Assembly: GCA_016124845.1 (NCBI GenBank)
Contig: WGMW01000003.1
Location: forward strand, 27,824-91,823
Source of the DNA: Flavobacteriales bacterium
GTDB lineage: Bacteria; Bacteroidota; Bacteroidia; UBA10329
DNA: 64,000 bases
Direction of reading: 5' to 3'
How positions within the stretch are numbered: the stretch's first letter is position 1; every line of letters begins with the position of its first letter. Below, in pieces: positions 1 through 64,000 of the stretch. The notes under the pieces are model-generated. The model saw nothing but the letters and a program-made list of their open reading frames with translations, did not search any database and was not told the origin of the DNA. The position numbers were made by a program, and so were the translations under genes.

Positions 1-1291
1 ACACCTTCTCGCTCATCTCGTCCGTTATCTCGAACGTGGATTGCAGGTCGGCACCCGTTTTCTTCACCACCTCATCCATAATTGCCTTGTACAGCGAATT
101 CGTGCCTGGGTCGTTGAACTGACTGGCAATCGTTCCATAAACAGGAACATCCTCGTCCTTCATATCCCACAACTGGCGGTTGCGCTTGTACTGCTTCTTC
201 ACATCGCGAAGCGCATCCAACGCACCGCGCTTATCGAACTTGTTGATGGCCACCAGATCGGCAAAATCAAGCATGTCGATCTTCTCCAACTGCGTGGCCG
301 CTCCGAACTCAGGTGTCATCACATACAACGAAACATCGCTGTGATCCATGATCTCCGTATCGCTCTGGCCAATTCCCGAAGTTTCGAGAATGATCAGGTC
401 GTAATGCGCGGCCTTCAGGATATCCACCGCTTCCTGCACGTGCTTGCTCATCGCCAAATTGCTCTGGCGCGTGGCCAACGAACGCATAAAAACACGCGGG
501 TTTCTGATGGCGTTCATGCGGATACGGTCGCCCAAAAGCGCACCGCCCGTTTTCCGCTTCGTTGGATCCACCGAAACGATCGCGATCGTCTTCTCTGGGA
601 AATCGATCAAGTACCTGCGCACCAGCTCATCCACCAACGATGATTTTCCTGCACCGCCCGTACCCGTAATTCCCAAAACGGGTACCCCTCCTGACCTCCC
701 CGAGGGGGAGGAAATCTGCTTCGCCAGTTCATCCGCATACTTTGCGTGAAATCCCTCATTATCATTCTCCGCAATCGTAATAAGCCGCGCAATTGTGTTG
801 ACACTCGAAGGTTTCAACCTTCGAACTCCCTCCCCTTTGGGGAGGTCAGGAGGGGTCGTATCGCATTGCTCCACCATATCGTTGATCATGCCCTGCAGGC
901 CCATCTCGCGGCCATCGTCAGGGTGATAAATGCGCGAAATGCCGTACGCGTGCAGCTCTTGAATCTCTTCAGGCAGAATGGTTCCGCCACCGCCACCGAA
1001 AATCTTGATGTGCCCCGCGCCCTTCTCCTTCAGCAGGTCGTGCATGTACTTGAAATACTCCGTGTGGCCGCCCTGGTAACTCGTCATCGCAATGGCCTGC
1101 ACATCCTCCTGAATGGCGCAGTTCACCACTTCCTCCACGCTGCGGTCGTGCCCCAAATGGATCACCTCGCAGCCCGTGCTCTGTATGATCCTGCGCATAA
1201 TGTTGATGGCCGCATCGTGCCCGTCAAAAAGGCTGGCCGCGGTCACAATTCTGATCTTATTCTTCGGTCTGTATGGCGCTACTTCCTGCAT
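1..1291 (-). CDS. icmF: Fused isobutyryl-CoA mutase (IcmF-like), 5' part only. It has an N-terminal B12-binding domain and a MeaB/ArgK-type GTPase. The gene runs off the window start.
   Basis: My reverse-complement translation starts at an ATG at 1291..1289 and reads [30 protein letters not shown] (B12-binding DxHxx motif). A G-domain P-loop [12 protein letters not shown] and ETSGIGQSD follow. The ORF is absent from the track because it has no stop inside the window. The plus-strand ORFs 41..643 and 746..1324 are its antisense shadows. Confidence 0.8.
690..860. repeat. GC-rich palindromic element inserted in frame in the IcmF linker. It has inverted repeats of about 25 bp and internal hairpins.
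   Basis: CCCTCCTGACCTCCCCGAGGGGGAGG at 693-720 is nearly the reverse complement of CTCCCCTTTGGGGAGGTCAGGAGGGG at 832-858. Between them lies a second hairpin, TCGAAGGTTTCAACCTTCGA. The same GGGGAGGTCAG / CCCCTTTCAAGGGGAGG motifs recur at 42690-42835. Confidence 0.5.
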
Positions 1292-1339
1292 CGTCTCGTG
1301 TTATTCCGCGAATTTACGATTTAGCCTTTGGGGTTTATT

Positions 1340-2440
1340 GATTCTTGCCCATAGGTAGCCTGCGCTGATTTCTATGACACGACTAAATTATCCTGATACG
1401 GTTTTTGGTTTTTTATCACAGCAAAAGCCCTGTGCAGTATCTTGTTTCTTACTGCATTCAAAACGCTCATTTTGTTTTTGCCCTCGGCTACTTTTCTCAG
1501 ATAATAGGTTCTTAGTTCACCGTCCAAACGGATGGAACTCATTGCGGCCAGATGAAGAATTCCTTTCAGGTCTCTATCAGCATAGTGCGACACCCTACTT
1601 CTGCCTCTGACCGATGTTCCGGATGAGTGTTCAAAAGGTACAACGCCAGCGTAACAGGCCATTTTACGCGGGTCGGATATGGAGATGAACCCGTTGGTCT
1701 TGTAGAGCAGATTCCAACAAAGGACCTTGCCGATGCCTGTAACCGTCCGCAGAAGTTTGCTCTGCTGATTCAGACTTTCATCCTGCTTCACCAGTTCATC
1801 CAGAGCTGTCTCTACGATCTAACATGCTTATTGAGATCTTTGATCAGTCCTCGATTGTTCCCTGTCAATGCTTTTTTGGTGGGACCATTGTCCAAAAGGT
1901 CAAAGTCTTTCTGTGCGCAAAGCGTCTGAGTCTTCATTTTTTTCAATCGTCTGCGTTCAGAGATCAGAACACCCAAGGCGTCTATCACCTTTCTTTTCGG
2001 TTTCCAGGGAGTGAGTTCCGCGTGGTTCTTTCCGATGAAATTGCAGATACGCTTGGCATCTGTCCGGTCATCCTTGCCCCTTACCAGTCCAAGGCTCTTG
2101 CTGATGTGCAGTGGGTTGATGACAAAGACTTTGAAACAATGGTCGCTCAACACACTCAGTAACGGCCAGTTGTACCTTCCGGTGTTCTCCATACCGATAA
2201 TGAAAAAGCCTTCATTCAAATGTTTCTTGAAGAACTTTCGAATGCTGCCGGTGGTGTTATCAATACGATGGTCATCGTAATTGCCGTCCGACCCCAAGCT
2301 GATGTCCAAGGTCTTTTTACTGATGTCCACTCCCACAAATACTTCATGTTTATTCATGATTTTGATTTTAAGAGGTCTACTTAAGGAGAAGGAAGGATAC
2401 ACAGTGGAACTTAACTCCTATAATGGGTCGTGGGTCCGAA
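1340..2440 (-). mobile_element. IS110-family insertion sequence with a disrupted transposase. Boundaries are approximate.
   Basis: Two adjacent minus-strand ORFs cover the two halves of an IS110-type transposase. IS110 elements lack terminal inverted repeats, so the ends cannot be fixed by eye. Confidence 0.6.
1372..2402 (-). pseudogene. IS110-family transposase split into two ORFs by a frameshift or stop. The N-terminal DEDD domain is at 1812..2402 and the C-terminal domain at 1372..1791.
   Basis: The N-terminal ORF reads MNKHEVFVGVDISKKTLD...NTGRYNWPL, typical of the IS110 N-terminal catalytic domain. The C-terminal ORF reads CYAGVVPFEHSSGTSVRGRSRVSHYADRDLKGILHLAAMSSIR, typical of the C-terminal domain. 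The two are in different frames and separated by about 20 bp. Confidence 0.7.
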
Positions 2441-2695
2441 TTTCTATTTGAGTACTGGCTGTGGTAAGAAAGTGGAGGTCTGAATCAGCGCGTAAGCATC
2501 AAAGCTTGGAGCCTGCCGTAGTTCACCTCCTATTTCTTCTTTTCTACATCCTTTTAAAGACTGGTTTACACTTGCAAAATGTCAATGCAAGTCTAAAGGA
2601 GCCTGCCGAACTATCGAAGGATTGGCGTTCCCTTGCGTGTTCGTTCAGTTAACTATTTCATGGATTCAAAGGGGCTCATTATGACCCTGTCGAAT

Positions 2696-3199
2696 TCATT
2701 CATACAGATAAGGCTCCTGCGCGTACGCCATCTTCCGCACGTTCTCCAACACATGCCGCATGTAAATGCGCCAGAAGGTGTTGGCAAACAGCCAATTGAA
2801 CGGGTAGAGCAAAGGCGCGTTGGAATGTAGCGTGTACGTATAGGTGATGGCCGTGGTATCGGTATCTATTGCCGTGGTGCTCCATTCGCCCACAAAGCGG
2901 GTAAAGCCCAGCATCCACGAAGTGAAATTGCCCACTTCGATCTTCCAGTATTCATTTTCCACGCGTTCCAGCACCGTGTCGGTAGAGCCCACGCCTCCTT
3001 TCTGCGTCAGCGAGGGAGCCACATGGATCGCCTTGCTGGCACCCACTTTGCCCCAATCGGCATCATCGGTGGTGTGCGTCACCTTGGGCATCAGCCCGAA
3101 ACCCGTGTGCACCTTCGTCACATCGCAGAGCATGGGCGTTCGGAACGCTCGCTCCAGAGGACAATCAAAAACCGTACATACCGTTACTTTGAACTCCAT
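2696..3199 (-). CDS. Hypothetical protein of 167 aa, possibly SRPBCC/cyclase-like.
   Basis: A clean ORF that overlaps the downstream acyltransferase by 16 bp. I see no diagnostic motif. Confidence 0.4.
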   Translation of the reverse strand: MEFKVTVCTVFDCPLERAFRTPMLCDVTKVHTGFGLMPKVTHTTDDADWGKVGASKAIHVAPSLTQKGGVGSTDTVLERVENEYWKIEVGNFTSWMLGFTRFVGEWSTTAIDTDTTAITYTYTLHSNAPLLYPFNWLFANTFWRIYMRHVLENVRKMAYAQEPYLYE

Positions 3200-4242
3200 T
3201 TCATCAGAATAAGCCGTTTCATCCGCTTTTCAAACAGCAGGTAGCTCGCCACGCTGGTCAGGGTAAGGATGACAAAGTAGAGGTAGAACCGTCCATTGCC
3301 CAGGGCATCATCAGGTACTACTTGTTCAAATACAAGATATATGGGCCATTGAAGGATGTACAGCGCGTAGCTGGCGTTGCCCAGCAGCTCAAGCGGTTTG
3401 GCAGCAAGCAGGCGTGTAAAGGCCGAACGGTCTGCCGCCAACCCCAACAACACCATGAAGTAGATGGGAGAGAGCAGGCCGTTGTGCGTGTAAGGCCGAA
3501 CTGGGTTCTGCGTGGTAAGGATGCCAACGAAGAGAAGCGCTCCTACCACGTAAAGCACTTTGGAGAGCACTGGGCGAGGATTTTCCGTCAACTGCATCTC
3601 TTGAATGAACCGCGCACCCAGCATCCCGAAAACGAACGCGTTGAGATGCCATGGCGGAAAATAAAGGATGAACTGACCGATGGCAGGGTCATTCGGTCGG
3701 TACAGGTACTTGGAGGCAAGCACATGCAGCACACCGCTTATCGCCCATAGCGCAAGGGTGGCAACCGTAGCATTTGTAAGCGAAAGCCTGCGGAATGGTA
3801 CCACCAGCAACGGGAACATGAGATAGAGGAACATCTCCACCGAAATGGACCATCCCGGAAAGTTGATGGCCAGGCAACTGCCCGGGGCCCACGCATGTAG
3901 CGACAACGCCTGTAGAATGATGCTCAACCCACGCGGATAGGCGTTCTTGAAGACCATCATCAGCACCAGCGCGGCCACAAATGCCAGCAGGTACGTGGGA
4001 TAGATGCGGGCAATGCGTTTCAGCATAAAGGGGCCGAACCGTAGCGTTGTATCGTTCATGTAGCGGATGCCCAGCACCATGCCCGACAGGAAAAAAAAGA
4101 AGCTGACCGCAATGGAACCTTCATTTACCAGTTCCTTCAGCCCGCCTTGGTCGAATGGAAAGACATCCTTCCCAAAATGGAATACCACTACCAAAGCGGC
4201 CGCCAGAAAGCGCAGAAACGTGAACTGACCGATGTACCTCAT
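3184..4242 (-). CDS. Acyltransferase family 3 (membrane O-acyltransferase).
   Basis: About 10 predicted transmembrane segments. The N-terminus reads FLRFLAAALVVVFHFGKDVFPF, typical of Acyl_transf_3. Confidence 0.7.
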   Translation of the reverse strand: MRYIGQFTFLRFLAAALVVVFHFGKDVFPFDQGGLKELVNEGSIAVSFFFFLSGMVLGIRYMNDTTLRFGPFMLKRIARIYPTYLLAFVAALVLMMVFKNAYPRGLSIILQALSLHAWAPGSCLAINFPGWSISVEMFLYLMFPLLVVPFRRLSLTNATVATLALWAISGVLHVLASKYLYRPNDPAIGQFILYFPPWHLNAFVFGMLGARFIQEMQLTENPRPVLSKVLYVVGALLFVGILTTQNPVRPYTHNGLLSPIYFMVLLGLAADRSAFTRLLAAKPLELLGNASYALYILQWPIYLVFEQVVPDDALGNGRFYLYFVILTLTSVASYLLFEKRMKRLILMKWSSK

Positions 4243-4363
4243 CCGCCCCGAATGTAGGTTTTAATGAGTATCATTTCCATTGACCGAACCAGATCGACCA
4301 GAAATGTAAAAGAGTGTTAATGCCATACAACCGGTTCGTATTATCCTCACATTTGCTGACGCA

Positions 4364-5641
4364 ATGGGAGCAGACGAACACAATATTCCCACCATCGACC
4401 TGCCAAGGGTTGTGATCATCGGAGGCGGATTTGCCGGCCTCAAACTGGCAAAGGGTATCGACAGCCGCCTGTACCAAACGGTGCTCATCGACAAGAACAA
4501 CTATCACACCTTTCAGCCCTTGATGTATCAGGTGGCAAGCTCTGGCCTCGAACCCGATTCCATTGCTTACCCGCTTCGCAAGATCTTCAAAGGCAAAGAG
4601 CATTTCCATTTCCGCATGGCGGATGTCTCGAAGGTTGATGTTGAAAGTAAGGTGGTTGAAACGAGCATCGGCCCCATTCATTACGATAAATTGGTGGTGG
4701 CCACAGGAGCCGATAGCAATTTCTTCGGAATGGAAAATGTGGAGAAGCACAGCATGCCAATGAAAAATCTCGTGGAGTCATTGAACCTTCGAAGCCGTAT
4801 TCTCAAATGCTTTGAGAAGGCTCTCAATGCAACCGACATTGCCGAACAGGAAGCACTGATGAGTTTCGTCATAGTTGGTGGAGGTCCAACAGGTGTGGAG
4901 TTGGCAGGGGCGCTGGCCGAACTGAAGAAACAGATACTTCCTACCGATTATCCCGATCTGGACATCCGCAGAATGCAGGTGCATGTGGTAGAGGCTGCCG
5001 ACCGACTGTTGGCCAATATGAGTGACCATGCATCCACCGCAACACTCAAATTCCTCAAATCGATGGGCGTGAACGTCTGGCTCGGCCATCAGGTTAAGGA
5101 TTTTGACGGCAAAGAGGTGGTTACCGACAAGCATACGTTCCGCAGTCATACGCTTATCTGGGCGGCAGGTGTAAAAGGAATGCCCATTGGCGGGCTGGAT
5201 GCGAGCTTGACACGCGGCAACCGCCTGGAGACCAATGCCCAGCACGAGGTAAAGGGAATGAGCGACATTTATGCCGTGGGAGATGTTTCAGCTGTAAAAT
5301 CGGAAACCACACCGAACGGATATCCCATGCTGGCTTCCGTGGCAGGGCAGCAGGGCGCGCATCTGGCCAAGAACCTCAACGCCTTGGCCAAAGGCCGCAA
5401 GACCACCGATTTCAAATTCAACGACAAAGGAACCATGGCCACCATTGGCCGTAACCGTGCCGTGGTAGATCTTCCCAATGCCAAGTTCAGCGGGCTGTTC
5501 GCTTGGTTCACTTGGATGTTCGTTCACCTGATGCTGCTTGTCGATTTCCGGAGCCGCTTAGTGGTATTCATCAACTGGGCGTGGAGCTACATCAATTTCG
5601 ATAAGGGAACACGGCTCATCGTTCGTTCGGAGGACGATTGA
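4364..5641 (+). CDS. ndh: Type II NADH dehydrogenase (NDH-2), an FAD-dependent pyridine nucleotide-disulfide oxidoreductase.
   Basis: VVIIGGGFAGLKLAKG is the dinucleotide-binding motif. VIVGGGPTGVELAGALAE is the second GxGxxG. The C-terminus has a membrane-anchoring helix. Confidence 0.8.
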   Translation: MGADEHNIPTIDLPRVVIIGGGFAGLKLAKGIDSRLYQTVLIDKNNYHTFQPLMYQVASSGLEPDSIAYPLRKIFKGKEHFHFRMADVSKVDVESKVVETSIGPIHYDKLVVATGADSNFFGMENVEKHSMPMKNLVESLNLRSRILKCFEKALNATDIAEQEALMSFVIVGGGPTGVELAGALAELKKQILPTDYPDLDIRRMQVHVVEAADRLLANMSDHASTATLKFLKSMGVNVWLGHQVKDFDGKEVVTDKHTFRSHTLIWAAGVKGMPIGGLDASLTRGNRLETNAQHEVKGMSDIYAVGDVSAVKSETTPNGYPMLASVAGQQGAHLAKNLNALAKGRKTTDFKFNDKGTMATIGRNRAVVDLPNAKFSGLFAWFTWMFVHLMLLVDFRSRLVVFINWAWSYINFDKGTRLIVRSEDD

Positions 5642-6047
5642 GCTCTCGTTATATAAAGTTTTCTCTTGAAGGGTTTGGTCATGTCACCACGCATTCAACA
5701 ATGCGACATGATCTTTCAAATCTGATAAATTCTTCCGTGCCGAAAGTCTTAAGGCTTCCGCTGTTTTAAGGGTTTGGAAGGAGGTTCTATGAATTGGATT
5801 CAACAGAAAATCCCACAACTACAAATAAAGGACATTGAAAGTATGACCTTTTCAGCCCATCGGTTTTAGAAAGAACAAGGGGTATAAACATGGAAAATCC
5901 CAAGGATGGTCAGAGGGTTGGTCTCTATTCGGATTTGTTCGTTCGCTTCACGGTCTGGTTATGGAGTCCATGGAAAATCATCCTTTCGACCAGGAAAGAC
6001 GAGAGGATTGAACCTTGCGCCAAATGGATTGTTTACCTTCCACCATG

Positions 6048-6677
6048 AAGTATTCCATCGTTATAGTATCTATCATTCTCATCGGAGCGATGAGTATTTT
6101 CGGAACCACCAAAAACGAACAGAAAATGAGCAGCAGCGAGGCCGCATTGGAGAAAGCAACTTTCGGAGCAGGGTGTTTCTGGTGTGTGGAGGCCATGTTT
6201 CAGGACATCAAAGGCGTTACCAGCGTGGTGTCTGGCTACAGTGGCGGACACGTGAAAAATCCGTCTTACAAGGAGGTTTGCACGGGAAGAACGGGCCATG
6301 CGGAGGTCATTCAAGTGACCTACGACCCCGATATTGTCTCCTACGAAACGCTGCTGGAGGCCTTCTTCCTCTCGCACGACCCAACGCAACTCAACCGCCA
6401 AGGCGCGGATGTAGGTACGCAGTACCGCTCGGTGATCTTCTACCACACGGCTGTGCAACAGCAGTTGGCAGAGGAGAAAAAGGCGGCACTGAACAGGGAA
6501 GATGCCTTCGGTGCACCAGTGGTAACTGAGATCTCAGCGTTTGAAACGTTCTACCCAGCGGAAGATTACCATCAGGATTACTACGCCATCAACCCCAACC
6601 AGCCGTACTGCTCACGCGTGGTGGGCCCCAAACTGGACAAGTTCAGGAAGGTGTTTAAGGACAAACTCAAGCACTAA
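6048..6677 (+). CDS. msrA: Peptide methionine sulfoxide reductase MsrA with a signal peptide.
   Basis: GAGCFWCVEAMF is the catalytic GCFWC motif, followed by HAEVIQVTYDP. The ORF track starts at 6015. MKYSIVIVSIILIGAMS at 6048 is the more likely start. Confidence 0.85.
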   Translation, partial: KYSIVIVSIILIGAMSIFGTTKNEQKMSSSEAALEKATFGAGCFWCVEAMFQDIKGVTSVVSGYSGGHVKNPSYKEVCTGRTGHAEVIQVTYDPDIVSYETLLEAFFLSHDPTQLNRQGADVGTQYRSVIFYHTAVQQQLAEEKKAALNREDAFGAPVVTEISAFETFYPAEDYHQDYYAINPNQPYCSRVVGPKLDKFRKVFKDKLKH

Positions 6678-7081
6678 CCTCTCAGGTGCCGCCACCCTGA
6701 GCCTGCCCCGTTGCAGAACGGGGTTTCAGGGTCTAAACCAACTAATTCATCCGCCTCCGAGAAACCCAACCGGGCATTCGTCAAAGTCTCCTCATCAAAC
6801 CAATCAGCAGCAAGGTCATCCAAATTTGGATTGGCTTCGCTGATAAGATTGAACTTCCATTCACGGTGCCACCGTTTCAGTTGCTTTTCGCGGGAAATGG
6901 CCTGCGTCATATCGGGGAAATCCTCGTAATACAAAAGGTATTTACAGTTGTATTTCGAAGCGAATTCGGAACCCGTACCAACCTTATGTCTCAACATTCG
7001 CTTTTCCAGATTACCTGTTACACCGATATACAGCACGGTTCGTTCATAGTTGCTGATGATATAGAAGTACCCTTTGATCAT
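6674..7081 (-). CDS. GIY-YIG nuclease-family protein.
   Basis: YFYIISNYERTVLYIGVTGNLEKRMLRHK carries the GIY-YIG signature. Its end overlaps the msrA stop. It lies between msrA and a duplicated msrA 3' fragment. Confidence 0.7.
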   Translation of the reverse strand: MIKGYFYIISNYERTVLYIGVTGNLEKRMLRHKVGTGSEFASKYNCKYLLYYEDFPDMTQAISREKQLKRWHREWKFNLISEANPNLDDLAADWFDEETLTNARLGFSEADELVGLDPETPFCNGAGSGWRHLRG

Positions 7082-7132
7082 GGCCTATCAAAGTTAGTCT
7101 CCGTTTCAATCTTCTCAAACGTATCAGGTCGT

Positions 7133-7325
7133 GTCACCCTGAACTCGTTTCAGGGTCTGTGGTTACAAGGTTCTATGTGGATTCAGATGCTGAAACAAGT
7201 TCAGCATGACGCTTCGAGTTATCACACTGCATACGAGAGCGTGTCACCCTGAACTTGTTTCAGGGTCTATCCAATTTGGAACTATGGAATAGATGCTGAA
7301 TCCGCCTGAGGCGGACAGCATGACG
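7133..7325. repeat. Cluster of four hairpin repeats from the two-hairpin element family, in the GTCACCCTGAAC(T/A)(T/C)GTTTCAGGGTC and ATGCTGAAACAAGTTCAGCATGAC forms.
   Basis: Hairpins at 7133-7158, 7185-7211, 7241-7268 and 7291-7325. The last has an extra inner palindrome, CCGCCTGAGGCGG. Confidence 0.7.
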
Positions 7326-7346
7326 CTCCGATGGAGGTTAACAGAG

Positions 7347-7447
7347 GATTACTGCGCCATCAACCCCAACCAGCCGTACTGCTCACGCGTGGTAGGCCCC
7401 AAACCGGAGAAATTCAGAAAGGTGTTTAAGGATAGGTTGAAGAACTA
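7347..7447 (+). repeat. Duplicated 3'-terminal fragment of msrA of about 100 bp.
   Basis: GATTACTGCGCCATCAACCCCAACCAGCCGTACTGCTCACGCGTGGT...GGTGTTTAAGGA...TAA aligns to 6575-6677 at roughly 85% identity. Confidence 0.75.
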
Positions 7448-8503
7448 AGGGTTCAATTTGTAGTAGAGCAGGCATTTCTCTCCAATGACATCTCCATCTT
7501 CATTGAAGGTGTCGACAATAACTCCCAATCCAAGTACTTTCTTCTCGAACCTGAGGTTTTCGGGGTCGAAAAACCATTCTTCATCAAAGCGAAGTTTCTT
7601 GATTGTAGTCCAATCAGAAAGTTCATAACTGTGAGCTTGAATTTTGTTGTCCGTCATACCGGACAATAATGGGTCACTTGAATACCAATTGGATCTACCA
7701 TAAAAGAGGGTGGCTAGACCCGTATTGACGTATTCCGTTCTTTCAATGAGACTGTCAAACGGAAATTCACCCCAGAATGCTGGCAACGGAGTTACTGTAT
7801 CTCGAAGTGCATCAAACTTTAACGCACCAAAAAAACGTTCTCTTTTGGATGGCTCTAGGTAGTTGTGCCACCAGTTATAGTCGTTACACTCATTCTCTTG
7901 CGTTTTTGTAACGGGAACATCATAAATTATCCTACCAAGTGAGAATTTTTCTTGAAAAGAATTGATAGTGCTGTCATTGAGTGACGTGTAGTAATTACAG
8001 GTCATGCCAATGTTATGGGTGTATTTATCTTGAAAAAGAATGACTCCATTTACAACCTTTTTGAACACATTCGTTTTTTCATCATAGTGCCAGCTTTCTA
8101 AGAATGAAAGACTGTTTATCAGGTTTCTGTGTACCTGATTATCTCTTAACGCGTTTTTCCCCTTTTCACATTTGTACTGAATACTATCGTTCCATGAAAA
8201 ACGACCTTCGGCAAGTGCATGTCTCAACTTATTGAAAGGTTGAACCATATTTCCAACCTGATCGCCCCAATAATAGCTCGCTTGTAGTTTCCCATCTCGA
8301 ATTAAGTCGCACAGTTGATTTATGGCCTTGGTTTTTGATGAGTCGTCCAAAAACTCATAATAGTCACCAACCTTGCTCTTCTTTCCGTCAAATCTTACCG
8401 TGTAGATTATTCTATCAGTTATTTCTTCAAATGATTGTGCTCTTACATGGCCTCCATAAAGGCTGAGAAGTACTAGAAGCGAAAAGATGCGAAATGGATT
8501 CAT
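7445..8503 (-). CDS. Hypothetical secreted protein of 352 aa.
   Basis: Signal peptide MNPFRIFSLLVLLSLYGGHVRA. GC is lower than in neighbouring genes. No motif recognised. Confidence 0.5.
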   Translation of the reverse strand: MNPFRIFSLLVLLSLYGGHVRAQSFEEITDRIIYTVRFDGKKSKVGDYYEFLDDSSKTKAINQLCDLIRDGKLQASYYWGDQVGNMVQPFNKLRHALAEGRFSWNDSIQYKCEKGKNALRDNQVHRNLINSLSFLESWHYDEKTNVFKKVVNGVILFQDKYTHNIGMTCNYYTSLNDSTINSFQEKFSLGRIIYDVPVTKTQENECNDYNWWHNYLEPSKRERFFGALKFDALRDTVTPLPAFWGEFPFDSLIERTEYVNTGLATLFYGRSNWYSSDPLLSGMTDNKIQAHSYELSDWTTIKKLRFDEEWFFDPENLRFEKKVLGLGVIVDTFNEDGDVIGEKCLLYYKLNP

Positions 8504-8506
8504 TCC

Positions 8507-9976
8507 TTAGTTATGAAACTCAAAATCCCCATCCTTCACCTTCTTGGTAGCGCGCATGTAATTGAAAGTGAAATCGGGCCAAACGGAGGTGTTCTTGCCC
8601 GTTTTGGAGATGTACCAACTGTTGCAGCCGCCCACAGCCCACACGGTGGTGGCCAGTTTGCGCTGTATGTCCGCGTTGTAGGTTTGCTGCACTTCGGGCT
8701 TCACATCCAGCGCCTTAGCGTGGTGGCGTTGCAGCGCTTTCAGGCATTCGATGGTGTATTGTACTGCAGCCTCTATCATAATGATCATGCTGGTGTGGCC
8801 CAGTCCCGTGTTGGGGCCAATGAGCATGAACATGTTCGGGAAACCGCTCACCACCGTTCCGAGATACGCTTCGGGGCCGTCCTTCCAAACATCCAGCAGT
8901 TGCTGCCCGTCCTTGCCCGAAACCTTGAACCATGTGGGGAAATCGGCCGCCTCGAACCCTGTGGCGTAAATGATCACATCCACCTTGGTCTCGCGGCCAT
9001 CCTTGCCCAGTAGGCCGCTTTCGGTAATGCGCTCAATGCCTTCGGTGTGCAGTTGCACGTTCTCCTTGGCAATGGCAGGGTAGAACACGTTGGATGGCAG
9101 AATGCGCTTGCAACCGGGACTGTAGTTCGGGGTCAGTTTCTCGCGCAGTTCGGGGTCTTTGATGCCTTTTTTCAAATGACGTTTTCCGATGCCTGCAATG
9201 AGTTTCGTCCATTTCGGATTAAACACGATGAGGTTCACCGTGAATTCGTTCTGCCAATAGATGCGCCAACGGTACAGTTTCTGAACCAACGGAAGGTGTT
9301 TGAAAAGCCACTTTTCGAAGCCTTTCATTTCTCGGTCTGGTTTGGGGATGACCCACGCAGGTGTGCGCTGATAAAGGTGCAGTTCCGCAACGGTATCGAC
9401 TATGTTCGGTACAATTTGAACTGCGCTGGCACCCGTGCCCACCACGGCCACTTTCTTGCCTTTCAAGTCTACGTCATGCCGCCATTTCGAAGAATGGAAA
9501 TGCGGCCCTTTGAAATCATTGATTCCTTCCAAATTCGGGAACACGGGACGGTTGAGCGGCCCCATGCCGTTTATCCACTTGTTGCATTTAAAACTGGTGC
9601 CATCCGCCAAGTTGATAGTCCACTCGGAAGTGGCTGCATCATAATCGCCACCCAGCACCGATTTCCCGTAACGGATGTACGGCTCCAGCCCGTATTTCTG
9701 CACGCAATGCTTGGTGTAATCGTATATCTCTCTGTGATTGGCGAACATGCGGCTCCAGTTCGGATTGGGTTCAAACGAGTAGGAGTAGAGGTGCGAGTGC
9801 ACATCGCAGGCCGCACCCGGATAGGTGTTGTCGCGCCACGTGCCGCCCACATCGTCAGAACGTTCGAGAATCAGGAAATCCTTGAAGCCGTTTTCGAGCA
9901 GTTTGATGCCCATGCAAACGCCCGCAAATCCGGTTCCTACAACTACAATGTCAACTTTCGATGGAAGTTCGTTCAC
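8507..9976 (-). CDS. Baeyer-Villiger / flavin-containing monooxygenase (class B).
   Basis: VVGTGFAGV is the FAD GxGxxG. FKGPHFHSSKWRHD matches the BVMO fingerprint FxGxxxHxxxW. VAVVGTGASAVQ is the second, NADP-binding GxGxxG. Confidence 0.75.
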   Translation of the reverse strand: MNELPSKVDIVVVGTGFAGVCMGIKLLENGFKDFLILERSDDVGGTWRDNTYPGAACDVHSHLYSYSFEPNPNWSRMFANHREIYDYTKHCVQKYGLEPYIRYGKSVLGGDYDAATSEWTINLADGTSFKCNKWINGMGPLNRPVFPNLEGINDFKGPHFHSSKWRHDVDLKGKKVAVVGTGASAVQIVPNIVDTVAELHLYQRTPAWVIPKPDREMKGFEKWLFKHLPLVQKLYRWRIYWQNEFTVNLIVFNPKWTKLIAGIGKRHLKKGIKDPELREKLTPNYSPGCKRILPSNVFYPAIAKENVQLHTEGIERITESGLLGKDGRETKVDVIIYATGFEAADFPTWFKVSGKDGQQLLDVWKDGPEAYLGTVVSGFPNMFMLIGPNTGLGHTSMIIMIEAAVQYTIECLKALQRHHAKALDVKPEVQQTYNADIQRKLATTVWAVGGCNSWYISKTGKNTSVWPDFTFNYMRATKKVKDGDFEFHN

Positions 9977-10008
9977 GTTATTTATTGAACAGATGGGTAC
10001 ATGTGTTT

Positions 10009-10091
10009 AGCCACAGATGCACAGATTGACACTGATTTTCACAGAGAATATTTAATCCGTGTTTTCTGTGAAAATCTGTGCATCTGTGGCT
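10009..10091. repeat. Long palindromic intergenic element from the AGCCACAGA...TCTGTGGCT family.
   Basis: AGCCACAGATGCACAGATTGACAC...GTGAAAATCTGTGCATCTGTGGCT. The two arms are near-perfect reverse complements. Confidence 0.75.
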
Positions 10092-11793
10092 ATAAAATGT
10101 TCTGTTTCTTTTCGGCAGGAGTCAATTCCTGAATCCAAGAATTATCATACGGAACGAATATACCCGAATTGTCGGCTTCTTCTTTGGTGATTTTCGTATC
10201 CACGTAATGCGCCAATACCTTGAACGCAGTTGGTTTCATGTCTTTCAGTACCAGCAACGCGGTGTTCATGCCCGATTTAACGGCTATGGGAACGCCACCG
10301 CCAAGGTCTGCCCAATGGCCACCAAGCCAAAGGTTCTTCACGGGCGTTCTGTGCCCCGCAATTTTGGCCTGCATGTTTGCCTTTCCAGGGCGCGCACCCA
10401 TCAGCGAGCCATCGCGGTTTCCCGTGTAGCGCCAGTGCGTAATAGGCGTTGCGATGTCGCAATACTCAATGTGCGAACGGATGTCCTTGCCGAGTTTCTT
10501 CTCCACGCGGTCAATGAGCACATCTGCATATTCCTGCTTGAATTTCTTGTACGCCTCGCCACGTTTCAGATGACCGTGTTCATCGATTTCCGTCATCCAT
10601 TGCTCATTCTGATGGAACCGTGCGTAGCAGTAAATGGTCATGGTGCCTTTGCCTTTCGGTGCCAATGATGGGTCGCGGAACGAAGGAGCGAGAACGCTGA
10701 TGCCCGCTTTGTGCGGGTCGCCTGCGTTGTGCTCCGTGCGTTTCACATCATCACGCACAATGAAAAGCATGGCGTCATCCAGACCGAGTTCTTCCACAGG
10801 GCAATTCAGTGCTAAGTTGATGGTCACAGCCGAGCTGTAGAGTTCCGCGTCCTTCAGTTTCTTCTTGATGGTGGTTGGAACAGCCGTGTCGGGAAGCATC
10901 TTCTCATACAGCGTTTCCACATCGCAAGCGGCAATGATGTGCTTGGCTTTTACGGTGAATTTCTCGCCTTTTCTGTCGAGGGTGACGCCCTTGGCCTGCC
11001 CATTTTCCAGTTCAATTTTCTCAACCCGATATTGGAAATGAACGTCATTTCCGAGTTTCTCGGTCACGTATTGCAACCACTCAGGAAATACCTGACTTCC
11101 ACCTTTCGGTGGACTCTGATAATCGCTATAATACGCCCATCCGATAGGCACCAACGCAGAAAGCAATTCCTCTTCCGACCCAAAGATTTTCAGCATTTCA
11201 GGGTCTTTGAAGTAGCGCTGCAATCCTTTCACCGTTCCTTCGGGTCCTGTAAAACGGATGTGCTTCAGAAACGCCATTGCGAATTCCAACCGTTGCATGT
11301 TGAAGAAGAATTTCTCCAAGAAACCCATTGTTTCCAACGAACGCGAGAAAGCGGGCAGTCCGTCAAACGACTTTCCTATCTGCTTGGCATCCTTGAAAAA
11401 GCGTTCAATGCCGTCCTTCTCGTGCAGGAACTTGGCAATGAGCTCTGCTTTCAGTTCATCGGGATTGTTGGTGAGATGATAGCTGTACGTATCGCCCACA
11501 TATCGCTTGATGTTCGGCTGAATTTCTGCCACAGGATGGTCGTTTCCAATGAAATCGAAAACGCGGGTTACCAGACCTCGCGGTCCGCACTGGTTCAACC
11601 AATGAATGGCGCTATCAAAACGGAAATCCTTCCTGCGGAAACCTGCCAGATAACCCCCTGGCCGACTGTCCATTTCGAAAACGCCAACGGAAAGTCCAGC
11701 ACGGCTTAGCAGCGCAGCAGAGGTCAGTCCGCTAACGCCCGCACCGATGACAACCACATCGTAGGATGGTTTGATGGGTTGGTGACGCATCAA
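10090..11793 (-). CDS. FAD-dependent oxidoreductase of the phytoene-desaturase (CrtI) / amine-oxidase family.
   Basis: DVVVIGAGVSGLTSAALLSRAGLSVGVFE...PGG is the Rossmann FAD motif. Length 567 aa. Confidence 0.7.
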   Translation of the reverse strand: MMRHQPIKPSYDVVVIGAGVSGLTSAALLSRAGLSVGVFEMDSRPGGYLAGFRRKDFRFDSAIHWLNQCGPRGLVTRVFDFIGNDHPVAEIQPNIKRYVGDTYSYHLTNNPDELKAELIAKFLHEKDGIERFFKDAKQIGKSFDGLPAFSRSLETMGFLEKFFFNMQRLEFAMAFLKHIRFTGPEGTVKGLQRYFKDPEMLKIFGSEEELLSALVPIGWAYYSDYQSPPKGGSQVFPEWLQYVTEKLGNDVHFQYRVEKIELENGQAKGVTLDRKGEKFTVKAKHIIAACDVETLYEKMLPDTAVPTTIKKKLKDAELYSSAVTINLALNCPVEELGLDDAMLFIVRDDVKRTEHNAGDPHKAGISVLAPSFRDPSLAPKGKGTMTIYCYARFHQNEQWMTEIDEHGHLKRGEAYKKFKQEYADVLIDRVEKKLGKDIRSHIEYCDIATPITHWRYTGNRDGSLMGARPGKANMQAKIAGHRTPVKNLWLGGHWADLGGGVPIAVKSGMNTALLVLKDMKPTAFKVLAHYVDTKITKEEADNSGIFVPYDNSWIQELTPAEKKQNIL

Positions 11794-13037
11794 GCTTTGG
11801 CCTTGGCCATCTTTTCAATATCCACCACCTGAGCCAGCGTGCGGATGATGGTGTTGTGCTTGCTCACGAACGGATTTGTCTTGTCCCAAACATAGCCTGC
11901 AAGCACAGAAGTGAGTTGCTTTTTCATCAACGGGTTGATGTTCACGTGGAAGAAGATCTTCTGCAAATTGCCTGTGTACCATTCCTTCACATAGGTTCGG
12001 AAAACGTCAATACCGTATTCCAAAAACTCCACGTAATCTTTCTGCCAATCGACTTGTTCGCCTTTCAGTTGGCGGTCAACCAGCTTAGCAGCGGTAATTC
12101 CAGATTGCGTTGCGAACGCCACACCCGAAGAGAAAACAGGGTCGAGGAACTCGGTGGTGTTTCCTGTAAGCACGTAGCGGTCACCGAAGAAACGGTCGGA
12201 ATGACGCGTGTAATCGCCATGCACTTTCGGTTCGAACATGTAGGTCTTATCCTTGAAACGCTCTGCGAATTTCTTCGACCGCTTGAACATATTATTGAAG
12301 GCCGCATTCACATCGGCACCGTCCTGCGTAAACTCATCGAAGTATTTCTTGTTGCCCACAAAACCAAGCGAAGTAATGCCATTATTGAACGGAATCACCC
12401 ACAGCCAAAGGTCTGTTTCGAGGATGTCGAAAGAGATCTGCATCGGTGTTGGGAACGTGTCGCGCGTATCGTCCAGAAAGTGCGTGTAAGTGGCCATGTT
12501 ACTCGTTGGCGAAACATGTGTTGGAATTTCCAGCATCTTGGCCAGAACGCCACCGTAGCCGCTGCTATCTACCACAAATTGGGCTGTGTAATCCACAGTT
12601 CCAGTTGGTGTGTTGACGTTGAAGCGCACTACATCCTCATCAAAACTCAGGTCGCCAAGCGTGCTCTCATAAAGGATTTCAACGCCTTTCTTTTCGGTTT
12701 CATCTGCCAACGTTTTGTCAAATTCGCCTCGCGGGGCTTGCCAGGCGTAGGTCCAGCCAGGCGTGAAATTATCATCGAACGAAATACGGAATTCAATACC
12801 GTCTCGGATGAAAAGCGCTCCTTCCTTGATTTCGAATTGCTTCTCTTCCAAAGCGGGGAGAAGGCCTGTTTCCTCATAATGTTCCATCGAAATGGGAAGC
12901 AGACTCTCACCGATCACAAAGCGTGGAAACTTGGCGCGTTCCACAATCGTGACCTTGTAACCCTGATTGGCCAAATGCGAAGCGGCCACCGATCCAGATG
13001 GTCCTGCTCCTATGACTAAGACATCAATATTTTTCAT
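11790..13037 (-). CDS. Flavin-dependent halogenase of the tryptophan-halogenase family.
   Basis: VLVIGAGPSGSVAAS is the GxGxxG. TDLWLWVIPFNNG carries the WxWxIP motif diagnostic of flavin halogenases. Confidence 0.7.
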   Translation of the reverse strand: MKNIDVLVIGAGPSGSVAASHLANQGYKVTIVERAKFPRFVIGESLLPISMEHYEETGLLPALEEKQFEIKEGALFIRDGIEFRISFDDNFTPGWTYAWQAPRGEFDKTLADETEKKGVEILYESTLGDLSFDEDVVRFNVNTPTGTVDYTAQFVVDSSGYGGVLAKMLEIPTHVSPTSNMATYTHFLDDTRDTFPTPMQISFDILETDLWLWVIPFNNGITSLGFVGNKKYFDEFTQDGADVNAAFNNMFKRSKKFAERFKDKTYMFEPKVHGDYTRHSDRFFGDRYVLTGNTTEFLDPVFSSGVAFATQSGITAAKLVDRQLKGEQVDWQKDYVEFLEYGIDVFRTYVKEWYTGNLQKIFFHVNINPLMKKQLTSVLAGYVWDKTNPFVSKHNTIIRTLAQVVDIEKMAKAKA

Positions 13038-13049
13038 TTACATGGATTT

Positions 13050-13129
13050 GGCCACAGATGCTCAGATTTTCACTGATTCTGCACAGAAAATTGATCAGAG
13101 AAATCTGTGTAAATCCGTGAATCTGTGGC
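13050..13129. repeat. Long palindromic intergenic element from the AGCCACAGA...TCTGTGGCT family.
   Basis: GGCCACAGATGCTCAGATTTTCAC...GTGAATCTGTGGC. Confidence 0.7.
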
Positions 13130-13139
13130 GTTAAAGTGT

Positions 13140-14654
13140 TCACTCGGTGTCCTTAATTCGTTTTAATAATTGCTTCTTATCCAAAAATTGACTGCATGTG
13201 ACGATTGAACTGATGGTAACACCAAAGATGCCATGCAGGTTCAAATATTGTCCAGTCAACCAAAGGTTGGGGATTTTTGTTTGCGGAGAGATGAAATTCG
13301 TCAGCCCTCTGCGGAAATCTTTTTCGGTTCCGTACATGTTTCCATCATCATTGCCGATGTAATCGCGGAAAGTAAGCGGGGTTGAAGCATGCACACTTTG
13401 AATGCAGTTTCTGATCTCAGGGAAACGCTTTTCAACCGCATCCAATAACTGTTCGGTTTTCTGATGTTTCCAAGCTTCGTAATCGGATGGGCGTTCGTGC
13501 GGGGAAACAATCGTGTTCTGCGAATTCGCCCATTGTTCCACTTCATCAAACCGCATGTAGGTCATGATGGAAATGCCGTCTGCCCATTCATCCGACTTTG
13601 AAGTGGCGGGCGTGCAAAGCAGGTATTGCAACGGCCATTCAGCTTCCGTGTAATCAGGTTTGGCCCAAACATGATTGGAAGTGTGGTGATAAACATTGTA
13701 GTTCAGATACGGGAACGATTGTGGCTTGCAAACGATGTGCACCGAAAAGCTGGAAAGCGTGTGTAGAGCGCGCTGAAACCGATTGTAAAATGACGGTTTG
13801 AAATGCTCCTTTCCGATCATCTGCAACAGCACTTTCGGTTGAATGTTGGAGATGAAATTCTTGCCTTGGAAGGTTTCTCCGTCTTCGGTTTTCGCGGCCG
13901 TGAGTTGACCACTTTCCAGTTCAAAACCGACCACTTTCTTTCTTCGCAGCACTTCACCGCCTTTCTCGCGGATGCGCTTGGAAAGTTCCTTGGCCAATTG
14001 CGAACCGCCATCCACGCAACGGTATGCGCTCAACACATATCCATGCGTGACCAACGCATGAATATAGAGTGGACACTTCTCAGCAGAACCCGCGTAAAGC
14101 AAGTTTGAACCCGCCAGGACTGCCCGTAATTTCGGGTTGAGTGTAAGTCCATCGATCAACTCTTTGGCACCAAGACCCAATAGGCCGATGTCTGTATGGT
14201 CTTGCTCCGAGAATTCAAGTTGATCCAACGGGAACGTGGTCACGGTTTCCTGAATGGTTCGGCTGTAAAGTTGAATGGCTTTTTCTTCATCAGGAAACTC
14301 CTTGATCAATTCGTCTTCGAAAGCTTCCCAAGAACTGGTATGATGGAATTTCGAGCCGTCATCAAAACTTATTTGGTCGAAATGGTTGTCCATCTTCTTC
14401 CATTTCACACTTTCTGTAAGTCCGAAGTATTTGAAGTAGGAGTGAAGTGGTTGGCCTTCGTCCAGCGCGGGCAGATAATGCACGCCTGTATCGAAAACCG
14501 TTTTGTCCCTACTGAAAACCTGTAACGAGCCGCCCAACTGTTGGTTCTTTTCCAGCACACAGATACTGAAACCATGGTCAGCCAAGATGTAAGCACATTG
14601 CAAGCCACCCAGCCCACTACCAATGATCACGAAATCGTACACCTTCTCCGTCAT
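13140..14654 (-). CDS. FAD-dependent oxidoreductase, CrtI / retinol-saturase-like.
   Basis: MTEKVYDFVIIGSGLGGLQCAYILADHGFSICVLEKNQQLGGS. The track extends this to a TTG at 14672. The ATG at 14654 is the more likely start. Confidence 0.7.
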   Translation of the reverse strand: MTEKVYDFVIIGSGLGGLQCAYILADHGFSICVLEKNQQLGGSLQVFSRDKTVFDTGVHYLPALDEGQPLHSYFKYFGLTESVKWKKMDNHFDQISFDDGSKFHHTSSWEAFEDELIKEFPDEEKAIQLYSRTIQETVTTFPLDQLEFSEQDHTDIGLLGLGAKELIDGLTLNPKLRAVLAGSNLLYAGSAEKCPLYIHALVTHGYVLSAYRCVDGGSQLAKELSKRIREKGGEVLRRKKVVGFELESGQLTAAKTEDGETFQGKNFISNIQPKVLLQMIGKEHFKPSFYNRFQRALHTLSSFSVHIVCKPQSFPYLNYNVYHHTSNHVWAKPDYTEAEWPLQYLLCTPATSKSDEWADGISIMTYMRFDEVEQWANSQNTIVSPHERPSDYEAWKHQKTEQLLDAVEKRFPEIRNCIQSVHASTPLTFRDYIGNDDGNMYGTEKDFRRGLTNFISPQTKIPNLWLTGQYLNLHGIFGVTISSIVTCSQFLDKKQLLKRIKDTE

Positions 14655-14766
14655 TCGCTGCGAAGGTCGCAAACGCGCGGTTAATTGGATTACGGTGATT
14701 TACGGATGAGGAAATGAAAAACGTGAAACATGTAATTGAAGTTATCTTTTGAGTTAACTTTGCGGT

Positions 14767-15105
14767 GTGGTAAGGAAAATCATCTTCTTCGAAACGCACT
14801 TTATTGAGTTCTATCAGGAGCAGGACGCGAAGGTGAAAGCCAAGATCCAGTACGTGCTTGAACTGATAAAACAGGTTGACCGCGTGCCAGAGAAATTCCT
14901 GAAACACTTGGAGGGAACGGATGGTCTGTATGAGATACGGGTCGAGTTCCAATCGAACATTTACCGCATCTTCTGTTGTTTTGATGAAGGACGGTTGGTG
15001 ATACACTTCAACGGTTTTCAGAAGAAAACGCAGAAGACACCGAAGAACGAAATTGAAAAGGCGCAGCGTTTGATGCGGCAATATTTTGAACAGAAAAGCA
15101 ATTGA
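14767..15105 (+). CDS. Type II toxin of the RelE/ParE superfamily, Gp49/HigB-like.
   Basis: 112 aa. The FYQEQDAKVKAKIQYVLELIKQ...YEIRVEF...RIFC pattern is typical of the phage Gp49-like killer family. Its end overlaps the start of the downstream XRE gene by 4 bp, so the toxin comes first. Confidence 0.65.
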   Translation: MVRKIIFFETHFIEFYQEQDAKVKAKIQYVLELIKQVDRVPEKFLKHLEGTDGLYEIRVEFQSNIYRIFCCFDEGRLVIHFNGFQKKTQKTPKNEIEKAQRLMRQYFEQKSN

Positions 15106-15407
15106 AAATGGACAGATACGCGAACATCAAGGATTTTGACCAGCTTGTTGAACTCGAACATGGAAAGGTCGGTTCTGAAAGTAGAAACCGCTATGAGGAG
15201 AATGCACAGATGTTCATCATCTCTGAGATGTTGAAGGCTGCACGCAAGGAGGCCAATCTTACGCAAGAGCAATTAGCAGAAAAGACAGGCACCAAGAAGA
15301 GCTACATATCCAAATTGGAGAACGCCAAAGGGAACATTCAACTTTCCACGCTCATCCGCATTTTTGAGCAGGGGCTTAACAAGCGAATTGGGCTTACCTT
15401 TCTGTGA
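15102..15407 (+). CDS. HTH_XRE antitoxin, partner of the upstream toxin.
   Basis: LKAARKEANLTQEQLAEKTGTKKSYISKLENAKGN is a canonical XRE helix-turn-helix. Confidence 0.65.
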   Translation: MKMDRYANIKDFDQLVELEHGKVGSESRNRYEENAQMFIISEMLKAARKEANLTQEQLAEKTGTKKSYISKLENAKGNIQLSTLIRIFEQGLNKRIGLTFL

Positions 15408-15417
15408 TGGTTGGAAT

Positions 15418-15502
15418 AGATGCTGAAACAAGTTCAGCATGACGGCAACGGTTTACCATTAAACTTCTCAGAGTGCGTCAACCTGAACTTGTTTCAGGTT
15501 CT
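15418..15502. repeat. Two-hairpin element.
   Basis: AGATGCTGAAACAAGTTCAGCATGACGG at 15418-15445 and GTCAACCTGAACTTGTTTCAGGTTCT at 15477-15502. Confidence 0.7.
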
Positions 15503-15510
15503 GTTTTTCG

Positions 15511-15632
15511 AGATGTACGCACATTGCAGGCCGCCCAGCCCACTACCGATGATCACGAAATCGTACAGCTTCTCCGTCATTCGCTGCGAAGGTCGCAAAC
15601 GCGCGGTTAATTGGATTACGGTGATTTACTGA
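15511..15632. repeat. Duplicate of the 5' end and upstream region of the oxidoreductase gene at 14586-14705, of about 120 bp. It encodes a truncated MTEKLYDFVIIGSGLGGLQCAYIS peptide.
   Basis: It aligns to 14586-14705 with only a few mismatches. It includes the 36-bp motif AAACGCGCGGTTAATTGGATTACGGTGATTTAC. Confidence 0.75.
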
Positions 15633-15635
15633 CTG

Positions 15636-15968
15636 TCACTTCAACACGTCCGCAATGCTTTCATCCTTATCGAAAACGCTTTTCGCATAAGGACAAAGCG
15701 GCAGGATCTTCTTGTTCTCGCGCCTTGCCTTGGAAACTATGGCGTCCAAAAGTTTTCTCCCAACGCCTTGACCGCGGAACTTGTCTGAAACTTCGGTGTG
15801 ATCGATAATGATCAGATCATCTCCAGCGATGGAGTAGGTCATTGCCGCTTCAGGTTTGCTGAATTCGCCAATGTATGCAGCACCTTTGCTGCCTTGTTCT
15901 TTCAGTAGAATTTCCATGGATAGTTTGACAAGCTTGAAGGTAACACCCGAGTTTGTTTGATGGTTCAA
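15636..15968 (-). CDS. GNAT-family N-acetyltransferase (small, YjdJ-like).
   Basis: The FRGQGVGRKLLDAIV acetyl-CoA binding motif is present. Confidence 0.55.
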   Translation of the reverse strand: MNHQTNSGVTFKLVKLSMEILLKEQGSKGAAYIGEFSKPEAAMTYSIAGDDLIIIDHTEVSDKFRGQGVGRKLLDAIVSKARRENKKILPLCPYAKSVFDKDESIADVLK

Positions 15969-16042
15969 TTTTTCGGAAAGCTGGAAAAAGAAAGCGGCCC
16001 GATGGAATTTCCATCGGATCGCCTATTTCAGTGAGTTCAGAA

Positions 16043-16528
16043 TTACTTCTGTGGGCTCATTTTATTGAACATGTAGCGGGCAATTTTCCATTCGCCATTA
16101 ACTTTTTCGAACACGAAAAGCTCGCGGTTTTCTTCTGGAACGGTCTGTCCAAGTGCGTGTATCAGGGTTGTTCCTTTGGATGTAGTTGTGGCAAACGCAA
16201 AGTTGTTCTCTACGGTGATCTCCTCGATGAAGAATTCAATGTTCAGCTGAATTTGCGAGAACACGAATTCATATGCCTTTCTGATATTCTCCGTTCCGTT
16301 GGCAGATGGCGCTTCGGATGGCATGAACACGCCATCTTTCGCATAAAGGCTGGTTGAAAGTTCAGCGTTGGAGGTGTTCAGAGAGGTCTTGTACACTTCC
16401 AGAAGTTGTTCAATCTGTTGTTTGTCTTGTTTTTCCATTGTTGCTGTGTTTTGAGGATTTGACGTTTCGGTTTTTGAGTTACATGCGATGAGTGCCATCG
16501 CGATAATGATTGCTGAGAAATACTTCAT
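16043..16528 (-). CDS. Lipoprotein with an NTF2/SnoaL-like (DUF4440-like) fold.
   Basis: The lipobox ALIACNS is present. The ORF is 161 aa. Confidence 0.45.
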   Translation of the reverse strand: MKYFSAIIIAMALIACNSKTETSNPQNTATMEKQDKQQIEQLLEVYKTSLNTSNAELSTSLYAKDGVFMPSEAPSANGTENIRKAYEFVFSQIQLNIEFFIEEITVENNFAFATTTSKGTTLIHALGQTVPEENRELFVFEKVNGEWKIARYMFNKMSPQK

Positions 16529-16615
16529 GGCGTTTTGTTTTTGGTTCGATACAAAGGTGAACCATGCGAGGCAGCCCCACCCATAAGGTTGATTAAGAAA
16601 TGGTCTTAATGTAGA

Positions 16616-17209
16616 TTAAGATTTGCCATTGCCGAGCACGGTTTCCTTCCGGATCTTACTCAGAAACTCGGGCGTTACGCCAATGTAAGAGGCGATCTGA
16701 ACGTTGGAAATGCGGTTGAAAAGATGCGGATGGTTTTCGAGGAAATCGAGATACCGTTCTTCGGCTGACGAACTGATGTTCTGAAGCACACGCTTCTGAA
16801 GGGCCACAAACGCATCCTCGATCATCACGCGGAAGTTGCGGTCAAACTTGGGGTAGTTGACGTAGAAATGGAGCAGGTCGGGTCGCTCGATCTGAATGAC
16901 CACCGAATTCTCGATGGCTTCGATGTAAAGTTCGCTTGGCTTTTCGGTGTGGAAACTGCCAATGTCGCAGATCCACTCATTCTCAATGGCAAACTGAAGG
17001 TTGTGTTCCTTGCCCGTTCCGTCCACCTTGTACATGCGGAAACAGCCTTCCACCACAAACGTGTAGCGCGTGCAGATATCACCTTCCTGAAGAATGAACT
17101 GGCGTCTTTTTATCCGTCTTTCCGTAGCACGTTTTTCCAACTCCTCAATTTCCTGCTTTTCCAATGGCAGGTAATTAGACAACTGATCGATGACGGGTTG
17201 AAGGTTCAT
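16616..17209 (-). CDS. Crp/Fnr-family transcriptional regulator.
   Basis: An N-terminal cNMP-binding beta-roll and a C-terminal HTH (ASYIGVTPEFLSKIRK). The likely start is MNLQPV at 17209. The track starts at 17239. Confidence 0.7.
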   Translation of the reverse strand: MNLQPVIDQLSNYLPLEKQEIEELEKRATERRIKRRQFILQEGDICTRYTFVVEGCFRMYKVDGTGKEHNLQFAIENEWICDIGSFHTEKPSELYIEAIENSVVIQIERPDLLHFYVNYPKFDRNFRVMIEDAFVALQKRVLQNISSSAEERYLDFLENHPHLFNRISNVQIASYIGVTPEFLSKIRKETVLGNGKS

Positions 17210-17269
17210 TTCGCTTTCCTCAAAACGAAAGTAACACAAGTCAAATTTGGAAACGCGCGGTTAATTGGA

Positions 17270-17776
17270 TTACGGTGATTTACGGAGGGTTTGAGCAAAG
17301 TCAAAATATGTCAGTAGTAGCGTTAACAAAACTATACCCGTGATGAAGGCGAGATGATGAGTAATATTCCTTACCGTCAAACTCAAATGTTTTCTAACAG
17401 TTTTTCCAAAAACGAGAACGAGGAATATTGTGAAGAATAAACAAAGAATTGTAATATAGATTTCCCCATAAGAAATCAGGAAGTCAGCCAAATTTTGACT
17501 TGGCTGAGGATTAGTTTTGTTAAGAACAGAGATTGCCCTGTACAGGTAGAACACCTGAGGGTAAACTGATATCCAAAGTCCGATTTTAACTCTTCTCAGG
17601 ATAAGTGCTAAACCCAAAACCATGAGAAGAATTGGAAACAATTTCTCCAGAAACATAAAATCGGTTGCATCAAAATAACGCAGGTAATGTGTTGATAGAA
17701 TGAGGCTGTTCCCAATTGATACAATCAACCCTGAAATGGCTAAAGGAATTACCACTATGAAATTGGTCGCTCTCAT
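17270..17776 (-). CDS. Hypothetical integral membrane protein of 168 aa with about 5 transmembrane segments.
   Basis: Several hydrophobic helices. The TGTTACTTTCGTTTTG motif lies 12 bp upstream of the start. Confidence 0.5.
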   Translation of the reverse strand: MRATNFIVVIPLAISGLIVSIGNSLILSTHYLRYFDATDFMFLEKLFPILLMVLGLALILRRVKIGLWISVYPQVFYLYRAISVLNKTNPQPSQNLADFLISYGEIYITILCLFFTIFLVLVFGKTVRKHLSLTVRNITHHLAFITGIVLLTLLLTYFDFAQTLRKSP

Positions 17777-17815
17777 TTTTCCCTCCCCAAAACGAAAGTA
17801 ACACTCGAATTTGCT

Positions 17816-18223
17816 TTACGCAGCACTCTTATTCTCCATCAGATCATAGGGACGATTGAATGCCTCCTGCGCCATTTTAAAATGCCCGGCCAGTTTGCGG
17901 ATGCTCTCTTTTGAAAGTCCTTTCTGATAGTTCAGAATTTTGGAGATTGTTCCTTTGGAGAGTTCGAGAATATCAACAAGGTCTTTTGCCTTCAGTCCGT
18001 TTTCATGCATCAGCGCGGTAAGCAGTTCAATCGGGTCTTTCTCCTTGAATGAAGCATGTTCGGCATCCCACGTTCCGATCAGAAGCGTGAGCAGTTCAAT
18101 CTCATCCTGCACATCGGCATTCTGGCTGAAAACCAGTTCTTCCAACGTGTTGCAGTAATCGTTGTATTGCTTTTTGGTTTTGATAACGCTGTATTTCAAC
18201 TCTGCCATGGCTCTGAATTTCAT
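17816..18223 (-). CDS. higA: HigA-type antitoxin with a C-terminal XRE HTH.
   Basis: AKDLVDILELSKGTISKILNYQKGLS is the HTH. It overlaps the upstream toxin by 4 bp. Confidence 0.65.
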   Translation of the reverse strand: MKFRAMAELKYSVIKTKKQYNDYCNTLEELVFSQNADVQDEIELLTLLIGTWDAEHASFKEKDPIELLTALMHENGLKAKDLVDILELSKGTISKILNYQKGLSKESIRKLAGHFKMAQEAFNRPYDLMENKSAA

Positions 18224-18555
18224 TTGTACATATCCACCGAATATTGTTCACCCTTCTTGCAAAGCTTGTCGTATTCGGCATGTGTTCCCATCCATTTTAC
18301 AAAGAGATGCGCCTGGTGTTTCCCAAACATGTAAGCGCAGATCAACCTGTATTTGTTGCCGCCAATATTGAAAACCACTCGATTGGAGCCATTTCCAAGA
18401 ATGTCGGCCGTGTTGAAGGTCGCCACCATGTCAGCAGGTTCGTTCCAGTCGGCCTGACCGAGGATGGACAGCCACGTCTCAAATCCCGTTCTGCTTTGCG
18501 CGTTCTTTCCAATGAAGTCGAGAATGCTTTGCTTTTTGATCAGGTGAACTTTCAT
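18220..18555 (-). CDS. higB: HigB-type mRNA-interferase toxin.
   Basis: 111 aa. MKVHLIKKQSILDF...NRVVFNIGGNKYRLICAY...HLFVKWMGTHAEYDK is typical of the HigB toxin family. The toxin-first order matches HigBA. Confidence 0.65.
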   Translation of the reverse strand: MKVHLIKKQSILDFIGKNAQSRTGFETWLSILGQADWNEPADMVATFNTADILGNGSNRVVFNIGGNKYRLICAYMFGKHQAHLFVKWMGTHAEYDKLCKKGEQYSVDMYK

Positions 18556-18626
18556 TCAACACACTTACAAAGGTAATAAAGTTTCACTAAAGGAAACTTT
18601 TTGGAATTGAATTTTGGGTATTGCCA

Positions 18627-18709
18627 AGATGCTGAAATAAATTCAGCATGACGGCCGAGGTTTGCTGCAACCTTACAAATTCTGTCACCCTGAACTTGTT
18701 TCAGGGTCT
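18627..18709. repeat. Two-hairpin element. It overlaps the stop codon of the large fusion gene.
   Basis: AGATGCTGAAATAAATTCAGCATGACGG at 18627-18654 and GTCACCCTGAACTTGTTTCAGGGTCT at 18683-18709. Confidence 0.7.
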
Positions 18710-21700
18710 ACGCCTCAAAACGAAAGTAACATTCGAGCTTGCCTTGTTCTCCAAGCGTTCTACGCTCAGGTTGAACTGCTCGGCAAAGGAGAGAATGCGC
18801 GCTTCGGGTAGGAATTCCAGTTCGTGTTCGGTCTTGTTGAAACCGAAGAGTTTGGTGCTGAAAACCTCCGTCATTTTGGTCACGCCATGTTTCTGCTGCT
18901 CATCCTCAATACCATCGCGGATGATGATGATACCGCCATCGTTCAGCTTTTCGCCACAGCGTTGCAGCAGCGCTTCCTGTTCGGCCGCAGGGAAATAATG
19001 CAGCACATCTTTAATGATGATACAGTCGGCCGCTTCGGGCGTGAACTGCGTCAGATCCGCCTGCGCAAATGAGATGTTGCCACCGCTGTAATGCGTGTTG
19101 GCCGCCACTTGGATCTTCTCCTCATCGTAATCCAACCCGATCACCTGCCTATCGAACGACTGCATTGCAAGCAGATGCGAGAGATAACCGTATCCGCAAC
19201 CCAGATCGTAGGCTTTTCCTTCTCGCGGCACACGCGAAACAATTTCCTCAAAATTCTTTTCGAGCATCATTTTGATGCGCACGTACCATTCCAGCACAGG
19301 ACCTTTGTACGTGTACAGCCGCTGCACCTTATCCGCAAAGAAATCGGCCGTTTCCACCTCCAGACGCACTTTCTCAAACTCTGATTTGAAATGCCTTGAA
19401 ATAGCCTTGGTGCGTTCGCGGTAACCTGTTCCGTAGCTGGCATCATCGGCAGTAATGCGCGGCAGATATTTCATCGTCATCACGCTCTTCTGAACGGAGA
19501 AATCGCCCTTTCGCAACGCGTGATGAATGCCGTGCAGAATAACGGGTTGAATGTCCAACTGCATCTGCTCGGCCAAGTAGAACGCCCCTTTCTTGAAACG
19601 CCCAATGCGGCCGTCCAAACTGCGCGTTCCTTCAGGAAAAATGAGAATGGAATAACCCTCATCGATCTTCTTGCGGATGTTCTCCAGATCCCACGAGGTC
19701 TCATCCTTGGCGTGGATGAATTCCGCGTAACGGATAAACGCCCCGAAAAAGGGCGAATTCCACACCCAATCGTTCGTAACGAGTAGCAATTTGTTGCTGC
19801 TGCCGATCATCACCATTAGATCCACAAATGAAGCGTGGTTCGCAATGAGAATGGCGGGTTTGTCGAGCGGGTCTTTGTCGATCCAACGCTCCTTCACGTG
19901 CCACATCGTCTTGTAATCCGTCCAGATAAACCAGCTGATAAGCGACAACATCCAATGCTTCTTTTTCTGCGATTTGATGGGCAGCGGAAGCAGCGCGATG
20001 AGGATGACAGTGAGGATGATGCAGCCGATGAAGAACCAGCCGAATGCCAGCGCTGCGCGGAAGAAATCGCGGAGTTCGAGCGGGGAGAAGCCGCGTTTTT
20101 TGCGACTGTCGATGAGGATGTCGTAAAGCAGCGGTTGCAGTGTGAGCGATGCGATGACCACGCAGACCATTCCTGTGACCGAAAGCACCGCGATGGAATG
20201 CAACGCGGGATGCTGCGAGACGATGAGTACACCCGTTCCGATGATGGTGGTAATGGCCGAAAGGATGATGGAGCTGCGGTACGAACGCAGCTTGTCGATA
20301 CCGTATTTGTAGCGGCTCAGGATGCCGTCAGAAACGAAGATGGAATAGTCATCGCCCAGCCCGAAAATGAACGTGGTAACCACCACATTGATCATGTTGA
20401 ATTTGATGTGGAACAGGCCGCAAATGCCGAGGATCCAAACCCAACTGACGGCCATTGGTAGGAAGGTTACGAGCGCCAATTCCAAGCGGCCATAGGTGAG
20501 GAGGAGCACCACGAAAACCAGCCCCGATGTGATGAGCAGCATGAGGTTAAGGTCCTCGCTGACCGTATCCACCAAATTCTGAGCGAGCGAACTACGCGCA
20601 ACGGTTTCCAGTCCTTCCAATTGTTCGGTTTTCTCTGTGAATTCCGCTCGTTTGGCTTTCGGAAGATTGACCGTAGAAACCACATTGTAGCCGTCATCGC
20701 CTTTAAAAATGAACTCGCTGTAGATCGGGTCGTTCAGCAGGAAATCGCGGTAGAATTGCTCATCAGCGACTTCGTAGGTTCGAAACAGGTCTTGATAAAC
20801 AGATAGGAATTGAGGCTGAAAGCCGAGTTCTGTTCCTTGCTCAGAAAGATTGAATTCAATTTCCTCATCTAATTCCGAAACGTATTTGTTCCACGTTTCA
20901 ACGCTTGCTTGGATTTGACTTGGAGTGAGAACAACATCAGTCAGAACCGTAGAGCGGATGGAAGTGTCTTTCAAAGCATTTTGAACTCCAGCACTTTTAG
21001 CAACGGCACTTCCAAGGTTTTCATCAGCAGAAAGCACAAATAGACTTTCGCGGTTGCTGTCTCCGACAATAATGTCCTGAGCGCGCTGAAGATGCTCTGG
21101 GAAGTAGTTGATCTTGTTCAGGTCATTCTCAAATTCGACCTCATCCGCGAAATTCCAAAGGAAGACCGTAGCTCCGATAAGACTGAAAAACAGCAACGCT
21201 TTCCACTTGAAAGCCATGGGTTGCTTTTCCTTCGGTTCGGCCATCGGTTTGAACTTGGCTAACGTGGCAAGATGTGGCAGTCCGAGCAATGCGAAGAAGG
21301 CTGTTCCGATAAGGCTCAAACCTGCAAATGTTCCAAAATCGGCAAGCACTTCGGAATGCAGGAAGTTTAGGCAGAAGAAGGCTGCAACAGTTGTGGCGCA
21401 ACCCAGCAACATGGGCGAACTCACGTCTTTCAGCGTTTCCGAAATGGATCCCGTTTCGCGGTAATGATTGAAGAAGTGGAAGCTGTAATCGATGGCAATT
21501 CCCAGCACAATCGTACCCACTGCAACCGCAATGGCCGAAATAGAACCTTGCCAGAGCGTGATCATCGCCAAGGCGAAAACCAATCCGAAAATGGCAGGGA
21601 TGAAGAATAGAATCGGTAAAAAGAGTTTGCGGAAATAGCCAATGAGCAGCAACAGAATGATCACACCCGCCAGAATACCCACCAGGTTCGTATCCTTCTT

Positions 21701-22492
21701 AATACGTGTGGCATTCCCAACGGCAATCACAGGCCCACCAAAGAGCAGGATTTCCTCTTCGCTCAATTCAGCAGAAACCGTATCAACCGCAGCTTGCAAG
21801 CCTTCCACCAATCTTGTGTTTTCGATGGTTTCCGAAGGTGGATGCGTGGGCTTCACGATCATCAGCAGATACTCGCCATCGGCCGTAAATGTGTAGCCAT
21901 CCACAATTTTGAACGTGCTGCCTTCTTCGAGTTTGCTCAATCGTTTCAGAATGGGCGAACCGAGCTGCAGTGGGTCTTTCATTAGGAACTTCTTGGTTCC
22001 CAAGCTTTCATAGCTGCGAAGACGGTTCAGGGTGGAAGTGAGGCGTGTTTCGATGCCATCTCCCGAAAGGTCTTTGAAAAGCGTATCGATCTCATCCGCG
22101 GTCAGAAAATACGGCAGATCACGTAGGTAATTCCCGTAAGCCTGTTCCAACTTCGCGGCATCCGAACTGAACTGAATGTCCTTGAACAATCCTGTGTCCA
22201 ACTGGTTGAATTGCTCCAAAAGGTTCTCACCGATGGAAACAAGTTCATCACTTGACGATTTCGACAACGGCCCGATCGCTACAACAATGTTTCCAGATAT
22301 AGACGAATTGCGGTATAGATTGTCGTACTTCTTGAACTCCTCAGTCCTCGGAAACGTTTTGGTAATGTCTTCCTCAATGTGGAGCTGGCTCGCTTTCCAG
22401 CCCATCATGACGAAAATCACGGCAAACCCAAACAGCCATAACCATTTGAATTTTAGCGTTTTAAGATAAATAGACTGAAGTATCCGACCCAT
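18701..22492 (-). CDS. Tri-domain fusion: an MMPL/RND-type exporter, a lysophospholipid acyltransferase (PlsC-like) and a SAM-dependent methyltransferase. This architecture is a hallmark of flexirubin/aryl-polyene clusters.
   Basis: About 12 transmembrane segments of MMPL type. NHASFVDLMVMI is the HxxxxD acyltransferase motif and FPEGTRS the second motif. The methyltransferase motif I is LGCGYGYLSHLL. The likely start is MGRILQSIYL at 22492. The track extends to 22633. Confidence 0.7.
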   Translation of the reverse strand: MGRILQSIYLKTLKFKWLWLFGFAVIFVMMGWKASQLHIEEDITKTFPRTEEFKKYDNLYRNSSISGNIVVAIGPLSKSSSDELVSIGENLLEQFNQLDTGLFKDIQFSSDAAKLEQAYGNYLRDLPYFLTADEIDTLFKDLSGDGIETRLTSTLNRLRSYESLGTKKFLMKDPLQLGSPILKRLSKLEEGSTFKIVDGYTFTADGEYLLMIVKPTHPPSETIENTRLVEGLQAAVDTVSAELSEEEILLFGGPVIAVGNATRIKKDTNLVGILAGVIILLLLIGYFRKLFLPILFFIPAIFGLVFALAMITLWQGSISAIAVAVGTIVLGIAIDYSFHFFNHYRETGSISETLKDVSSPMLLGCATTVAAFFCLNFLHSEVLADFGTFAGLSLIGTAFFALLGLPHLATLAKFKPMAEPKEKQPMAFKWKALLFFSLIGATVFLWNFADEVEFENDLNKINYFPEHLQRAQDIIVGDSNRESLFVLSADENLGSAVAKSAGVQNALKDTSIRSTVLTDVVLTPSQIQASVETWNKYVSELDEEIEFNLSEQGTELGFQPQFLSVYQDLFRTYEVADEQFYRDFLLNDPIYSEFIFKGDDGYNVVSTVNLPKAKRAEFTEKTEQLEGLETVARSSLAQNLVDTVSEDLNLMLLITSGLVFVVLLLTYGRLELALVTFLPMAVSWVWILGICGLFHIKFNMINVVVTTFIFGLGDDYSIFVSDGILSRYKYGIDKLRSYRSSIILSAITTIIGTGVLIVSQHPALHSIAVLSVTGMVCVVIASLTLQPLLYDILIDSRKKRGFSPLELRDFFRAALAFGWFFIGCIILTVILIALLPLPIKSQKKKHWMLSLISWFIWTDYKTMWHVKERWIDKDPLDKPAILIANHASFVDLMVMIGSSNKLLLVTNDWVWNSPFFGAFIRYAEFIHAKDETSWDLENIRKKIDEGYSILIFPEGTRSLDGRIGRFKKGAFYLAEQMQLDIQPVILHGIHHALRKGDFSVQKSVMTMKYLPRITADDASYGTGYRERTKAISRHFKSEFEKVRLEVETADFFADKVQRLYTYKGPVLEWYVRIKMMLEKNFEEIVSRVPREGKAYDLGCGYGYLSHLLAMQSFDRQVIGLDYDEEKIQVAANTHYSGGNISFAQADLTQFTPEAADCIIIKDVLHYFPAAEQEALLQRCGEKLNDGGIIIIRDGIEDEQQKHGVTKMTEVFSTKLFGFNKTEHELEFLPEARILSFAEQFNLSVERLENKASSNVTFVLRRRP

Positions 22493-22642
22493 CAGAAAAG
22501 ATTGGCAGTCAATGATAGGGAACAAAATTGATTTAACGTTAAATTTGCGCCCCCTGAGAACGGGCTCACCCAAAACTCGCACGTCATAGGACCAACACTT
22601 ACACTCGATCAGTTTTTCCGCGTTGTTGTACAAGGAGAAAAA

Positions 22643-24127
22643 GTGCGATTGTCAGCGCAGCAGCGAGCCGTTGTTGACGAGAGTTTTCAGTTCCTGACCG
22701 AGTTCTCCAAAGACAAGATCATTTACGGCATCAACACGGGTTTCGGCCCAATGGCGCAATACCGCATTGAGAATGAGGAGTTGGAGCAATTGCAGTACAA
22801 CTTGGTGCGCAGCCATTCTTCAGGTCTTGGAGCAGGATTGCCAGATCAGTACGTGCGTGCCGTAATGCTGAACCGACTGAACACTCTTGCGCTGGGTGGT
22901 TCGGGCATTAGCGAAGGTGTCATCGATCAGTTGGTGGCATATCTCGACAAAGGCATTTACCCGTACATCCCTGAGCACGGAAGTGTAGGGGCGAGTGGCG
23001 ACCTGGTGCAATTGGCGCACTTGGCGTTGGGATTGATCGGAGAAGGAGAGGCCAGCTACAAAGGCGAGGTTCGACCTGTGGCCGACATCCTCAAGGAATT
23101 GAAAATGGAACCTTTGATGTTGCAGCTGCGCGATGGATTGGGATTGATGAACGGAACTTCGTGCATGAGCGGCATCGGGTTACTGAATGTCATCTATGCC
23201 AAGCGATTGCTGCGTTGGGCAACATTGATCGGAGCCGTGATCAACGAGGTGGTCCGTTCGTATGACGATAGTTATTCGGAGTTCCTGAACCGTGCGAAGA
23301 AGCACGAAGGTCAGCAGCGAGTGGCGGCCGCTATGCGCAGATGTTTGGAAACGAGCCAGTTGGTGCGCAAGCGCGAAGACCGACTGTTCAAGGATATTCA
23401 CAAGGTGGGCAACGGCAAGCCGATCAAGGAAAAGGTGCAGGAATACTATTCGTTCCGTTGCATTCCGCAGATCATTGGGCCCATTTTGGAGACCGTTCAG
23501 AACGCAGAGGAAATTCTGTTGGATGAGGTCAACTCAACCAACGACAACCCTGTTGTTGACCTCGAAAACAAGCACGTGTATCACGGTGGCAACTTCCACG
23601 GAGATTATGTGGCATTGGAGATGGACAAGATGAAAATTGCCATTACCAAGTTGAGCATGTTGTGCGAGAGGCAGTTGAATTACCTCGTTAACGAGAAGCT
23701 GAACGACATCTTCCCACCGTTCATGAACTTGGGGAAACTCGGTTACAATTTCGGGGTGCAGGGAATGCAGTTCACGGCCACATCAACCACGGCTGAAAAC
23801 CAGACGCTTTCCTTCCCGATGTACGTGCATTCCATTCCGAACAACAACGATAATCAGGACATCGTGAGCATGGGAACCAACGCTGCGTTGATGACCAAAA
23901 AGGTGATCGACAATTCGTTCCAGGTCATGGCCATTGAAGCCGTTGCCATTGCGCAAGGTGTCGATAGTCTAGGCGTCAAGTCGAAGATGTCAGTAGCTGG
24001 GCAGAAGTTCTACGATACGGTGCGCAAGCATTTGGCAACCTTCGAAGATGACAAGCCGCGTTCAGCACAGTTGGCAGAACTGGCCAATTACCTGCATGAG
24101 AATGATCCACCGATTGAGATTTTTTGA
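22643..24127 (+). CDS. Aromatic amino acid ammonia-lyase (HAL/TAL family), probably a tyrosine ammonia-lyase supplying the pigment starter unit.
   Basis: GSVGASGDLV contains the ASG triad that forms the MIO cofactor. It is divergently oriented to the exporter fusion. Confidence 0.75.
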   Translation: MRLSAQQRAVVDESFQFLTEFSKDKIIYGINTGFGPMAQYRIENEELEQLQYNLVRSHSSGLGAGLPDQYVRAVMLNRLNTLALGGSGISEGVIDQLVAYLDKGIYPYIPEHGSVGASGDLVQLAHLALGLIGEGEASYKGEVRPVADILKELKMEPLMLQLRDGLGLMNGTSCMSGIGLLNVIYAKRLLRWATLIGAVINEVVRSYDDSYSEFLNRAKKHEGQQRVAAAMRRCLETSQLVRKREDRLFKDIHKVGNGKPIKEKVQEYYSFRCIPQIIGPILETVQNAEEILLDEVNSTNDNPVVDLENKHVYHGGNFHGDYVALEMDKMKIAITKLSMLCERQLNYLVNEKLNDIFPPFMNLGKLGYNFGVQGMQFTATSTTAENQTLSFPMYVHSIPNNNDNQDIVSMGTNAALMTKKVIDNSFQVMAIEAVAIAQGVDSLGVKSKMSVAGQKFYDTVRKHLATFEDDKPRSAQLAELANYLHENDPPIEIF

Positions 24128-24182
24128 GGTTGATTGAGTTGACAAAGAGATAAGTTGACAAGAGATAGAGTTTACATGTTAA

Positions 24183-24254
24183 TGCCACAGATGCTTAGAT
24201 TTTCACAGATTTCTCAGATGAATTATTGTCTCTGTGTCTCTGTATCTCTGCGTG
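24183..24254. repeat. Palindromic family element with a degenerate right arm.
   Basis: AATGCCACAGATGCTTAGATTTTCACAGATTTCTCAG...TCTCTGTGTCTCTGTATCTCTGCGTG. Confidence 0.5.
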
Positions 24255-24270
24255 AAAAACAACAAAACTC

Positions 24271-25011
24271 ATGAGCGACCGAAGAATAGCATTGGTAACA
24301 GGTGGTTCACGTGGATTGGGACGCGCCATTTCGGTGCGTTTGGCCAAAGACCACGGACTGCATGTGCTGGTCAATTACGCTTCTAACTCAGCTGCTGCGG
24401 ATGAAACCGTGAAGCTGATTGAAGAAGCAGGCGGCACGGCCGAAGCCATTGGTTTCAATGTGGCCGATAGAGAAGAGACAGATGCGGCTCTGACCAAATG
24501 GTTGGAAGCCAACGAAGGCGAACACATCTCCGTGATCGTGAACAACGCAGGAATTACCAAAGACGGACTTTACATGGTGATGCCTAACGAGGATTGGGAT
24601 AACGTGCTTGGCGTGTCGTTAGGTGGTTTCTACAACGTTACCCGCAAGTTGGTTGACCGCATGATCCGCAAGCGTTGGGGAAGAATTGTCAACGTGGTTT
24701 CCGTATCTGGAATGATGGGCAACGCAGGGCAGGTCAATTACTCAGCTGCAAAAGGTGGAGTAATTGCTGGAACCAAAGCATTAGCAAAAGAGATCGCGAA
24801 GCGAAACGTAACCGTAAATGCCGTTGCACCAGGTTTCATCGAAACAGATATGACAGCCGATTTCGACCAGAAAGAGATGTCAAGGATGATACCGATGGGG
24901 CGTTTCGGAAAGCCGGAAGAAGTAGCCGCAGCCGTTTCGTTCTTGGTGTCTGACGATGCATCGTACATCACAGGAAATGTGATTAATATCAATGGTGGAT
25001 TATATTGTTGA
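24271..25011 (+). CDS. fabG: 3-oxoacyl-ACP reductase (SDR, FabG-like).
   Basis: TGGSRGLGRAIS is the glycine-rich motif. NNAG and the YSAAK catalytic Tyr/Lys are present. Confidence 0.8.
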   Translation: MSDRRIALVTGGSRGLGRAISVRLAKDHGLHVLVNYASNSAAADETVKLIEEAGGTAEAIGFNVADREETDAALTKWLEANEGEHISVIVNNAGITKDGLYMVMPNEDWDNVLGVSLGGFYNVTRKLVDRMIRKRWGRIVNVVSVSGMMGNAGQVNYSAAKGGVIAGTKALAKEIAKRNVTVNAVAPGFIETDMTADFDQKEMSRMIPMGRFGKPEEVAAAVSFLVSDDASYITGNVININGGLYC

Positions 25012-25141
25012 TGAAGTTTACAGAGTTTATAAAGTTGATTAAGAGATAAGATTTGCAGAACGCGGTTCCCCCTTTACAAAGGGGGTGTCGAGAAACGAGA
25101 CGGGGGATTTAATTAGTTGAAAAAGAGTGAATACATTTTAT

Positions 25142-25520
25142 AGCCACAGAAACACAGATTTACACAGAAAGACACAGAGAACATTCTCTGTGAAAACCTC
25201 TGTGCTTTCTGCGCCTCTGTGGCTAAACGATTTTCTCGGTGCATCTCCATTTCTCAGATTTTCTCTGTGCAATAATCCTCTTTGCATCTCTGCGTCTCTG
25301 CGTGAGATAAAAAGAACAGACATGTTAAAGCCACAGAAACACAACTTGTCCCGACACTTCGGGAGATTTACACAGAATGAAAAAGGAGTTTTTTCTGTGA
25401 AAACCTCTGTGCCTTCTGCGCCTCTGTGGCTAAACGATTTTCTCGGTGCATCTCCATTTCTCAGATTTTCTCTGTGCAATAATCCTCTTCGCGCCTTTGC
25501 GCCTTTGCGAGAGGTAAATT
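25142..25520. repeat. Tandem duplication of about 2 x 190 bp of the palindromic element plus its 3' extension.
   Basis: 25142-25223 and 25331-25433 both read AGCCACAGAAACACA...TTCTGTGAAAACCTCTGTGC(C/T)TTCTGCGCCTCTGTGGCT. Each is followed by AAACGATTTTCTCGGTGCATCTCCATTTCTCAGATTTTCTCTGTGCAATAATCCTCTT. The ORFs 25127..25558 (+) and 25138..25479 (-) are translations of this repeat. Confidence 0.75.
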
Positions 25521-25554
25521 GGTCTCTGCGTGAAACAAAAAATATTTCTCAAGC

Positions 25555-26781
25555 ATGAATAACCGAGTGGTGATAACTGGTCTGGGAATTCATTCTTGCC
25601 TTGGCCAAAATGCCGAGGAAGTGACGGCTTCGCTCCGGGACGGAAAATCAGGTATCATCTTCGACCCTGTGCGCAAGGAAATGGGTTTCCGTTCTGCGCT
25701 GGTCGGTGATGTGCCCATGCCCGAATTGAAAGCAGAACTCGGTCGTAAAGACCGCAAGAACATGCCAGAGGAAGCGCTCTACGCCTTCGTTTCTACAAAA
25801 CAGGCGTTGGAAATGGCAGGCATGACCCAAGAGTTCATCGACCAGAACGAGGTCGGTATTCTCTTCGGAAACGATAGTACCGCAGGTGCGGTCATAGAAG
25901 GCGTGGATCTGCTTCGCGAGAAGAAGGACACCACACTTATCGGTTCAGGAAACATCTTCCAGAGCATGAACTGCACCGTAACCATGAACCTCAGCACCAT
26001 CTTCCGCCTCAAAGGCGTCAACTTTACGGTGAGTGCGGCATGCGCCAGCGGTTCGCATTCCATCGGTATGGGCTTCCTGCTCATTAAAATGGGATTGCAG
26101 AAACAGATCATCTGCGGAGGCGCGCAAGAGGTCAACCCGTATGCATTCGGAAGTTTCGATGGCATCGGAACCTTCTCCACCTATGAGGACACCCCAACCG
26201 AAGCCTCACGTCCTTTTGATAAGACACGCAACGGACTGGTACCAAGTGGTGGCGCAGCAACCGTCATTCTCGAAAGTTTGGAAAGCGCACAGGCACGTGG
26301 AGCCAACATCTTGGCCGAAGTGGTCGGTTACGGCTTCAGTTCCAACGGAGAGCACATCTCCAACCCCAATGAAGAAGGGCAGGTGCGCGCGCTCAAAATG
26401 GCCATGGAAATGGGCGGAGTAAAACCCGAAGAGGTCGATTACATCAACGCCCACGCCACCAGTACACCCGTTGGCGATGCGTTCGAAGCACAGGCCATCC
26501 ACAGCGTATTCGGAGACAACGGCCCATTGGTAAGCAGCACCAAAAGCATGACGGGCCACGAGTGCTGGATGGCAGGCGCCTCAGAGGTCGTCTATTCGCT
26601 ACTTATGATGCAGAACGGTTTCGTGGCACCCAACATCAACTTCTCAGAGCCAGATGAAGCCTCGGCCAAGCTCAACATCCCATCAAAAAGTGTGGATAAG
26701 GAATTGAACACGATCCTCTCAAATTCGTTTGGGTTCGGAGGAACAAACTCAACGTTGATAATTCGTAAGTTCGCGCCCTGA
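25555..26781 (+). CDS. Beta-ketoacyl-ACP synthase (KAS I/II-like).
   Basis: VSAACASGSHSIG is the active-site Cys. NAHATSTPVGD and TGHECWMAGASE carry the His/His residues. GFGGTNS is at the C-terminus. Confidence 0.8.
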   Translation: MNNRVVITGLGIHSCLGQNAEEVTASLRDGKSGIIFDPVRKEMGFRSALVGDVPMPELKAELGRKDRKNMPEEALYAFVSTKQALEMAGMTQEFIDQNEVGILFGNDSTAGAVIEGVDLLREKKDTTLIGSGNIFQSMNCTVTMNLSTIFRLKGVNFTVSAACASGSHSIGMGFLLIKMGLQKQIICGGAQEVNPYAFGSFDGIGTFSTYEDTPTEASRPFDKTRNGLVPSGGAATVILESLESAQARGANILAEVVGYGFSSNGEHISNPNEEGQVRALKMAMEMGGVKPEEVDYINAHATSTPVGDAFEAQAIHSVFGDNGPLVSSTKSMTGHECWMAGASEVVYSLLMMQNGFVAPNINFSEPDEASAKLNIPSKSVDKELNTILSNSFGFGGTNSTLIIRKFAP

Positions 26782-26783
26782 AA

Positions 26784-27026
26784 ATGGACAAGCAGCAGAT
26801 CATCGATACCGTAAATGAGTTCCTGATAGAGGAATTCGAGGCAGATGCGGCCGACCTTGTGGCCGATGCCAACATGCACGAAACACTCGACCTCGACAGT
26901 CTCGATTATGTGGACCTCGTGGTGCTTATCGATGAGAATTTCGGTTTCAAAACCACAGCCGAAGACTTCCAGACCATCAAGTCGTTTGACGACTTCTACA
27001 ACTTTATTGCCTCTAAGGTGAGTTGA
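26784..27026 (+). CDS. Acyl carrier protein.
   Basis: 80 aa. LDLDSLDYVDLVVLIDE contains the phosphopantetheine attachment Ser in DSL. Confidence 0.75.
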   Translation: MDKQQIIDTVNEFLIEEFEADAADLVADANMHETLDLDSLDYVDLVVLIDENFGFKTTAEDFQTIKSFDDFYNFIASKVS

Positions 27027-27089
27027 TCAGTTGACTGGGTTGACCAGTTGATCAGTTCGGATTTCCCTGAGTTTATTGTACACGTTTGC

Positions 27090-27151
27090 TGTCACCCTGA
27101 ACTTGTTTCAAGGTCTAATTCAATAGATGCTGAAACAAGTTCAGCATGACG
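27090..27151. repeat. Two-hairpin element at the left edge of the island.
   Basis: GTCACCCTGAACTTGTTTCAAGGTCT, then AATTCAATAG, then ATGCTGAAACAAGTTCAGCATGACG. This is the reverse complement of the copy at 45585-45644. Confidence 0.75.
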
Positions 27152-27305
27152 AGCGGCATGTGCGTTTGGGTAGGCTGAGCGGAGCCGAAGTCTACAGAGG
27201 TAGGCTTGGCTGTACCCTTCGATTGCCCTCAGGGTACGGCTGCTCGCACCACGTTTTACCTTTGTTGATTTTGCGGAAGACGCGTTTGCAAAATGCTGAG
27301 TGGGG

Positions 27306-27454
27306 GTTGCATGCCACTCTATGGTGATTGCATGCCAGCCGTTCGGTGAGGCATACCACCGAGACGCTGAGGCATCCCAGAAAGACGCGGAGGCATACTG
27401 GAAAGACGGGATTGCATACCGCAAAGACGGGGAGGCATGCCAGCTATTGGTGGA
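27306..27454 (+). repeat. Seven degenerate direct repeats of 21 bp, iteron-like.
   Basis: GGTTGCATGCCACTCTATGGT, GATTGCATGCCAGCCGTTCGGT, GAGGCATACCACCGAGACGCT, GAGGCATCCCAGAAAGACGCG, GAGGCATACTGGAAAGACGGG, ATTGCATACCGCAAAGACGGG, GAGGCATGCCAGCTATTGGTGG. Confidence 0.6.
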
Positions 27455-27547
27455 TGAAAACCGCTTTTTGACAGTTGAGAATGGGTTTTCTTTCAGATTA
27501 TTGTTAAGTGCAAGAAATAATTTGGTAAGCCCGTTAAGAAACTAGAT

Positions 27548-30500
27548 GTGAGCTTTCAGAAGGAGGATATGACCTTTTGGAAAGAGGGTATGGGGTTTTG
27601 GAAGGTGCATATTAATTCATCTTATGTTCACTTTTCCCATAATAGTTTGCATATTGTCAAACCATTGATCTACAATACTTCACCGGCAATGAAAACCACA
27701 CTATTTCATATTCCGCCCATACGACTCACAGCGGCAGTGCTTGAAAAGAAATTGAAAGAAGAGATTGAAACAGAAAACAAGTTTCAAAATGGGGTTTGGT
27801 CAGTGCAAACGAAAGAACATGGATTGCTTGTGGACCTTTCCCAGTTACGTTGGGTTGAGTTCGGGGCTGCTGCTCAATTGTTGTTGTTAATTGAAAGTGC
27901 CTTAAAGCAAGATGTGTCTGTGGATATTGCAATGCCTCTGGATCAACCTTCTTCCGGTGAGAATAAGAAAATGTTAGAAATCCAAATTTCCAATCCAAGG
28001 GTTCATCGACAGATGCAAAATGTGGTTGGCCAACGTAGAGTTGCAAGGAACTTTCTGTATCACATACAGTTTGAACGAGCGGCTATGTGTTACCATGTTG
28101 AAACTGGGGATGTACGAATAATTCGAAAATGCGATTTCCGTTCTGGAAAACCACTGATTTATGATGAGCAAAACGTTCTTGAGCGCGCCAATGTTACGGA
28201 ATCTGATTTCGAATCGAAAAAGACTGATGAAATAAGCTATAAGGCAATTGTACCATTGACTTGGGTTCAAGAGTTGGAAGATAGTCTTGAGGTGAAGAAT
28301 CTAAAAGAGTTTTTGCACGACATTATCGGCAATGAGGAGAAAGGGTTGGCCAAAATTGATGCGCGCTCGATTACAGGTGTTGTGCTAAATGAGTTGGTGA
28401 AAAATTTGAAAGAGCATGCCAACCCATTAGGTGAGAGTTCAACTACCCATGCATTACTTGGGGTAATTCTATTGCCGAACTCAGTGATTGATGAGAACTC
28501 AGTTGGAAACAATGAAAGTTTTTTTAGCTGGCTAAAAGAGGGATATGACCATCATCTCGAGATTTATTTCGGAGATACTGGTCAAGGAGTTGTCAATTCT
28601 CTTAAGAAACAATTTGCCTTATCTGAACAGTCATCGACAATGACTGATGATAATATAGTTCTTTGGGCGTTTGATAAATGGTATAGTAGGAAATCAGAAA
28701 GATTTAGAGGGACTAAAGGATTGTACCGTATTCAGCGAATCGTGAATAAGTACGATGGGTTAATGTCGATTCGCTCTGCTAGGGTTGAAGCCGGTTATCA
28801 AAAAGGTGGATACGATGGCCCTGCGAGGAAGTTTTCCGCAAATGAGTTAGGGTACATGCCGGGTTCTTTCATCAAAATGACCATGGTGCCTTATAGGGAA
28901 CTCGCTAAGGTCAATCCGCCTTTAACAACACCTACAGGAAAAACGCCAGGAGTGATAGTTGAGCGTGTTGAGATCACTGCCAATGATTTACGAGTAGATA
29001 ACTTTTTTGAAAAGCAACACATCGAGCTTGAAGATAGATTCAAGAGCATTAAGGATAGAACTGCGACCGTCTTTATTTTTTTGGATTTCAAACTTGAATC
29101 TATTCAACCAATTTCTGAGAAACTGGTGGAGGATATTCTCAATTCATTAACTCAGTTAAGGCATCCGAATCCATTGGTTGTTTATGGTTTTCCTGAGCAA
29201 TATGGATATGAGAAACTAGAAGGATGCACCGATTCCGTGAATGAGTACTTACGAAGAACATTGGTGGAAAGCGGTCTAAATTTCAACGAGGAAGATTCTA
29301 CAATTCAAGATCCTGAATCTTTCGATAGCGAATTCGAGAATATTGCAGATCCGATTCTGGTTTTAACCAAGGAGGGAGAGCATTCGTGGTGCGGCATCTA
29401 CCAAGATGAAATCATGGAACTTCTTAAGGTCCTTTCTTCCGAAGGAAAGGTGGAAGCTACGTCATACCTCTCTAATAAAGGGGGTAATGAAATTCTTGAA
29501 ATAAAGAAGTTTGTGAATAATGACCCGCTAGTTCATCAATATGCAAATGTGGATGGGAAGCTAATATGGGAACTGCTTTATGGTCTTAACGGTTTGATTA
29601 GATACTATGGAGACAAGTTGATTCAGGAACTTGAGAAACAAGTTTCAGAACAAAAAAAGGGCTATTGCGATATTAGTCCAAATCTGAGTTGGGTTAAGCG
29701 ATGGGTTAATATGGAAACCTTACTTGAATTTGAAGAAGATGGTTTCGGTATTGCTTTGACCTTGTTGTTCAAAAGTAGGCATGGAAATGCGCGTATAGAC
29801 TTGAAATCAATTAAAATTCTCGTTGATAATGAAGAGGCTAGAAAAATAGCGAAACCGTTCTGCAAATGGATGGGGATAGATGTTGATAAGATTGTTGTTC
29901 TAAGTGATGAAGTTGATAGAAGAATACCTCGAAGATCCCCCATTTTCAGCAGAGGGGATCAAGTGTTGATCTTAACAACTCTAATCTCCTCTTTTGAAAC
30001 GGTCAATCGCTTGGCGAAGACGGTGTACAGGGGACTTGCCCATCCGATTGCAATCCTCGGTTTAGTACAGCCCAAAACCCAAGGTTCAGTGAATATATGG
30101 GGACATGATGAACTTGAGATTCTGTCTTTGGCTGAATACGATTTATCTGTTACTCCAATGATGGAATCAATTAAGAGTGGAGTCAAGTTCATTGAGCCGT
30201 ATAGTTATGAATCGATAATAGCGAAGACAAAAGAGGCCTTGATATCAACGGACTTAGGGCATCGCAATCAAGATCTTGATGAGGTACTTGAAATGGTGGA
30301 GAAGGGAAGTGCATTGCATTTTAGTCATGTTGGTAAGAATGCAGGAAGACATTTCACTTTTTACCTAAGTGCAATTGATTTTCTAGCAAAAAATGATGAA
30401 GTCATTATGCAGCGTTACTATGATGAGATTGACAGTTGGGCCGAAAGTCAAGGGATAGAAGACTTTGAAATTTGGACACCAACACCGGTACTCAAGGTTA

Positions 30501-32701
30501 ATCACCTAGAACAAATCTCAAAGCACTTGGAGGAAAGATATCACAAGTATAGTGCTGAATTGGCGGTTTGTGTTGCAAGAAAAGTTATCAAGAGAAACAA
30601 CGTACTTGGGAACTGGGTGTTTTATAACGAGAAAATGCACCGTGGAAGTAAATCCGACAATGTCTTGATAATTGATTGGGGTAGTTTGAATGGAACCACG
30701 GTTCAGCAAATGGTCAATTTTGCTGCTTCGGAGGCAAAGACCAACATTAAGGTTTGCATCCTGTTCTCTCAATTATGGAAGCCTGAGCAAGAGATGCTTG
30801 AGAAAATTGTTCAGGTAAAGCGCAATCCTAGGGTTGAAAATATTCCAGTTGACATATTTACAAATAGCGTCAAAGTTGCTGAGTCGGAGTCGGTGGAAGA
30901 CCTTTCGTCAACCGTGTCGGTTAAATTCCTTTACAGGCTGCCATTGCGTTATTTTGAAATGGAGGAATGCCCGGTATGTGCCCAAATTGAAGCTTTAAAG
31001 CAGTTTGAGGTTCCCAATAAATTGATCAATGATTTTAATGTTTCCCGAAAGGAACGACTTCAAATACGAGATAGGACAACAGAGGTCAATCATAGACCAA
31101 GGGATTTTTACGGTGAGCAACTAACGGGGTCAATCATCTCTGAGATGATGAAGTTCAAGGTTTTGCTTGATGAAGCCTTGTTGTCAACAGAAAAGCGATT
31201 CTTGGTTGTGGAGCATCTAAGGAAACTGGAAGAAGGTTTCCAAGTGGGAAAAATTCAAGGCAATACGGTCGTCCAAGCCGTCATTTATTTTTTGTCGGTT
31301 GAAAAGATATGGATGCACCGCCCACCTTTGGAGTTTCGAATTGCGCGCGATTTAATTGCTCAAATCAGCTTAAAGATTGCTTTAGCTGAGTCTACTCCAA
31401 TGCAACAGCAACTAAAGACTCGATCAAATGTCGTCCGAATAAAGTTTGCTGCGGTAACCGTACTGCGTTCTGCGGATAAAGTTCTGTTTATTGAGAACTT
31501 GGGAGGTATTTTTAGAAGTGCTTTTATTGAAGAAAAGTTTTCCGAAGCAATCGTTCAGAATCTGTTTTATCACTTGCATTCTTTCATTACGCGAGATTAT
31601 CATTCCAGTCAAGAATACTATGATACAATCATCCAAGAGTTGAATGACATAAGGCTGATAGAGGGTATTTCAGATTCTATGCAAGATGCAACTCAATTTT
31701 TAGAACTTATAACCGAAAAACGAAAAACTGGACTTAGAATTCCTTTTGATTCTAAACTGGCGGTAGTTAAAAGTTTAATGGTGCAGAGAAAAAGGAACTT
31801 TGACAGAAAGTACAACCATTATGACATAATTGAACGCTACCGCGCACTTAGCCCAGCATATAGGGGGAAAATTGAGAATTTTATTCAAGGAGTAAACAAT
31901 GATCAGTCGTTTGTGACAACAGATTACTTCCAAAGTTGGTGTCAGAAATTGATGACCGACTGGAAATATGTTGCACAATACCTGAATGATGTGATCTTCG
32001 GTCACCTGGAAAAAATCAAAGACCTCTTTGATAGTAAGAGTTTTAATGTCTATTACATGTTTAGGAGGGATTTGGAAGAGGCAATGCGGCCTGGAGTTGT
32101 TATTGGAAGTAATGATGACTTTACAATTTTGGTCAAACTTATTCAGGATGAACCCAGTGTTTTATTAGAAAAAAATGTATTTGAAAAATACATTGGTCTC
32201 TTAGAAAGCATGTATGTAAATTATTTGAGGTTTGACAAGCGTCAGTTGGAGAACAACTCAGTCTTAAATACTATTTTGTCTCAATTGAATGTTGATTTGG
32301 TTGATAATGTCAATCACGCATTGGAATCATTCAAGGCAATATGTAAGACTGGGCTCGACTACAGTTTTAGTAGGGATGAAGCAACTATTTATCAGGCGTT
32401 TATTTTTGAACCCCTTCTAAAGAATCTGCTTCAACACATTTTCGAAGATAATATTCACGAAAAGGATGAAGATGAACAGTCGCAAACCCCACTTAGTGTT
32501 CAGGTTTCGCTTAAACAGATTGATAATTCATTTGAACTTCTGATTGAGAACTCGGTATCAGATCCAGAACAAAAGAACAACCTGATGGGTGGACTGTCTA
32601 AGTGGCGAGAACAAATATTGGATTTTGATGGAGAGTTGAAGTGGGGTTTTAATAAAGATAGGACCAAATTTTATCGACAGATTATTTTATTGAAATTTTA
32701 A
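27548..32701 (+). CDS. Giant multidomain protein of 1717 aa (1670 aa from the ATG at 27689). It has an N-terminal GHKL/histidine-kinase-like ATPase domain, two PRTase-like Rossmann domains and a long alpha-helical C-terminal region. No family assignment.
   Basis: GHKL N-box GVVLNELVKNLKEHANP, G1 box EIYFGDTGQGVV and G2 box GTKGLYRIQRIV, with canonical spacing. PRTase-like cores: GDQVLILTTLISSFETVNRLAKTV...IAILGLV, and SDNVLIIDWGSLNGTTVQQMVNFAASEAKTNIKVCILFS. The second aligns residue-for-residue with the HGPRT core [21 protein letters not shown]...VKVASLL. A single CPVC motif is present. GC is about 38%, against 50-55% in the flanks. Confidence 0.7.
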   Translation: MSFQKEDMTFWKEGMGFWKVHINSSYVHFSHNSLHIVKPLIYNTSPAMKTTLFHIPPIRLTAAVLEKKLKEEIETENKFQNGVWSVQTKEHGLLVDLSQLRWVEFGAAAQLLLLIESALKQDVSVDIAMPLDQPSSGENKKMLEIQISNPRVHRQMQNVVGQRRVARNFLYHIQFERAAMCYHVETGDVRIIRKCDFRSGKPLIYDEQNVLERANVTESDFESKKTDEISYKAIVPLTWVQELEDSLEVKNLKEFLHDIIGNEEKGLAKIDARSITGVVLNELVKNLKEHANPLGESSTTHALLGVILLPNSVIDENSVGNNESFFSWLKEGYDHHLEIYFGDTGQGVVNSLKKQFALSEQSSTMTDDNIVLWAFDKWYSRKSERFRGTKGLYRIQRIVNKYDGLMSIRSARVEAGYQKGGYDGPARKFSANELGYMPGSFIKMTMVPYRELAKVNPPLTTPTGKTPGVIVERVEITANDLRVDNFFEKQHIELEDRFKSIKDRTATVFIFLDFKLESIQPISEKLVEDILNSLTQLRHPNPLVVYGFPEQYGYEKLEGCTDSVNEYLRRTLVESGLNFNEEDSTIQDPESFDSEFENIADPILVLTKEGEHSWCGIYQDEIMELLKVLSSEGKVEATSYLSNKGGNEILEIKKFVNNDPLVHQYANVDGKLIWELLYGLNGLIRYYGDKLIQELEKQVSEQKKGYCDISPNLSWVKRWVNMETLLEFEEDGFGIALTLLFKSRHGNARIDLKSIKILVDNEEARKIAKPFCKWMGIDVDKIVVLSDEVDRRIPRRSPIFSRGDQVLILTTLISSFETVNRLAKTVYRGLAHPIAILGLVQPKTQGSVNIWGHDELEILSLAEYDLSVTPMMESIKSGVKFIEPYSYESIIAKTKEALISTDLGHRNQDLDEVLEMVEKGSALHFSHVGKNAGRHFTFYLSAIDFLAKNDEVIMQRYYDEIDSWAESQGIEDFEIWTPTPVLKVNHLEQISKHLEERYHKYSAELAVCVARKVIKRNNVLGNWVFYNEKMHRGSKSDNVLIIDWGSLNGTTVQQMVNFAASEAKTNIKVCILFSQLWKPEQEMLEKIVQVKRNPRVENIPVDIFTNSVKVAESESVEDLSSTVSVKFLYRLPLRYFEMEECPVCAQIEALKQFEVPNKLINDFNVSRKERLQIRDRTTEVNHRPRDFYGEQLTGSIISEMMKFKVLLDEALLSTEKRFLVVEHLRKLEEGFQVGKIQGNTVVQAVIYFLSVEKIWMHRPPLEFRIARDLIAQISLKIALAESTPMQQQLKTRSNVVRIKFAAVTVLRSADKVLFIENLGGIFRSAFIEEKFSEAIVQNLFYHLHSFITRDYHSSQEYYDTIIQELNDIRLIEGISDSMQDATQFLELITEKRKTGLRIPFDSKLAVVKSLMVQRKRNFDRKYNHYDIIERYRALSPAYRGKIENFIQGVNNDQSFVTTDYFQSWCQKLMTDWKYVAQYLNDVIFGHLEKIKDLFDSKSFNVYYMFRRDLEEAMRPGVVIGSNDDFTILVKLIQDEPSVLLEKNVFEKYIGLLESMYVNYLRFDKRQLENNSVLNTILSQLNVDLVDNVNHALESFKAICKTGLDYSFSRDEATIYQAFIFEPLLKNLLQHIFEDNIHEKDEDEQSQTPLSVQVSLKQIDNSFELLIENSVSDPEQKNNLMGGLSKWREQILDFDGELKWGFNKDRTKFYRQIILLKF
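27635..27655 (+). promoter_or_regulatory. Candidate Bacteroidetes-type -7 promoter element upstream of the giant ORF.
   Basis: ATAATAGTTTGCATATTG is about 35 bp upstream of the ATG at 27689 and loosely resembles the TAnnTTTG -7 consensus. This is weak evidence. Confidence 0.2.
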
Positions 32702-32705
32702 GTCC

Positions 32706-34355
32706 ATGGATTCATTTGCAATATATTTTTTTGACGATGTAAAGGCTGATCAAAGGCTCATCAAGGATTATATAGAACCATTGTTTGATGGTTTTTCTCC
32801 CTCGAGAACTGTTAGTCCAAAGATAGAGGCGGATATTGAGAAGTTTGAATCAGCATTGTTGGAAGCCCAGAGGATTGACTTGGTCATATTGGATATTATA
32901 GAGAAGCAGGTGGATGCCAAAGGCGATGTAAAACTTGAAAAAGCTGGATTGAAACTCCTAAACAAGCCATTGATAACGGAGAAACTTCGAAGCTTAAATA
33001 CACCTGTTCTAATTTATTCATCAGATGATGATAGTATTCTCGCAGCAAGACAAATAGCTCAAGACCAAGGGATTAAAGTTGGTGAACTTCGCAAGGAATT
33101 TAGTGCAAAAACAGGAGCATTTCAAACTGTAAGAAAGGCAATTGAGGGTATAGTAGATTTTGGTGAACTGTTAGGCAGGTATAAAATAATTTTGACTCCC
33201 AACTTAAGGACACTATCATTGAATGATAGCGTTGGAGAGTCAGTGATTTCAAGTATTCTGGCGAAGTATTCAAGTTTTAGTTCGACCATTCCTGAAAATG
33301 GAAGTATAACTATTAAAGCTCTTACCCCAGGTTGGTCTGGTGCTTATATCTTCTTGGCAGATTTTGGGGCATCAAAACATGTTCTGTTCAAATTGTCGAA
33401 CGATTTACAGGAACTTGGAAAAGAGTTTAAGAATGTTGAGGACTATTATGAACCTCTTAGGTCAAAAACAACGGTCAAAGTTGGCAAAGTATCTCCGAGT
33501 AAACTTCAGTACAAAGGTTGGTCTGCTCTTTCATTTGAATTTGCCTCCGAAACAAATTCCTGTTTTAATTGGTTACAGACCAATCCTACTGATACTAAGG
33601 TTAAGAAAAACCTTAGGACGATTTTTTCTGACACCTGTTTAATGGGACTTTATAAAGTTACTGGAGAGTCAGAGTTGGATTGTAAAAGTACCTTGGATTT
33701 AGTACTGCTAGGACTTTCAAGAAACAAGAAGTTGCAAGTCAAAGCAAGCATAGAAGAGTTACATGGGGTTTTGCTTAACTATAACGCAGATTACGAAAAT
33801 TCATTGCTGCCGCTTGTTTCAATCATCAAGGAAAATGGGTCTTTTGACATGTTGGCTAATGAGCATATGGATCCAGGATTTAAAGCTCAAATATGCCACG
33901 GTGACCTTCATGCTAACAATTTATTGATAGATGCTAATGATGATCCGATTCTTATCGATGCGGGAAGCATAGGTTACGGTCATTCAACCTCAGATGTATG
34001 TCTTTTGATGGTTGATTTATTAATTAGGGGTATTGATCATGGTAAATTGGCGTATTTTGACCTAACGGCTATAGGAGAACATTTTAAATTGTTGGAAAAA
34101 GTTATTGACCAGAAAAAAATCGATTCAAACACAGATTCCAATAAAGGAATCTGTAGAGCGATAAATTACCTAAACCTGAACGTCAATAACTTGGTGGAAA
34201 TTCCCTTTGAACCTTGGGAGTTTTCATTGAACTTGGCGGTTGAATTTGCGAAAGCGGCATGTCGGAACACTTTTCCACCAAGTAAAAGAGTTGTGGCGCT
34301 TTTGGCAGCTGCAAGGGCAATTGAGGAGGCAAATAGTCGATTTAAATCACCTTAG
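32706..34355 (+). CDS. Receiver (REC)-like domain fused to an APH/protein-kinase-like kinase.
   Basis: N-terminal AIYFFDDVKAD...IDLVILDII...TPVLIYSSDDD...ELRK shows the acidic pocket, phospho-acceptor Asp, Ser/Thr and Lys in the order expected for CheY-like receivers. The C-terminal half has a Gly-rich loop LTPGWSGAYIFLADFG and VLFKL Lys. The Brenner catalytic motif is ICHGDLHANNLLID. ILIDAGSIGYG is the DFG equivalent. Confidence 0.65.
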   Translation: MDSFAIYFFDDVKADQRLIKDYIEPLFDGFSPSRTVSPKIEADIEKFESALLEAQRIDLVILDIIEKQVDAKGDVKLEKAGLKLLNKPLITEKLRSLNTPVLIYSSDDDSILAARQIAQDQGIKVGELRKEFSAKTGAFQTVRKAIEGIVDFGELLGRYKIILTPNLRTLSLNDSVGESVISSILAKYSSFSSTIPENGSITIKALTPGWSGAYIFLADFGASKHVLFKLSNDLQELGKEFKNVEDYYEPLRSKTTVKVGKVSPSKLQYKGWSALSFEFASETNSCFNWLQTNPTDTKVKKNLRTIFSDTCLMGLYKVTGESELDCKSTLDLVLLGLSRNKKLQVKASIEELHGVLLNYNADYENSLLPLVSIIKENGSFDMLANEHMDPGFKAQICHGDLHANNLLIDANDDPILIDAGSIGYGHSTSDVCLLMVDLLIRGIDHGKLAYFDLTAIGEHFKLLEKVIDQKKIDSNTDSNKGICRAINYLNLNVNNLVEIPFEPWEFSLNLAVEFAKAACRNTFPPSKRVVALLAAARAIEEANSRFKSP

Positions 34356-34391
34356 CAATAAGGCGTTTGGTAAATAAATGAGAGAAAAAAT

Positions 34392-35321
34392 ATGATGGAA
34401 AATTTTGCTGACCGACTAATACGTTCAGTTGAACGTAAAGCTACTCCGTGTATAGTTGGGCTGGACCCCCGTTTAGAACTCATTCCAGATTTTATTCTTA
34501 CAAATGCTCAGAAAGGGTCGCTGAATGAGGCTATAGCTTCAGCAATCACCACATTTCATACAATCATATTAGACTCAATCCAAGACCTTGTTCCTTGTGT
34601 AAAACCTCAAATTGCCTTCTATGAGCAATATGGCCTACCGGGGATGATTGCATTTGAGAACACAGTTAAGGCTGCAAAGGAGCGAGGACTTCTTGTGATT
34701 GTGGATGCCAAAAGAAATGACATTGGTTCAACCGCAACTGCTTATGCAAATGCGTTTCTTGGTGCCTCGGTTGTGTTTGGAGAGCGTAAACCAATGTTTG
34801 ATGTTGATGCTGTGACGGTAAATGGATACATGGGTGAGGAAACTTTGGTGCCGTTTGTAAATGTTTGCAAGGATTATGGAAAGGGAATTTTTGTCCTTGT
34901 CAAAACATCAAACCCTGGTTCAGGTGATGTTCAGGACCAAATCTTGGAGGAGTCGAAGCTTCCGCTTTATGTAAAGATGGCACGAACGGTTAATAGGTTA
35001 GGAATGGATATGGTCGGTAAAAACGGTTACAGTTCGGTAGGAGCGGTCGTAGGGGCAACTTATTCGGAAGCAGCAAAAGAATTGCGCGCTGAAATGTACA
35101 ACAACGTTTTTTTAGTGCCAGGCTATGGAGCACAAGGAGCCTCTGGAAAGGATGTCGTACATAATTTCAATTCAGATGGTCTGGGAGCCTTAATAAATGC
35201 ATCTCGAAGTATCACTTTTGCTGGTTATGATAAGGATGTTTCGATGATAGAATTTGAAAGTATTATTCGCCAGAATACGGAGGATATGGTGGTAGATGTT
35301 CGAAATAGTTTGAATAGTTAG
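34392..35321 (+). CDS. Orotidine-5'-phosphate decarboxylase, type 2 (PyrF family-2 architecture).
   Basis: PCIVGLDP. VIVDAKRNDIGSTA matches the DxKxxDIxxT signature. VTVNGYMG, VLVKTSNPGSGDVQ, GAVVGAT and LVPGYGAQG are all type-2 OMPDC hallmarks. Confidence 0.7.
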   Translation: MMENFADRLIRSVERKATPCIVGLDPRLELIPDFILTNAQKGSLNEAIASAITTFHTIILDSIQDLVPCVKPQIAFYEQYGLPGMIAFENTVKAAKERGLLVIVDAKRNDIGSTATAYANAFLGASVVFGERKPMFDVDAVTVNGYMGEETLVPFVNVCKDYGKGIFVLVKTSNPGSGDVQDQILEESKLPLYVKMARTVNRLGMDMVGKNGYSSVGAVVGATYSEAAKELRAEMYNNVFLVPGYGAQGASGKDVVHNFNSDGLGALINASRSITFAGYDKDVSMIEFESIIRQNTEDMVVDVRNSLNS

Positions 35322-35327
35322 TCTGAG

Positions 35328-35981
35328 ATGTCGATTAGGTCGATTGTTCCGAAGACAAGGATTGTTTTAGCGTTAGACTGTGAAACTGAGGAGGAATGTG
35401 TTCGAGTTTTAAACAGTTGCTACGAACAAATAGATTTAATCAAAGTTAATTACCCTCTTATTTTATCTGAAGGTCTCCCAATTATTGGCAGGCTTAAGAA
35501 AGTATTTGGCAAGCCAATTATTGCAGATTTCAAAGTTGCTGATGCACCAGTAACGAATAATCGAATCGTGAAATTGGTCAAAGATGCTGGTGCTGATTCA
35601 ATAATGGTTCATGCTATAGTAGGTACTGATGCGATTTATGAAATAAAGCAAATTGGAGGTGGCGAATTGGAAATAATAGTGGTAACGGAATTAACTCATC
35701 CTGGAGGTCTGGAGTTTACAAGAAAGTACGCAGAGGAGGCGGCAAAACTTGCATTGGAGATGGGGTGTTTGGGAATTCAAGCTCCTGGTACTCGGCCGGA
35801 ACAAATTGAAAAACTCAGGCAAATTGTAGGTCAGGACATGATTATCGTGGCTTGTGGTGTAGGAGCGCAGGGGGGACAGTATTCCGAAGTTATTAAAGCT
35901 GGAGCTGATTACGCTATCATTGGAAGGGCGATTTATGAATCAAGTAATCCGTCCTTAGCCATTGAATCTATTATTACTTGA
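35328..35981 (+). CDS. OMP-decarboxylase-superfamily TIM-barrel protein, HPS/KGPDC/type-1-OMPDC-like.
   Basis: RIVLALDCETEEE is the ALD start. PIIADFKVADAPVT matches DxKxxD. SIMVHAIVG. IIGRAIYES is the GR-I phosphate loop. Confidence 0.6.
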   Translation: MSIRSIVPKTRIVLALDCETEEECVRVLNSCYEQIDLIKVNYPLILSEGLPIIGRLKKVFGKPIIADFKVADAPVTNNRIVKLVKDAGADSIMVHAIVGTDAIYEIKQIGGGELEIIVVTELTHPGGLEFTRKYAEEAAKLALEMGCLGIQAPGTRPEQIEKLRQIVGQDMIIVACGVGAQGGQYSEVIKAGADYAIIGRAIYESSNPSLAIESIIT

Positions 35982-36139
35982 GTTTGAAGGTGGTTGCCCA
36001 AGGTCTGGTATTTCCTTAAAGTACCATAAGTTTCTGAGGGTCTTTGGCTTTTGAAGAGGCTTCCCGGCTCGCGCGAGTGTTCCGAAGGGTCACTCGTGTG
36101 GAGGTAAATACAATCAGTTTCCAAACTGATCTTCAAAGA

Positions 36140-36380
36140 TTAAATAAGATCGCCACTGCCTCCGCTTCCCGTTAGCGTTTGCAACGCGTGCTTTCTTACC
36201 TGAAAACCGCCATCAGTCCTAACCGTCTGATAACCAGCGTTCTCAGTCCACTCCCGATCTATCTCCGTCTTCTCCCGATCATTCTCGGTCGAGTCCCGAT
36301 CATTCTCGGTCGAGTCCCGATCTATCTCGGTCAAGCCCCGATCTATCTCGGTCAAGCCCACGATCTATCTCAGTCTTGCC
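36140..36380. repeat. Left copy of a large inverted repeat. It has about 110 bp of unique sequence plus an array of six 21-bp tandem repeats (CCCGATCWWTCTCGGTCRAGY).
   Basis: Six tandem units at 36253-36380. 36205-36252 is homologous in reverse complement to 53997-54040. ORFs 36140..36361 (-) and 36179..36481 (+) are 7-aa-periodic translations of the array. Confidence 0.7.
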
Positions 36381-36589
36381 CCAAAAATCTACCCTTAAAG
36401 CACCGATCAACCTCTGTTCAGTCCCGGGTATTCACCAAAGGGCAACAACTCATATCAGTTTTAATTAAAAGATGCCAGTAGAACCGCGGCCTTCCCTCTT
36501 GGCTGGTCAGCCTATCATAATCTGAGCCCCCAAAAGAACACGCAAATCCACGTATCCCCGAACTTCCGAACCTTACTAAATTCGCGCCC

Positions 36590-37456
36590 ATGAGCGAATG
36601 GAGCGGAAAGAGTAGAGGAAACGCCTTAGGTTACTGGTTCTTCATCTTCTTTATGAAGCATCTGGGCCTTGGGTTCACCTACGGTTTCCTGCATTTTGTG
36701 GTGCTGTATTTCTTCCTGTTCTCGTGGAGCAGCAGCAAATGGATCTACCGCTACTACCGCGATGGCCTGCGCTATGGCGTACTGAAAAGCATTGCGGGCA
36801 TTTACCGCACCTACTACGTGTTCGGGCAGGTAATTATAGACAAGGTGGCCATGGCATCGGGCATCAAAGACCGCTTTAACCTAACGCACAACGGGGCCGA
36901 GCACATCCGCAACATGGTAGAGAACCAGACGGGCGGCATTCTTATTTCGGGCCACATGGGCAATTGGGAAATAGCCAGCCACCTGATGCGCGGCTATGGC
37001 GGCAAGGTGAACGTGGTGATGTACGATGAGGAGCACCAGCAGATAAAGAAGCAGATGGACGGCACCACGGGCGGCCGCAAGTTCAACGTAATACCCATTA
37101 AGGACGATATTTCGCACGTATTCCTCATCAGTAAAGCCCTGCTGAACAAGGAATTGGTGTGCATACACGGAGACCGCTTCCGCGAAGGCATGCGTACTCT
37201 CAAAGAGGATTTTCTGGGCAAGGAAGCGCAGTTTCCTTACGGTCCGTTTGCCATTGCCGCCAAGTTCGATGTGCCCAAGGTTTTCGTGTACGGCTTTAAG
37301 ACCGGAACGTACGATTACAGCTTCTACTGCACGCAACCCATAGAGGGCAAATTGAAGCCCGAACTTTTACTCACAAAGTATGTTGATGAAATGGCCCACA
37401 TGGTGCGGAAATACCCGAACCAGTGGTTCAATTTTTACGACTTTTGGAAGCCTTAA
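36590..37456 (+). CDS. Lysophospholipid / lipid A-type acyltransferase (LpxL/HtrB-like).
   Basis: N-terminal transmembrane helix. The HxxxxD-type motif GHMGNWE is present. A typical pigment-cluster acyltransferase. Confidence 0.65.
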   Translation: MSEWSGKSRGNALGYWFFIFFMKHLGLGFTYGFLHFVVLYFFLFSWSSSKWIYRYYRDGLRYGVLKSIAGIYRTYYVFGQVIIDKVAMASGIKDRFNLTHNGAEHIRNMVENQTGGILISGHMGNWEIASHLMRGYGGKVNVVMYDEEHQQIKKQMDGTTGGRKFNVIPIKDDISHVFLISKALLNKELVCIHGDRFREGMRTLKEDFLGKEAQFPYGPFAIAAKFDVPKVFVYGFKTGTYDYSFYCTQPIEGKLKPELLLTKYVDEMAHMVRKYPNQWFNFYDFWKP

Positions 37457-37464
37457 CATGAGTT

Positions 37465-37568
37465 AGCCACAGATTCACGGATTAGCACTGATTTTTCACA
37501 GAATATATTCGCAAAGCGAAAAGAAAACAATCTGTGTTTTTTCTGTGAAAATCTGAGCATCTGTGGCT
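37465..37568. repeat. Palindromic family element.
   Basis: AGCCACAGATTCACGGATTAGCAC...GTGAAAATCTGAGCATCTGTGGCT. Confidence 0.7.
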
Positions 37569-37584
37569 CTTACATGTTTTTTGA

Positions 37585-38004
37585 ATGAAAGAATTAACCA
37601 ACAGCACAACTTTCCGAGTACGGTTCAGCGAAGTGGACAGCCTGCGCATAGTATGGCATGGCAATTTTCTGAAGTATTTTGAAGATGGGAGAGACGCTTG
37701 GGCCAAGCAGTACGATTTCGATTTTACCGATGTGTACGAGCAGCACGGGCTGCTGATGCCATTGGCGTCATCGCACATGGATTACAAGTATCCGTTGCGG
37801 TACAACGAGATCGGGCTGGTGGAAACAACCTTTGTCAATTCGCCTGCGGCCAAGATGATCTTCCGCTTTAAGGTGTACAACGAGGATAGAACGCAGCTGA
37901 AGGCAACAGGCGAAACGGTGCAGGTTTTCATGGACACGGACCACGTGTTGCAACTGAACACACCACCGTTCTTCGAAGAGTGGAAACAAAGGCATGGTTT
38001 GTAA
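37585..38004 (+). CDS. Hotdog-fold acyl-CoA/ACP thioesterase (4HBT/YbgC-like).
   Basis: RVRFSEVDSLRIVWHGNFLKYFEDGRDAW is the hotdog thioesterase N-terminal signature. Confidence 0.7.
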   Translation: MKELTNSTTFRVRFSEVDSLRIVWHGNFLKYFEDGRDAWAKQYDFDFTDVYEQHGLLMPLASSHMDYKYPLRYNEIGLVETTFVNSPAAKMIFRFKVYNEDRTQLKATGETVQVFMDTDHVLQLNTPPFFEEWKQRHGL

Positions 38005-38135
38005 ATGAATTGGACAGAAAATACACAGCTATTTCGCTTCTTTTTCGAGGCTCAGAACCTGCGTATAGCAGAGTTAAACAAAGGTTATAGAACGAAGAAA
38101 AAGGACGAAAGAGCGAGTAGGGATTTTCAATTTGT

Positions 38136-39287
38136 TTGCGAACAATGCCTAAAGTACGGACTGGTTTGAGCGAGGTTTACGTAGGCGCAAAATCTGTTAT
38201 CTGCCCCTTGGGCGATACACCCGCCAAGGTGTATGATGCCATGCTACGTGGCGAAACAGGTTTGCAGCAGGTGGAGCAGCCGTTCGGGGTGGAAACCACC
38301 AGCCACGTGGGGCTGATACCCAACAGTTTCATCATAGAGGAACATATAGACAGCACCAAGCTGGAGAATATGCTGGCCAAGTGCTACGAGCATTCGGTAA
38401 GCAAGCTGCGCTTCGACCCCTTTCAGGACGAGGACGGCCTGGTGATCATCTGCACGACCAAGGGCAACATTGATAAGATAGATAGGGACAACGACCCGCG
38501 CTTGCCGCTTACGCGATTGAGCAAGTTCATGCGGCAGTCGTTCGATCTGGCCAATGAACCGATAATCATCAGCAATGCCTGTATTTCGGGCGTGTTGAGC
38601 ATCATTACCGCAGCGCGTTTGATACGTGCTGGCAAGTACGAACACGTATTGGTGTTGGGTGGCGATGTGGTTTCGGAATTCACCCTTTCGGGATTTGCTG
38701 CTCTGCACGCCTTGACGGAAGGTGTGTGCAAGCCATACGATAAGAACAGAACGGGCATCAACCTGGGCGAAGCAGCCGCAGGTCTGGTGCTTTCGAATGA
38801 CGATACGCTATTTAAAGGAAGATGCGATGAGTACGTGTCGGGCGCCAGTGCCAACGATGCGAACCATATTTCGGGTCCATCCCGAACGGGAGAAGGGCTG
38901 CACCGCAGCATAGAACGGACGTTGAACCCTGCTTCGGTCAGTGCCACGCAGATAGGTTATCTGTCGGCCCACGGAACGGGCACTTCCTTTAATGATGAGA
39001 TGGAAAGCATAGCGTTTGAGCGCAGCGGACTGTCTGATGTTCCCATCAACAGCATGAAAGGCTATTTCGGCCACACGCTGGGCGCGGCAGGTGTGATAGA
39101 AACCCTCCTCGGATTGGAAGCCATGAAGCGCAAGGAACTTGTTGCTTCGCTTGGTTATGAGGAACAAGGCGTTTCTCGACTCATGAACATCATCACAGCA
39201 ACCACTCAGCCCACCTCGGGTTATTTCCTCAAGACCGCATCAGGTTTTGGCGGATGCAATGCGGCAGCTTTATTCAAGACGAGATGA
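38136..39287 (+). CDS. Beta-ketoacyl synthase.
   Basis: ISNACISGVLSI is the active Cys. SAHGTGTSFND and GHTLGAAG follow. GFGGCNAA is at the C-terminus. Confidence 0.75.
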   Translation: MRTMPKVRTGLSEVYVGAKSVICPLGDTPAKVYDAMLRGETGLQQVEQPFGVETTSHVGLIPNSFIIEEHIDSTKLENMLAKCYEHSVSKLRFDPFQDEDGLVIICTTKGNIDKIDRDNDPRLPLTRLSKFMRQSFDLANEPIIISNACISGVLSIITAARLIRAGKYEHVLVLGGDVVSEFTLSGFAALHALTEGVCKPYDKNRTGINLGEAAAGLVLSNDDTLFKGRCDEYVSGASANDANHISGPSRTGEGLHRSIERTLNPASVSATQIGYLSAHGTGTSFNDEMESIAFERSGLSDVPINSMKGYFGHTLGAAGVIETLLGLEAMKRKELVASLGYEEQGVSRLMNIITATTQPTSGYFLKTASGFGGCNAAALFKTR

Positions 39288-39312
39288 AATTGAGTACCTT
39301 GGAGGCTGAAAA

Positions 39313-39534
39313 ATGTTGGTCATGAGCACGAAAGAACTGATTTCGAAAATAGACGCGCTTCCTCCTGAATTCCGAAGGGAAGTGGAAGATTTCATTGACT
39401 TTCTGAAGCAGAAATTGGAACGTGAGGAAACGAAGAAACCTCTTGAAAAACGACAGTTCGGCTATGCCAAGGGCTTTTTCAAAATGTCTGACGATTTCGA
39501 TGAACCATTGGAGGATTTCAAAGATTATATGTGA
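39313..39534 (+). CDS. Antitoxin (DUF2281-like) paired with the downstream PIN toxin.
   Basis: 73 aa. Its end overlaps the start of the downstream PIN gene by 4 bp. Confidence 0.5.
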   Translation: MLVMSTKELISKIDALPPEFRREVEDFIDFLKQKLEREETKKPLEKRQFGYAKGFFKMSDDFDEPLEDFKDYM

Positions 39535-39917
39535 TGAATATTCTCCTTGATACGCACGCGTTTGTTTGGTTCATGAACGCGGATGGTAAGTTTCCTAAGC
39601 ATCTTATCAAGGACATTGAGAATTTTGAGAACACCTGCTATTTGAGTGTTGCCAGCCTTTGGGAAATGGCCATCAAGGTAAATCTTGGTAAACTTGAACT
39701 GGTTGATGATTTCGAGAACATTCTGGAATTCTGTTCTTCCAACAGGATTATTCTTCTGCCCATTGAATTCGAAGACACACGGTCGGTAATTGGTCTTCCA
39801 GACCATCATCGCGACCCTTTCGATAGAATGTTAGTGGTTCAGGCCAATCGGCAAGAGGCAATTCTCCTTACCAAAGACCGCATGTTTGACCGCTATGAAG
39901 TTCAGACCCGTTGGTAA
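39531..39917 (+). CDS. vapC: PIN-domain ribonuclease toxin (VapC).
   Basis: ILLDTHAFVWF carries the first acidic residue, SLWEMAIK the second, and the later DPFDRMLVVQA the third. Confidence 0.65.
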   Translation: MMNILLDTHAFVWFMNADGKFPKHLIKDIENFENTCYLSVASLWEMAIKVNLGKLELVDDFENILEFCSSNRIILLPIEFEDTRSVIGLPDHHRDPFDRMLVVQANRQEAILLTKDRMFDRYEVQTRW

Positions 39918-39955
39918 GTGTCATCTCTTGAAAACCCCTTTCTTCGCGAACTGAT

Positions 39956-40558
39956 TTGAGTTTGAGCCTGAAAACATATTGCCGCATCAAGGACAACGAG
40001 GTTCACATCAATGGCGAACTCTTCTGTCAGCACATGGACGAGGAACCATTCCTACGGTCGGTTTACAAGCACATCGGGCTCAGTTACCCGAAGTTCTTCA
40101 AGATGGATGCGCTTTCGCAACTTGGTTTCCTTGGTGCCGAAATGACGCTGATGCGTTCCGAATTGGAAACGTATGCCGATGATGAAGTGGCGGTGGTGTA
40201 TTCCAACCGTTCCTCCAGTTTGGAAACAGACCATGCGTACTACAACTCGCTGAAGGAAAGCGGCATTGCCAGTCCTGCGCTGTTCGTGTACACGCTTCCG
40301 AACATTGAAGTGGGCGAGATATGCATCCGCCACAAGTTGTATGGCGAGAACAACTTCCTAATCACCGAGCGGTTTGATGCTGCGCAACTCTTGGAGCAAT
40401 GCGAGGCGCTGTTCGCGGATAATGCCGCCAAGGCCGTGCTCATTGGCTGGACCGAAGTGAATGGAGAGGAACACGATGGTTTCTTCGCGTTCATCACCAA
40501 CTCAGGAGTTGACGAATTGACAGCGGAACATTTGACAGATTTGTATTTAGACAGATGA
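39956..40558 (+). CDS. KAS-related protein lacking the catalytic Cys, chain-length-factor-like.
   Basis: ALFVYTLPNIEVGEICIRHKLYGENNFL resembles the region around the KAS active site, but has no Cys. Confidence 0.45.
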   Translation: MSLSLKTYCRIKDNEVHINGELFCQHMDEEPFLRSVYKHIGLSYPKFFKMDALSQLGFLGAEMTLMRSELETYADDEVAVVYSNRSSSLETDHAYYNSLKESGIASPALFVYTLPNIEVGEICIRHKLYGENNFLITERFDAAQLLEQCEALFADNAAKAVLIGWTEVNGEEHDGFFAFITNSGVDELTAEHLTDLYLDR

Positions 40559-40567
40559 ACATGATAA

Positions 40568-40649
40568 AGCCACAGAAACACAGATTTACACAGAATGAAA
40601 AAGGAATTTTTTCTGTGAAAACCTCAGTGTCTTCAGTGCCTCTGTGGCT
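40568..40649. repeat. Palindromic family element.
   Basis: AGCCACAGAAACACAGATTTACACAGAA...TTCTGTGAAAACCTCAGTGTCTTCAGTGCCTCTGTGGCT. Confidence 0.75.
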
Positions 40650-40664
40650 AACTTATGTGAATGA

Positions 40665-41858
40665 ATGATGGAGATTGCTGTCACAGGCATAGGAGCGATT
40701 TCGGCCATCGGCAACGATGTGCAGGAAAACTTGGCTTCGCTTTTAGCGAAGAAAACAGGCGTTGGTAAAACCGAACTGCTCAGATCCAAGCTCACAGAAA
40801 CACATCTTTTAGGAGAAGTGAAGTTGAGCAACGACCAACTGAAAGCAGGCCTGAACTGGAAAGGCGATGCTGTTTCCAGAACCACGCTTCTGAGTTCTTG
40901 GGCCATGAAAGAGGCCATCGAGCAATCGGGTTTTGAGATGGACAACCATGTTGGGTTGGTGTCATCGACCTCGGTAGGCGGCATGGACAGAAGCGAGGGC
41001 TTCTTCGAGCCTTACTACCTCGAACAGGACTTTTCGAATGTGTTCCTACTCGGAACGCACGATTGCGGCACCTGTACCAAACAGGCCGCAGCGCATTTCG
41101 GCATTACAGGATATGCAACAACCATAAGCACGGCCTGTTCTTCTGCCGCCAATGCCATTGCAATGGGCGCACGCTTGCTACGTCAAGGCAAGTTGAAGCG
41201 CGTCATCGTGGGCGGAACAGATGCCTTGTGCCGATTTACGGCCAATGGCTTCAACTCGTTGATGATCTTGGACACGGAATGGTGCAAGCCGTTCTCTGCC
41301 AATCGCGCTGGATTGAACTTGGGAGAAGCTGCGGCTTATCTCGTGCTGGAAAGCAAGGAAGAGGCGGAAGCACGTGGCGCGAAGATCCACGGTCTGGTAA
41401 CAGGTTGGGCCAATACGAACGATGCGTACCATCAAACGGCTTCATCACCTGATGGAAATGGGGCGTTCATGGCCATGTCGCAAGCGTTGGAGAAAGCAGG
41501 TTTGAAGTCGACAGACATCGGCTACATCAACGCCCACGGTACTGGCACACAGAATAACGACCAGTCGGAAAGTATTGCCATCCACCGAGTTTTTGGGGCG
41601 CAGAAACCGCCTATCAGTTCTACCAAAGCTTATACAGGTCATACGTTGGCTGCGGCTGGAGCCATTGAGGCGGTGTATTCGCTATTGGCGTTGAAGGAGC
41701 AAAAGTTCCTTCCCAATTTGAACTATCAGGACCCGATTGAGGACAACGATTGGAAACCGCAGTTGGAAGTGGAGAGTGGTGAGATTAATCATGTGCTTTC
41801 CAACTCATTCGGGTTTGGCGGTAATAATTCAACGGTGATTTTTAGTAGGTACAGTTGA
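40665..41858 (+). CDS. Beta-ketoacyl-ACP synthase II-like.
   Basis: ISTACSSAANAI is the active Cys. NAHGTGTQNND and TGHTLAAAGAIE follow. GFGGNNS is at the C-terminus. Confidence 0.8.
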   Translation: MMEIAVTGIGAISAIGNDVQENLASLLAKKTGVGKTELLRSKLTETHLLGEVKLSNDQLKAGLNWKGDAVSRTTLLSSWAMKEAIEQSGFEMDNHVGLVSSTSVGGMDRSEGFFEPYYLEQDFSNVFLLGTHDCGTCTKQAAAHFGITGYATTISTACSSAANAIAMGARLLRQGKLKRVIVGGTDALCRFTANGFNSLMILDTEWCKPFSANRAGLNLGEAAAYLVLESKEEAEARGAKIHGLVTGWANTNDAYHQTASSPDGNGAFMAMSQALEKAGLKSTDIGYINAHGTGTQNNDQSESIAIHRVFGAQKPPISSTKAYTGHTLAAAGAIEAVYSLLALKEQKFLPNLNYQDPIEDNDWKPQLEVESGEINHVLSNSFGFGGNNSTVIFSRYS

Positions 41859-41875
41859 CATGATTGAGCCACAGA

Positions 41876-41958
41876 TGCACAGATTTACACAGAAATTTCA
41901 CAGAGATTTATTTTCTCCGTGTATCTCAAATACTCCAGTTTTCTCTGTGCAATCACCA
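41876..41958. repeat. Palindromic family element with a degenerate right arm.
   Basis: AGCCACAGATGCACAGATTTACACAGAAATTTCACAGAG...TTTTCTCTGTGCAATCACC. Confidence 0.6.
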
Positions 41959-42044
41959 TGCGTTAAGGTAGGTTCGCATATTATTTCACTTCGTTCAATG
42001 AGAACGCTTCGCTTAGTTCGTACTCCATTCGTAATTAGTAACCC

Positions 42045-43031
42045 GTGTATTTAGGAGCCGCCAGTTGCATAACGTATCAGGACACGTTTGGAGGTGAAAA
42101 ACCTTGGAGCGCGTTGGTGGAAGCAAATGTGGAAAGCCAACTCATTCAGCCTGACTACAAGGAATTTGTAAGCCCTGCGATGCTGCGTAGAATGAGCAGC
42201 GCGCTGAAAATGGGCGTGGCAGGAGGGAAGTCGTGCTTGCAGAAATCAGGTTTGGAAACCTGTGATGCCATTACGGTAGGTACAGGACTTGGCTGTGTGA
42301 GAGACACCCTGCGCTTTATGAAAGTGATGTACGAGGAAGCTGAGACAGGACTTTCCCCGACCTCGTTCATTCAGTCAACACACAATTCTATTGCTGGGCA
42401 GATTGCGTTGCTGCTGGGAAATCATGGTTACAACATGACGCATGTGCAAGGCGGGTTGTCGTTGGGCTATGCGCTCTCCGATGCTGAACTGCTTATTGGA
42501 GAAGGTGATGCCGAAACGGTGCTTGTCGGTGCGGTGGATGAGAAAACAGATGAGTTGGTTGAACTGCTTACCAAGCTTGCTGCCACCTCCAACTACGAGT
42601 TGCCAGCCATTGGAGAAGGTGGAGCATTCTTCTTGGCATCCAAAGAGAAGTTGGGTTCTTCCGTTGCGAAAGTGGTGGAGTTGAGTTTGGTAAATGACCC
42701 CTCCGTCCGCCTGAGGCGGACACCTCCCCTTTCAAGGGGAGGAACTGGCGCGCTGATCCAAGGTCAGAGCGAAGAGCAACTCCCCTCCTTGGAAGGAGGG
42801 GGTGGGGGAGGTCAGATTGACCTCCTCCTTTCAAACACAGGCGAAGGCTTTAATTACGTGAAGTATTCTGGAGAGCATTTCACTTCTGCTGGTTTTGGGT
42901 TGTTTATGGCATTGAAAGCATTTGAAGCTGGTACAGTAAACTTTAATGGCTCTTCCGTTGAACCAAAAAGCATTCTTGTCCGCCACAGTCTGTTCGGACA
43001 GGAGTTCAGTATTCTATTAGAGAAGGTTTGA
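42045..43031 (+). CDS. KAS-like protein without the catalytic Cys, carrying an in-frame repeat-element insertion.
   Basis: KAS-like N-terminal region (TSFIQSTHNSIAGQIALLLGNHGYNMT). An odd Gly/Pro/Arg-rich insert reads VNDPSVRLRRTPPLSRGGTGALIQGQSEEQLPSLEGGGGGGQIDL. Confidence 0.55.
   Translation: MYLGAASCITYQDTFGGEKPWSALVEANVESQLIQPDYKEFVSPAMLRRMSSALKMGVAGGKSCLQKSGLETCDAITVGTGLGCVRDTLRFMKVMYEEAETGLSPTSFIQSTHNSIAGQIALLLGNHGYNMTHVQGGLSLGYALSDAELLIGEGDAETVLVGAVDEKTDELVELLTKLAATSNYELPAIGEGGAFFLASKEKLGSSVAKVVELSLVNDPSVRLRRTPPLSRGGTGALIQGQSEEQLPSLEGGGGGGQIDLLLSNTGEGFNYVKYSGEHFTSAGFGLFMALKAFEAGTVNFNGSSVEPKSILVRHSLFGQEFSILLEKV
42690..42835. repeat. GC-rich palindromic element inserted in frame. It belongs to the same family as 690-860.
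   Basis: Shares the hairpin TCCGCCTGAGGCGGAC with the 7291-7325 repeat. CCTCCCCTTTCAAGGGGAGG and GGGGGAGGTCAGATTGACCTCCTCC match the IcmF insert. Confidence 0.55.
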
Positions 43032-43657
43032 AGGACGCAGACATTATCGAGTTTGATTATCAGGAACGATTAAATGCCGTTCTCGATCAATCTTGGAAAA
43101 TATTCAAGTCGCAGTTCATTCATGGAAGGCATGAAATAAACAAGGAAGCACCTTTTCAGCACCATTTTGCTCAGATCATCAGAAGTGTTGGGAATCTCTA
43201 TTCTCTTGGAGAAAAAGATCTTTTCAAAGTTGACCTCGAAGCCAAATGTTCTGATGTAAAAGGAAAATCAAAGTATTTGGATATTACCTGTGAGTTTGTC
43301 GATCACATTAGCTGTGCGATTGAACTGAAATTCAAAACAGCAAAGCAAGGAGCTCAAGATTATGGAAGAATTGACGCTTACGTTGATATTGAGGCACTTG
43401 AATTAGTGACGGCTTCTCAGTACGATAGTGGAAAATTCTACATGATTACTGATAGCAGAGCTTATGTGAATGCTTCTGAAAAAGGCGTTGGAACTGAGTT
43501 TGCCATGCATAGTGGAAACAAAACTGAGGCTGGAACATACTTCAACTATCCGAAGTGTAAGGGTAGAGAAGATGTGCGTGTGTTTTTGAATAAATCTTAT
43601 CTCTTTGAATGGGAGAAGATCGGTAACTGGTATTTCTTAGAATTGACCGTCCATTGA
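43028..43657 (+). CDS. Hypothetical protein of 209 aa, possibly a PD-(D/E)xK nuclease. GC is low.
   Basis: YLDITCEFVDHISCAIELKFK gives D...E...ELK spacing compatible with PD-(D/E)xK. GC is about 38%. It overlaps its neighbours by 4 bp on each side. Confidence 0.35.
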   Translation: MKDADIIEFDYQERLNAVLDQSWKIFKSQFIHGRHEINKEAPFQHHFAQIIRSVGNLYSLGEKDLFKVDLEAKCSDVKGKSKYLDITCEFVDHISCAIELKFKTAKQGAQDYGRIDAYVDIEALELVTASQYDSGKFYMITDSRAYVNASEKGVGTEFAMHSGNKTEAGTYFNYPKCKGREDVRVFLNKSYLFEWEKIGNWYFLELTVH

Positions 43658-44412
43658 ATTTCCTGCGACTGAATATCCTTGCCATCGGGTTGGTGTTGGT
43701 CTTGTTGCCTGCCATCACGTTGGGATTTGTTCCGTGGTGGTCGCTGCTCATTCTGTTAGCGGTTTATTCGGTCATTCTCGGCTGGGGCGTGTTCGATATC
43801 GGCTCACAGTTCTTTATGAAAACATATTGGAAAGGCGAGCCTGGGAAAATCGCCATCACGTTTGATGATGGTCCGCACCCCGAACATACGCCACGAATTT
43901 TAGATGTTCTGAGGCAGGAAAATGTAAAGGCCACCTTTTTCTGCATTGGCAGGAATGCCGAGAAAAATCCATTATTGCTGAAGGAAATGTTCGAAGATGG
44001 ACACACCATCGGAAATCACACGTACAACCACGCATATGTGTTTTCTAAGTCGGCTGCGGAGCGGCAAGTGACAGAAGGACAGGAAGCAATTCAGAATATC
44101 ATTGGCAAAAAGACGATGTATTTCCGTCCGCCATTTGGCGTGATGACGCCTGAAATTGCCCGTGCGGTGAAGAAGGAAAACTGTGTGGTCATTGGCTGGG
44201 ATTTGCGTTCGCGGGACGGAACAACCAAATCGAAAGACCTTATTCTAAAACGCGTGAAAAAGCTTTTGAACGGCTCGTCCATTCTTCTTTTTCACGACAC
44301 GAACCCCGTTACGTCCGAGGCTCTGCGAGAAGTTATTCATCTTTGCCGTGAGAATGGCATGAAGATCGTTTCGTTGCCCGAACTCGTTGGCGTTGAACCT
44401 TATCATGCGTAG
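43654..44412 (+). CDS. Polysaccharide deacetylase (NodB homology domain).
   Basis: ITFDDGPHPEHT contains the DD of the TFDDG motif. GHTIGNHTYNH is the His-His metal-binding motif. Confidence 0.8.
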   Translation: MNFLRLNILAIGLVLVLLPAITLGFVPWWSLLILLAVYSVILGWGVFDIGSQFFMKTYWKGEPGKIAITFDDGPHPEHTPRILDVLRQENVKATFFCIGRNAEKNPLLLKEMFEDGHTIGNHTYNHAYVFSKSAAERQVTEGQEAIQNIIGKKTMYFRPPFGVMTPEIARAVKKENCVVIGWDLRSRDGTTKSKDLILKRVKKLLNGSSILLFHDTNPVTSEALREVIHLCRENGMKIVSLPELVGVEPYHA

Positions 44413-45031
44413 AACTCTTACGATTTTCCTTTGTCTCGTTTTCCCATTTTTCCTCTCAGCACAGGATTGGAAAAGCTTGGACGCTAACGACCCGATGCTA
44501 AAAGGACTCAAATCGACCTTGGATGGCATGACGAGCATCAAAGGCGATATTCAGCAGGAGAAGTCGTTCGCTTTTCTCACAGAGAAACTCATCTCCAAAG
44601 GCGTTTTCATCTACCAGAAGGAGAGTAAACTGCGCTGGCAGTTCAATGAGCCTATTGAGTACATCATTCTCATCAACGAGAATTCGATGCGCCTGAAGGA
44701 AGATGGCGAGGAGAAGAAGTACAAGGGGATGAACCAGATCCTGCGGCAGGTGAAGGAGATCATTCTCGGCTGCATTGATGGTTCTATCATGAGCAACGCG
44801 AATTACAAGACGGTATTTTCGACCAACGGAACTAACATCCGAATTCAGCTACAACCGAAGGAGAAGAACCTGAAGGAGTTCATTCAACAGATAGAGGTGC
44901 AGTTTGCCAAGGAAGGCTCGGTATTGAAAAAGGTAACTTTGACCGACCCTTCGGGCGATATGACCGATATTTTCTTCTCCAACGTGAAAACAAACCAACT
45001 GAACGATGCGCGCGTTTTTGCTGATTTTTAG
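44387..45031 (+). CDS. LolA-like outer-membrane lipoprotein carrier.
   Basis: Signal peptide. Its size and position in a pigment cluster fit a LolA-like protein. The motif-level call is moderate. Confidence 0.5.
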   Translation: MALNLIMRRTLTIFLCLVFPFFLSAQDWKSLDANDPMLKGLKSTLDGMTSIKGDIQQEKSFAFLTEKLISKGVFIYQKESKLRWQFNEPIEYIILINENSMRLKEDGEEKKYKGMNQILRQVKEIILGCIDGSIMSNANYKTVFSTNGTNIRIQLQPKEKNLKEFIQQIEVQFAKEGSVLKKVTLTDPSGDMTDIFFSNVKTNQLNDARVFADF

Positions 45032-45563
45032 TCTGTTGGTTTCTTCCGCAGCTGTTGCGGGGCAAGGTATAGAGATACTTCCGCGCGGCAAGGAGGCTAT
45101 CTACAAAGCGGAGATCAAAGTGACGGGAACGACCATTACGGGTTTTCTTGCGGTACAGCATAAGCGCAACGATGTACTTCACGTAGAATTTACTTCGCCT
45201 ATGGGCAATAACCTTTTGGAGATGGAGTGGAAGAAAGGTCGCTGGAAGAAGATCTATGCGACCAAGAAATTGAGCGGTCGGGTCATATTTGACATGATGG
45301 CGGAGGATATTCTGCTTCTATTTGCGCACTATCAGTACGACAAGGATTTTGTGGATCTTGGCGATGAATGGACGTGGGACAAAAAGAAACTGCTTCCCGT
45401 TTTTGAAGATGGAAAGCTGACTTCTGTAAAGGTGGTCACACGCAGACATCATCCAACCAGAACTGTGAAATACGAGCATGGTGCGGAGTGCATTGAGAAG
45501 TTGAATATTGATCATCAGGGATTTCCGTTTGGAATCGTGCTTGAACCATTGAAGAAAAAGTAA
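45006..45563 (+). CDS. Hypothetical secreted protein associated with the pigment cluster.
   Basis: Signal peptide MRAFLLIFSLLVSSAAVAG. Confidence 0.45.
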   Translation: MRAFLLIFSLLVSSAAVAGQGIEILPRGKEAIYKAEIKVTGTTITGFLAVQHKRNDVLHVEFTSPMGNNLLEMEWKKGRWKKIYATKKLSGRVIFDMMAEDILLLFAHYQYDKDFVDLGDEWTWDKKKLLPVFEDGKLTSVKVVTRRHHPTRTVKYEHGAECIEKLNIDHQGFPFGIVLEPLKKK

Positions 45564-45584
45564 TCGAGTTTTAACACCTTTGCG

Positions 45585-45644
45585 GTCATGCTGAACTCGT
45601 TTCAGCATCTAATCAATAGACCCTGAAACAAGTTCAGGGTGACG
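45585..45644. repeat. Two-hairpin element in inverted orientation relative to 27090-27151.
   Basis: GGTCATGCTGAACTCGTTTCAGCATCTAATCAATAGACCCTGAAACAAGTTCAGGGTGACG. Confidence 0.75.
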
Positions 45645-45655
45645 AATCGGAAAGA

Positions 45656-46018
45656 ATGGCAACACTAACTGGATTTTACGAACGAACCTCCGAAGAGAAG
45701 ACAGAAAGCGGCTTCATTGTCAACGTGGATTTGAACGCTGGTCATGAGGTTTACGAAGGTCATTTTGTAGGAAAACCTGTTGCGCCTGGTGCGGCTTTGA
45801 CGCAAATGGTGTTGGATGAGGCCATTCGATTGACCGATGGTAAGAAGAAAGTGACCGAGTTCCGCCAGATCAAGTTCCTTTCGGTTATCGATCCGACCAA
45901 GGTTAACCAACTGGTATTGGAATACGACTTCAAAGAGCGGAATGGTGTTGATATGTTCACTTGCACAGGCCGTTCTGGCGAAACCAATTACTTCAAGCTG
46001 AATGGCATCTTCGGCTGA
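45656..46018 (+). CDS. Hotdog-fold dehydratase (FabZ/FabA-like).
   Basis: 120 aa. HEVYEGHFVGKPVAPGAALTQMV matches the FabZ catalytic His region. Confidence 0.65.
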   Translation: MATLTGFYERTSEEKTESGFIVNVDLNAGHEVYEGHFVGKPVAPGAALTQMVLDEAIRLTDGKKKVTEFRQIKFLSVIDPTKVNQLVLEYDFKERNGVDMFTCTGRSGETNYFKLNGIFG

Positions 46019-47198
46019 ATTTGAGCATTATCGGCAGGAAATGAAGCGCATGGGAATATGCGTGATCGTTCCTACCTACAACAATCATAGGACCATTGCC
46101 CGCGTCATTGAAGGTGTGCTGGAATACACCGATGACCTGATCGTGGTGAATGATGGCGCCACAGACGAAACGCCAAGGATTCTGGACGGTTTTGGTGACA
46201 AAATCGTTCGCGTGAGTTATGCTCCTAACAAGGGGAAAGGCTATGCGCTGCGAATGGGTTTTCAAAAGGCAACCGAACTCGGCTATCACTATGCCATTAC
46301 ACTTGATAGTGACGGACAGCATTTTCCAAACGACATTCCGAAGTTCATTGAAGTACACAAATCGCATCCGAATGCGGTGATAATGGGTGCTCGAAACTTG
46401 GAAGCCGATGGAATGCCTGCCAAGAACAGTTTCGCCAATCGTTTTTCGAATTTCTGGTTCCGATTGCAGACGGGAATTTTCATGCCTGATACGCAGACGG
46501 GCTTCCGTTTATATCCGCTTCAGAAGATCAAGAACATCAACTTCTTCACCACGCGTTTTGAGTTTGAGATTGAAGTTATTGTGAAGTTGGCGTGGCGCGA
46601 TGTTCCGTTTGTTTCAGTTCCGATTCAAGTGAAGTACGACCCGAATGAGCGCGTGTCACATTTCCGTCCTGGACCAGATTTTACACGCATCAGTTTCCTG
46701 AATGCGTGGTTTACGATTCTTACGGCTGCATATCATCTTCCAAGAAGACTGCTGCTGAAAGGAAAACTTTTCCGATTGATCAAAGAGGAAGCCATCAAAC
46801 CAGAGGAAACCAATCTGAGAAAAGCTGCCAGTATCGGTTTCGGATTCTTCTTCGGAATCATACCGATCTGGGGATTTCAGTTACTCATAGGTATTCCGAT
46901 AGCGGTGCTCTTGAGAATGAATAAAGTGCTGTTCATTGCTGCGGCCAACATCAGTATTCCCCCGATGATTCCATTCATCATCTTTTTCAGCTACTTGATG
47001 GGGCAACCGTTCTCCGATGCGGAACCAATTCCATTTGAGAAGCTGTCTACACTTACGCTTGAGAACATTCACGACAACTTCATTCAGTATGTTATCGGAG
47101 CAATTATCCTCTCAATCGCGGTTGGACTTGCCGGTTTCTTGGTGAGTTGGGCAGCCCTTTCTGCTTTGCGGAAGAACCCAGAACTGATTGAAAGCTAG
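46002..47198 (+). CDS. Family-2 glycosyltransferase with a C-terminal membrane domain.
   Basis: CVIVPTYNNHRTIARVIEGV, then VVNDGATDET, then a DSD at TLDSDGQ. The C-terminal 150 aa has transmembrane helices. The start may instead be MKRMG at 46041. Confidence 0.75.
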   Translation: MASSAEFEHYRQEMKRMGICVIVPTYNNHRTIARVIEGVLEYTDDLIVVNDGATDETPRILDGFGDKIVRVSYAPNKGKGYALRMGFQKATELGYHYAITLDSDGQHFPNDIPKFIEVHKSHPNAVIMGARNLEADGMPAKNSFANRFSNFWFRLQTGIFMPDTQTGFRLYPLQKIKNINFFTTRFEFEIEVIVKLAWRDVPFVSVPIQVKYDPNERVSHFRPGPDFTRISFLNAWFTILTAAYHLPRRLLLKGKLFRLIKEEAIKPEETNLRKAASIGFGFFFGIIPIWGFQLLIGIPIAVLLRMNKVLFIAAANISIPPMIPFIIFFSYLMGQPFSDAEPIPFEKLSTLTLENIHDNFIQYVIGAIILSIAVGLAGFLVSWAALSALRKNPELIES

Positions 47199-47218
47199 TT
47201 TTATTTTTCCTTCCAACC

Positions 47219-47587
47219 TTAGTGAATTCTGTTTTGAGATACGATTTGATATTCATCTTCGTATAGTATCATTCCAGGTTTGTCCGTCCTCAATACGCGA
47301 ACCTGATATCCATTTTCTTTCAAGATTGCTGTAAGGTCTCTCATCTTGTCTATAAAGTTGTTCGCATCGTCTTTAAACCATGAAATTGCATCAACTGACC
47401 AGTTTTTCTTCGAGTAGGGTGGTACTGGTAAATTCTCGTTAAAGTATTCGAATACCTCTTTGATAATATCTACTTGATACGGTTGAAGTTTCCCCTCAGA
47501 TTTCAGGTGTTCAATTTCAGTAAACAAGCCATTTTGTATTCTTGGAGAATCTGATTCAGAACCAACAACAAATCTTATGTAGTTCAT
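47219..47587 (-). CDS. Hypothetical protein of 122 aa.
   Basis: Clean ORF with no recognisable motif. Confidence 0.4.
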   Translation of the reverse strand: MNYIRFVVGSESDSPRIQNGLFTEIEHLKSEGKLQPYQVDIIKEVFEYFNENLPVPPYSKKNWSVDAISWFKDDANNFIDKMRDLTAILKENGYQVRVLRTDKPGMILYEDEYQIVSQNRIH

Positions 47588-47620
47588 GTCTGGGGTTCTT
47601 TGTCCATTAATTCCCGATTG

Positions 47621-48193
47621 CTATAGGCTTTTCACCTCCTCATGCCGAAAGCAATCCATTGTGTGATCGTTCACCATGCCTGTGGCTTGCATGTGTGCGT
47701 AAACAACCGTTGGTCCAACGAATTTGAACCCACGTTTCTTGAGGTCTTTGCTGATGGCTTCGGCCAATTCTGTTTTAGCGGGAATATCTTTCAGTGATCT
47801 CAGGTCAGGCTGCAACGGTTTTCCATCCACAAAATCCCAGATGTATTTACGGAACGAACCGAAATCTTTCTGAACTTGAATGAATGCCTGTGCGTTGGAA
47901 ACCGCAGCACGGATCTTTGCGCCATTGCGGATAATGCCAGCGTCTTCCATCAGTAAGGCGATCTTCGCTTCATCAAAAGCCGCCACTTTCTCCACATCAA
48001 AGCCTTCAAAAGCTCTTCGGAAGTTCTCGCGCTTGCGCAACACGGTGATCCAACTCAAACCTGCTTGGAACGTTTCCAGAATCAGGAATTCGAACAATTT
48101 CTGCTCGTCATAGAGCGGAACGCCCCATTCCTCATCATGATATTGGATGTAAAGCGGGTCGTCAGAAACCCAGCCGCAACGCACTTTTTCCAT
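47621..48193 (-). CDS. tag: DNA-3-methyladenine glycosylase I.
   Basis: RCGWVSDDPLYIQYHDEEWGVP and ETFQAGLSWITVLRKRENFRRAF are highly characteristic of Tag. Confidence 0.85.
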   Translation of the reverse strand: MEKVRCGWVSDDPLYIQYHDEEWGVPLYDEQKLFEFLILETFQAGLSWITVLRKRENFRRAFEGFDVEKVAAFDEAKIALLMEDAGIIRNGAKIRAAVSNAQAFIQVQKDFGSFRKYIWDFVDGKPLQPDLRSLKDIPAKTELAEAISKDLKKRGFKFVGPTVVYAHMQATGMVNDHTMDCFRHEEVKSL

Positions 48194-48222
48194 TGCGCAA
48201 GTATGTAAAAGGGTAGAAGTGG

Positions 48223-48441
48223 TTACTTCTTCTTCACCACCTTCGGGTCGTTGATGAACTTCCCGTTTACCGATTCGCCCAGAATCACAACTTCCTTCGA
48301 CTTCTCGTAATCCTTCACCGCCAGCATCATCTCATCTTCCGTATCTCTTCTGATCTTAATGCCCGAGGTTGCACCCGTGTTCCGCACTTCAATGTAGTAG
48401 CCGTCTTTCAGCTTCTTCGGTCTTGTAGGAGGTCTTCCCAT
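48223..48441 (-). CDS. Small hypothetical protein of 72 aa.
   Basis: ORF with a plausible start and a Lys-rich C-terminus. Confidence 0.35.
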   Translation of the reverse strand: MGRPPTRPKKLKDGYYIEVRNTGATSGIKIRRDTEDEMMLAVKDYEKSKEVVILGESVNGKFINDPKVVKKK

Positions 48442-48743
48442 ATCGTCTTTAACTCTTTTGCTACGCCAGTTTATCGAACATTCGTGTTTGGCGTTTCATT
48501 CTTGTCTTGGTGGGGAAATATAGGTAATTGAACCATACTCGAACCAATTATATGTTAATTAGTCTTAACCACCTGTTGTTCATTGCGTTTTCAATGTATG
48601 GCCGTAGGATTATTTGGGCGTTCCCACGCACATAATGCGAGGCAGTTATGTGCGCGGTCAGGCTGTCCGCTATATTCCCGCAAATGCGGGAGATGCCGCT
48701 TCCATCCTTAACGCGCGCCATCTGCCAGCCGCATCAAAAAACA

Positions 48744-48780
48744 GAAACGGTGGCCGAATTCAACTATCGGCCACCGTTTT
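48744..48780. terminator. Rho-independent-like hairpin downstream of the minus-strand lipoprotein gene.
   Basis: AAACGGTGGCCGA, then ATTCAACTATC, then GGCCACCGTTTT. The stem is 10-12 bp and is followed by a T-run. Confidence 0.5.
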
Positions 48781-48802
48781 CAGTTTCGATCAACATGCTT
48801 CA

Positions 48803-49195
48803 TCACATCGGATGCACATGAAATGATTCGGTGTCGGTCGTCATCGCATCATCATGGTCAGTCGCAGTGGCCGTTATCACGAAATTCGAAGGTTCCGCAG
48901 TTGTGAAAACCGTGTCCATATTCAGCGAATAGGTGGCCGCATCAGGATGCGCATGCATGTGAAAAACCGTCAGGCTGTCCACTTCACGGACGATCTCAAC
49001 CGACAGTTCATGCAGCTGATCATCATCTGTGAACTCAATATGCAGATTGACCGTGCTATCGCTCATGTACACGCCACCAGCGGCAGTTGGACTTATGATG
49101 GTTACGGTTGGAGGCTCATTTTTCACCGTTTTGGTGCAGGATGAAACAGCCACGACAATTGCTGCCGCGAGCATCATCAAAAGGGTCTTTTTCAT
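48803..49195 (-). CDS. His-rich secreted lipoprotein.
   Basis: Lipobox VAVSSC. FHMHAHPD and HVHPM motifs suggest metal binding. Confidence 0.45.
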   Translation of the reverse strand: MKKTLLMMLAAAIVVAVSSCTKTVKNEPPTVTIISPTAAGGVYMSDSTVNLHIEFTDDDQLHELSVEIVREVDSLTVFHMHAHPDAATYSLNMDTVFTTAEPSNFVITATATDHDDAMTTDTESFHVHPM

Positions 49196-49202
49196 TGAAT
49201 AA

Positions 49203-50117
49203 TTATATCGTTATCAGAATCGACAAATTCACTTGATGCTTTGGCGTGGTTTCTCCTTGGCTCAGGTTGAAAAACATCGGTTGAGAATAACTCACCGAAC
49301 CGATCAACCGCTTGAAACTCACTTGCAGGCCGCCTGTGGCCGAAACCTGATAACCGCCTGAATGCGTCTGCAACCGTTTTCCGTCAATGTCTTGGAATGC
49401 ATAATCCAAGTTGACTCCCACTTGCGGCATGAAGGTCACGTTTCTGTAAACCGTCCAATAAAATACTCCGACCATCGAAGTGATTCGATCGCCATATTTA
49501 TAATGGTCGCGATTCGTTGTGTTCAAACGGTAATTGGCCGCAGCACTTACGCCCCAACGCTTTATGCGCGCCAAGTAACGCAGGCTCATGTCCACATCCC
49601 AACTTCCTGTTCCTGGCTGAAGATTCCGATGCAGCAGTTCGCCATTTGACTTCAGATCGGTTTTTCCCGTGGGAGTTTTCAATCCTGTGCCCACAAACAC
49701 ATGGTGGCGCACCTTCTTTGTTAAGCTATCTGGCGAAGCGAAAACGGTGTAATTGGCACCAAGCCAAACGTCCCCCAGTCCATAACTCGTAGAGGAACCT
49801 TCGGTGTCTGAGATCTGCGAGCGATACACCAACGGCACCGCTGCCAGCAACTGCACCCGTTTGTGTGGGTAGTAGCTTCCGCGCAGTTCCATCGTGTGGA
49901 AGTATTCACGGCTTCGCGCAGTTTTTGCCGACACATCCAGCAAACTGGTGTGTCGGGTTTCAAATTGCTGGAACTGATACCTCAGGCCGACATAATGACG
50001 ACCGAACTGGGGTACAATTCCCATATATCCGCTTGAGGCACAGCCGCATTGGTCGCAGGCTTGCGCGCCCAAACTTGACATGGCCAACAGGCCAAGCCCA
50101 AGTATGAATTGTCTCAT
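49203..50117 (-). CDS. Outer-membrane beta-barrel protein.
   Basis: Signal peptide. Alternating amphipathic beta-strands and a C-terminal aromatic residue. CDQCGC lies just after the signal peptide. Confidence 0.5.
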   Translation of the reverse strand: MRQFILGLGLLAMSSLGAQACDQCGCASSGYMGIVPQFGRHYVGLRYQFQQFETRHTSLLDVSAKTARSREYFHTMELRGSYYPHKRVQLLAAVPLVYRSQISDTEGSSTSYGLGDVWLGANYTVFASPDSLTKKVRHHVFVGTGLKTPTGKTDLKSNGELLHRNLQPGTGSWDVDMSLRYLARIKRWGVSAAANYRLNTTNRDHYKYGDRITSMVGVFYWTVYRNVTFMPQVGVNLDYAFQDIDGKRLQTHSGGYQVSATGGLQVSFKRLIGSVSYSQPMFFNLSQGETTPKHQVNLSILITI

Positions 50118-50170
50118 TAAAAATGTGTGTGAGTTGAAAATCGCGGCTTGGAGGCCGCAGTAACGTCAAT

Positions 50171-50545
50171 TCACACTACGGGCGGTGGATGGAAAATGGA
50201 ACTTGGGATATCCGCTCCGTGTAGATTGGAAATGTTTGGAACGAGGCGTGTCTCGTTCTCAAATTGCCTCAACTCAAAATCTGAGGTCTGCGTAAAGAAC
50301 AGCAGCACTTCTTCCAATTGCGATGGAAGCGCGGGCATTTTTTTCGAGCCTTCTTCTGATTTCTTCAACTGCTTGGCCAAATGACATTTCCCGTTGCAGG
50401 TGTTCATTTTTGTGTCTTTCTGCACGCAGATGGTCTGGCTAATTAATTGCTGATGGATCTTGAAATCCAAGAACACGAAACTCTTCAGAAAAACATTGCT
50501 GAAAAGCAGTCCGATCAATCCTATGGCGGCTATGGCGCGAAGCAT
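50171..50545 (-). CDS. Hypothetical small membrane protein. The gene call is uncertain.
   Basis: The track ORF 50171..50653 would overlap the glycosyltransferase start. The internal Met at 50545 avoids the overlap. Confidence 0.25.
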   Translation of the reverse strand: MLRAIAAIGLIGLLFSNVFLKSFVFLDFKIHQQLISQTICVQKDTKMNTCNGKCHLAKQLKKSEEGSKKMPALPSQLEEVLLFFTQTSDFELRQFENETRLVPNISNLHGADIPSSIFHPPPVV

Positions 50546-50635
50546 CACGGCAAATATACCAAGCGATTCAACTGCAAATATGATTTTCGGCACTCTCGGT
50601 TCATTTATACGGTATCCTATTTTTGCAACTACAGC

Positions 50636-51718
50636 ATGAGCTCGCAGCCGCAACGCATTCTCTTCTTGGTTCCCTACCCATTGGGAATTGCGCCCAGCCA
50701 GCGTTTCCGCTTCGAGCAGTACTTCGATAAGCTGACGGAAGCAGGTTTTGAGTTTGATGTAAAGCCGTTCTTGGACGAACGCGCCATGATCTACCTCTAC
50801 GAACCTGGCAACTTTTTCCGCAAGGTTTGGAAGGTGAAGCTCGGTTTGTTGAAGCGATTCCTCCAGCTATTTTCTATTGCGAAGTACGATTACGTTTTCA
50901 TTCATCGCGAAGCCGCAGCCATCGGTCCGCCCGTTTTTGAATGGATCATCACGAAGGTTTTTAGGAAGAAGGTCATCTTTGATTTTGATGACGCCATTTG
51001 GCTGAAGAACACGTCAAGCACCAATTCGGTTATTGCGTTCTTTAAGCGGTATCGCAACGCTAACGATACCTGCAAATGGGCGTGGAAGGTTAGTTGTGGG
51101 AACGATTACTTGGCCGATCATGCGCGGCAATTCAATCAGAACGTTTTTGTCAATCCGACCACGATTGATACGGAGCATCATCACAATCAGGTGAAGAAGT
51201 TCTCGGGTGAGAAGATCACCATTGGTTGGACAGGTACGCATTCCACCATCAAATACTTGGATGCGCTTATTCCGATCTTGAAGAAGCTGGAAGGTGAGTT
51301 CGATTTCAACTTTGTGGTAATCGCTGACCGCAAGCCCGATTTCGACCTGAAAGGACTTCAGTTCGTTCCATGGAACAAGCAATCGGAGATCGATGACCTG
51401 CTGAAAATGGATGTGGGCGTGATGCCGCTGGAGAACGACAAATGGGCGAAAGGCAAGTGCGGCTTCAAGGCGTTGCAGTACATGGCGCTGGGCATTCCCG
51501 CCATTGTTTCGCCTGTTGGGGTGAATACGAAGATCGTTGACCACGAGGTGAACGGTTGGATATGTGACACACCCGAGGAATGGGAGCAGACGCTTCGTTC
51601 CATCTTGGAGAAGAAGGTAGATCTGAAGGATTTTTCTACCGCTGCCCGAACCAAGATCGAGGAGCATTATTCGGTCAAGTCCAACACCCGCGATTTTCTA
51701 CTTTTGTTCGCCAATTAA
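50636..51718 (+). CDS. GT-B fold glycosyltransferase (GT1/GT4-like).
   Basis: The C-terminal ALQYMALGIPAIVSPVGVNTKIVDHEVNGWIC is typical of GT4 nucleotide-sugar binding. The likely start is MSSQPQRILFLV at 50636. Confidence 0.65.
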   Translation: MSSQPQRILFLVPYPLGIAPSQRFRFEQYFDKLTEAGFEFDVKPFLDERAMIYLYEPGNFFRKVWKVKLGLLKRFLQLFSIAKYDYVFIHREAAAIGPPVFEWIITKVFRKKVIFDFDDAIWLKNTSSTNSVIAFFKRYRNANDTCKWAWKVSCGNDYLADHARQFNQNVFVNPTTIDTEHHHNQVKKFSGEKITIGWTGTHSTIKYLDALIPILKKLEGEFDFNFVVIADRKPDFDLKGLQFVPWNKQSEIDDLLKMDVGVMPLENDKWAKGKCGFKALQYMALGIPAIVSPVGVNTKIVDHEVNGWICDTPEEWEQTLRSILEKKVDLKDFSTAARTKIEEHYSVKSNTRDFLLLFAN

Positions 51719-51731
51719 AACGACATTTTAT

Positions 51732-51810
51732 AGCCACAGAAACACAGATTTCCACTGAATAAATGAAATCCTTCAGCGAAAACCTCTGTGCCTTCTGTGT
51801 TTCTGTGGCT
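51732..51810. repeat. Palindromic family element.
   Basis: AGCCACAGAAACACAGATTTCCACTG...AAACCTCTGTGCCTTCTGTGTTTCTGTGGCT. Confidence 0.75.
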
Positions 51811-51853
51811 ATCTAATTTGAATACATTCACTCCGATAAATAACTCTATCTCC

Positions 51854-52963
51854 ATGTCTGATACTACTGAACTTACCGAGCTGAAAAGCACCGCGCTGAC
51901 CGCGAAACACATTGAATTGGGAGCCAAAATGGTTCCGTTTGCAGGCTACAACATGCCATTGCAGTACGAAGGACTGCTGGTTGAACATGACACGGTTCGC
52001 AATGCGATGGGCGTGTTCGATGTGTCGCACATGGGTGAGTTCATCGTGCGTGGTGAGGGCGCGTTCGAGTTGGTTCAGAAGGTGACTTCGAATGACGTTT
52101 CTGCCTTGGTGGACGGAAAGGTGCAGTACTCGTGCCTTCCGAACGAGACGGGCGGTATTGTGGATGACCTTTTGGTTTACCGCATTGATGAGAAGACGTA
52201 CATGTTGGTGGTGAACGCTTCCAATATCGACAAGGATTGGGCGCATATCAGCAAGTACAACACGGCTGGGGTGGAGATGATCAACATTTCGGATAAGACC
52301 ACGCTTTTGGCGGTTCAAGGCCCGAAGGCTGCGGAGGCTTTGCAGAAGTTGACGGACATCAACCTTTCGGAGATGACCTACTATACGTTTAAGAAGGGTG
52401 TTTTTGCGGGTGTGGAGAATGTGCTGGTGAGTGCTACGGGCTACACAGGTGCAGGTGGTTTCGAGATCTACTTTGAGAACAAGGATGCCGACAAGATCTG
52501 GAATGCCGTTTTTGAAGCGGGTGCTGAATATGGCATCAAGCCGATAGGCTTGGGCGCGCGTGACACGCTGCGTTTGGAAATGGGTTTCTGTCTGTACGGA
52601 AATGATATTGACGATACGACTTCTCCGCTGGAAGCGGGATTGGGTTGGATTACCAAGTTCAACGGTGAGTTTACCAATTCGGCTGCGTTGCTGAAGCAGA
52701 AGGAGGAAGGCGTTTCCAAGAAATTGGTAGGGTTTGAGATGATCGACCGTGGTATTCCGCGCCATGATTATGTGATTGTGGATGCGGATGGCAAGGAGAT
52801 CGGGAAGGTTACTTCGGGCACGCAGTCGCCAAGTTTGAAGAAGGCCATCGGTCTTGGGTATGTGAACACGGAGTTTTCGAAAGTGGGCACGGAGATCTAC
52901 ATCAGCATCCGCGATAAGAAGATAAAGGCGGTTGTGGTAAGGCCACCGTTTTATAAGGGGTGA
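51854..52963 (+). CDS. gcvT: Glycine cleavage system aminomethyltransferase (T protein).
   Basis: [36 protein letters not shown] is the canonical GcvT N-terminus. Confidence 0.9.
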
Positions 52964-53003
52964 TTGAGTTTATAAAGTTTATAAAGTTGACAGGTTCAGC
53001 TGA

Positions 53004-53771
53004 TTGAGTTCAATCGCAAATCGTCAATTGCAAATTGTCAATCGCAGATCATTGAACTCAGTAGAAGTCTGTTTCTCTCCACCGTTGTTCGACCTTTTCG
53101 CGAGGAAGGGAAGCATTGTGGTGGTGGTTGACATCTTCCGTGCGACCTCGGCCATGGTCACGGCTTTCCATCATGGGGCGGCCAGCATCATTCCGGTTTC
53201 AACCATTAAAGAGGCGAAGGACTACAAGGACAAAGGTTTCTTGGCAGGAGGTGAGCGGAACGGGGAAGTGGTGAAGGGATTTGAGTTCGGGAACAGTCCG
53301 TTCTCGTATATGAACGAAGGCATCAAGGGCCGTGAGATTGCGCTGACGACCACCAACGGCACCCGCGCCATCAACATTGCCAAGAAGGGAGCCGATACGG
53401 TTCTCATTGGTTCATTTCTGAATCTTCAAGCGTTAGCTGATCACATTCAAACCCAAGGCAAGGATGTGGTGATCTTCTGCGCGGGTTGGAAGGACCGTTT
53501 CAATATGGAGGATAGCCTTTTTGCGGGTGCACTCACCAATTTGCTACTTACCAGCGGCAAGTTCTATTCGGATTGCGACAGCGCGAATGCCAGCAGTCTG
53601 GTTTACCGCACGGGCCGCAAAAATCTGATGACCTTTTTGAAGAGTTGTTCTCATCGGAAGCGTTTGGCGCATCTTCACCTTGAGAAGGATGTGGAATACT
53701 GTCTTCAGCGGGATGTAACAGACGTGATCCCTGTGCTGCGAGATGGGAAGTTGGTGCGATTGACCGACTAA
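53004..53771 (+). CDS. comB: 2-phosphosulfolactate phosphatase (ComB family).
   Basis: VVVVDIFRATSAMVTAF and TTTNGTRAI are present. The start codon choice is uncertain. Confidence 0.7.
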   Translation: MSSIANRQLQIVNRRSLNSVEVCFSPPLFDLFARKGSIVVVVDIFRATSAMVTAFHHGAASIIPVSTIKEAKDYKDKGFLAGGERNGEVVKGFEFGNSPFSYMNEGIKGREIALTTTNGTRAINIAKKGADTVLIGSFLNLQALADHIQTQGKDVVIFCAGWKDRFNMEDSLFAGALTNLLLTSGKFYSDCDSANASSLVYRTGRKNLMTFLKSCSHRKRLAHLHLEKDVEYCLQRDVTDVIPVLRDGKLVRLTD

Positions 53772-53912
53772 GCTGTAAGACTGCGGTTCCGCGAGTTTGT
53801 CTTTCTATTTACCGAAATGATTTGTTGCTTTTTTGAGAAAGGCCGTTGCTTGACCGTGGATGTGTGTGCTCGGACCGATGGTGATCGATGCTTGTCTGGT
53901 AGATTTTTGTGG

Positions 53913-54040
53913 TAAGACCGAGAATGATCGGGGCTTGACCGAGATAGATCGGGAGAAGACGGAGATAGATCGGGACTCGACCGAGAATGATCGGGAATGG
54001 ACTGATGATGTTGGTTATCAGGTGGTTACGGTTTGTGTCG
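53913..54040. repeat. Right copy of the large inverted repeat. It has four inverted copies of the 21-bp unit plus about 45 bp of adjoining sequence.
   Basis: GACCGAGAATGATCGGG and GACCGAGATAGATCGGG are reverse complements of the 36253-36380 units. 53997-54040 matches the reverse complement of 36205-36252. Confidence 0.7.
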
Positions 54041-54078
54041 GGTTTTAGGTCGGTCATTGGCCGATCATACGTATTTCG

Positions 54079-54423
54079 GTGCAAGATGTACTTCACAGAT
54101 CCTGCGAGTGCGTGGGGAGACCATTCATTAGGAAGATGCCATGTACCTTCGTGCCAATGAGTGAATTGAACGAAGAGCAGTACCGATTGGCGCAGCAATT
54201 GGCCGAGAACACCATTAGGGCGTATCAACTGGCTGCCACTGCGGAGGTACGACAGAAACTGGATGAACTGATGGCCGACATTGGGCCTCAGCAGGTGCAG
54301 TTGCGCGAAACACTCCGCCAAAGGCCACTTACTGAGGAGGAAATGACACAGCTGAACAACTTGAACGAGGCGACCCTCTACATTCTGGAAATGTTGGATT
54401 ACGCAGGAAAGCAGGAGGAATAG
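54079..54423 (+). CDS. Hypothetical coiled-coil protein.
   Basis: The likely true start is MSELNEEQYRLAQQ, further downstream. Confidence 0.35.
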   Translation: MQDVLHRSCECVGRPFIRKMPCTFVPMSELNEEQYRLAQQLAENTIRAYQLAATAEVRQKLDELMADIGPQQVQLRETLRQRPLTEEEMTQLNNLNEATLYILEMLDYAGKQEE

Positions 54424-54511
54424 TAGAGGCGTTATCCCGCTTTGCGCGTGCCTCAAATGGACATCCGATTTGACATCGTGCCTTTGGACACCTACCTTTA
54501 AAGGAAAAAAC

Positions 54512-55126
54512 ATGAAAAAAATCTACACTATCCTTTTCGTTTTTATCGCTTTTTCGGTCAACTCGGTATTTGCTACCAGTTACACCATCAACATCAGCGG
54601 ATTGACCTACACGCCAGCTACTTTGAATGCGGTTGTGGGAGATGAGATCACCATTCAGGCCACAGGAAACCACCCGTTGGTCCAGGTGAGCCAGACCACA
54701 TGGGATGCCGATGGCACAACACAACTTTCGGGTGGTTTTGGGCCAGAAACTTCGGATTACACATTCACCATCACCAGCACGGATGACATTTACTACGTCT
54801 GCATGAACCATGTTTCTTTGGGCATGAAAGGAAAGATCATTGTTTCGGCCGCAACTGGAATTGTGGATGCTGCACGTGGCGTTTCGCTGCAGGTGTTCCC
54901 GAATCCTGTGGTGAAGGGCGACTTTATGGTCAGAGGCAACGGCCAGACCTTGGACAATACCAAGTTGGAGATCTATAACATTAGCGGTCAGTTGGTAAGG
55001 TCGTTGAACCTGAAAGGCGAGGAAGCAAAACTGCATGCAACGCTGGCAGATGGCGTTTACTCGGTGATCATCAGCAAAGATGACAAGGCCATTCTGCGCG
55101 AGCGACTGGTCTTTCTTTCTGAATGA
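54512..55126 (+). CDS. Secreted cupredoxin-like protein with a type IX secretion (Por) C-terminal sorting domain.
   Basis: Signal peptide MKKIYTILFVFIAFSVNSVFA. YYVCMNHVSLGMKGKIIV is a plastocyanin-like Cys/His/Met copper site. The C-terminal EIYNISGQLV...GVYSVII matches the T9SS CTD. Confidence 0.65.
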   Translation: MKKIYTILFVFIAFSVNSVFATSYTINISGLTYTPATLNAVVGDEITIQATGNHPLVQVSQTTWDADGTTQLSGGFGPETSDYTFTITSTDDIYYVCMNHVSLGMKGKIIVSAATGIVDAARGVSLQVFPNPVVKGDFMVRGNGQTLDNTKLEIYNISGQLVRSLNLKGEEAKLHATLADGVYSVIISKDDKAILRERLVFLSE

Positions 55127-55207
55127 TCGAGCAGACGCTCTAAGGTTTATTGGAACCCTCATAGATCAATTCTGTGAGGGTTTCTTTTTGATGATCGGTA
55201 CATTGCG

Positions 55208-55918
55208 GTGATGCTCAAGAATGTTCTGTTATGGTACTTGGCCGTGCTGTTGTTCGGAAGCCTGCAAGCGCAGGAGAAGGGAGCGCTTGTCTACGCCAAT
55301 TCGTTTACGCAACGCGATTCGTTGAACGATTGGGTGATGGAAGGCGCGGGCGTGGTTGCGACAGACAGCAGCGGAATGACCATGTATTCGCCTGATGAGG
55401 CGGGGCATCATGTGTTCTGGTGTCCGCAGGAATTGCCAGCGCGTTTTGTGGCCGAGTGGGACGTAAGAAACCTCCATCCCGAAGCAGGGCTCTGCATCGT
55501 TTTCTTTGCGGCCAAAGGGCGCCATGGCGAAGACATCTTCGACCCGCAACTGACCAAGCGAACGGGCATTTTCAGGCAGTACACCAAAGGTGATATTGAC
55601 AATTACCACATCTCGTACTACGCCAACACGCCTACGCAAAAGGACCGTCCGCACAGCCACTTGCGTAAGAACCACGGTTTCAAGAAGGTGCAGGCAGGAG
55701 AGTTGGGCATTCCGCCCGATTCGGAGGAGGTGCACCACATCCGATTGGTGAAAGACCAGGGTCACATTACCATGTCGGTGGATGGCCGCATGATCATCGA
55801 TTGGACGGATGATGGAAAGACCTTTGGCGAAGTGCTGGGTTCAGGAAAACTCGGTTTCCGCCAGATGAAATGGACGCGGATGGTCTATCGGAACTTGCGT
55901 GTTTGGGAGTTGCTCTGA
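55208..55918 (+). CDS. DUF1080-family (3-keto-disaccharide hydrolase-like) secreted protein.
   Basis: Signal peptide. The concanavalin-like pattern YTKGDIDNYHISYYANTPT fits DUF1080. Confidence 0.5.
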   Translation: MMLKNVLLWYLAVLLFGSLQAQEKGALVYANSFTQRDSLNDWVMEGAGVVATDSSGMTMYSPDEAGHHVFWCPQELPARFVAEWDVRNLHPEAGLCIVFFAAKGRHGEDIFDPQLTKRTGIFRQYTKGDIDNYHISYYANTPTQKDRPHSHLRKNHGFKKVQAGELGIPPDSEEVHHIRLVKDQGHITMSVDGRMIIDWTDDGKTFGEVLGSGKLGFRQMKWTRMVYRNLRVWELL

Positions 55919-56113
55919 CATAGATCGGTATTCGGTAGCGATAAATTTATAGCAGACCGGGAGTGTTGGTTGAATGGTTTGGCTGGCGGCTTTAGATCAG
56001 TTACAACTTAGCGCAGCGTTCTCTCTGCATTTGGCAGAAAACTGGTCGTGTCTATTTCCACACAAGTGATTCTTTGGAAGACTGGCGCGGCCATGGGGCG
56101 TTTGGATATTGGA

Positions 56114-56386
56114 TTAGTGGTAGTGCTTAAAGTCAAGTAAGAACCAATTAATCAATAGAAAAAGAGTGCCAACGACAACATCAATGATTATCAATTTGAC
56201 TCTTTTGTCGAGTAGAAAGTATCGATACATAACTGCTGTTGCGGTGAGCAATAGGATTGCTGGAATACTTAGATAATGAAGAATTATGAAATCTACGAAT
56301 TCAAAGTACTCTTGGAATAGCATTCTCCAAGCAAGAATTATCAATGAACCGAATATGAGTAGTACTGTGGGAAGGTATGTAGGCAT
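56114..56386 (-). CDS. Small membrane protein of 90 aa with 3 transmembrane segments.
   Basis: Hydrophobic ORF. Confidence 0.35.
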   Translation of the reverse strand: MPTYLPTVLLIFGSLIILAWRMLFQEYFEFVDFIILHYLSIPAILLLTATAVMYRYFLLDKRVKLIIIDVVVGTLFLLINWFLLDFKHYH

Positions 56387-56493
56387 GAATGCTCGATAAG
56401 TAAATTTAGACGAAATTATTCAGATTCATGATCACCCTAAATTCACATCCCCGCAACCTTCCACAAACCCCTAATCCGTAATTTGGCGGCAAT

Positions 56494-57489
56494 ATGCTGA
56501 GGCGCATTCTTCTACGTACGGTGCTGGTGGTGTTGCTGATGGTTCCGTTCAGCAGTAACATGCTTTTCTCGTGGGGGTTCTTTGCGCATAAGCGCATCAA
56601 CCGTTTGGCGGCCTTTACGCTTCCGCCTGAGATGATCGGGTTCTACAAACGCAACCTCAACTACATCACGGAGCATGCGGTGGACCCTGACAAGAGGCGC
56701 TACATTGCCAAGGATGAGGCGCCACGGCATTACATTGACATCGACCATTTCGGCCCTGGCATGGAGTGCTTTGAGGCCATGCCGCGCCAATGGAACGAGG
56801 CGGTGCAGAAGTACACGGAAGACACGCTACAGGCGTACGGCATTGTGCCGTGGCACATTGATGTGATGGTGTTCCGTTTGACGAAGGCCTTTCAGGAAGG
56901 CAACTTGGACCGCATTCTGCGGAATTCGGCCGAGATAGGCCATTACATTGCCGATGCGCATGTGCCGCTGCACACCAGCGAGAACTACAATGGCGACATG
57001 ACGAACCAGCATGGCATCCATGGTTTCTGGGAAAGCCGTCTGCCCGAGCTCTTCTCCGATCAGTATGATTTTTTGGTGGGGCGCGCCCAGTATATTGACG
57101 ACCCGTTGGATTTTGCGTGGAACGTGGTGGAGGACAGTCATGCCGCGCTGGACAGCGTGCTGCTGTTTGAGGCCGAGCTGAATGCCGAATGGCCCAGCGA
57201 CCGCAAATACACCATGGAGAACCGTGGGCAGGTGCTGCTGAAAGTGTATTCGCAGGAATATTCGGAGGAGTACCACAACCGCCTGAACGGCATGGTGGAA
57301 AGACGCATGCGCGGAGCCATTTACAGCATCGGCTGCATCTGGTACACGTGCTGGGTGAATGCGGGGCAGCCCGACCTTTCGAAGCTGTATGACGAGAAGC
57401 TTTCGCCTGAGGAAGAGGAGGAGATGATCGAGTTGGAACTGAAGGTGAAGGGCTCGGACGGCATCAAGGGGCGGTCGCATGAGAATTGA
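56494..57489 (+). CDS. S1/P1 nuclease / zinc-dependent PLC-like protein.
   Basis: The WGFFAHKRINRLAA N-terminus follows the signal peptide. His and Asp-rich metal ligands HYIDIDHF and HVPLHTSEN are present. Confidence 0.55.
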   Translation: MLRRILLRTVLVVLLMVPFSSNMLFSWGFFAHKRINRLAAFTLPPEMIGFYKRNLNYITEHAVDPDKRRYIAKDEAPRHYIDIDHFGPGMECFEAMPRQWNEAVQKYTEDTLQAYGIVPWHIDVMVFRLTKAFQEGNLDRILRNSAEIGHYIADAHVPLHTSENYNGDMTNQHGIHGFWESRLPELFSDQYDFLVGRAQYIDDPLDFAWNVVEDSHAALDSVLLFEAELNAEWPSDRKYTMENRGQVLLKVYSQEYSEEYHNRLNGMVERRMRGAIYSIGCIWYTCWVNAGQPDLSKLYDEKLSPEEEEEMIELELKVKGSDGIKGRSHEN

Positions 57490-57563
57490 TTGTTGTTTTG
57501 TCATGCTGACGAAGGAAGCATCTCATTCAGATTGAGAGATTCCTCGTTCCTCGGAATGACAAA

Positions 57564-58634
57564 TTGGAAATGAACGACAAACCACTATCAGGACTGAAAG
57601 TATTGGAGTTGGCATCCGTGTTGGCGGGGCCAGCGGTGGGCATGTTCTTGGCGGAGCTTGGTGCGGAGGTGATCAAGATTGAGAATCCGAAAACAGGCGG
57701 AGATGTAACGCGGAGTTGGAAGCTGACCACCGAAGACCCGAACGCGGACATCAGCGCGTATTTCGCGTCTGTGAACTATGGAAAGCAGCACCGATTTCTT
57801 GATCTGAAGAACGCTTCTGAATTGGCGGAAGTGCAGCAATTGGCTGCGAAAGCCGACATCATCATTGCCAATTACCGAACAGGACAGGCCGAAGCTTTCC
57901 AGTTGGATTTTGATGCCATCAACAAACACAATCCGAAGGTCATTTATGGAAACATCACGGGGTTTGGGGCGGAGGAAGGTCGCCCTGCGTTCGATGTGGT
58001 GTTGCAGGCCGAAACGGGCTATATGTTCATGAACGGTCAGCCGGAAAGCGAACCGACCAAGATGCCCGTGGCGCTGATCGATGTGCTGGCTGCGCATCAA
58101 TTGAAGGAAGCCATTCTGTTAGCGCTGCTCCAGCGCGAAAAGACAGGAAACGGTGCGTTTGTGGAAGTTTCGCTGTTCGATGCGGCTGTTTCCGCATTGA
58201 CGAATCAGGCCAGCAATTGGCTGATGAACAGTCACATTCCGCAGCGCATGGGTTCGTTGCATCCGAATATTGCGCCTTATGGCGAGATATTGAACACGCA
58301 GGACGGCAAGCAGATCGTGCTGGCCATTGGTTCCAATGCGCAGTTCGAAGCACTCTGTGGAGTATTGGGTTTGGAGGAATTGCCAGCGGATGAACGGTTT
58401 GAGACCAATCAGCACCGCGTGGAAAACCGAACCGAGTTGCAACAGCAACTTCAGCAAAAGGCCAGTTCGATGAACTGTGATATTTTGATGGATTCGTTCT
58501 TGGAAAGGAACATTCCCGCAGGGGTTATCCGAAACTTGAAGGAGGTTTTTGCCACGGAAGCAGCCCAAGCTTTGGTACGAAAGGAAGGGGAAACCGAACG
58601 TGTTTCGCAAATTGCGTTCAAAATGCGCTCATGA
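57564..58634 (+). CDS. Family III CoA-transferase (CaiB/BaiF).
   Basis: LSGLKVLELASVLAGPAVGMFLAELGAEVIKIE matches the N-terminal signature. Confidence 0.8.
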   Translation: MEMNDKPLSGLKVLELASVLAGPAVGMFLAELGAEVIKIENPKTGGDVTRSWKLTTEDPNADISAYFASVNYGKQHRFLDLKNASELAEVQQLAAKADIIIANYRTGQAEAFQLDFDAINKHNPKVIYGNITGFGAEEGRPAFDVVLQAETGYMFMNGQPESEPTKMPVALIDVLAAHQLKEAILLALLQREKTGNGAFVEVSLFDAAVSALTNQASNWLMNSHIPQRMGSLHPNIAPYGEILNTQDGKQIVLAIGSNAQFEALCGVLGLEELPADERFETNQHRVENRTELQQQLQQKASSMNCDILMDSFLERNIPAGVIRNLKEVFATEAAQALVRKEGETERVSQIAFKMRS

Positions 58635-59107
58635 GTCTGCGTTGGGAATGGAAACGGTTCGATGACCTTACGGCCGATGAGGTTTACACGATCCTGTGCG
58701 TGCGGCAGCAGGTGTTTGTGCTTGAGCAGGAATGTCTGTACTTGGATGCCGATGGCAAAGACCGTCAGTCGTTCCATTTGATGGGTTTTGATGGGGATGA
58801 GCTGGTGGCCTACGCACGTATTCTGGATGCGGGTGTGAGCTACGAGGAGGTTTCGATGGGACGCATTCTCACCACCGAAAAGGTGCGTGGAAAAGGTGCT
58901 GGAATGGAACTGATGGAAGTAGGCTTGAAGAAGATCACGGAACACTACGGGAACGTTCCTGTCCGCATTTCAGCACAAACGTACCTACTTGATTTCTATG
59001 AGAAGTTCGGTTTCCGTTCCACGGGAAAGGAATACTTGGAAGATGAGATCCCGCATACGGAGATGCTAAGAAACCCCCTCGATCCCCCAAAGGGGGAAGC
59101 TGACTGA
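58631..59107 (+). CDS. GNAT N-acetyltransferase (ElaA-like).
   Basis: FHLMGFDGDELVAYARIL...RGKGAG. The C-terminus ends in a CCCCCAAAGGGGG hairpin. Confidence 0.65.
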   Translation: MSLRWEWKRFDDLTADEVYTILCVRQQVFVLEQECLYLDADGKDRQSFHLMGFDGDELVAYARILDAGVSYEEVSMGRILTTEKVRGKGAGMELMEVGLKKITEHYGNVPVRISAQTYLLDFYEKFGFRSTGKEYLEDEIPHTEMLRNPLDPPKGEAD

Positions 59108-59208
59108 AAGATCACCGGTCAGAAGGTTGATGTTTCAAAGGTGCTTCGATCTGGCGGCCACCTTCTCTGTGTAACTCCTCAACTCAGACGCTCTCTGTGC
59201 AAGTTCAA

Positions 59209-59628
59209 TTAGAAGGCATTGAATTTGACCACTTTCATGGCTTCGGTCTTGCCGTCTATCAGCAGTTGGCAGACCAATGGTTTGCGCAGATTTCCTTCGG
59301 CCGCGTAGCTGAATTCGTACTGACCTTCTTTCAATTCGCCTTTGTGCAGCGTGGCCAATTCCTGTCCGTTCATATCGGTCACTTTCACTTCGGCATCGTG
59401 TGCCTTTTTCATGCTCACTTCCATCTTGGCGGTCTGAAGCGAAGTGAGTGTGCGCACGCGCATGTAAAAATCATTGCTCACGGCCTTTGCCCGATGTTCC
59501 TCGCGGGCCTTGCGTGCCGCATTGAGCGCTTCCTTGCGTTCGTCCTTGAACACGTACAGTTCGGTGGATTGCGCCAAGGCAGATGTTACCCATCCCGACA
59601 GGAGTAGAATAAAGATTGCTGATCTCAT
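59209..59628 (-). CDS. Hypothetical secreted protein.
   Basis: Signal peptide MRSAIFILLLSGWVTSALA. Confidence 0.45.
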   Translation of the reverse strand: MRSAIFILLLSGWVTSALAQSTELYVFKDERKEALNAARKAREEHRAKAVSNDFYMRVRTLTSLQTAKMEVSMKKAHDAEVKVTDMNGQELATLHKGELKEGQYEFSYAAEGNLRKPLVCQLLIDGKTEAMKVVKFNAF

Positions 59629-59737
59629 ACTTTCTGGTTTCGGTGTCTTTTACCGGACATTGCACGTTGGTGTTATGGTCGTTGGTAGATGAAATCGGTT
59701 GTTTGCCGATAAACCAGCGGTGCTACCTTTGCCGCGC

Positions 59738-60772
59738 ATGTACAAATACATTTTCCGACCGCTCTTTTTTATCCTCGATCCTGAATCTGCACATCACTTC
59801 GTCACGGATCTTTTTACGCTTCTGATGAAGATTCCCGGTGTGAAACAGATCACCGAAAGCATGTATAAGGTGGAGGACAAACGTCTTGAACGGGAACTGT
59901 TCGGGTTGAAATTCCCGAATCCGGTCGGGTTGGCCGCAGGGTTTGATAAGCAGGCTTCGTTTTACAAGGAATTCAGCTCGTTGGGGTTCGGTTTCATTGA
60001 GGTGGGGACCATCACGCCCCAGCCTCAGAACGGGAATCCGCAGCCGCGTATGTTCCGCCTGCCAAAAGATCAAGGGTTGATCAACCGCATGGGGTTCAAC
60101 AATGGCGGGTTGGACATGGCCCGCAAGAACCTCGAAGGCCGTGATCGCAGTTTCATTATCGGGGGCAACATCGGTAAGAACAAGGTAACGCCCAACGAGA
60201 ACGCGGTGGATGATTACATCCTCTGTTTTCAAGGCCTGCACGATCTGGTAGACTATTTCGTGGTGAACGTGTCCTCACCGAACACGCCCGGTCTGCGCGA
60301 GTTGCAGGACAAGGAACCCTTGCTTCGAATTCTGAACGCGCTGAAGGAGGAGAACACGAAGATCCCTGTGCCACGGCCGATCCTTCTGAAAATTGCGCCA
60401 GATCTTACCGATTCGCAGTTGGACGACATTGTGGAAATTGTGGCCGAATCGAAGATCGATGGAGTAATTGCCACCAACACCACCATTTCCCGCGAGGGCT
60501 TGAAGTCTTCTGAATCCATTACAAAGGAAGTTGGAGGTTTGAGTGGGAAACCGGTCCGTGAGCGAAGCACGGAAGTGATACGCTACCTTCATCAGAAAAG
60601 CAATGGTTCGTTCCCGATCATTGGTGTGGGTGGAATCCATTCTGCCGAGGATGCGATAGAAAAGTTGAATGCGGGCGCGAGTCTGGTGCAGGTTTATACG
60701 GGGTTCATTTATGAGGGGCCGGGATTGGTGAAGCGGATAAATAAAGCGTTGGTAAAGTTGACGAAGAGATAG
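59738..60772 (+). CDS. pyrD: Dihydroorotate dehydrogenase (quinone), class 2.
   Basis: [21 protein letters not shown]-terminus. [42 protein letters not shown]. Confidence 0.9.
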
Positions 60773-60920
60773 AGTTGACGAGGAGATAGAGTTGACGGAG
60801 AGATAGAGTTGACGAAGAGATAGAGTTGATGGAGAGATAGAGTTGACGGAGAGATAGAGTTGACGAAGAGATAAAGTTTACAAAGAGATAAAGTTGACGG
60901 AGAGATAAAGTTGACGGAGT
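60755..60920. repeat. Tandem repeat of about 9.5 copies of a 17-bp unit, (A/G)AGAGATAGAGTTGACG.
   Basis: Starts inside the last codons of pyrD. The units are nearly identical. ORF 60705..60992 (-) is its 51-bp-periodic translation. Confidence 0.8.
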
Positions 60921-60982
60921 TGATTGAGACCGAACTCTCGGTGTCGCTCTGTGTTTCTCAACTGAACTGTGTGAAATAACGA

Positions 60983-61837
60983 ATGAAAGCAATCCAACTC
61001 ATAGAATGTCCGCGCGATGCCATGCAAGGCATCCATGAGTTTATTCCAACGGATAAGAAAGTGGCGTACATCAACGCATTGCTGCAATGTGGTTTCCATA
61101 CGTTGGATTGCGGCAGTTTCGTATCGCCAAAGGCCATTCCGCAGATGGCAGATACTTCCGCAGTGCTGGACAGACTGAGTGAGGAGCACTCCACGAAACT
61201 CTCAGTTATTGTGGCCAATAAACGCGGAGCGCTGGATGCGGCCAATCATCCTCGCGTGGATATTCTGGGTTTTCCATTCTCTGTTTCGGATGAGTTTCAG
61301 AAGCGCAATACCAACGCTTCGCGCGAAGAGGCTTTGGACCGCGTGAAGGAAGTAAAGGAACTCGCCACCAAGCACGACAAGGAACTGCTCATTTATCTTA
61401 GCATGGCGTTCGGAAATCCGTATGGCGAGGTTTGGGATGCAGAAATTGTAGCGGAGTGGACAGCTAAGCTCGCTGCGCTGGATATTCAGCTTTTCATGCC
61501 ATCCGACACCATCGGTTCGTCCACCAAAGAGTCCATTTCTGCGGTTTACAAATTGCTCAATCAGGAATTCCCAAAACTGGACATCGGGGCACATTTGCAC
61601 ACCACGCCCGACACGTGGAAAGAGAAGTTGGATGCTGCTTGGGACAATGGTTGTCGCAGGTTCGACTCTGCTTTGAAAGGTTTCGGTGGCTGTCCCATGG
61701 CCAAGGACGACCTGACGGGAAACATGCCCACCGAGCGTGTGCTTCAGTTCTTGGAGGAAAAAAAGGTCGATACGGGCATCGATGAAAATGCGTGGATGGA
61801 AGCGATGAAACTTTCCAGCCAGACATTCCCAGTATGA
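60983..61837 (+). CDS. Hydroxymethylglutaryl-CoA lyase.
   Basis: IECPRDAMQGIHEFIPTDKKVAYINALLQCGFHTLDCGSFVSPKAIPQM matches the HMGL-like N-terminus. Confidence 0.8.
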   Translation: MKAIQLIECPRDAMQGIHEFIPTDKKVAYINALLQCGFHTLDCGSFVSPKAIPQMADTSAVLDRLSEEHSTKLSVIVANKRGALDAANHPRVDILGFPFSVSDEFQKRNTNASREEALDRVKEVKELATKHDKELLIYLSMAFGNPYGEVWDAEIVAEWTAKLAALDIQLFMPSDTIGSSTKESISAVYKLLNQEFPKLDIGAHLHTTPDTWKEKLDAAWDNGCRRFDSALKGFGGCPMAKDDLTGNMPTERVLQFLEEKKVDTGIDENAWMEAMKLSSQTFPV

Positions 61838-63090
61838 ATATGAGAAATCGCAAAGCCTCGCTGGCGTTCATTTTCGGTACAGTTGCGGTCGATATGATCG
61901 GTATCGGCATCATCATTCCTGTGATTCCTCAGTTGATCGGAAATGTGGCGCAGGTGTCGCTTTCTGAAGCGGCTGCCATCGGAGGTATGATGATGATGGT
62001 CTATTCGGGCATGCAGTTCTTTTTTGCCCCTGTGATGGGTGAGCTGAGTGACCGATTTGGCAGACGTCCGCTTCTGCTCACAACCCTGCTCGTACTTTCC
62101 ATCGACTATCTTTTTCATGCATTTGCCCCTTCTGTGGCTTGGCTTTTTGTGGGAAGAATACTGGCAGGGATCTCTGGGGCGAGTTATACCGTTGCCAATG
62201 CTTACATAGCCGATATTTCGAAGGCGGAAGACCGAGCGAAGAACTTTGGGTTGGTGGGTGCAGCGTTCGGTCTTGGGTTCATTCTCGGACCGGTAATAGG
62301 TGGTGTGTGTGGCGAATATTGGGGCTTCCGTGCGCCCTTCTTTCTGGCGGCCGCCTTGGGTTTTCTGAACTTCCTTTTCGGAATGTTCTTCGTTCCCGAA
62401 TCGTTGGAAGAGGAGAAGAGGCGGCCTATCGAATTCAGTAAGATGATCCCGGGCGCAAGCCTGTTGAATCTTACCAAATACCGATCGGTAGGAGGATTTA
62501 TCGTTGCGTTTTTCTTTGCGTTTCTGGCAGGGCAGGCCATGCCATCAACATGGACCTTCTTCGTCATCGAGAAATTGAACTGGTCGGAACTGGACATTGG
62601 GATAAGTTTGGGTTTTGTGGGGATACTCATCTCCTTTGTGCAGGCGGTATTTGTGGGTTGGAGTACCAGAAAGTTCGGCACAGAGCGGGTCATTGTCGGT
62701 GGTTATTTTTTGGCCGCGCTCGGCATGGGACTCCTTTCTCAGGCGGAGGTCGGTTGGCAAGTGTATGCTTTTACCATTCCATATTGCTTGGGAGGCGTGG
62801 CCACGCCCACGCTGCAAGGATTGCTTTCCAATCATGTTTCGTCAAGCGAGCAGGGCAAATTGCAGGGAGCCATTACAAGTCTCATCAGTATTTCGGCCAT
62901 TCTGGGGCCGTTGATCCACACGCGTTTGTTCGAACTGTTCACAGGGAAGGATGCCATCACTTATTTCCCAGGGATGCCGTTTGCAACAGCAGCCGTCATG
63001 CTTCTCATCTCGTTCACATTGGCCATCGTTACCATAGCAAGAACGAATAGGAAGGGCGCAGATGCCGAGACCGTGTCAACCGCTGGTTGA
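61834..63090 (+). CDS. MFS transporter, Tet/TCR-like drug:H+ antiporter type.
   Basis: About 12 transmembrane segments. ELSDRFGRRP is motif A. The start overlaps the lyase stop. Confidence 0.75.
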   Translation: MNMRNRKASLAFIFGTVAVDMIGIGIIIPVIPQLIGNVAQVSLSEAAAIGGMMMMVYSGMQFFFAPVMGELSDRFGRRPLLLTTLLVLSIDYLFHAFAPSVAWLFVGRILAGISGASYTVANAYIADISKAEDRAKNFGLVGAAFGLGFILGPVIGGVCGEYWGFRAPFFLAAALGFLNFLFGMFFVPESLEEEKRRPIEFSKMIPGASLLNLTKYRSVGGFIVAFFFAFLAGQAMPSTWTFFVIEKLNWSELDIGISLGFVGILISFVQAVFVGWSTRKFGTERVIVGGYFLAALGMGLLSQAEVGWQVYAFTIPYCLGGVATPTLQGLLSNHVSSSEQGKLQGAITSLISISAILGPLIHTRLFELFTGKDAITYFPGMPFATAAVMLLISFTLAIVTIARTNRKGADAETVSTAG

Positions 63091-63131
63091 AGCGTTGATC
63101 GGAATCTCATTGTTTGCTGAGGGAAAGATTC

Positions 63132-64000
63132 CTACTTCGAAACGAAAACAGGGCCGTATGTATTACGGATGGATTCGTCAAGCGAGTTCAGAAAGCGATT
63201 GTCGCTGTTGGAAAGCTGACCTGATGAAGCTACTTCCTGAATGACAATTCTCCCTTTTACAAGCGCATACGTGCGGTGAAAGGTCGTCTGTGGGTTCTCA
63301 CTCTTCAATTTGCGGATCAACACGGGTTCATCGAGATTCGCATCAATGGTTTCGGTATTGTCGGAAGTGATTGTCGTTCCGTACGCAGTACCTCTCTGTG
63401 CCTCTTCACGATTGACGAATGTGATGAACTGCATGTAGCTGACGTCTGATTCCAATTTCACCACCTTCTCCGAATAGGCAGTTTCGCCACTTCTCAGGCT
63501 GTAATCCGTTTCATGGCGATGAGTGGTCACGATCGGAGCTCCCGGCCATGAGGTGATCAACGAAGTTCCCGGAATGGAAGTATGGGTTTTGGTAGCAGTC
63601 GGTTGCGTTCCGGCTGCATCGGCCTGATAGCAGAGGTTTCCCTCCTTTGTATCGTAAACCGAGTACGAACTGGCAAAGAAATGCCCCGGAACCGAGAGCT
63701 CTCGATGGTCGGAGTAGAGGAAGATGGTGATGACATCCTCGGTGGCTATTGCGTCCACATGAAAGTCGGCATAACCTCCGGTTGAATTTCCGGAAAGGGT
63801 CAGGTTGCCATTCTCCGTTTGCACGGCATCCCATTTCAGGTCACCCAATGGAAGTCCATACACCTTTTCCAACTCTGCCGAAAACTCTTCCGTGCGGCAT
63901 TGAATGTCGTACGGGTCCGGGTTTTCCATTTTCACGGCCAGATACAGTTCATCATTGTTCGCGGCAGCCGCCATGTAGCCATAGGCGAGGGTGGTTGTCA
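63132..64000 (-). CDS. Hypothetical protein, C-terminal part only. The gene continues past the window end.
   Basis: Open on the minus strand up to the window edge. Confidence 0.35.
   Translation of the reverse strand, partial: TTTLAYGYMAAAANNDELYLAVKMENPDPYDIQCRTEEFSAELEKVYGLPLGDLKWDAVQTENGNLTLSGNSTGGYADFHVDAIATEDVITIFLYSDHRELSVPGHFFASSYSVYDTKEGNLCYQADAAGTQPTATKTHTSIPGTSLITSWPGAPIVTTHRHETDYSLRSGETAYSEKVVKLESDVSYMQFITFVNREEAQRGTAYGTTITSDNTETIDANLDEPVLIRKLKSENPQTTFHRTYALVKGRIVIQEVASSGQLSNSDNRFLNSLDESIRNTYGPVFVSK

Follow-up and report, generated by a model that had tools for sequence, protein, structure and literature searches.

Outside Rickettsia, where they are textbook material, selfish palindromic repeats lying in frame within protein-coding genes are represented by only a few REP cases, and repeats of the triplex type (BoxC/PIT) have so far been seen as intergenic curiosities of the Enterobacteria and Cyanobacteria. 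The Rickettsia palindromic elements (RPEs) in protein genes are reportedly the subject of work by Ogata et al. in 2000, and the name reportedly attached to the BoxC/PIT-type triplex motifs of E. coli is that of Hoyne et al. in the same year. The small dispersed repeats (SDR) of heterocyst-forming cyanobacteria, a family which Elhai et al. are said to have described in 2008, reportedly consists of 21–27 nt hairpin repeats nested in each other and in other repeats; their structure is said to be conserved by compensatory changes, and some reportedly lie within conserved genes. We know of no mirror third arm described for SDR, and the family also differs in sequence and taxon from the repeats discussed below.

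The BoxC/PIT/TMECO elements are known from E. coli and other Proteobacteria, have no transposase and are linked to strain-to-strain deletions (Holder et al. 2015, PMC4666352). They consist of a C-rich arm, a 3–6 nt loop, a complementary G-rich arm, a second loop of 3 nt and a mirror G-rich arm. Triplex formation in vitro has been proven only for the TMECO with 9-nt arms, and in vivo footprinting of TMECO did not back a stable triplex even at that arm length (PMC4666352). Intragenic in-frame REPs of the GTAG and CGTC types are on record together with the RPEs (Di Nocera et al. 2013, PMC3733652); the CGTC families have 8–9 bp stems that start with A-T pairs, 4–5 nt loops and a CCA tail. A further system for comparison is whalefall-1 (RF01762), which was found in metagenomes only and was judged to be a real RNA by Weinberg et al. 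(2010, PMC2864571).

The locus described here joins the two phenomena, in that a three-armed unit lies in the coding sequence of a Bacteroidota genome and has exact copies at at least 120 loci in many phyla. What was examined of this Flavobacteriales genome is a single stretch of 64,000 nucleotides (the 64-kb window), and copy counts given for the genome refer to that stretch. The host gene (bp 42,045–43,031, + strand; 328 amino acids) lies in a flexirubin/aryl-polyene-type cluster and encodes a ketoacyl synthase (KAS)-like protein of the chain length factor (CLF) kind, a ketosynthase partner. Its product matches Pfam families PF13723 and PF00109, its structural model has a ketosynthase fold that finds solved CLF chains (including 1tqy_B and 6kxf_B) in structure comparison, and its orthologue records carry the name “beta-ketoacyl synthase chain length factor.” Gene order around it is kept in the loci of five relatives (L001–L005). 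The majority of the listed orthologues are 293–294 amino acids long and have no insert, among them three empty-site alleles (P0007, P0008, and P0010) that are 90–91% identical to the query protein. In other orthologues the insert is partial or divergent, and alleles with a full insert, part of one or none are intermixed in the orthologue tree.

In a BLASTN comparison with the empty-site locus L002 the match ends at bp 42,685 and restarts at bp 42,819. The whole insertion (bp 42,686–42,818, + strand) is thus 133 nt long where the empty allele has 28 nt, and the resulting net difference of 105 nt is also what DNA and protein alignments give; the insertion corresponds to residues ∼215–258 and to a net 35 codons (an example of a sequence that spans it is GGTGALIQGQSEEQLPSLEGGGGGGQIDLLLSNTGEGFNYVK). 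A previous examination of the DNA, made without database searches (the sequence-only reading), had recognized an insert here. The sequences it quoted are indeed present, and the ortholog alignment bears out a true insertion, which the closest orthologues lack and which varies among others; its length of about 46 amino acids comes down to 35 against the empty-site orthologues. The AlphaFold model gives residues 219–256 a pLDDT below 50 and sets them between strands 206–216 and 260–263, so that the encoded insert is predicted to be a disordered loop. To judge from the intact open reading frames, it is probably read through and translated in place.

The insert is a composite of five parts and not one palindromic transposon: two inverted units of ∼28 nt, a spacer of 39 nt that forms a hairpin itself, a nested 17-nt mini-hairpin, and a hairpin formed with host codons. 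The left three-armed unit (bp 42,698–42,742, − strand) has the class II arrangement CCTCCCC(TT)-GA-(AA)GGGGAGG, an 18-nt linker and the mirror arm GGAGGGG, which is exact (− strand of bp 42,699–42,742). On the plus strand it reads CCCCTCC, then hairpin 1 (GTCCGCC-TGA-GGCGGAC, bp 42,705–42,721, + strand), which is the mini-hairpin nested in its linker, then A and finally CCTCCCC-TTTCAA-GGGGAGG, of which the last three elements form hairpin 2 (bp 42,723–42,742). The spacer (bp 42,743–42,781, + strand) holds hairpin 3 (CGCT-GATC-CAA-GGTC-AG-AGCG, bp 42,751–42,771). The right unit (bp 42,782–42,813, + strand), also of class II, reads CCCCTCC-TTGGAA-GGAGGGG-GTG-GGGGAGG-TC; its first two arms make up hairpin 4 (bp 42,782–42,801), and its third arm pairs with host codons in hairpin 5 (GGGGGAGGTCA-GAT-TGACCTCCTCC, bp 42,804–42,828, + strand). 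The two units are of different subtypes and stand head to head, so there is no single long perfect palindrome. In folding tests against 200 shuffles the insert region has z = −4.2 as RNA and −4.6 as DNA, and none of the 200 shuffles equaled it.

The spacer appears to be unique. Local BLAST against the window and ∼80 kb from close relatives found no second copy, the only matches being to the CLF orthologues, and the 14 exact matches of its 19-mer CCAAGGTCAGAGCGAAGAG in the metagenome collection were all unrelated chance sequences; that scan accepted exact matches only, so diverged copies would escape it. With no other copy of the spacer, the insert does not derive from repeats in its entirety. 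The insert ends are mirror-related rather than complementary, with no sign of terminal inverted repeats or of a target-site duplication. The proposal of the sequence-only reading that a single mobile element of 146 bp had inserted does not survive these observations. A MITE that comprises the whole insert was likewise considered and set aside, with no terminal inverted repeats, target-site duplication or full-length copies to identify it.

The general plan of the unit is CCTCCCC-loop-GGGGAGG-TCA-GGAGGGG (∼28–33 nt), in which the third, purine arm mirrors the second and is not its complement, and in which the linker between these two arms is usually 3 nt. As read from the sequence, its complementary arms and mirror third arm are those of the class II G/C-rich intrastrand triplex motif, at an arm length (7 nt) where chance matches are common according to the ITxF authors; the symmetry of the arms suggests that the unit may form a triplex. 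Two copies lie in the IcmF gene (bp 1–1290, − strand), and the likeness between insert and IcmF that had been pointed out is therefore real. At site 1 (CCTCCCC-TTT-GGGGAGG-TCA-GGAGGGG-T, bp 829–856, + strand) the antisense strand codes for 10 residues in the linker between the B12 and G-protein domains, where orthologues read PTGMNLNGE; net length is nearly unchanged, and an alignment with PDB structures is uninformative on insertion because this linker is variable. Site 2 (CCTCCCC-CTC-GGGGAGG-TCA-GGAGGGG-T, bp 684–711, − strand) also codes for 10 residues and is ∼6 amino acids longer than most orthologues; a 91%-identical orthologue (L142) has CTCCCCC-TCA-GGGGGAG-TTA-GAGGGGG there, with all three arms changed together. 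The idea of repeat-derived in-frame insertions holds to the extent that the repeats occur in IcmF, in many other genes and in intergenic DNA, and is not supported at IcmF site 1, with its almost unaltered length.

A unit of a second subtype (TCCCCC-TTT-GGGGGA-TCG-AGGGGG, bp 59,074–59,097, − strand) accounts for most of the ten codons at the end (…NPLDPPKGEAD, then stop) of a GNAT acetyltransferase reading frame (bp 58,631–59,107), in which the Pfam GNAT domain stops at residue 145 of 158. The intergenic unit at bp 25,068–25,107 (+ strand) reads CCCCCTTT-AC-AAAGGGGG, followed by a 16-nt linker that contains an imperfect TGTC…GAC hairpin and then by GGGGGA. Altogether six sites in the window have GC hairpins with homopyrimidine and homopurine arms, against ∼0.4 expected from shuffles; it is only this class that is enriched, since GC-rich hairpins without that restriction number 16 against 10.5 in shuffles. 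The mirror third arm is exact at five of the six (the sixth, at bp 25,068, has it after the 16-nt linker), and five of the six lie inside open reading frames. The mini-hairpin also has a second copy: TCCGCCTGAGGCGGACA of hairpin 1 recurs exactly at bp 7301–7317 (+ strand; BLAST E = 5 × 10−4, and none of 100 shuffles reached the observed count), nested in the loop of another intergenic hairpin repeat, AGATGCTGAA…CAGCATGAC. The sequence-only reading had noted a palindrome shared with the intergenic repeat at bp 7291–7325; the 17-mer is indeed common to both places, but it is a separate nested mini-hairpin that is replaced by five other hairpins in orthologues.

The unit is by no means confined to this genome. 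An exact 25-base pattern searched for in genome contigs was present at at least 120 loci in at least 132 copies, where by our own arithmetic chance would give ∼0.01; among the matches listed are Bacteroidota, Nitrospirota, Patescibacteria, Planctomycetota, Chloroflexota, Proteobacteria, and Cyanobacteria. It occurs in genes and in intergenic DNA, in either orientation with respect to transcription, and its DNA codes for different peptides in other frames elsewhere. In the foreign loci (888 kb, seed matches left out of the arm counts) there are 255 pyrimidine/purine hairpins against 11 in shuffles, and asymmetric ones are followed by an exact mirror arm in 81 cases and by a direct copy in 21, against 0 and 0 in shuffles. 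The rule of the third arm applies to many different arm sequences. The base that mirrors an A of the purine arm is A in 53 cases, T in 20, C in 2, and G in none, which is the triplet rule of the purine motif as given in PMC4666352. Thirty-three of the 132 foreign copies listed (25%) lie in open reading frames that extend at least 60 codons on both sides, and Pfam-confirmed hosts of such copies are PolA, LigA, a P-type ATPase, urocanase, and a TonB-dependent receptor. This minority, together with the fact that five of the six reading frames of the unit are free of stop codons, fits survivorship better than the frame preservation that had been proposed for the element.

Orthologous copies of the CLF insert show how it changes. 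The place of hairpin 1 is taken by a hairpin in every version, with six different stems: besides that of the window, orthologues have GGCC-TTC-GGCC, GGCC-TTG-GGCC, GTCACGC-CCAAAA-GCGTGAC, GTCCCG-AAAAAAAT-CGGGAC, GTCCC-TTC-GGGAC, and GACCC-TTC-GGGTC, the last two of which amount to a stem swap from GTCCC/GGGAC to GACCC/GGGTC. The peptides encoded there are unrelated (SVRLRRT, SGLRP, TVTPKSVT, FVPKKIGT, and PVPSGH). A CGTC-type REP was considered for hairpin 1 and rejected: its GC stems are of 4–7 bp, its loops are mostly of 3 nt and no CCA tail is present, and CGTC can be read (with the preceding C) in three of the six variants. The outer stem of hairpin 3 has gone from CGCT/AGCG to CGTT/AACG in three orthologues (L146, L144, and L143), a compensatory change of C-G to T-A. 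Compared with the window, L005 and L145 have the two CLF units flipped. No ortholog has the same insert without palindromic DNA, and all eight filled orthologues have folding z values between −3.3 and −6.4. In this genome only, host codons CTTGTG have become CTCCTC (DLVLSN to DLLLSN), lengthening the stem of hairpin 5 to 11 bp; CTTGTG-type sequence is still present in the empty allele and in all seven of the remaining filled orthologues. Between the window and L001 the insert downstream of hairpin 1 has 0 synonymous and 5 non-synonymous differences in 31 codons, as compared with 68 and 20, respectively, in 214 codons of the 5′ part of the host gene. Stems change together with mirror arms, and synonymous sites in the insert stay fixed although its amino acids drift, so it is a nucleic-acid structure that has been kept and not a peptide. 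The low synonymous divergence of the insert could, however, reflect the recent spread of an allele by recombination rather than structural constraint.

The resemblance to BoxC/PIT/TMECO extends beyond the arm plan. In both there is A or T opposite the A in the third arm, inverted pairs are made of two different subtypes (type A and type B in E. coli), and close relatives differ by presence, absence and partial deletion. The differences are that TMECO has 9-nt arms (CCCTCNCCC-N3-6-GGGNGAGGG-N3-GGGNGAGGG), a consensus to which the 7-nt arms CCTCCCC/GGGGAGG/GGAGGGG do not conform; that in E. coli MG1655 TMECO is described as “always located intergenically,” whereas several of the present units are in frame within genes; and that the present unit lives in a Flavobacteriales host, has exact copies in many phyla and carries nested GC hairpins in its second loop. 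With RPEs and intragenic REPs the insert shares its nature as a palindromic repeat in frame in a conserved gene and missing in orthologues, as well as the occupation of one site by different repeats in different orthologues. Those repeats are often dimers that code for 20–30 amino acids or more, are translated and are tolerated in loops, and their hosts, like those of the present unit, include PolA and DNA ligase. The present unit differs from them in having no sequence relation, in its third mirror arm, in belonging to an unrepeated composite with a unique spacer, and in its taxon. The exact unit sequence was not found in a literature search.

Taken together, it is fairly likely that bp 42,686–42,818 are a lineage-specific, in-frame composite insertion built of dispersed three-armed units of the triplex type by a process that acts on DNA. 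Units would arrive, be replaced and be partly deleted by way of non-B structure, for which replication stalling, template switching and recombination are candidate processes, possibly with the help of a widespread host factor. Within a gene a unit should survive only if the loop it lands in is tolerant, the frame read through it is one of the five without a stop codon, and its length does not shift the reading frame of the gene; survivors would simply be translated as a loop rich in Pro, Gly, Ser, and Arg, as in the Rickettsia palindromic elements. Because neither target-site duplication nor terminal repeats are visible and no insertion event was seen directly, the patchy distribution of filled and empty sites could also be the result of one old gain followed by many deletions or by allelic recombination.

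Classical non-autonomous transposition, in which the ∼130 bp or each unit (as a MITE, REPIN or RPE-like element) would be moved by a transposase encoded elsewhere of the RAYT/IS200 or IS110 type, seems unlikely to us. Copies are dispersed and polymorphic in close relatives as such a mechanism would have them, the inverted two-unit dimers look like REPINs, and in-frame REPs and RPEs are on record (PMC3733652). An IS110-family transposase, split in two reading frames (bp 1372–2402), adjoins IcmF and is the only one among the window reading frames scanned. IS110/IS1111 elements target REP-like palindromes. The unique spacer, on the other hand, leaves the composite without a second copy, its mirror-related ends have none of the terminal repeats or target duplications of a transposon, the units have no GTAG or CGTC tag, and hairpin 1 lies outside the CGTC-family definition. 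Neither the window nor the flanking DNA examined showed a transposase encoded by the element, and none was found for BoxC/TMECO. The same exact unit in Patescibacteria and Nitrospirota is also hard to square with a transposase that co-evolves with its ends.

It is quite unlikely, in our estimate, that there was no mobility at all and that hairpins and mirror arms were perfected in situ by template switching, quasi-palindrome correction or slippage in G/C tracts, with likeness between copies due to convergence in a small sequence space of C-runs with one T. The substitution cluster found only in the window (three substitutions in four bases) that lengthens hairpin 5 points this way, and the near-constant length at IcmF site 1, the variety of hairpin 1 in nearly every lineage and the unique spacer agree with it; with so tiny an arm alphabet, moreover, an exact match between phyla is not as improbable as it appears. 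Template switching, however, yields complements and not mirrors, so that the mirror arm and the coordinated change of arms are left unexplained. A gain of 105 nt with two whole units at one site would be much to build de novo, and the identity over 25–28 nt, which takes in the TCA linker and the T beside the unit, at the two IcmF sites and in at least 132 foreign copies exceeds what convergence in arm composition would give.

We doubt strongly that selection maintains the insert as a structured nucleic acid with a function, be it an mRNA element that tunes translation between the halves of CLF, a transcript stabilizer, or a small RNA of the whalefall-1 type. The five hairpins maintained with compensatory changes in eight orthologues and the synonymous sites that stay frozen as amino acids drift would suit such a role, and the top sub-threshold Rfam match of both units is whalefall-1, whose consensus (UCUCUCC-loop-GGAGAGA, ∼24 inserted nt and the G-rich tail AGGGUGAGG) has the same plan; as in the left KAS unit, a pyrimidine/purine hairpin is followed by inserted nucleotides in the linker and by a G-rich third segment that is nearly a mirror. 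The scores, though, are 19.7 bits (bp 42,779–42,813, the best match) and 14.4 bits (bp 42,696–42,745, − strand, over the left unit), far under the gathering score of 37, so the present units are not members. At gathering thresholds neither the window nor any of six foreign loci matched an Rfam family, self-splicing introns included, and in e-value mode Rfam gave only weak whalefall-1 and miscellaneous miRNA-like matches. Whalefall-1 was moreover proposed as a free-standing non-coding RNA, whereas the present insert is coding and its units lie in both orientations, in unrelated genes and in intergenic DNA; close relatives manage without the insert. Purine-motif triplexes are not formed in RNA (PMC4666352), which leaves the mirror arm of the right unit unexplained there. 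That the loop is instead a selected surface feature of CLF, with its hairpin DNA incidental, is extremely improbable: it is retained in several lineages and the reading frame is intact in all variants, but it is modeled as disordered, is missing in the nearest relatives, has changed non-synonymously in five of five cases against L001, has unrelated hairpin 1 peptides among orthologues, and is made of units that encode other peptides in other frames elsewhere.

More tentatively, the three-armed unit may represent one very widespread and essentially uncharacterized class of tiny, structure-defined mobile DNA that colonizes intergenic DNA and the loops of essential genes (PolA, LigA, IcmF, and CLF among others) across most phyla, Patescibacteria included. 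It would perhaps be propagated or renewed by a conserved host process that recognizes an intrastrand triplex or hairpin, GTC…GAC mini-hairpins, as a second class, would land in its linker, and BoxC/PIT and whalefall-1 would be local members. Orthologous copies provide a natural triple covariation, with three arms changing together, and could make a long-open question testable. A practical consequence for metagenome-assembled genomes is that protein alignments, domain boundaries and gene calls are inflated and confused by inserts of this kind.

The arms of the unit contain GGAGG cores, and mimicry of Shine-Dalgarno or anti-Shine-Dalgarno sequences was considered on that account and rejected for the class as a whole; ACACCTCCCCTTTCAAGG resembles the 3′ end of 16S rRNA. 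Most copies do not lie directly upstream of a start codon, and two (in loci L055 and L093) do.

The gene that carries the insert (42045–43031, + strand; 328 aa) is a CLF-like KAS ORF with only weak Pfam matches, over its first half, to PF13723 and PF00109 (ketosynthase N-terminal families), and with an AlphaFold model that has a KS/CLF fold outside the insert. Its orthologues, which come from Flavobacteriales MAGs, are annotated as "beta-ketoacyl synthase chain length factor". A full KS gene (40665–41858) lies upstream, and genes for a polysaccharide deacetylase and a LolA-like protein lie downstream; the orthologous loci include aromatic ammonia-lyase, KR, KS, ACP, acyltransferase, thioesterase, KS/CLF, LolA-like, ApeI-like and glycosyltransferase genes. 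This is the usual gene set of flexirubin/aryl-polyene-type clusters, and we assign the pigment cluster to that type on the basis of what is established for them.

The sequence-only reading had reported a hairpin-rich in-frame insertion in this gene, and the insertion is real. All of the quoted hairpins are present in the insert sequence, and the 166-nt region forms five consecutive hairpins (folding z = −4.2 as RNA and −4.6 as DNA). Most of the listed orthologues are 293–294 aa long, and empty-site alleles 90–91% identical to the query (P0007, P0008 and P0010) read …ELSMTDAINAE(A/T)DLVLSN… where the window protein reads …ELSLVNDPSVRLRRTPPLSRGGTGALIQGQSEEQLPSLEGGGGGGQIDLLLSN…. In DNA, the BLASTN match to the empty-site locus L002 ends at 42685 and restarts at 42819, so that 28 nt of L002 are replaced by 133 nt (net +105 nt, or 35 codons). 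The insert does lie in a loop of the AlphaFold model: residues 219–256 have pLDDT <50 and no secondary structure, and are placed between strands 206–216 and 260–263. Among other orthologues, P0026 has only the right-hand part of the insert, P0028, P0031, P0034, P0044, P0047 and P0058 have decayed versions, and P0009 and P0053 have a longer, divergent one. A CLF tree from which the insert columns were left out intermingles filled, partial and empty alleles and places an empty allele nearest to the window protein.

Comparison of the insert with two copies in the IcmF gene (829–856, + strand, site 1; 684–711, − strand, site 2) gives a common unit, CCTCCCC-NNN-GGGGAGG-TCA-GGAGGGG-T, in which a pyrimidine arm and its complementary purine arm flank a loop, and a 3-nt linker leads on to a third arm, again of purines, that mirrors the second. 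The left KAS unit (42698–42742) is in reverse orientation with hairpin 1 filling its linker; a 39-nt spacer that includes hairpin 3 separates it from the right unit (42782–42813), which is of the complementary subtype (CCCCTCC-TTGGAA-GGAGGGG-GTG-GGGGAGG) and whose end pairs with host codons as hairpin 5. Two units of a TCCCCC/GGGGGA subtype lie at 59074–59097, where most of the final ten codons of a GNAT gene come from the unit, and at 25068–25107, which is intergenic. Homopyrimidine/homopurine GC hairpins occupy six window sites (expectation about 0.4); no enrichment is seen for GC-rich hairpins as a whole (16 in the window vs 10.5 expected). Neither the window nor about 80 kb of sequence from close relatives has a second copy of the spacer, and the 14 matches to its exact 19-mer in the metagenome collection are all unrelated sequences. 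Thus the composite as a whole is not a dispersed element, and the earlier suggestion that the entire insert is one mobile element is not upheld.

The IcmF gene (minus strand of 1–1290) does share a motif with the insert, as had been proposed, since it contains the CCTCCCC…GGGGAGG hairpin twice. Both sites fall in the linker joining the B12 and G-protein domains. Site 2 is about 6 aa longer than in most orthologues, and the unit-like sequences there differ by lineage (IPPPQGELEGA, ISPLRGVGGA, SPKGKLDGA); site 1 shows almost no net length change (PTGMNLNGE vs 10 residues), and P(T/S)P·LPKG variants are common to many Flavobacteriales at this position. The notion of two independent in-frame insertions is therefore broadly right, but the IcmF sites behave like recurrent, evolving hot spots rather than single clean events. 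An extra perfect hairpin, TCGAAGGTT-TC-AACCTTCGA (805–824), adjoins the site 1 unit, encodes …VRRLKPSS… and is missing from the 91%-identical orthologue in L142. An IS110-family transposase split into two ORFs (minus strand 1372–2402; PF01548 at 1812–2402 and PF02371 at 1372–1791) lies directly upstream of the IcmF start.

The mirror arrangement recurs in other genomes. In 888 kb of loci from other genomes, with seed matches left out, there are about 255 pyrimidine/purine GC hairpins (11 in shuffles), and asymmetric-arm hairpins with a third arm within 25 nt have an exact mirror in 81 strand views and a direct copy in 21 (0 and 0 in shuffles). Many arm sequences obey the rule, e.g., CTCCCCC/GGGGGAG/GAGGGGG, CCCTCTC/GAGAGGG/GGGAGAG and TTCCCCC/GGGGGAA/AAGGGGG, and the mirror-arm base opposite a purine-arm A is A in 53 cases, T in 20, C in 2 and G in 0. 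Judged from sequence, this pattern is the requirement of a class II purine-motif intrastrand triplex, which is built of G*GC and A/T*AT triplets with an antiparallel third strand (Holder et al. 2015, PMC4666352). The BoxC/PIT/"TMECO" repeat of E. coli (consensus CCCTCNCCC-N3-6-GGGNGAGGG-N3-GGGNGAGGG) has the same plan; the window unit differs in its 7-nt arms and its sequence. The 23 TMECO copies of MG1655 are "always located intergenically", often form inverted pairs that always combine two subtypes, have no associated transposase, and have been connected with small deletions and with variation between strains; their triplex has been demonstrated in vitro, not in vivo (PMC4666352).

The best-supported explanation is that two inverted repeat units of the triplex-motif type, along with accreted hairpins, make up the composite KAS insert. 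This insert would sit in a tolerant loop, be read through as a disordered segment, and be maintained or renewed at the DNA level. An exact pattern scan (CCTCCCCN{2,8}GGGGAGGTCAGGAGGGGT) of one genome per species finds at least 132 copies at at least 120 loci, where about 0.01 would be expected by chance (our arithmetic, for 25 fixed bases in 596 Gb). The matches listed come from Bacteroidota (including Prevotella), Nitrospirota, Zixibacteria, Patescibacteria, Planctomycetota, Chloroflexota, Proteobacteria, Cyanobacteria and others, differ in their flanks and G+C content (31–70%), and frequently form head-to-head pairs with a unit of another subtype. A quarter of the listed copies (33 of 132) lie, in five different frames, in ORFs reaching at least 60 codons on both sides, and Pfam confirms such ORFs as real genes, for PolA, LigA, a P-type ATPase, urocanase and a TonB-dependent receptor. 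The unit is stop-free in five of six frames and closed only where the linker reads TGA. A classical MITE or REPIN, spread by a transposase, is the first rival to this explanation; a dedicated transposase is disfavoured because neither the present data nor work on BoxC reveals one, and because identical units occur across phyla. The units would instead spread by structure-dependent replication, repair or recombination. A Prevotella locus (L027, 7880–7994) has four head-to-tail copies with a 29-nt period, and the LigA of L090 and the TonB-dependent receptor of L033 have several more unit-like inserts (PSPFRRGVEGE, SSPAKGRVGEGS, SPPDKGDLGG; repeated HLSPLTS).

DNA comparison of eight filled CLF orthologues gives evidence that nucleic-acid structure, rather than peptide, has been kept. 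Hairpin 1 is a hairpin in all eight, with six different stems and unrelated encoded peptides; one change is a two-sided swap (GTCCC/GGGAC in L005, GACCC/GGGTC in L145), and the outer stem of hairpin 3 varies from CGCT/AGCG to CGTT/AACG. In L005 and L145 all three arms have changed together in both CLF units (in the right one, CCCCTCC/GGAGGGG/GGGGAGG to CTCCCCC/GGGGGAG/GAGGGGG), and IcmF site 2 shows a coordinated three-arm change between the window and the 91%-identical L142 orthologue. A purely in situ mutational origin is the second rival. In the window alone, CTTGTG has become CTCCTC (Val to Leu; three substitutions in four bases), which lengthens hairpin 5 to 11 bp. A cluster of this kind is the mark that a template switch would be expected to leave. 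The 31 codons after hairpin 1 have no synonymous differences from L001 or L004 (5 and 4 non-synonymous, respectively), and the 214 codons of the host 5′ part have 68 synonymous and 20 non-synonymous; at the host rate, the binomial probability of zero is about 6e-6 (our arithmetic). Thus there are two possibilities: constraint on the nucleotides, or an insert that arose much later than the host alleles diverged and was spread or renewed horizontally. Selection for an mRNA structure or a whalefall-1-type small RNA might also be considered, and the eight filled inserts fold with z from −3.3 to −6.4; the Rfam scores for whalefall-1 (19.7 and 14.4 bits) are, however, below the gathering score of 37. 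An adaptive protein loop fits poorly with hairpins kept over unrelated peptides.

In-frame palindromic repeats have been described, namely RPEs and intragenic GTAG/CGTC REPs, including in PolA and ligase (PMC3733652), as have triplex-type repeats (PMC4666352). Our literature search found no description of a triplex-type unit within coding sequence or of its recurrence in exact form in many phyla, nor of orthologous sites at which the three arms change in concert, nor of mini-hairpins nested in such units.

The nested mini-hairpins seem to be a further layer, distinct from the units. The palindrome said to be common to the insert and the 7291–7325 repeat is indeed there: the 17-mer TCCGCCTGAGGCGGACA of hairpin 1 recurs at 7301–7317, inside the loop of an intergenic hairpin of an unrelated kind. 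Hairpins nested in the linker between purine and mirror arms have TGTC…GAC ends in common, the stem GTCACGC/GCGTGAC occurs both in the L004 CLF gene and in an intergenic unit of L005, and long linkers with hairpins are also found in Caulobacterales and Planctomycetaceae copies.

Other repeats are present. An abundant intergenic family with the core GCCACAGA(T/A)(G/A)CACAGATTT(T/A)CACAGA and its inverse lies at 10000–10101, 13030–13145, 24163–24234, 25122–25520, 37445–37585, 40556–40653, 41843–42046 and 51723–51812; copies at 37450–37585, 40556–40653 and 41843–42046 part genes that abut or overlap in L002. A second family, of paired hairpins GTCACCCTGAACTTGTTTCAGGGTCT and AGATGCTGAAACAAGTTCAGCATGAC, lies at 7118–7325, 15411–15502, 18619–18709, 27072–27161 and 45576–45654, and its copy at 7291–7325 has the mini-hairpin TCCGCCTGAGGCGGA in place of a loop. 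Mutually inverted arrays of a 21-nt tandem repeat (…GACCGAGATAGATCGGG…; TE(I/N)DR(D/E) heptads when translated) at 36198–36417 and 53874–54050, about 17.5 kb apart, bracket the downstream part of the pigment cluster; LP(K/N)DRDR, a 7-aa insert near the N-terminus of CLF proteins P0013, P0023, P0044, P0047 and P0058, looks like one unit of these arrays. At least nine copies of the 17-nt tandem repeat GAGATAGAGTTGACGRA (60719–60936) begin inside the dihydroorotate dehydrogenase ORF (59699–60772), no more than ∼50 nt from its end, and run past it; single related motifs lie at 24129, 25025 and 27030.

The pigment cluster is split by a 9.5-kb low-G+C island (27010–36588; 36–41% vs about 49%) whose flanking genes are adjacent in L002. 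Among its ORFs are one of 1717 aa that has no match in Pfam (27548–32701), one of 549 aa with weak TCAD9/APH kinase-like matches and two of the OMP-decarboxylase family. A 209-aa ORF with no match in Pfam or NCBIfam (43028–43657) fits exactly between the genes for the CLF and the deacetylase, with stop and start codons that overlap; L146 has a 209-aa ORF at the same junction (1323–1952), and L001, L002, L004 and L005 have none there. Other small cassettes at the relatives' cluster junctions are PIN/DUF2281 and HepT/MNT pairs (L001), DUF6602 (L002) and an HMA-domain gene (L001, L004 and L005).
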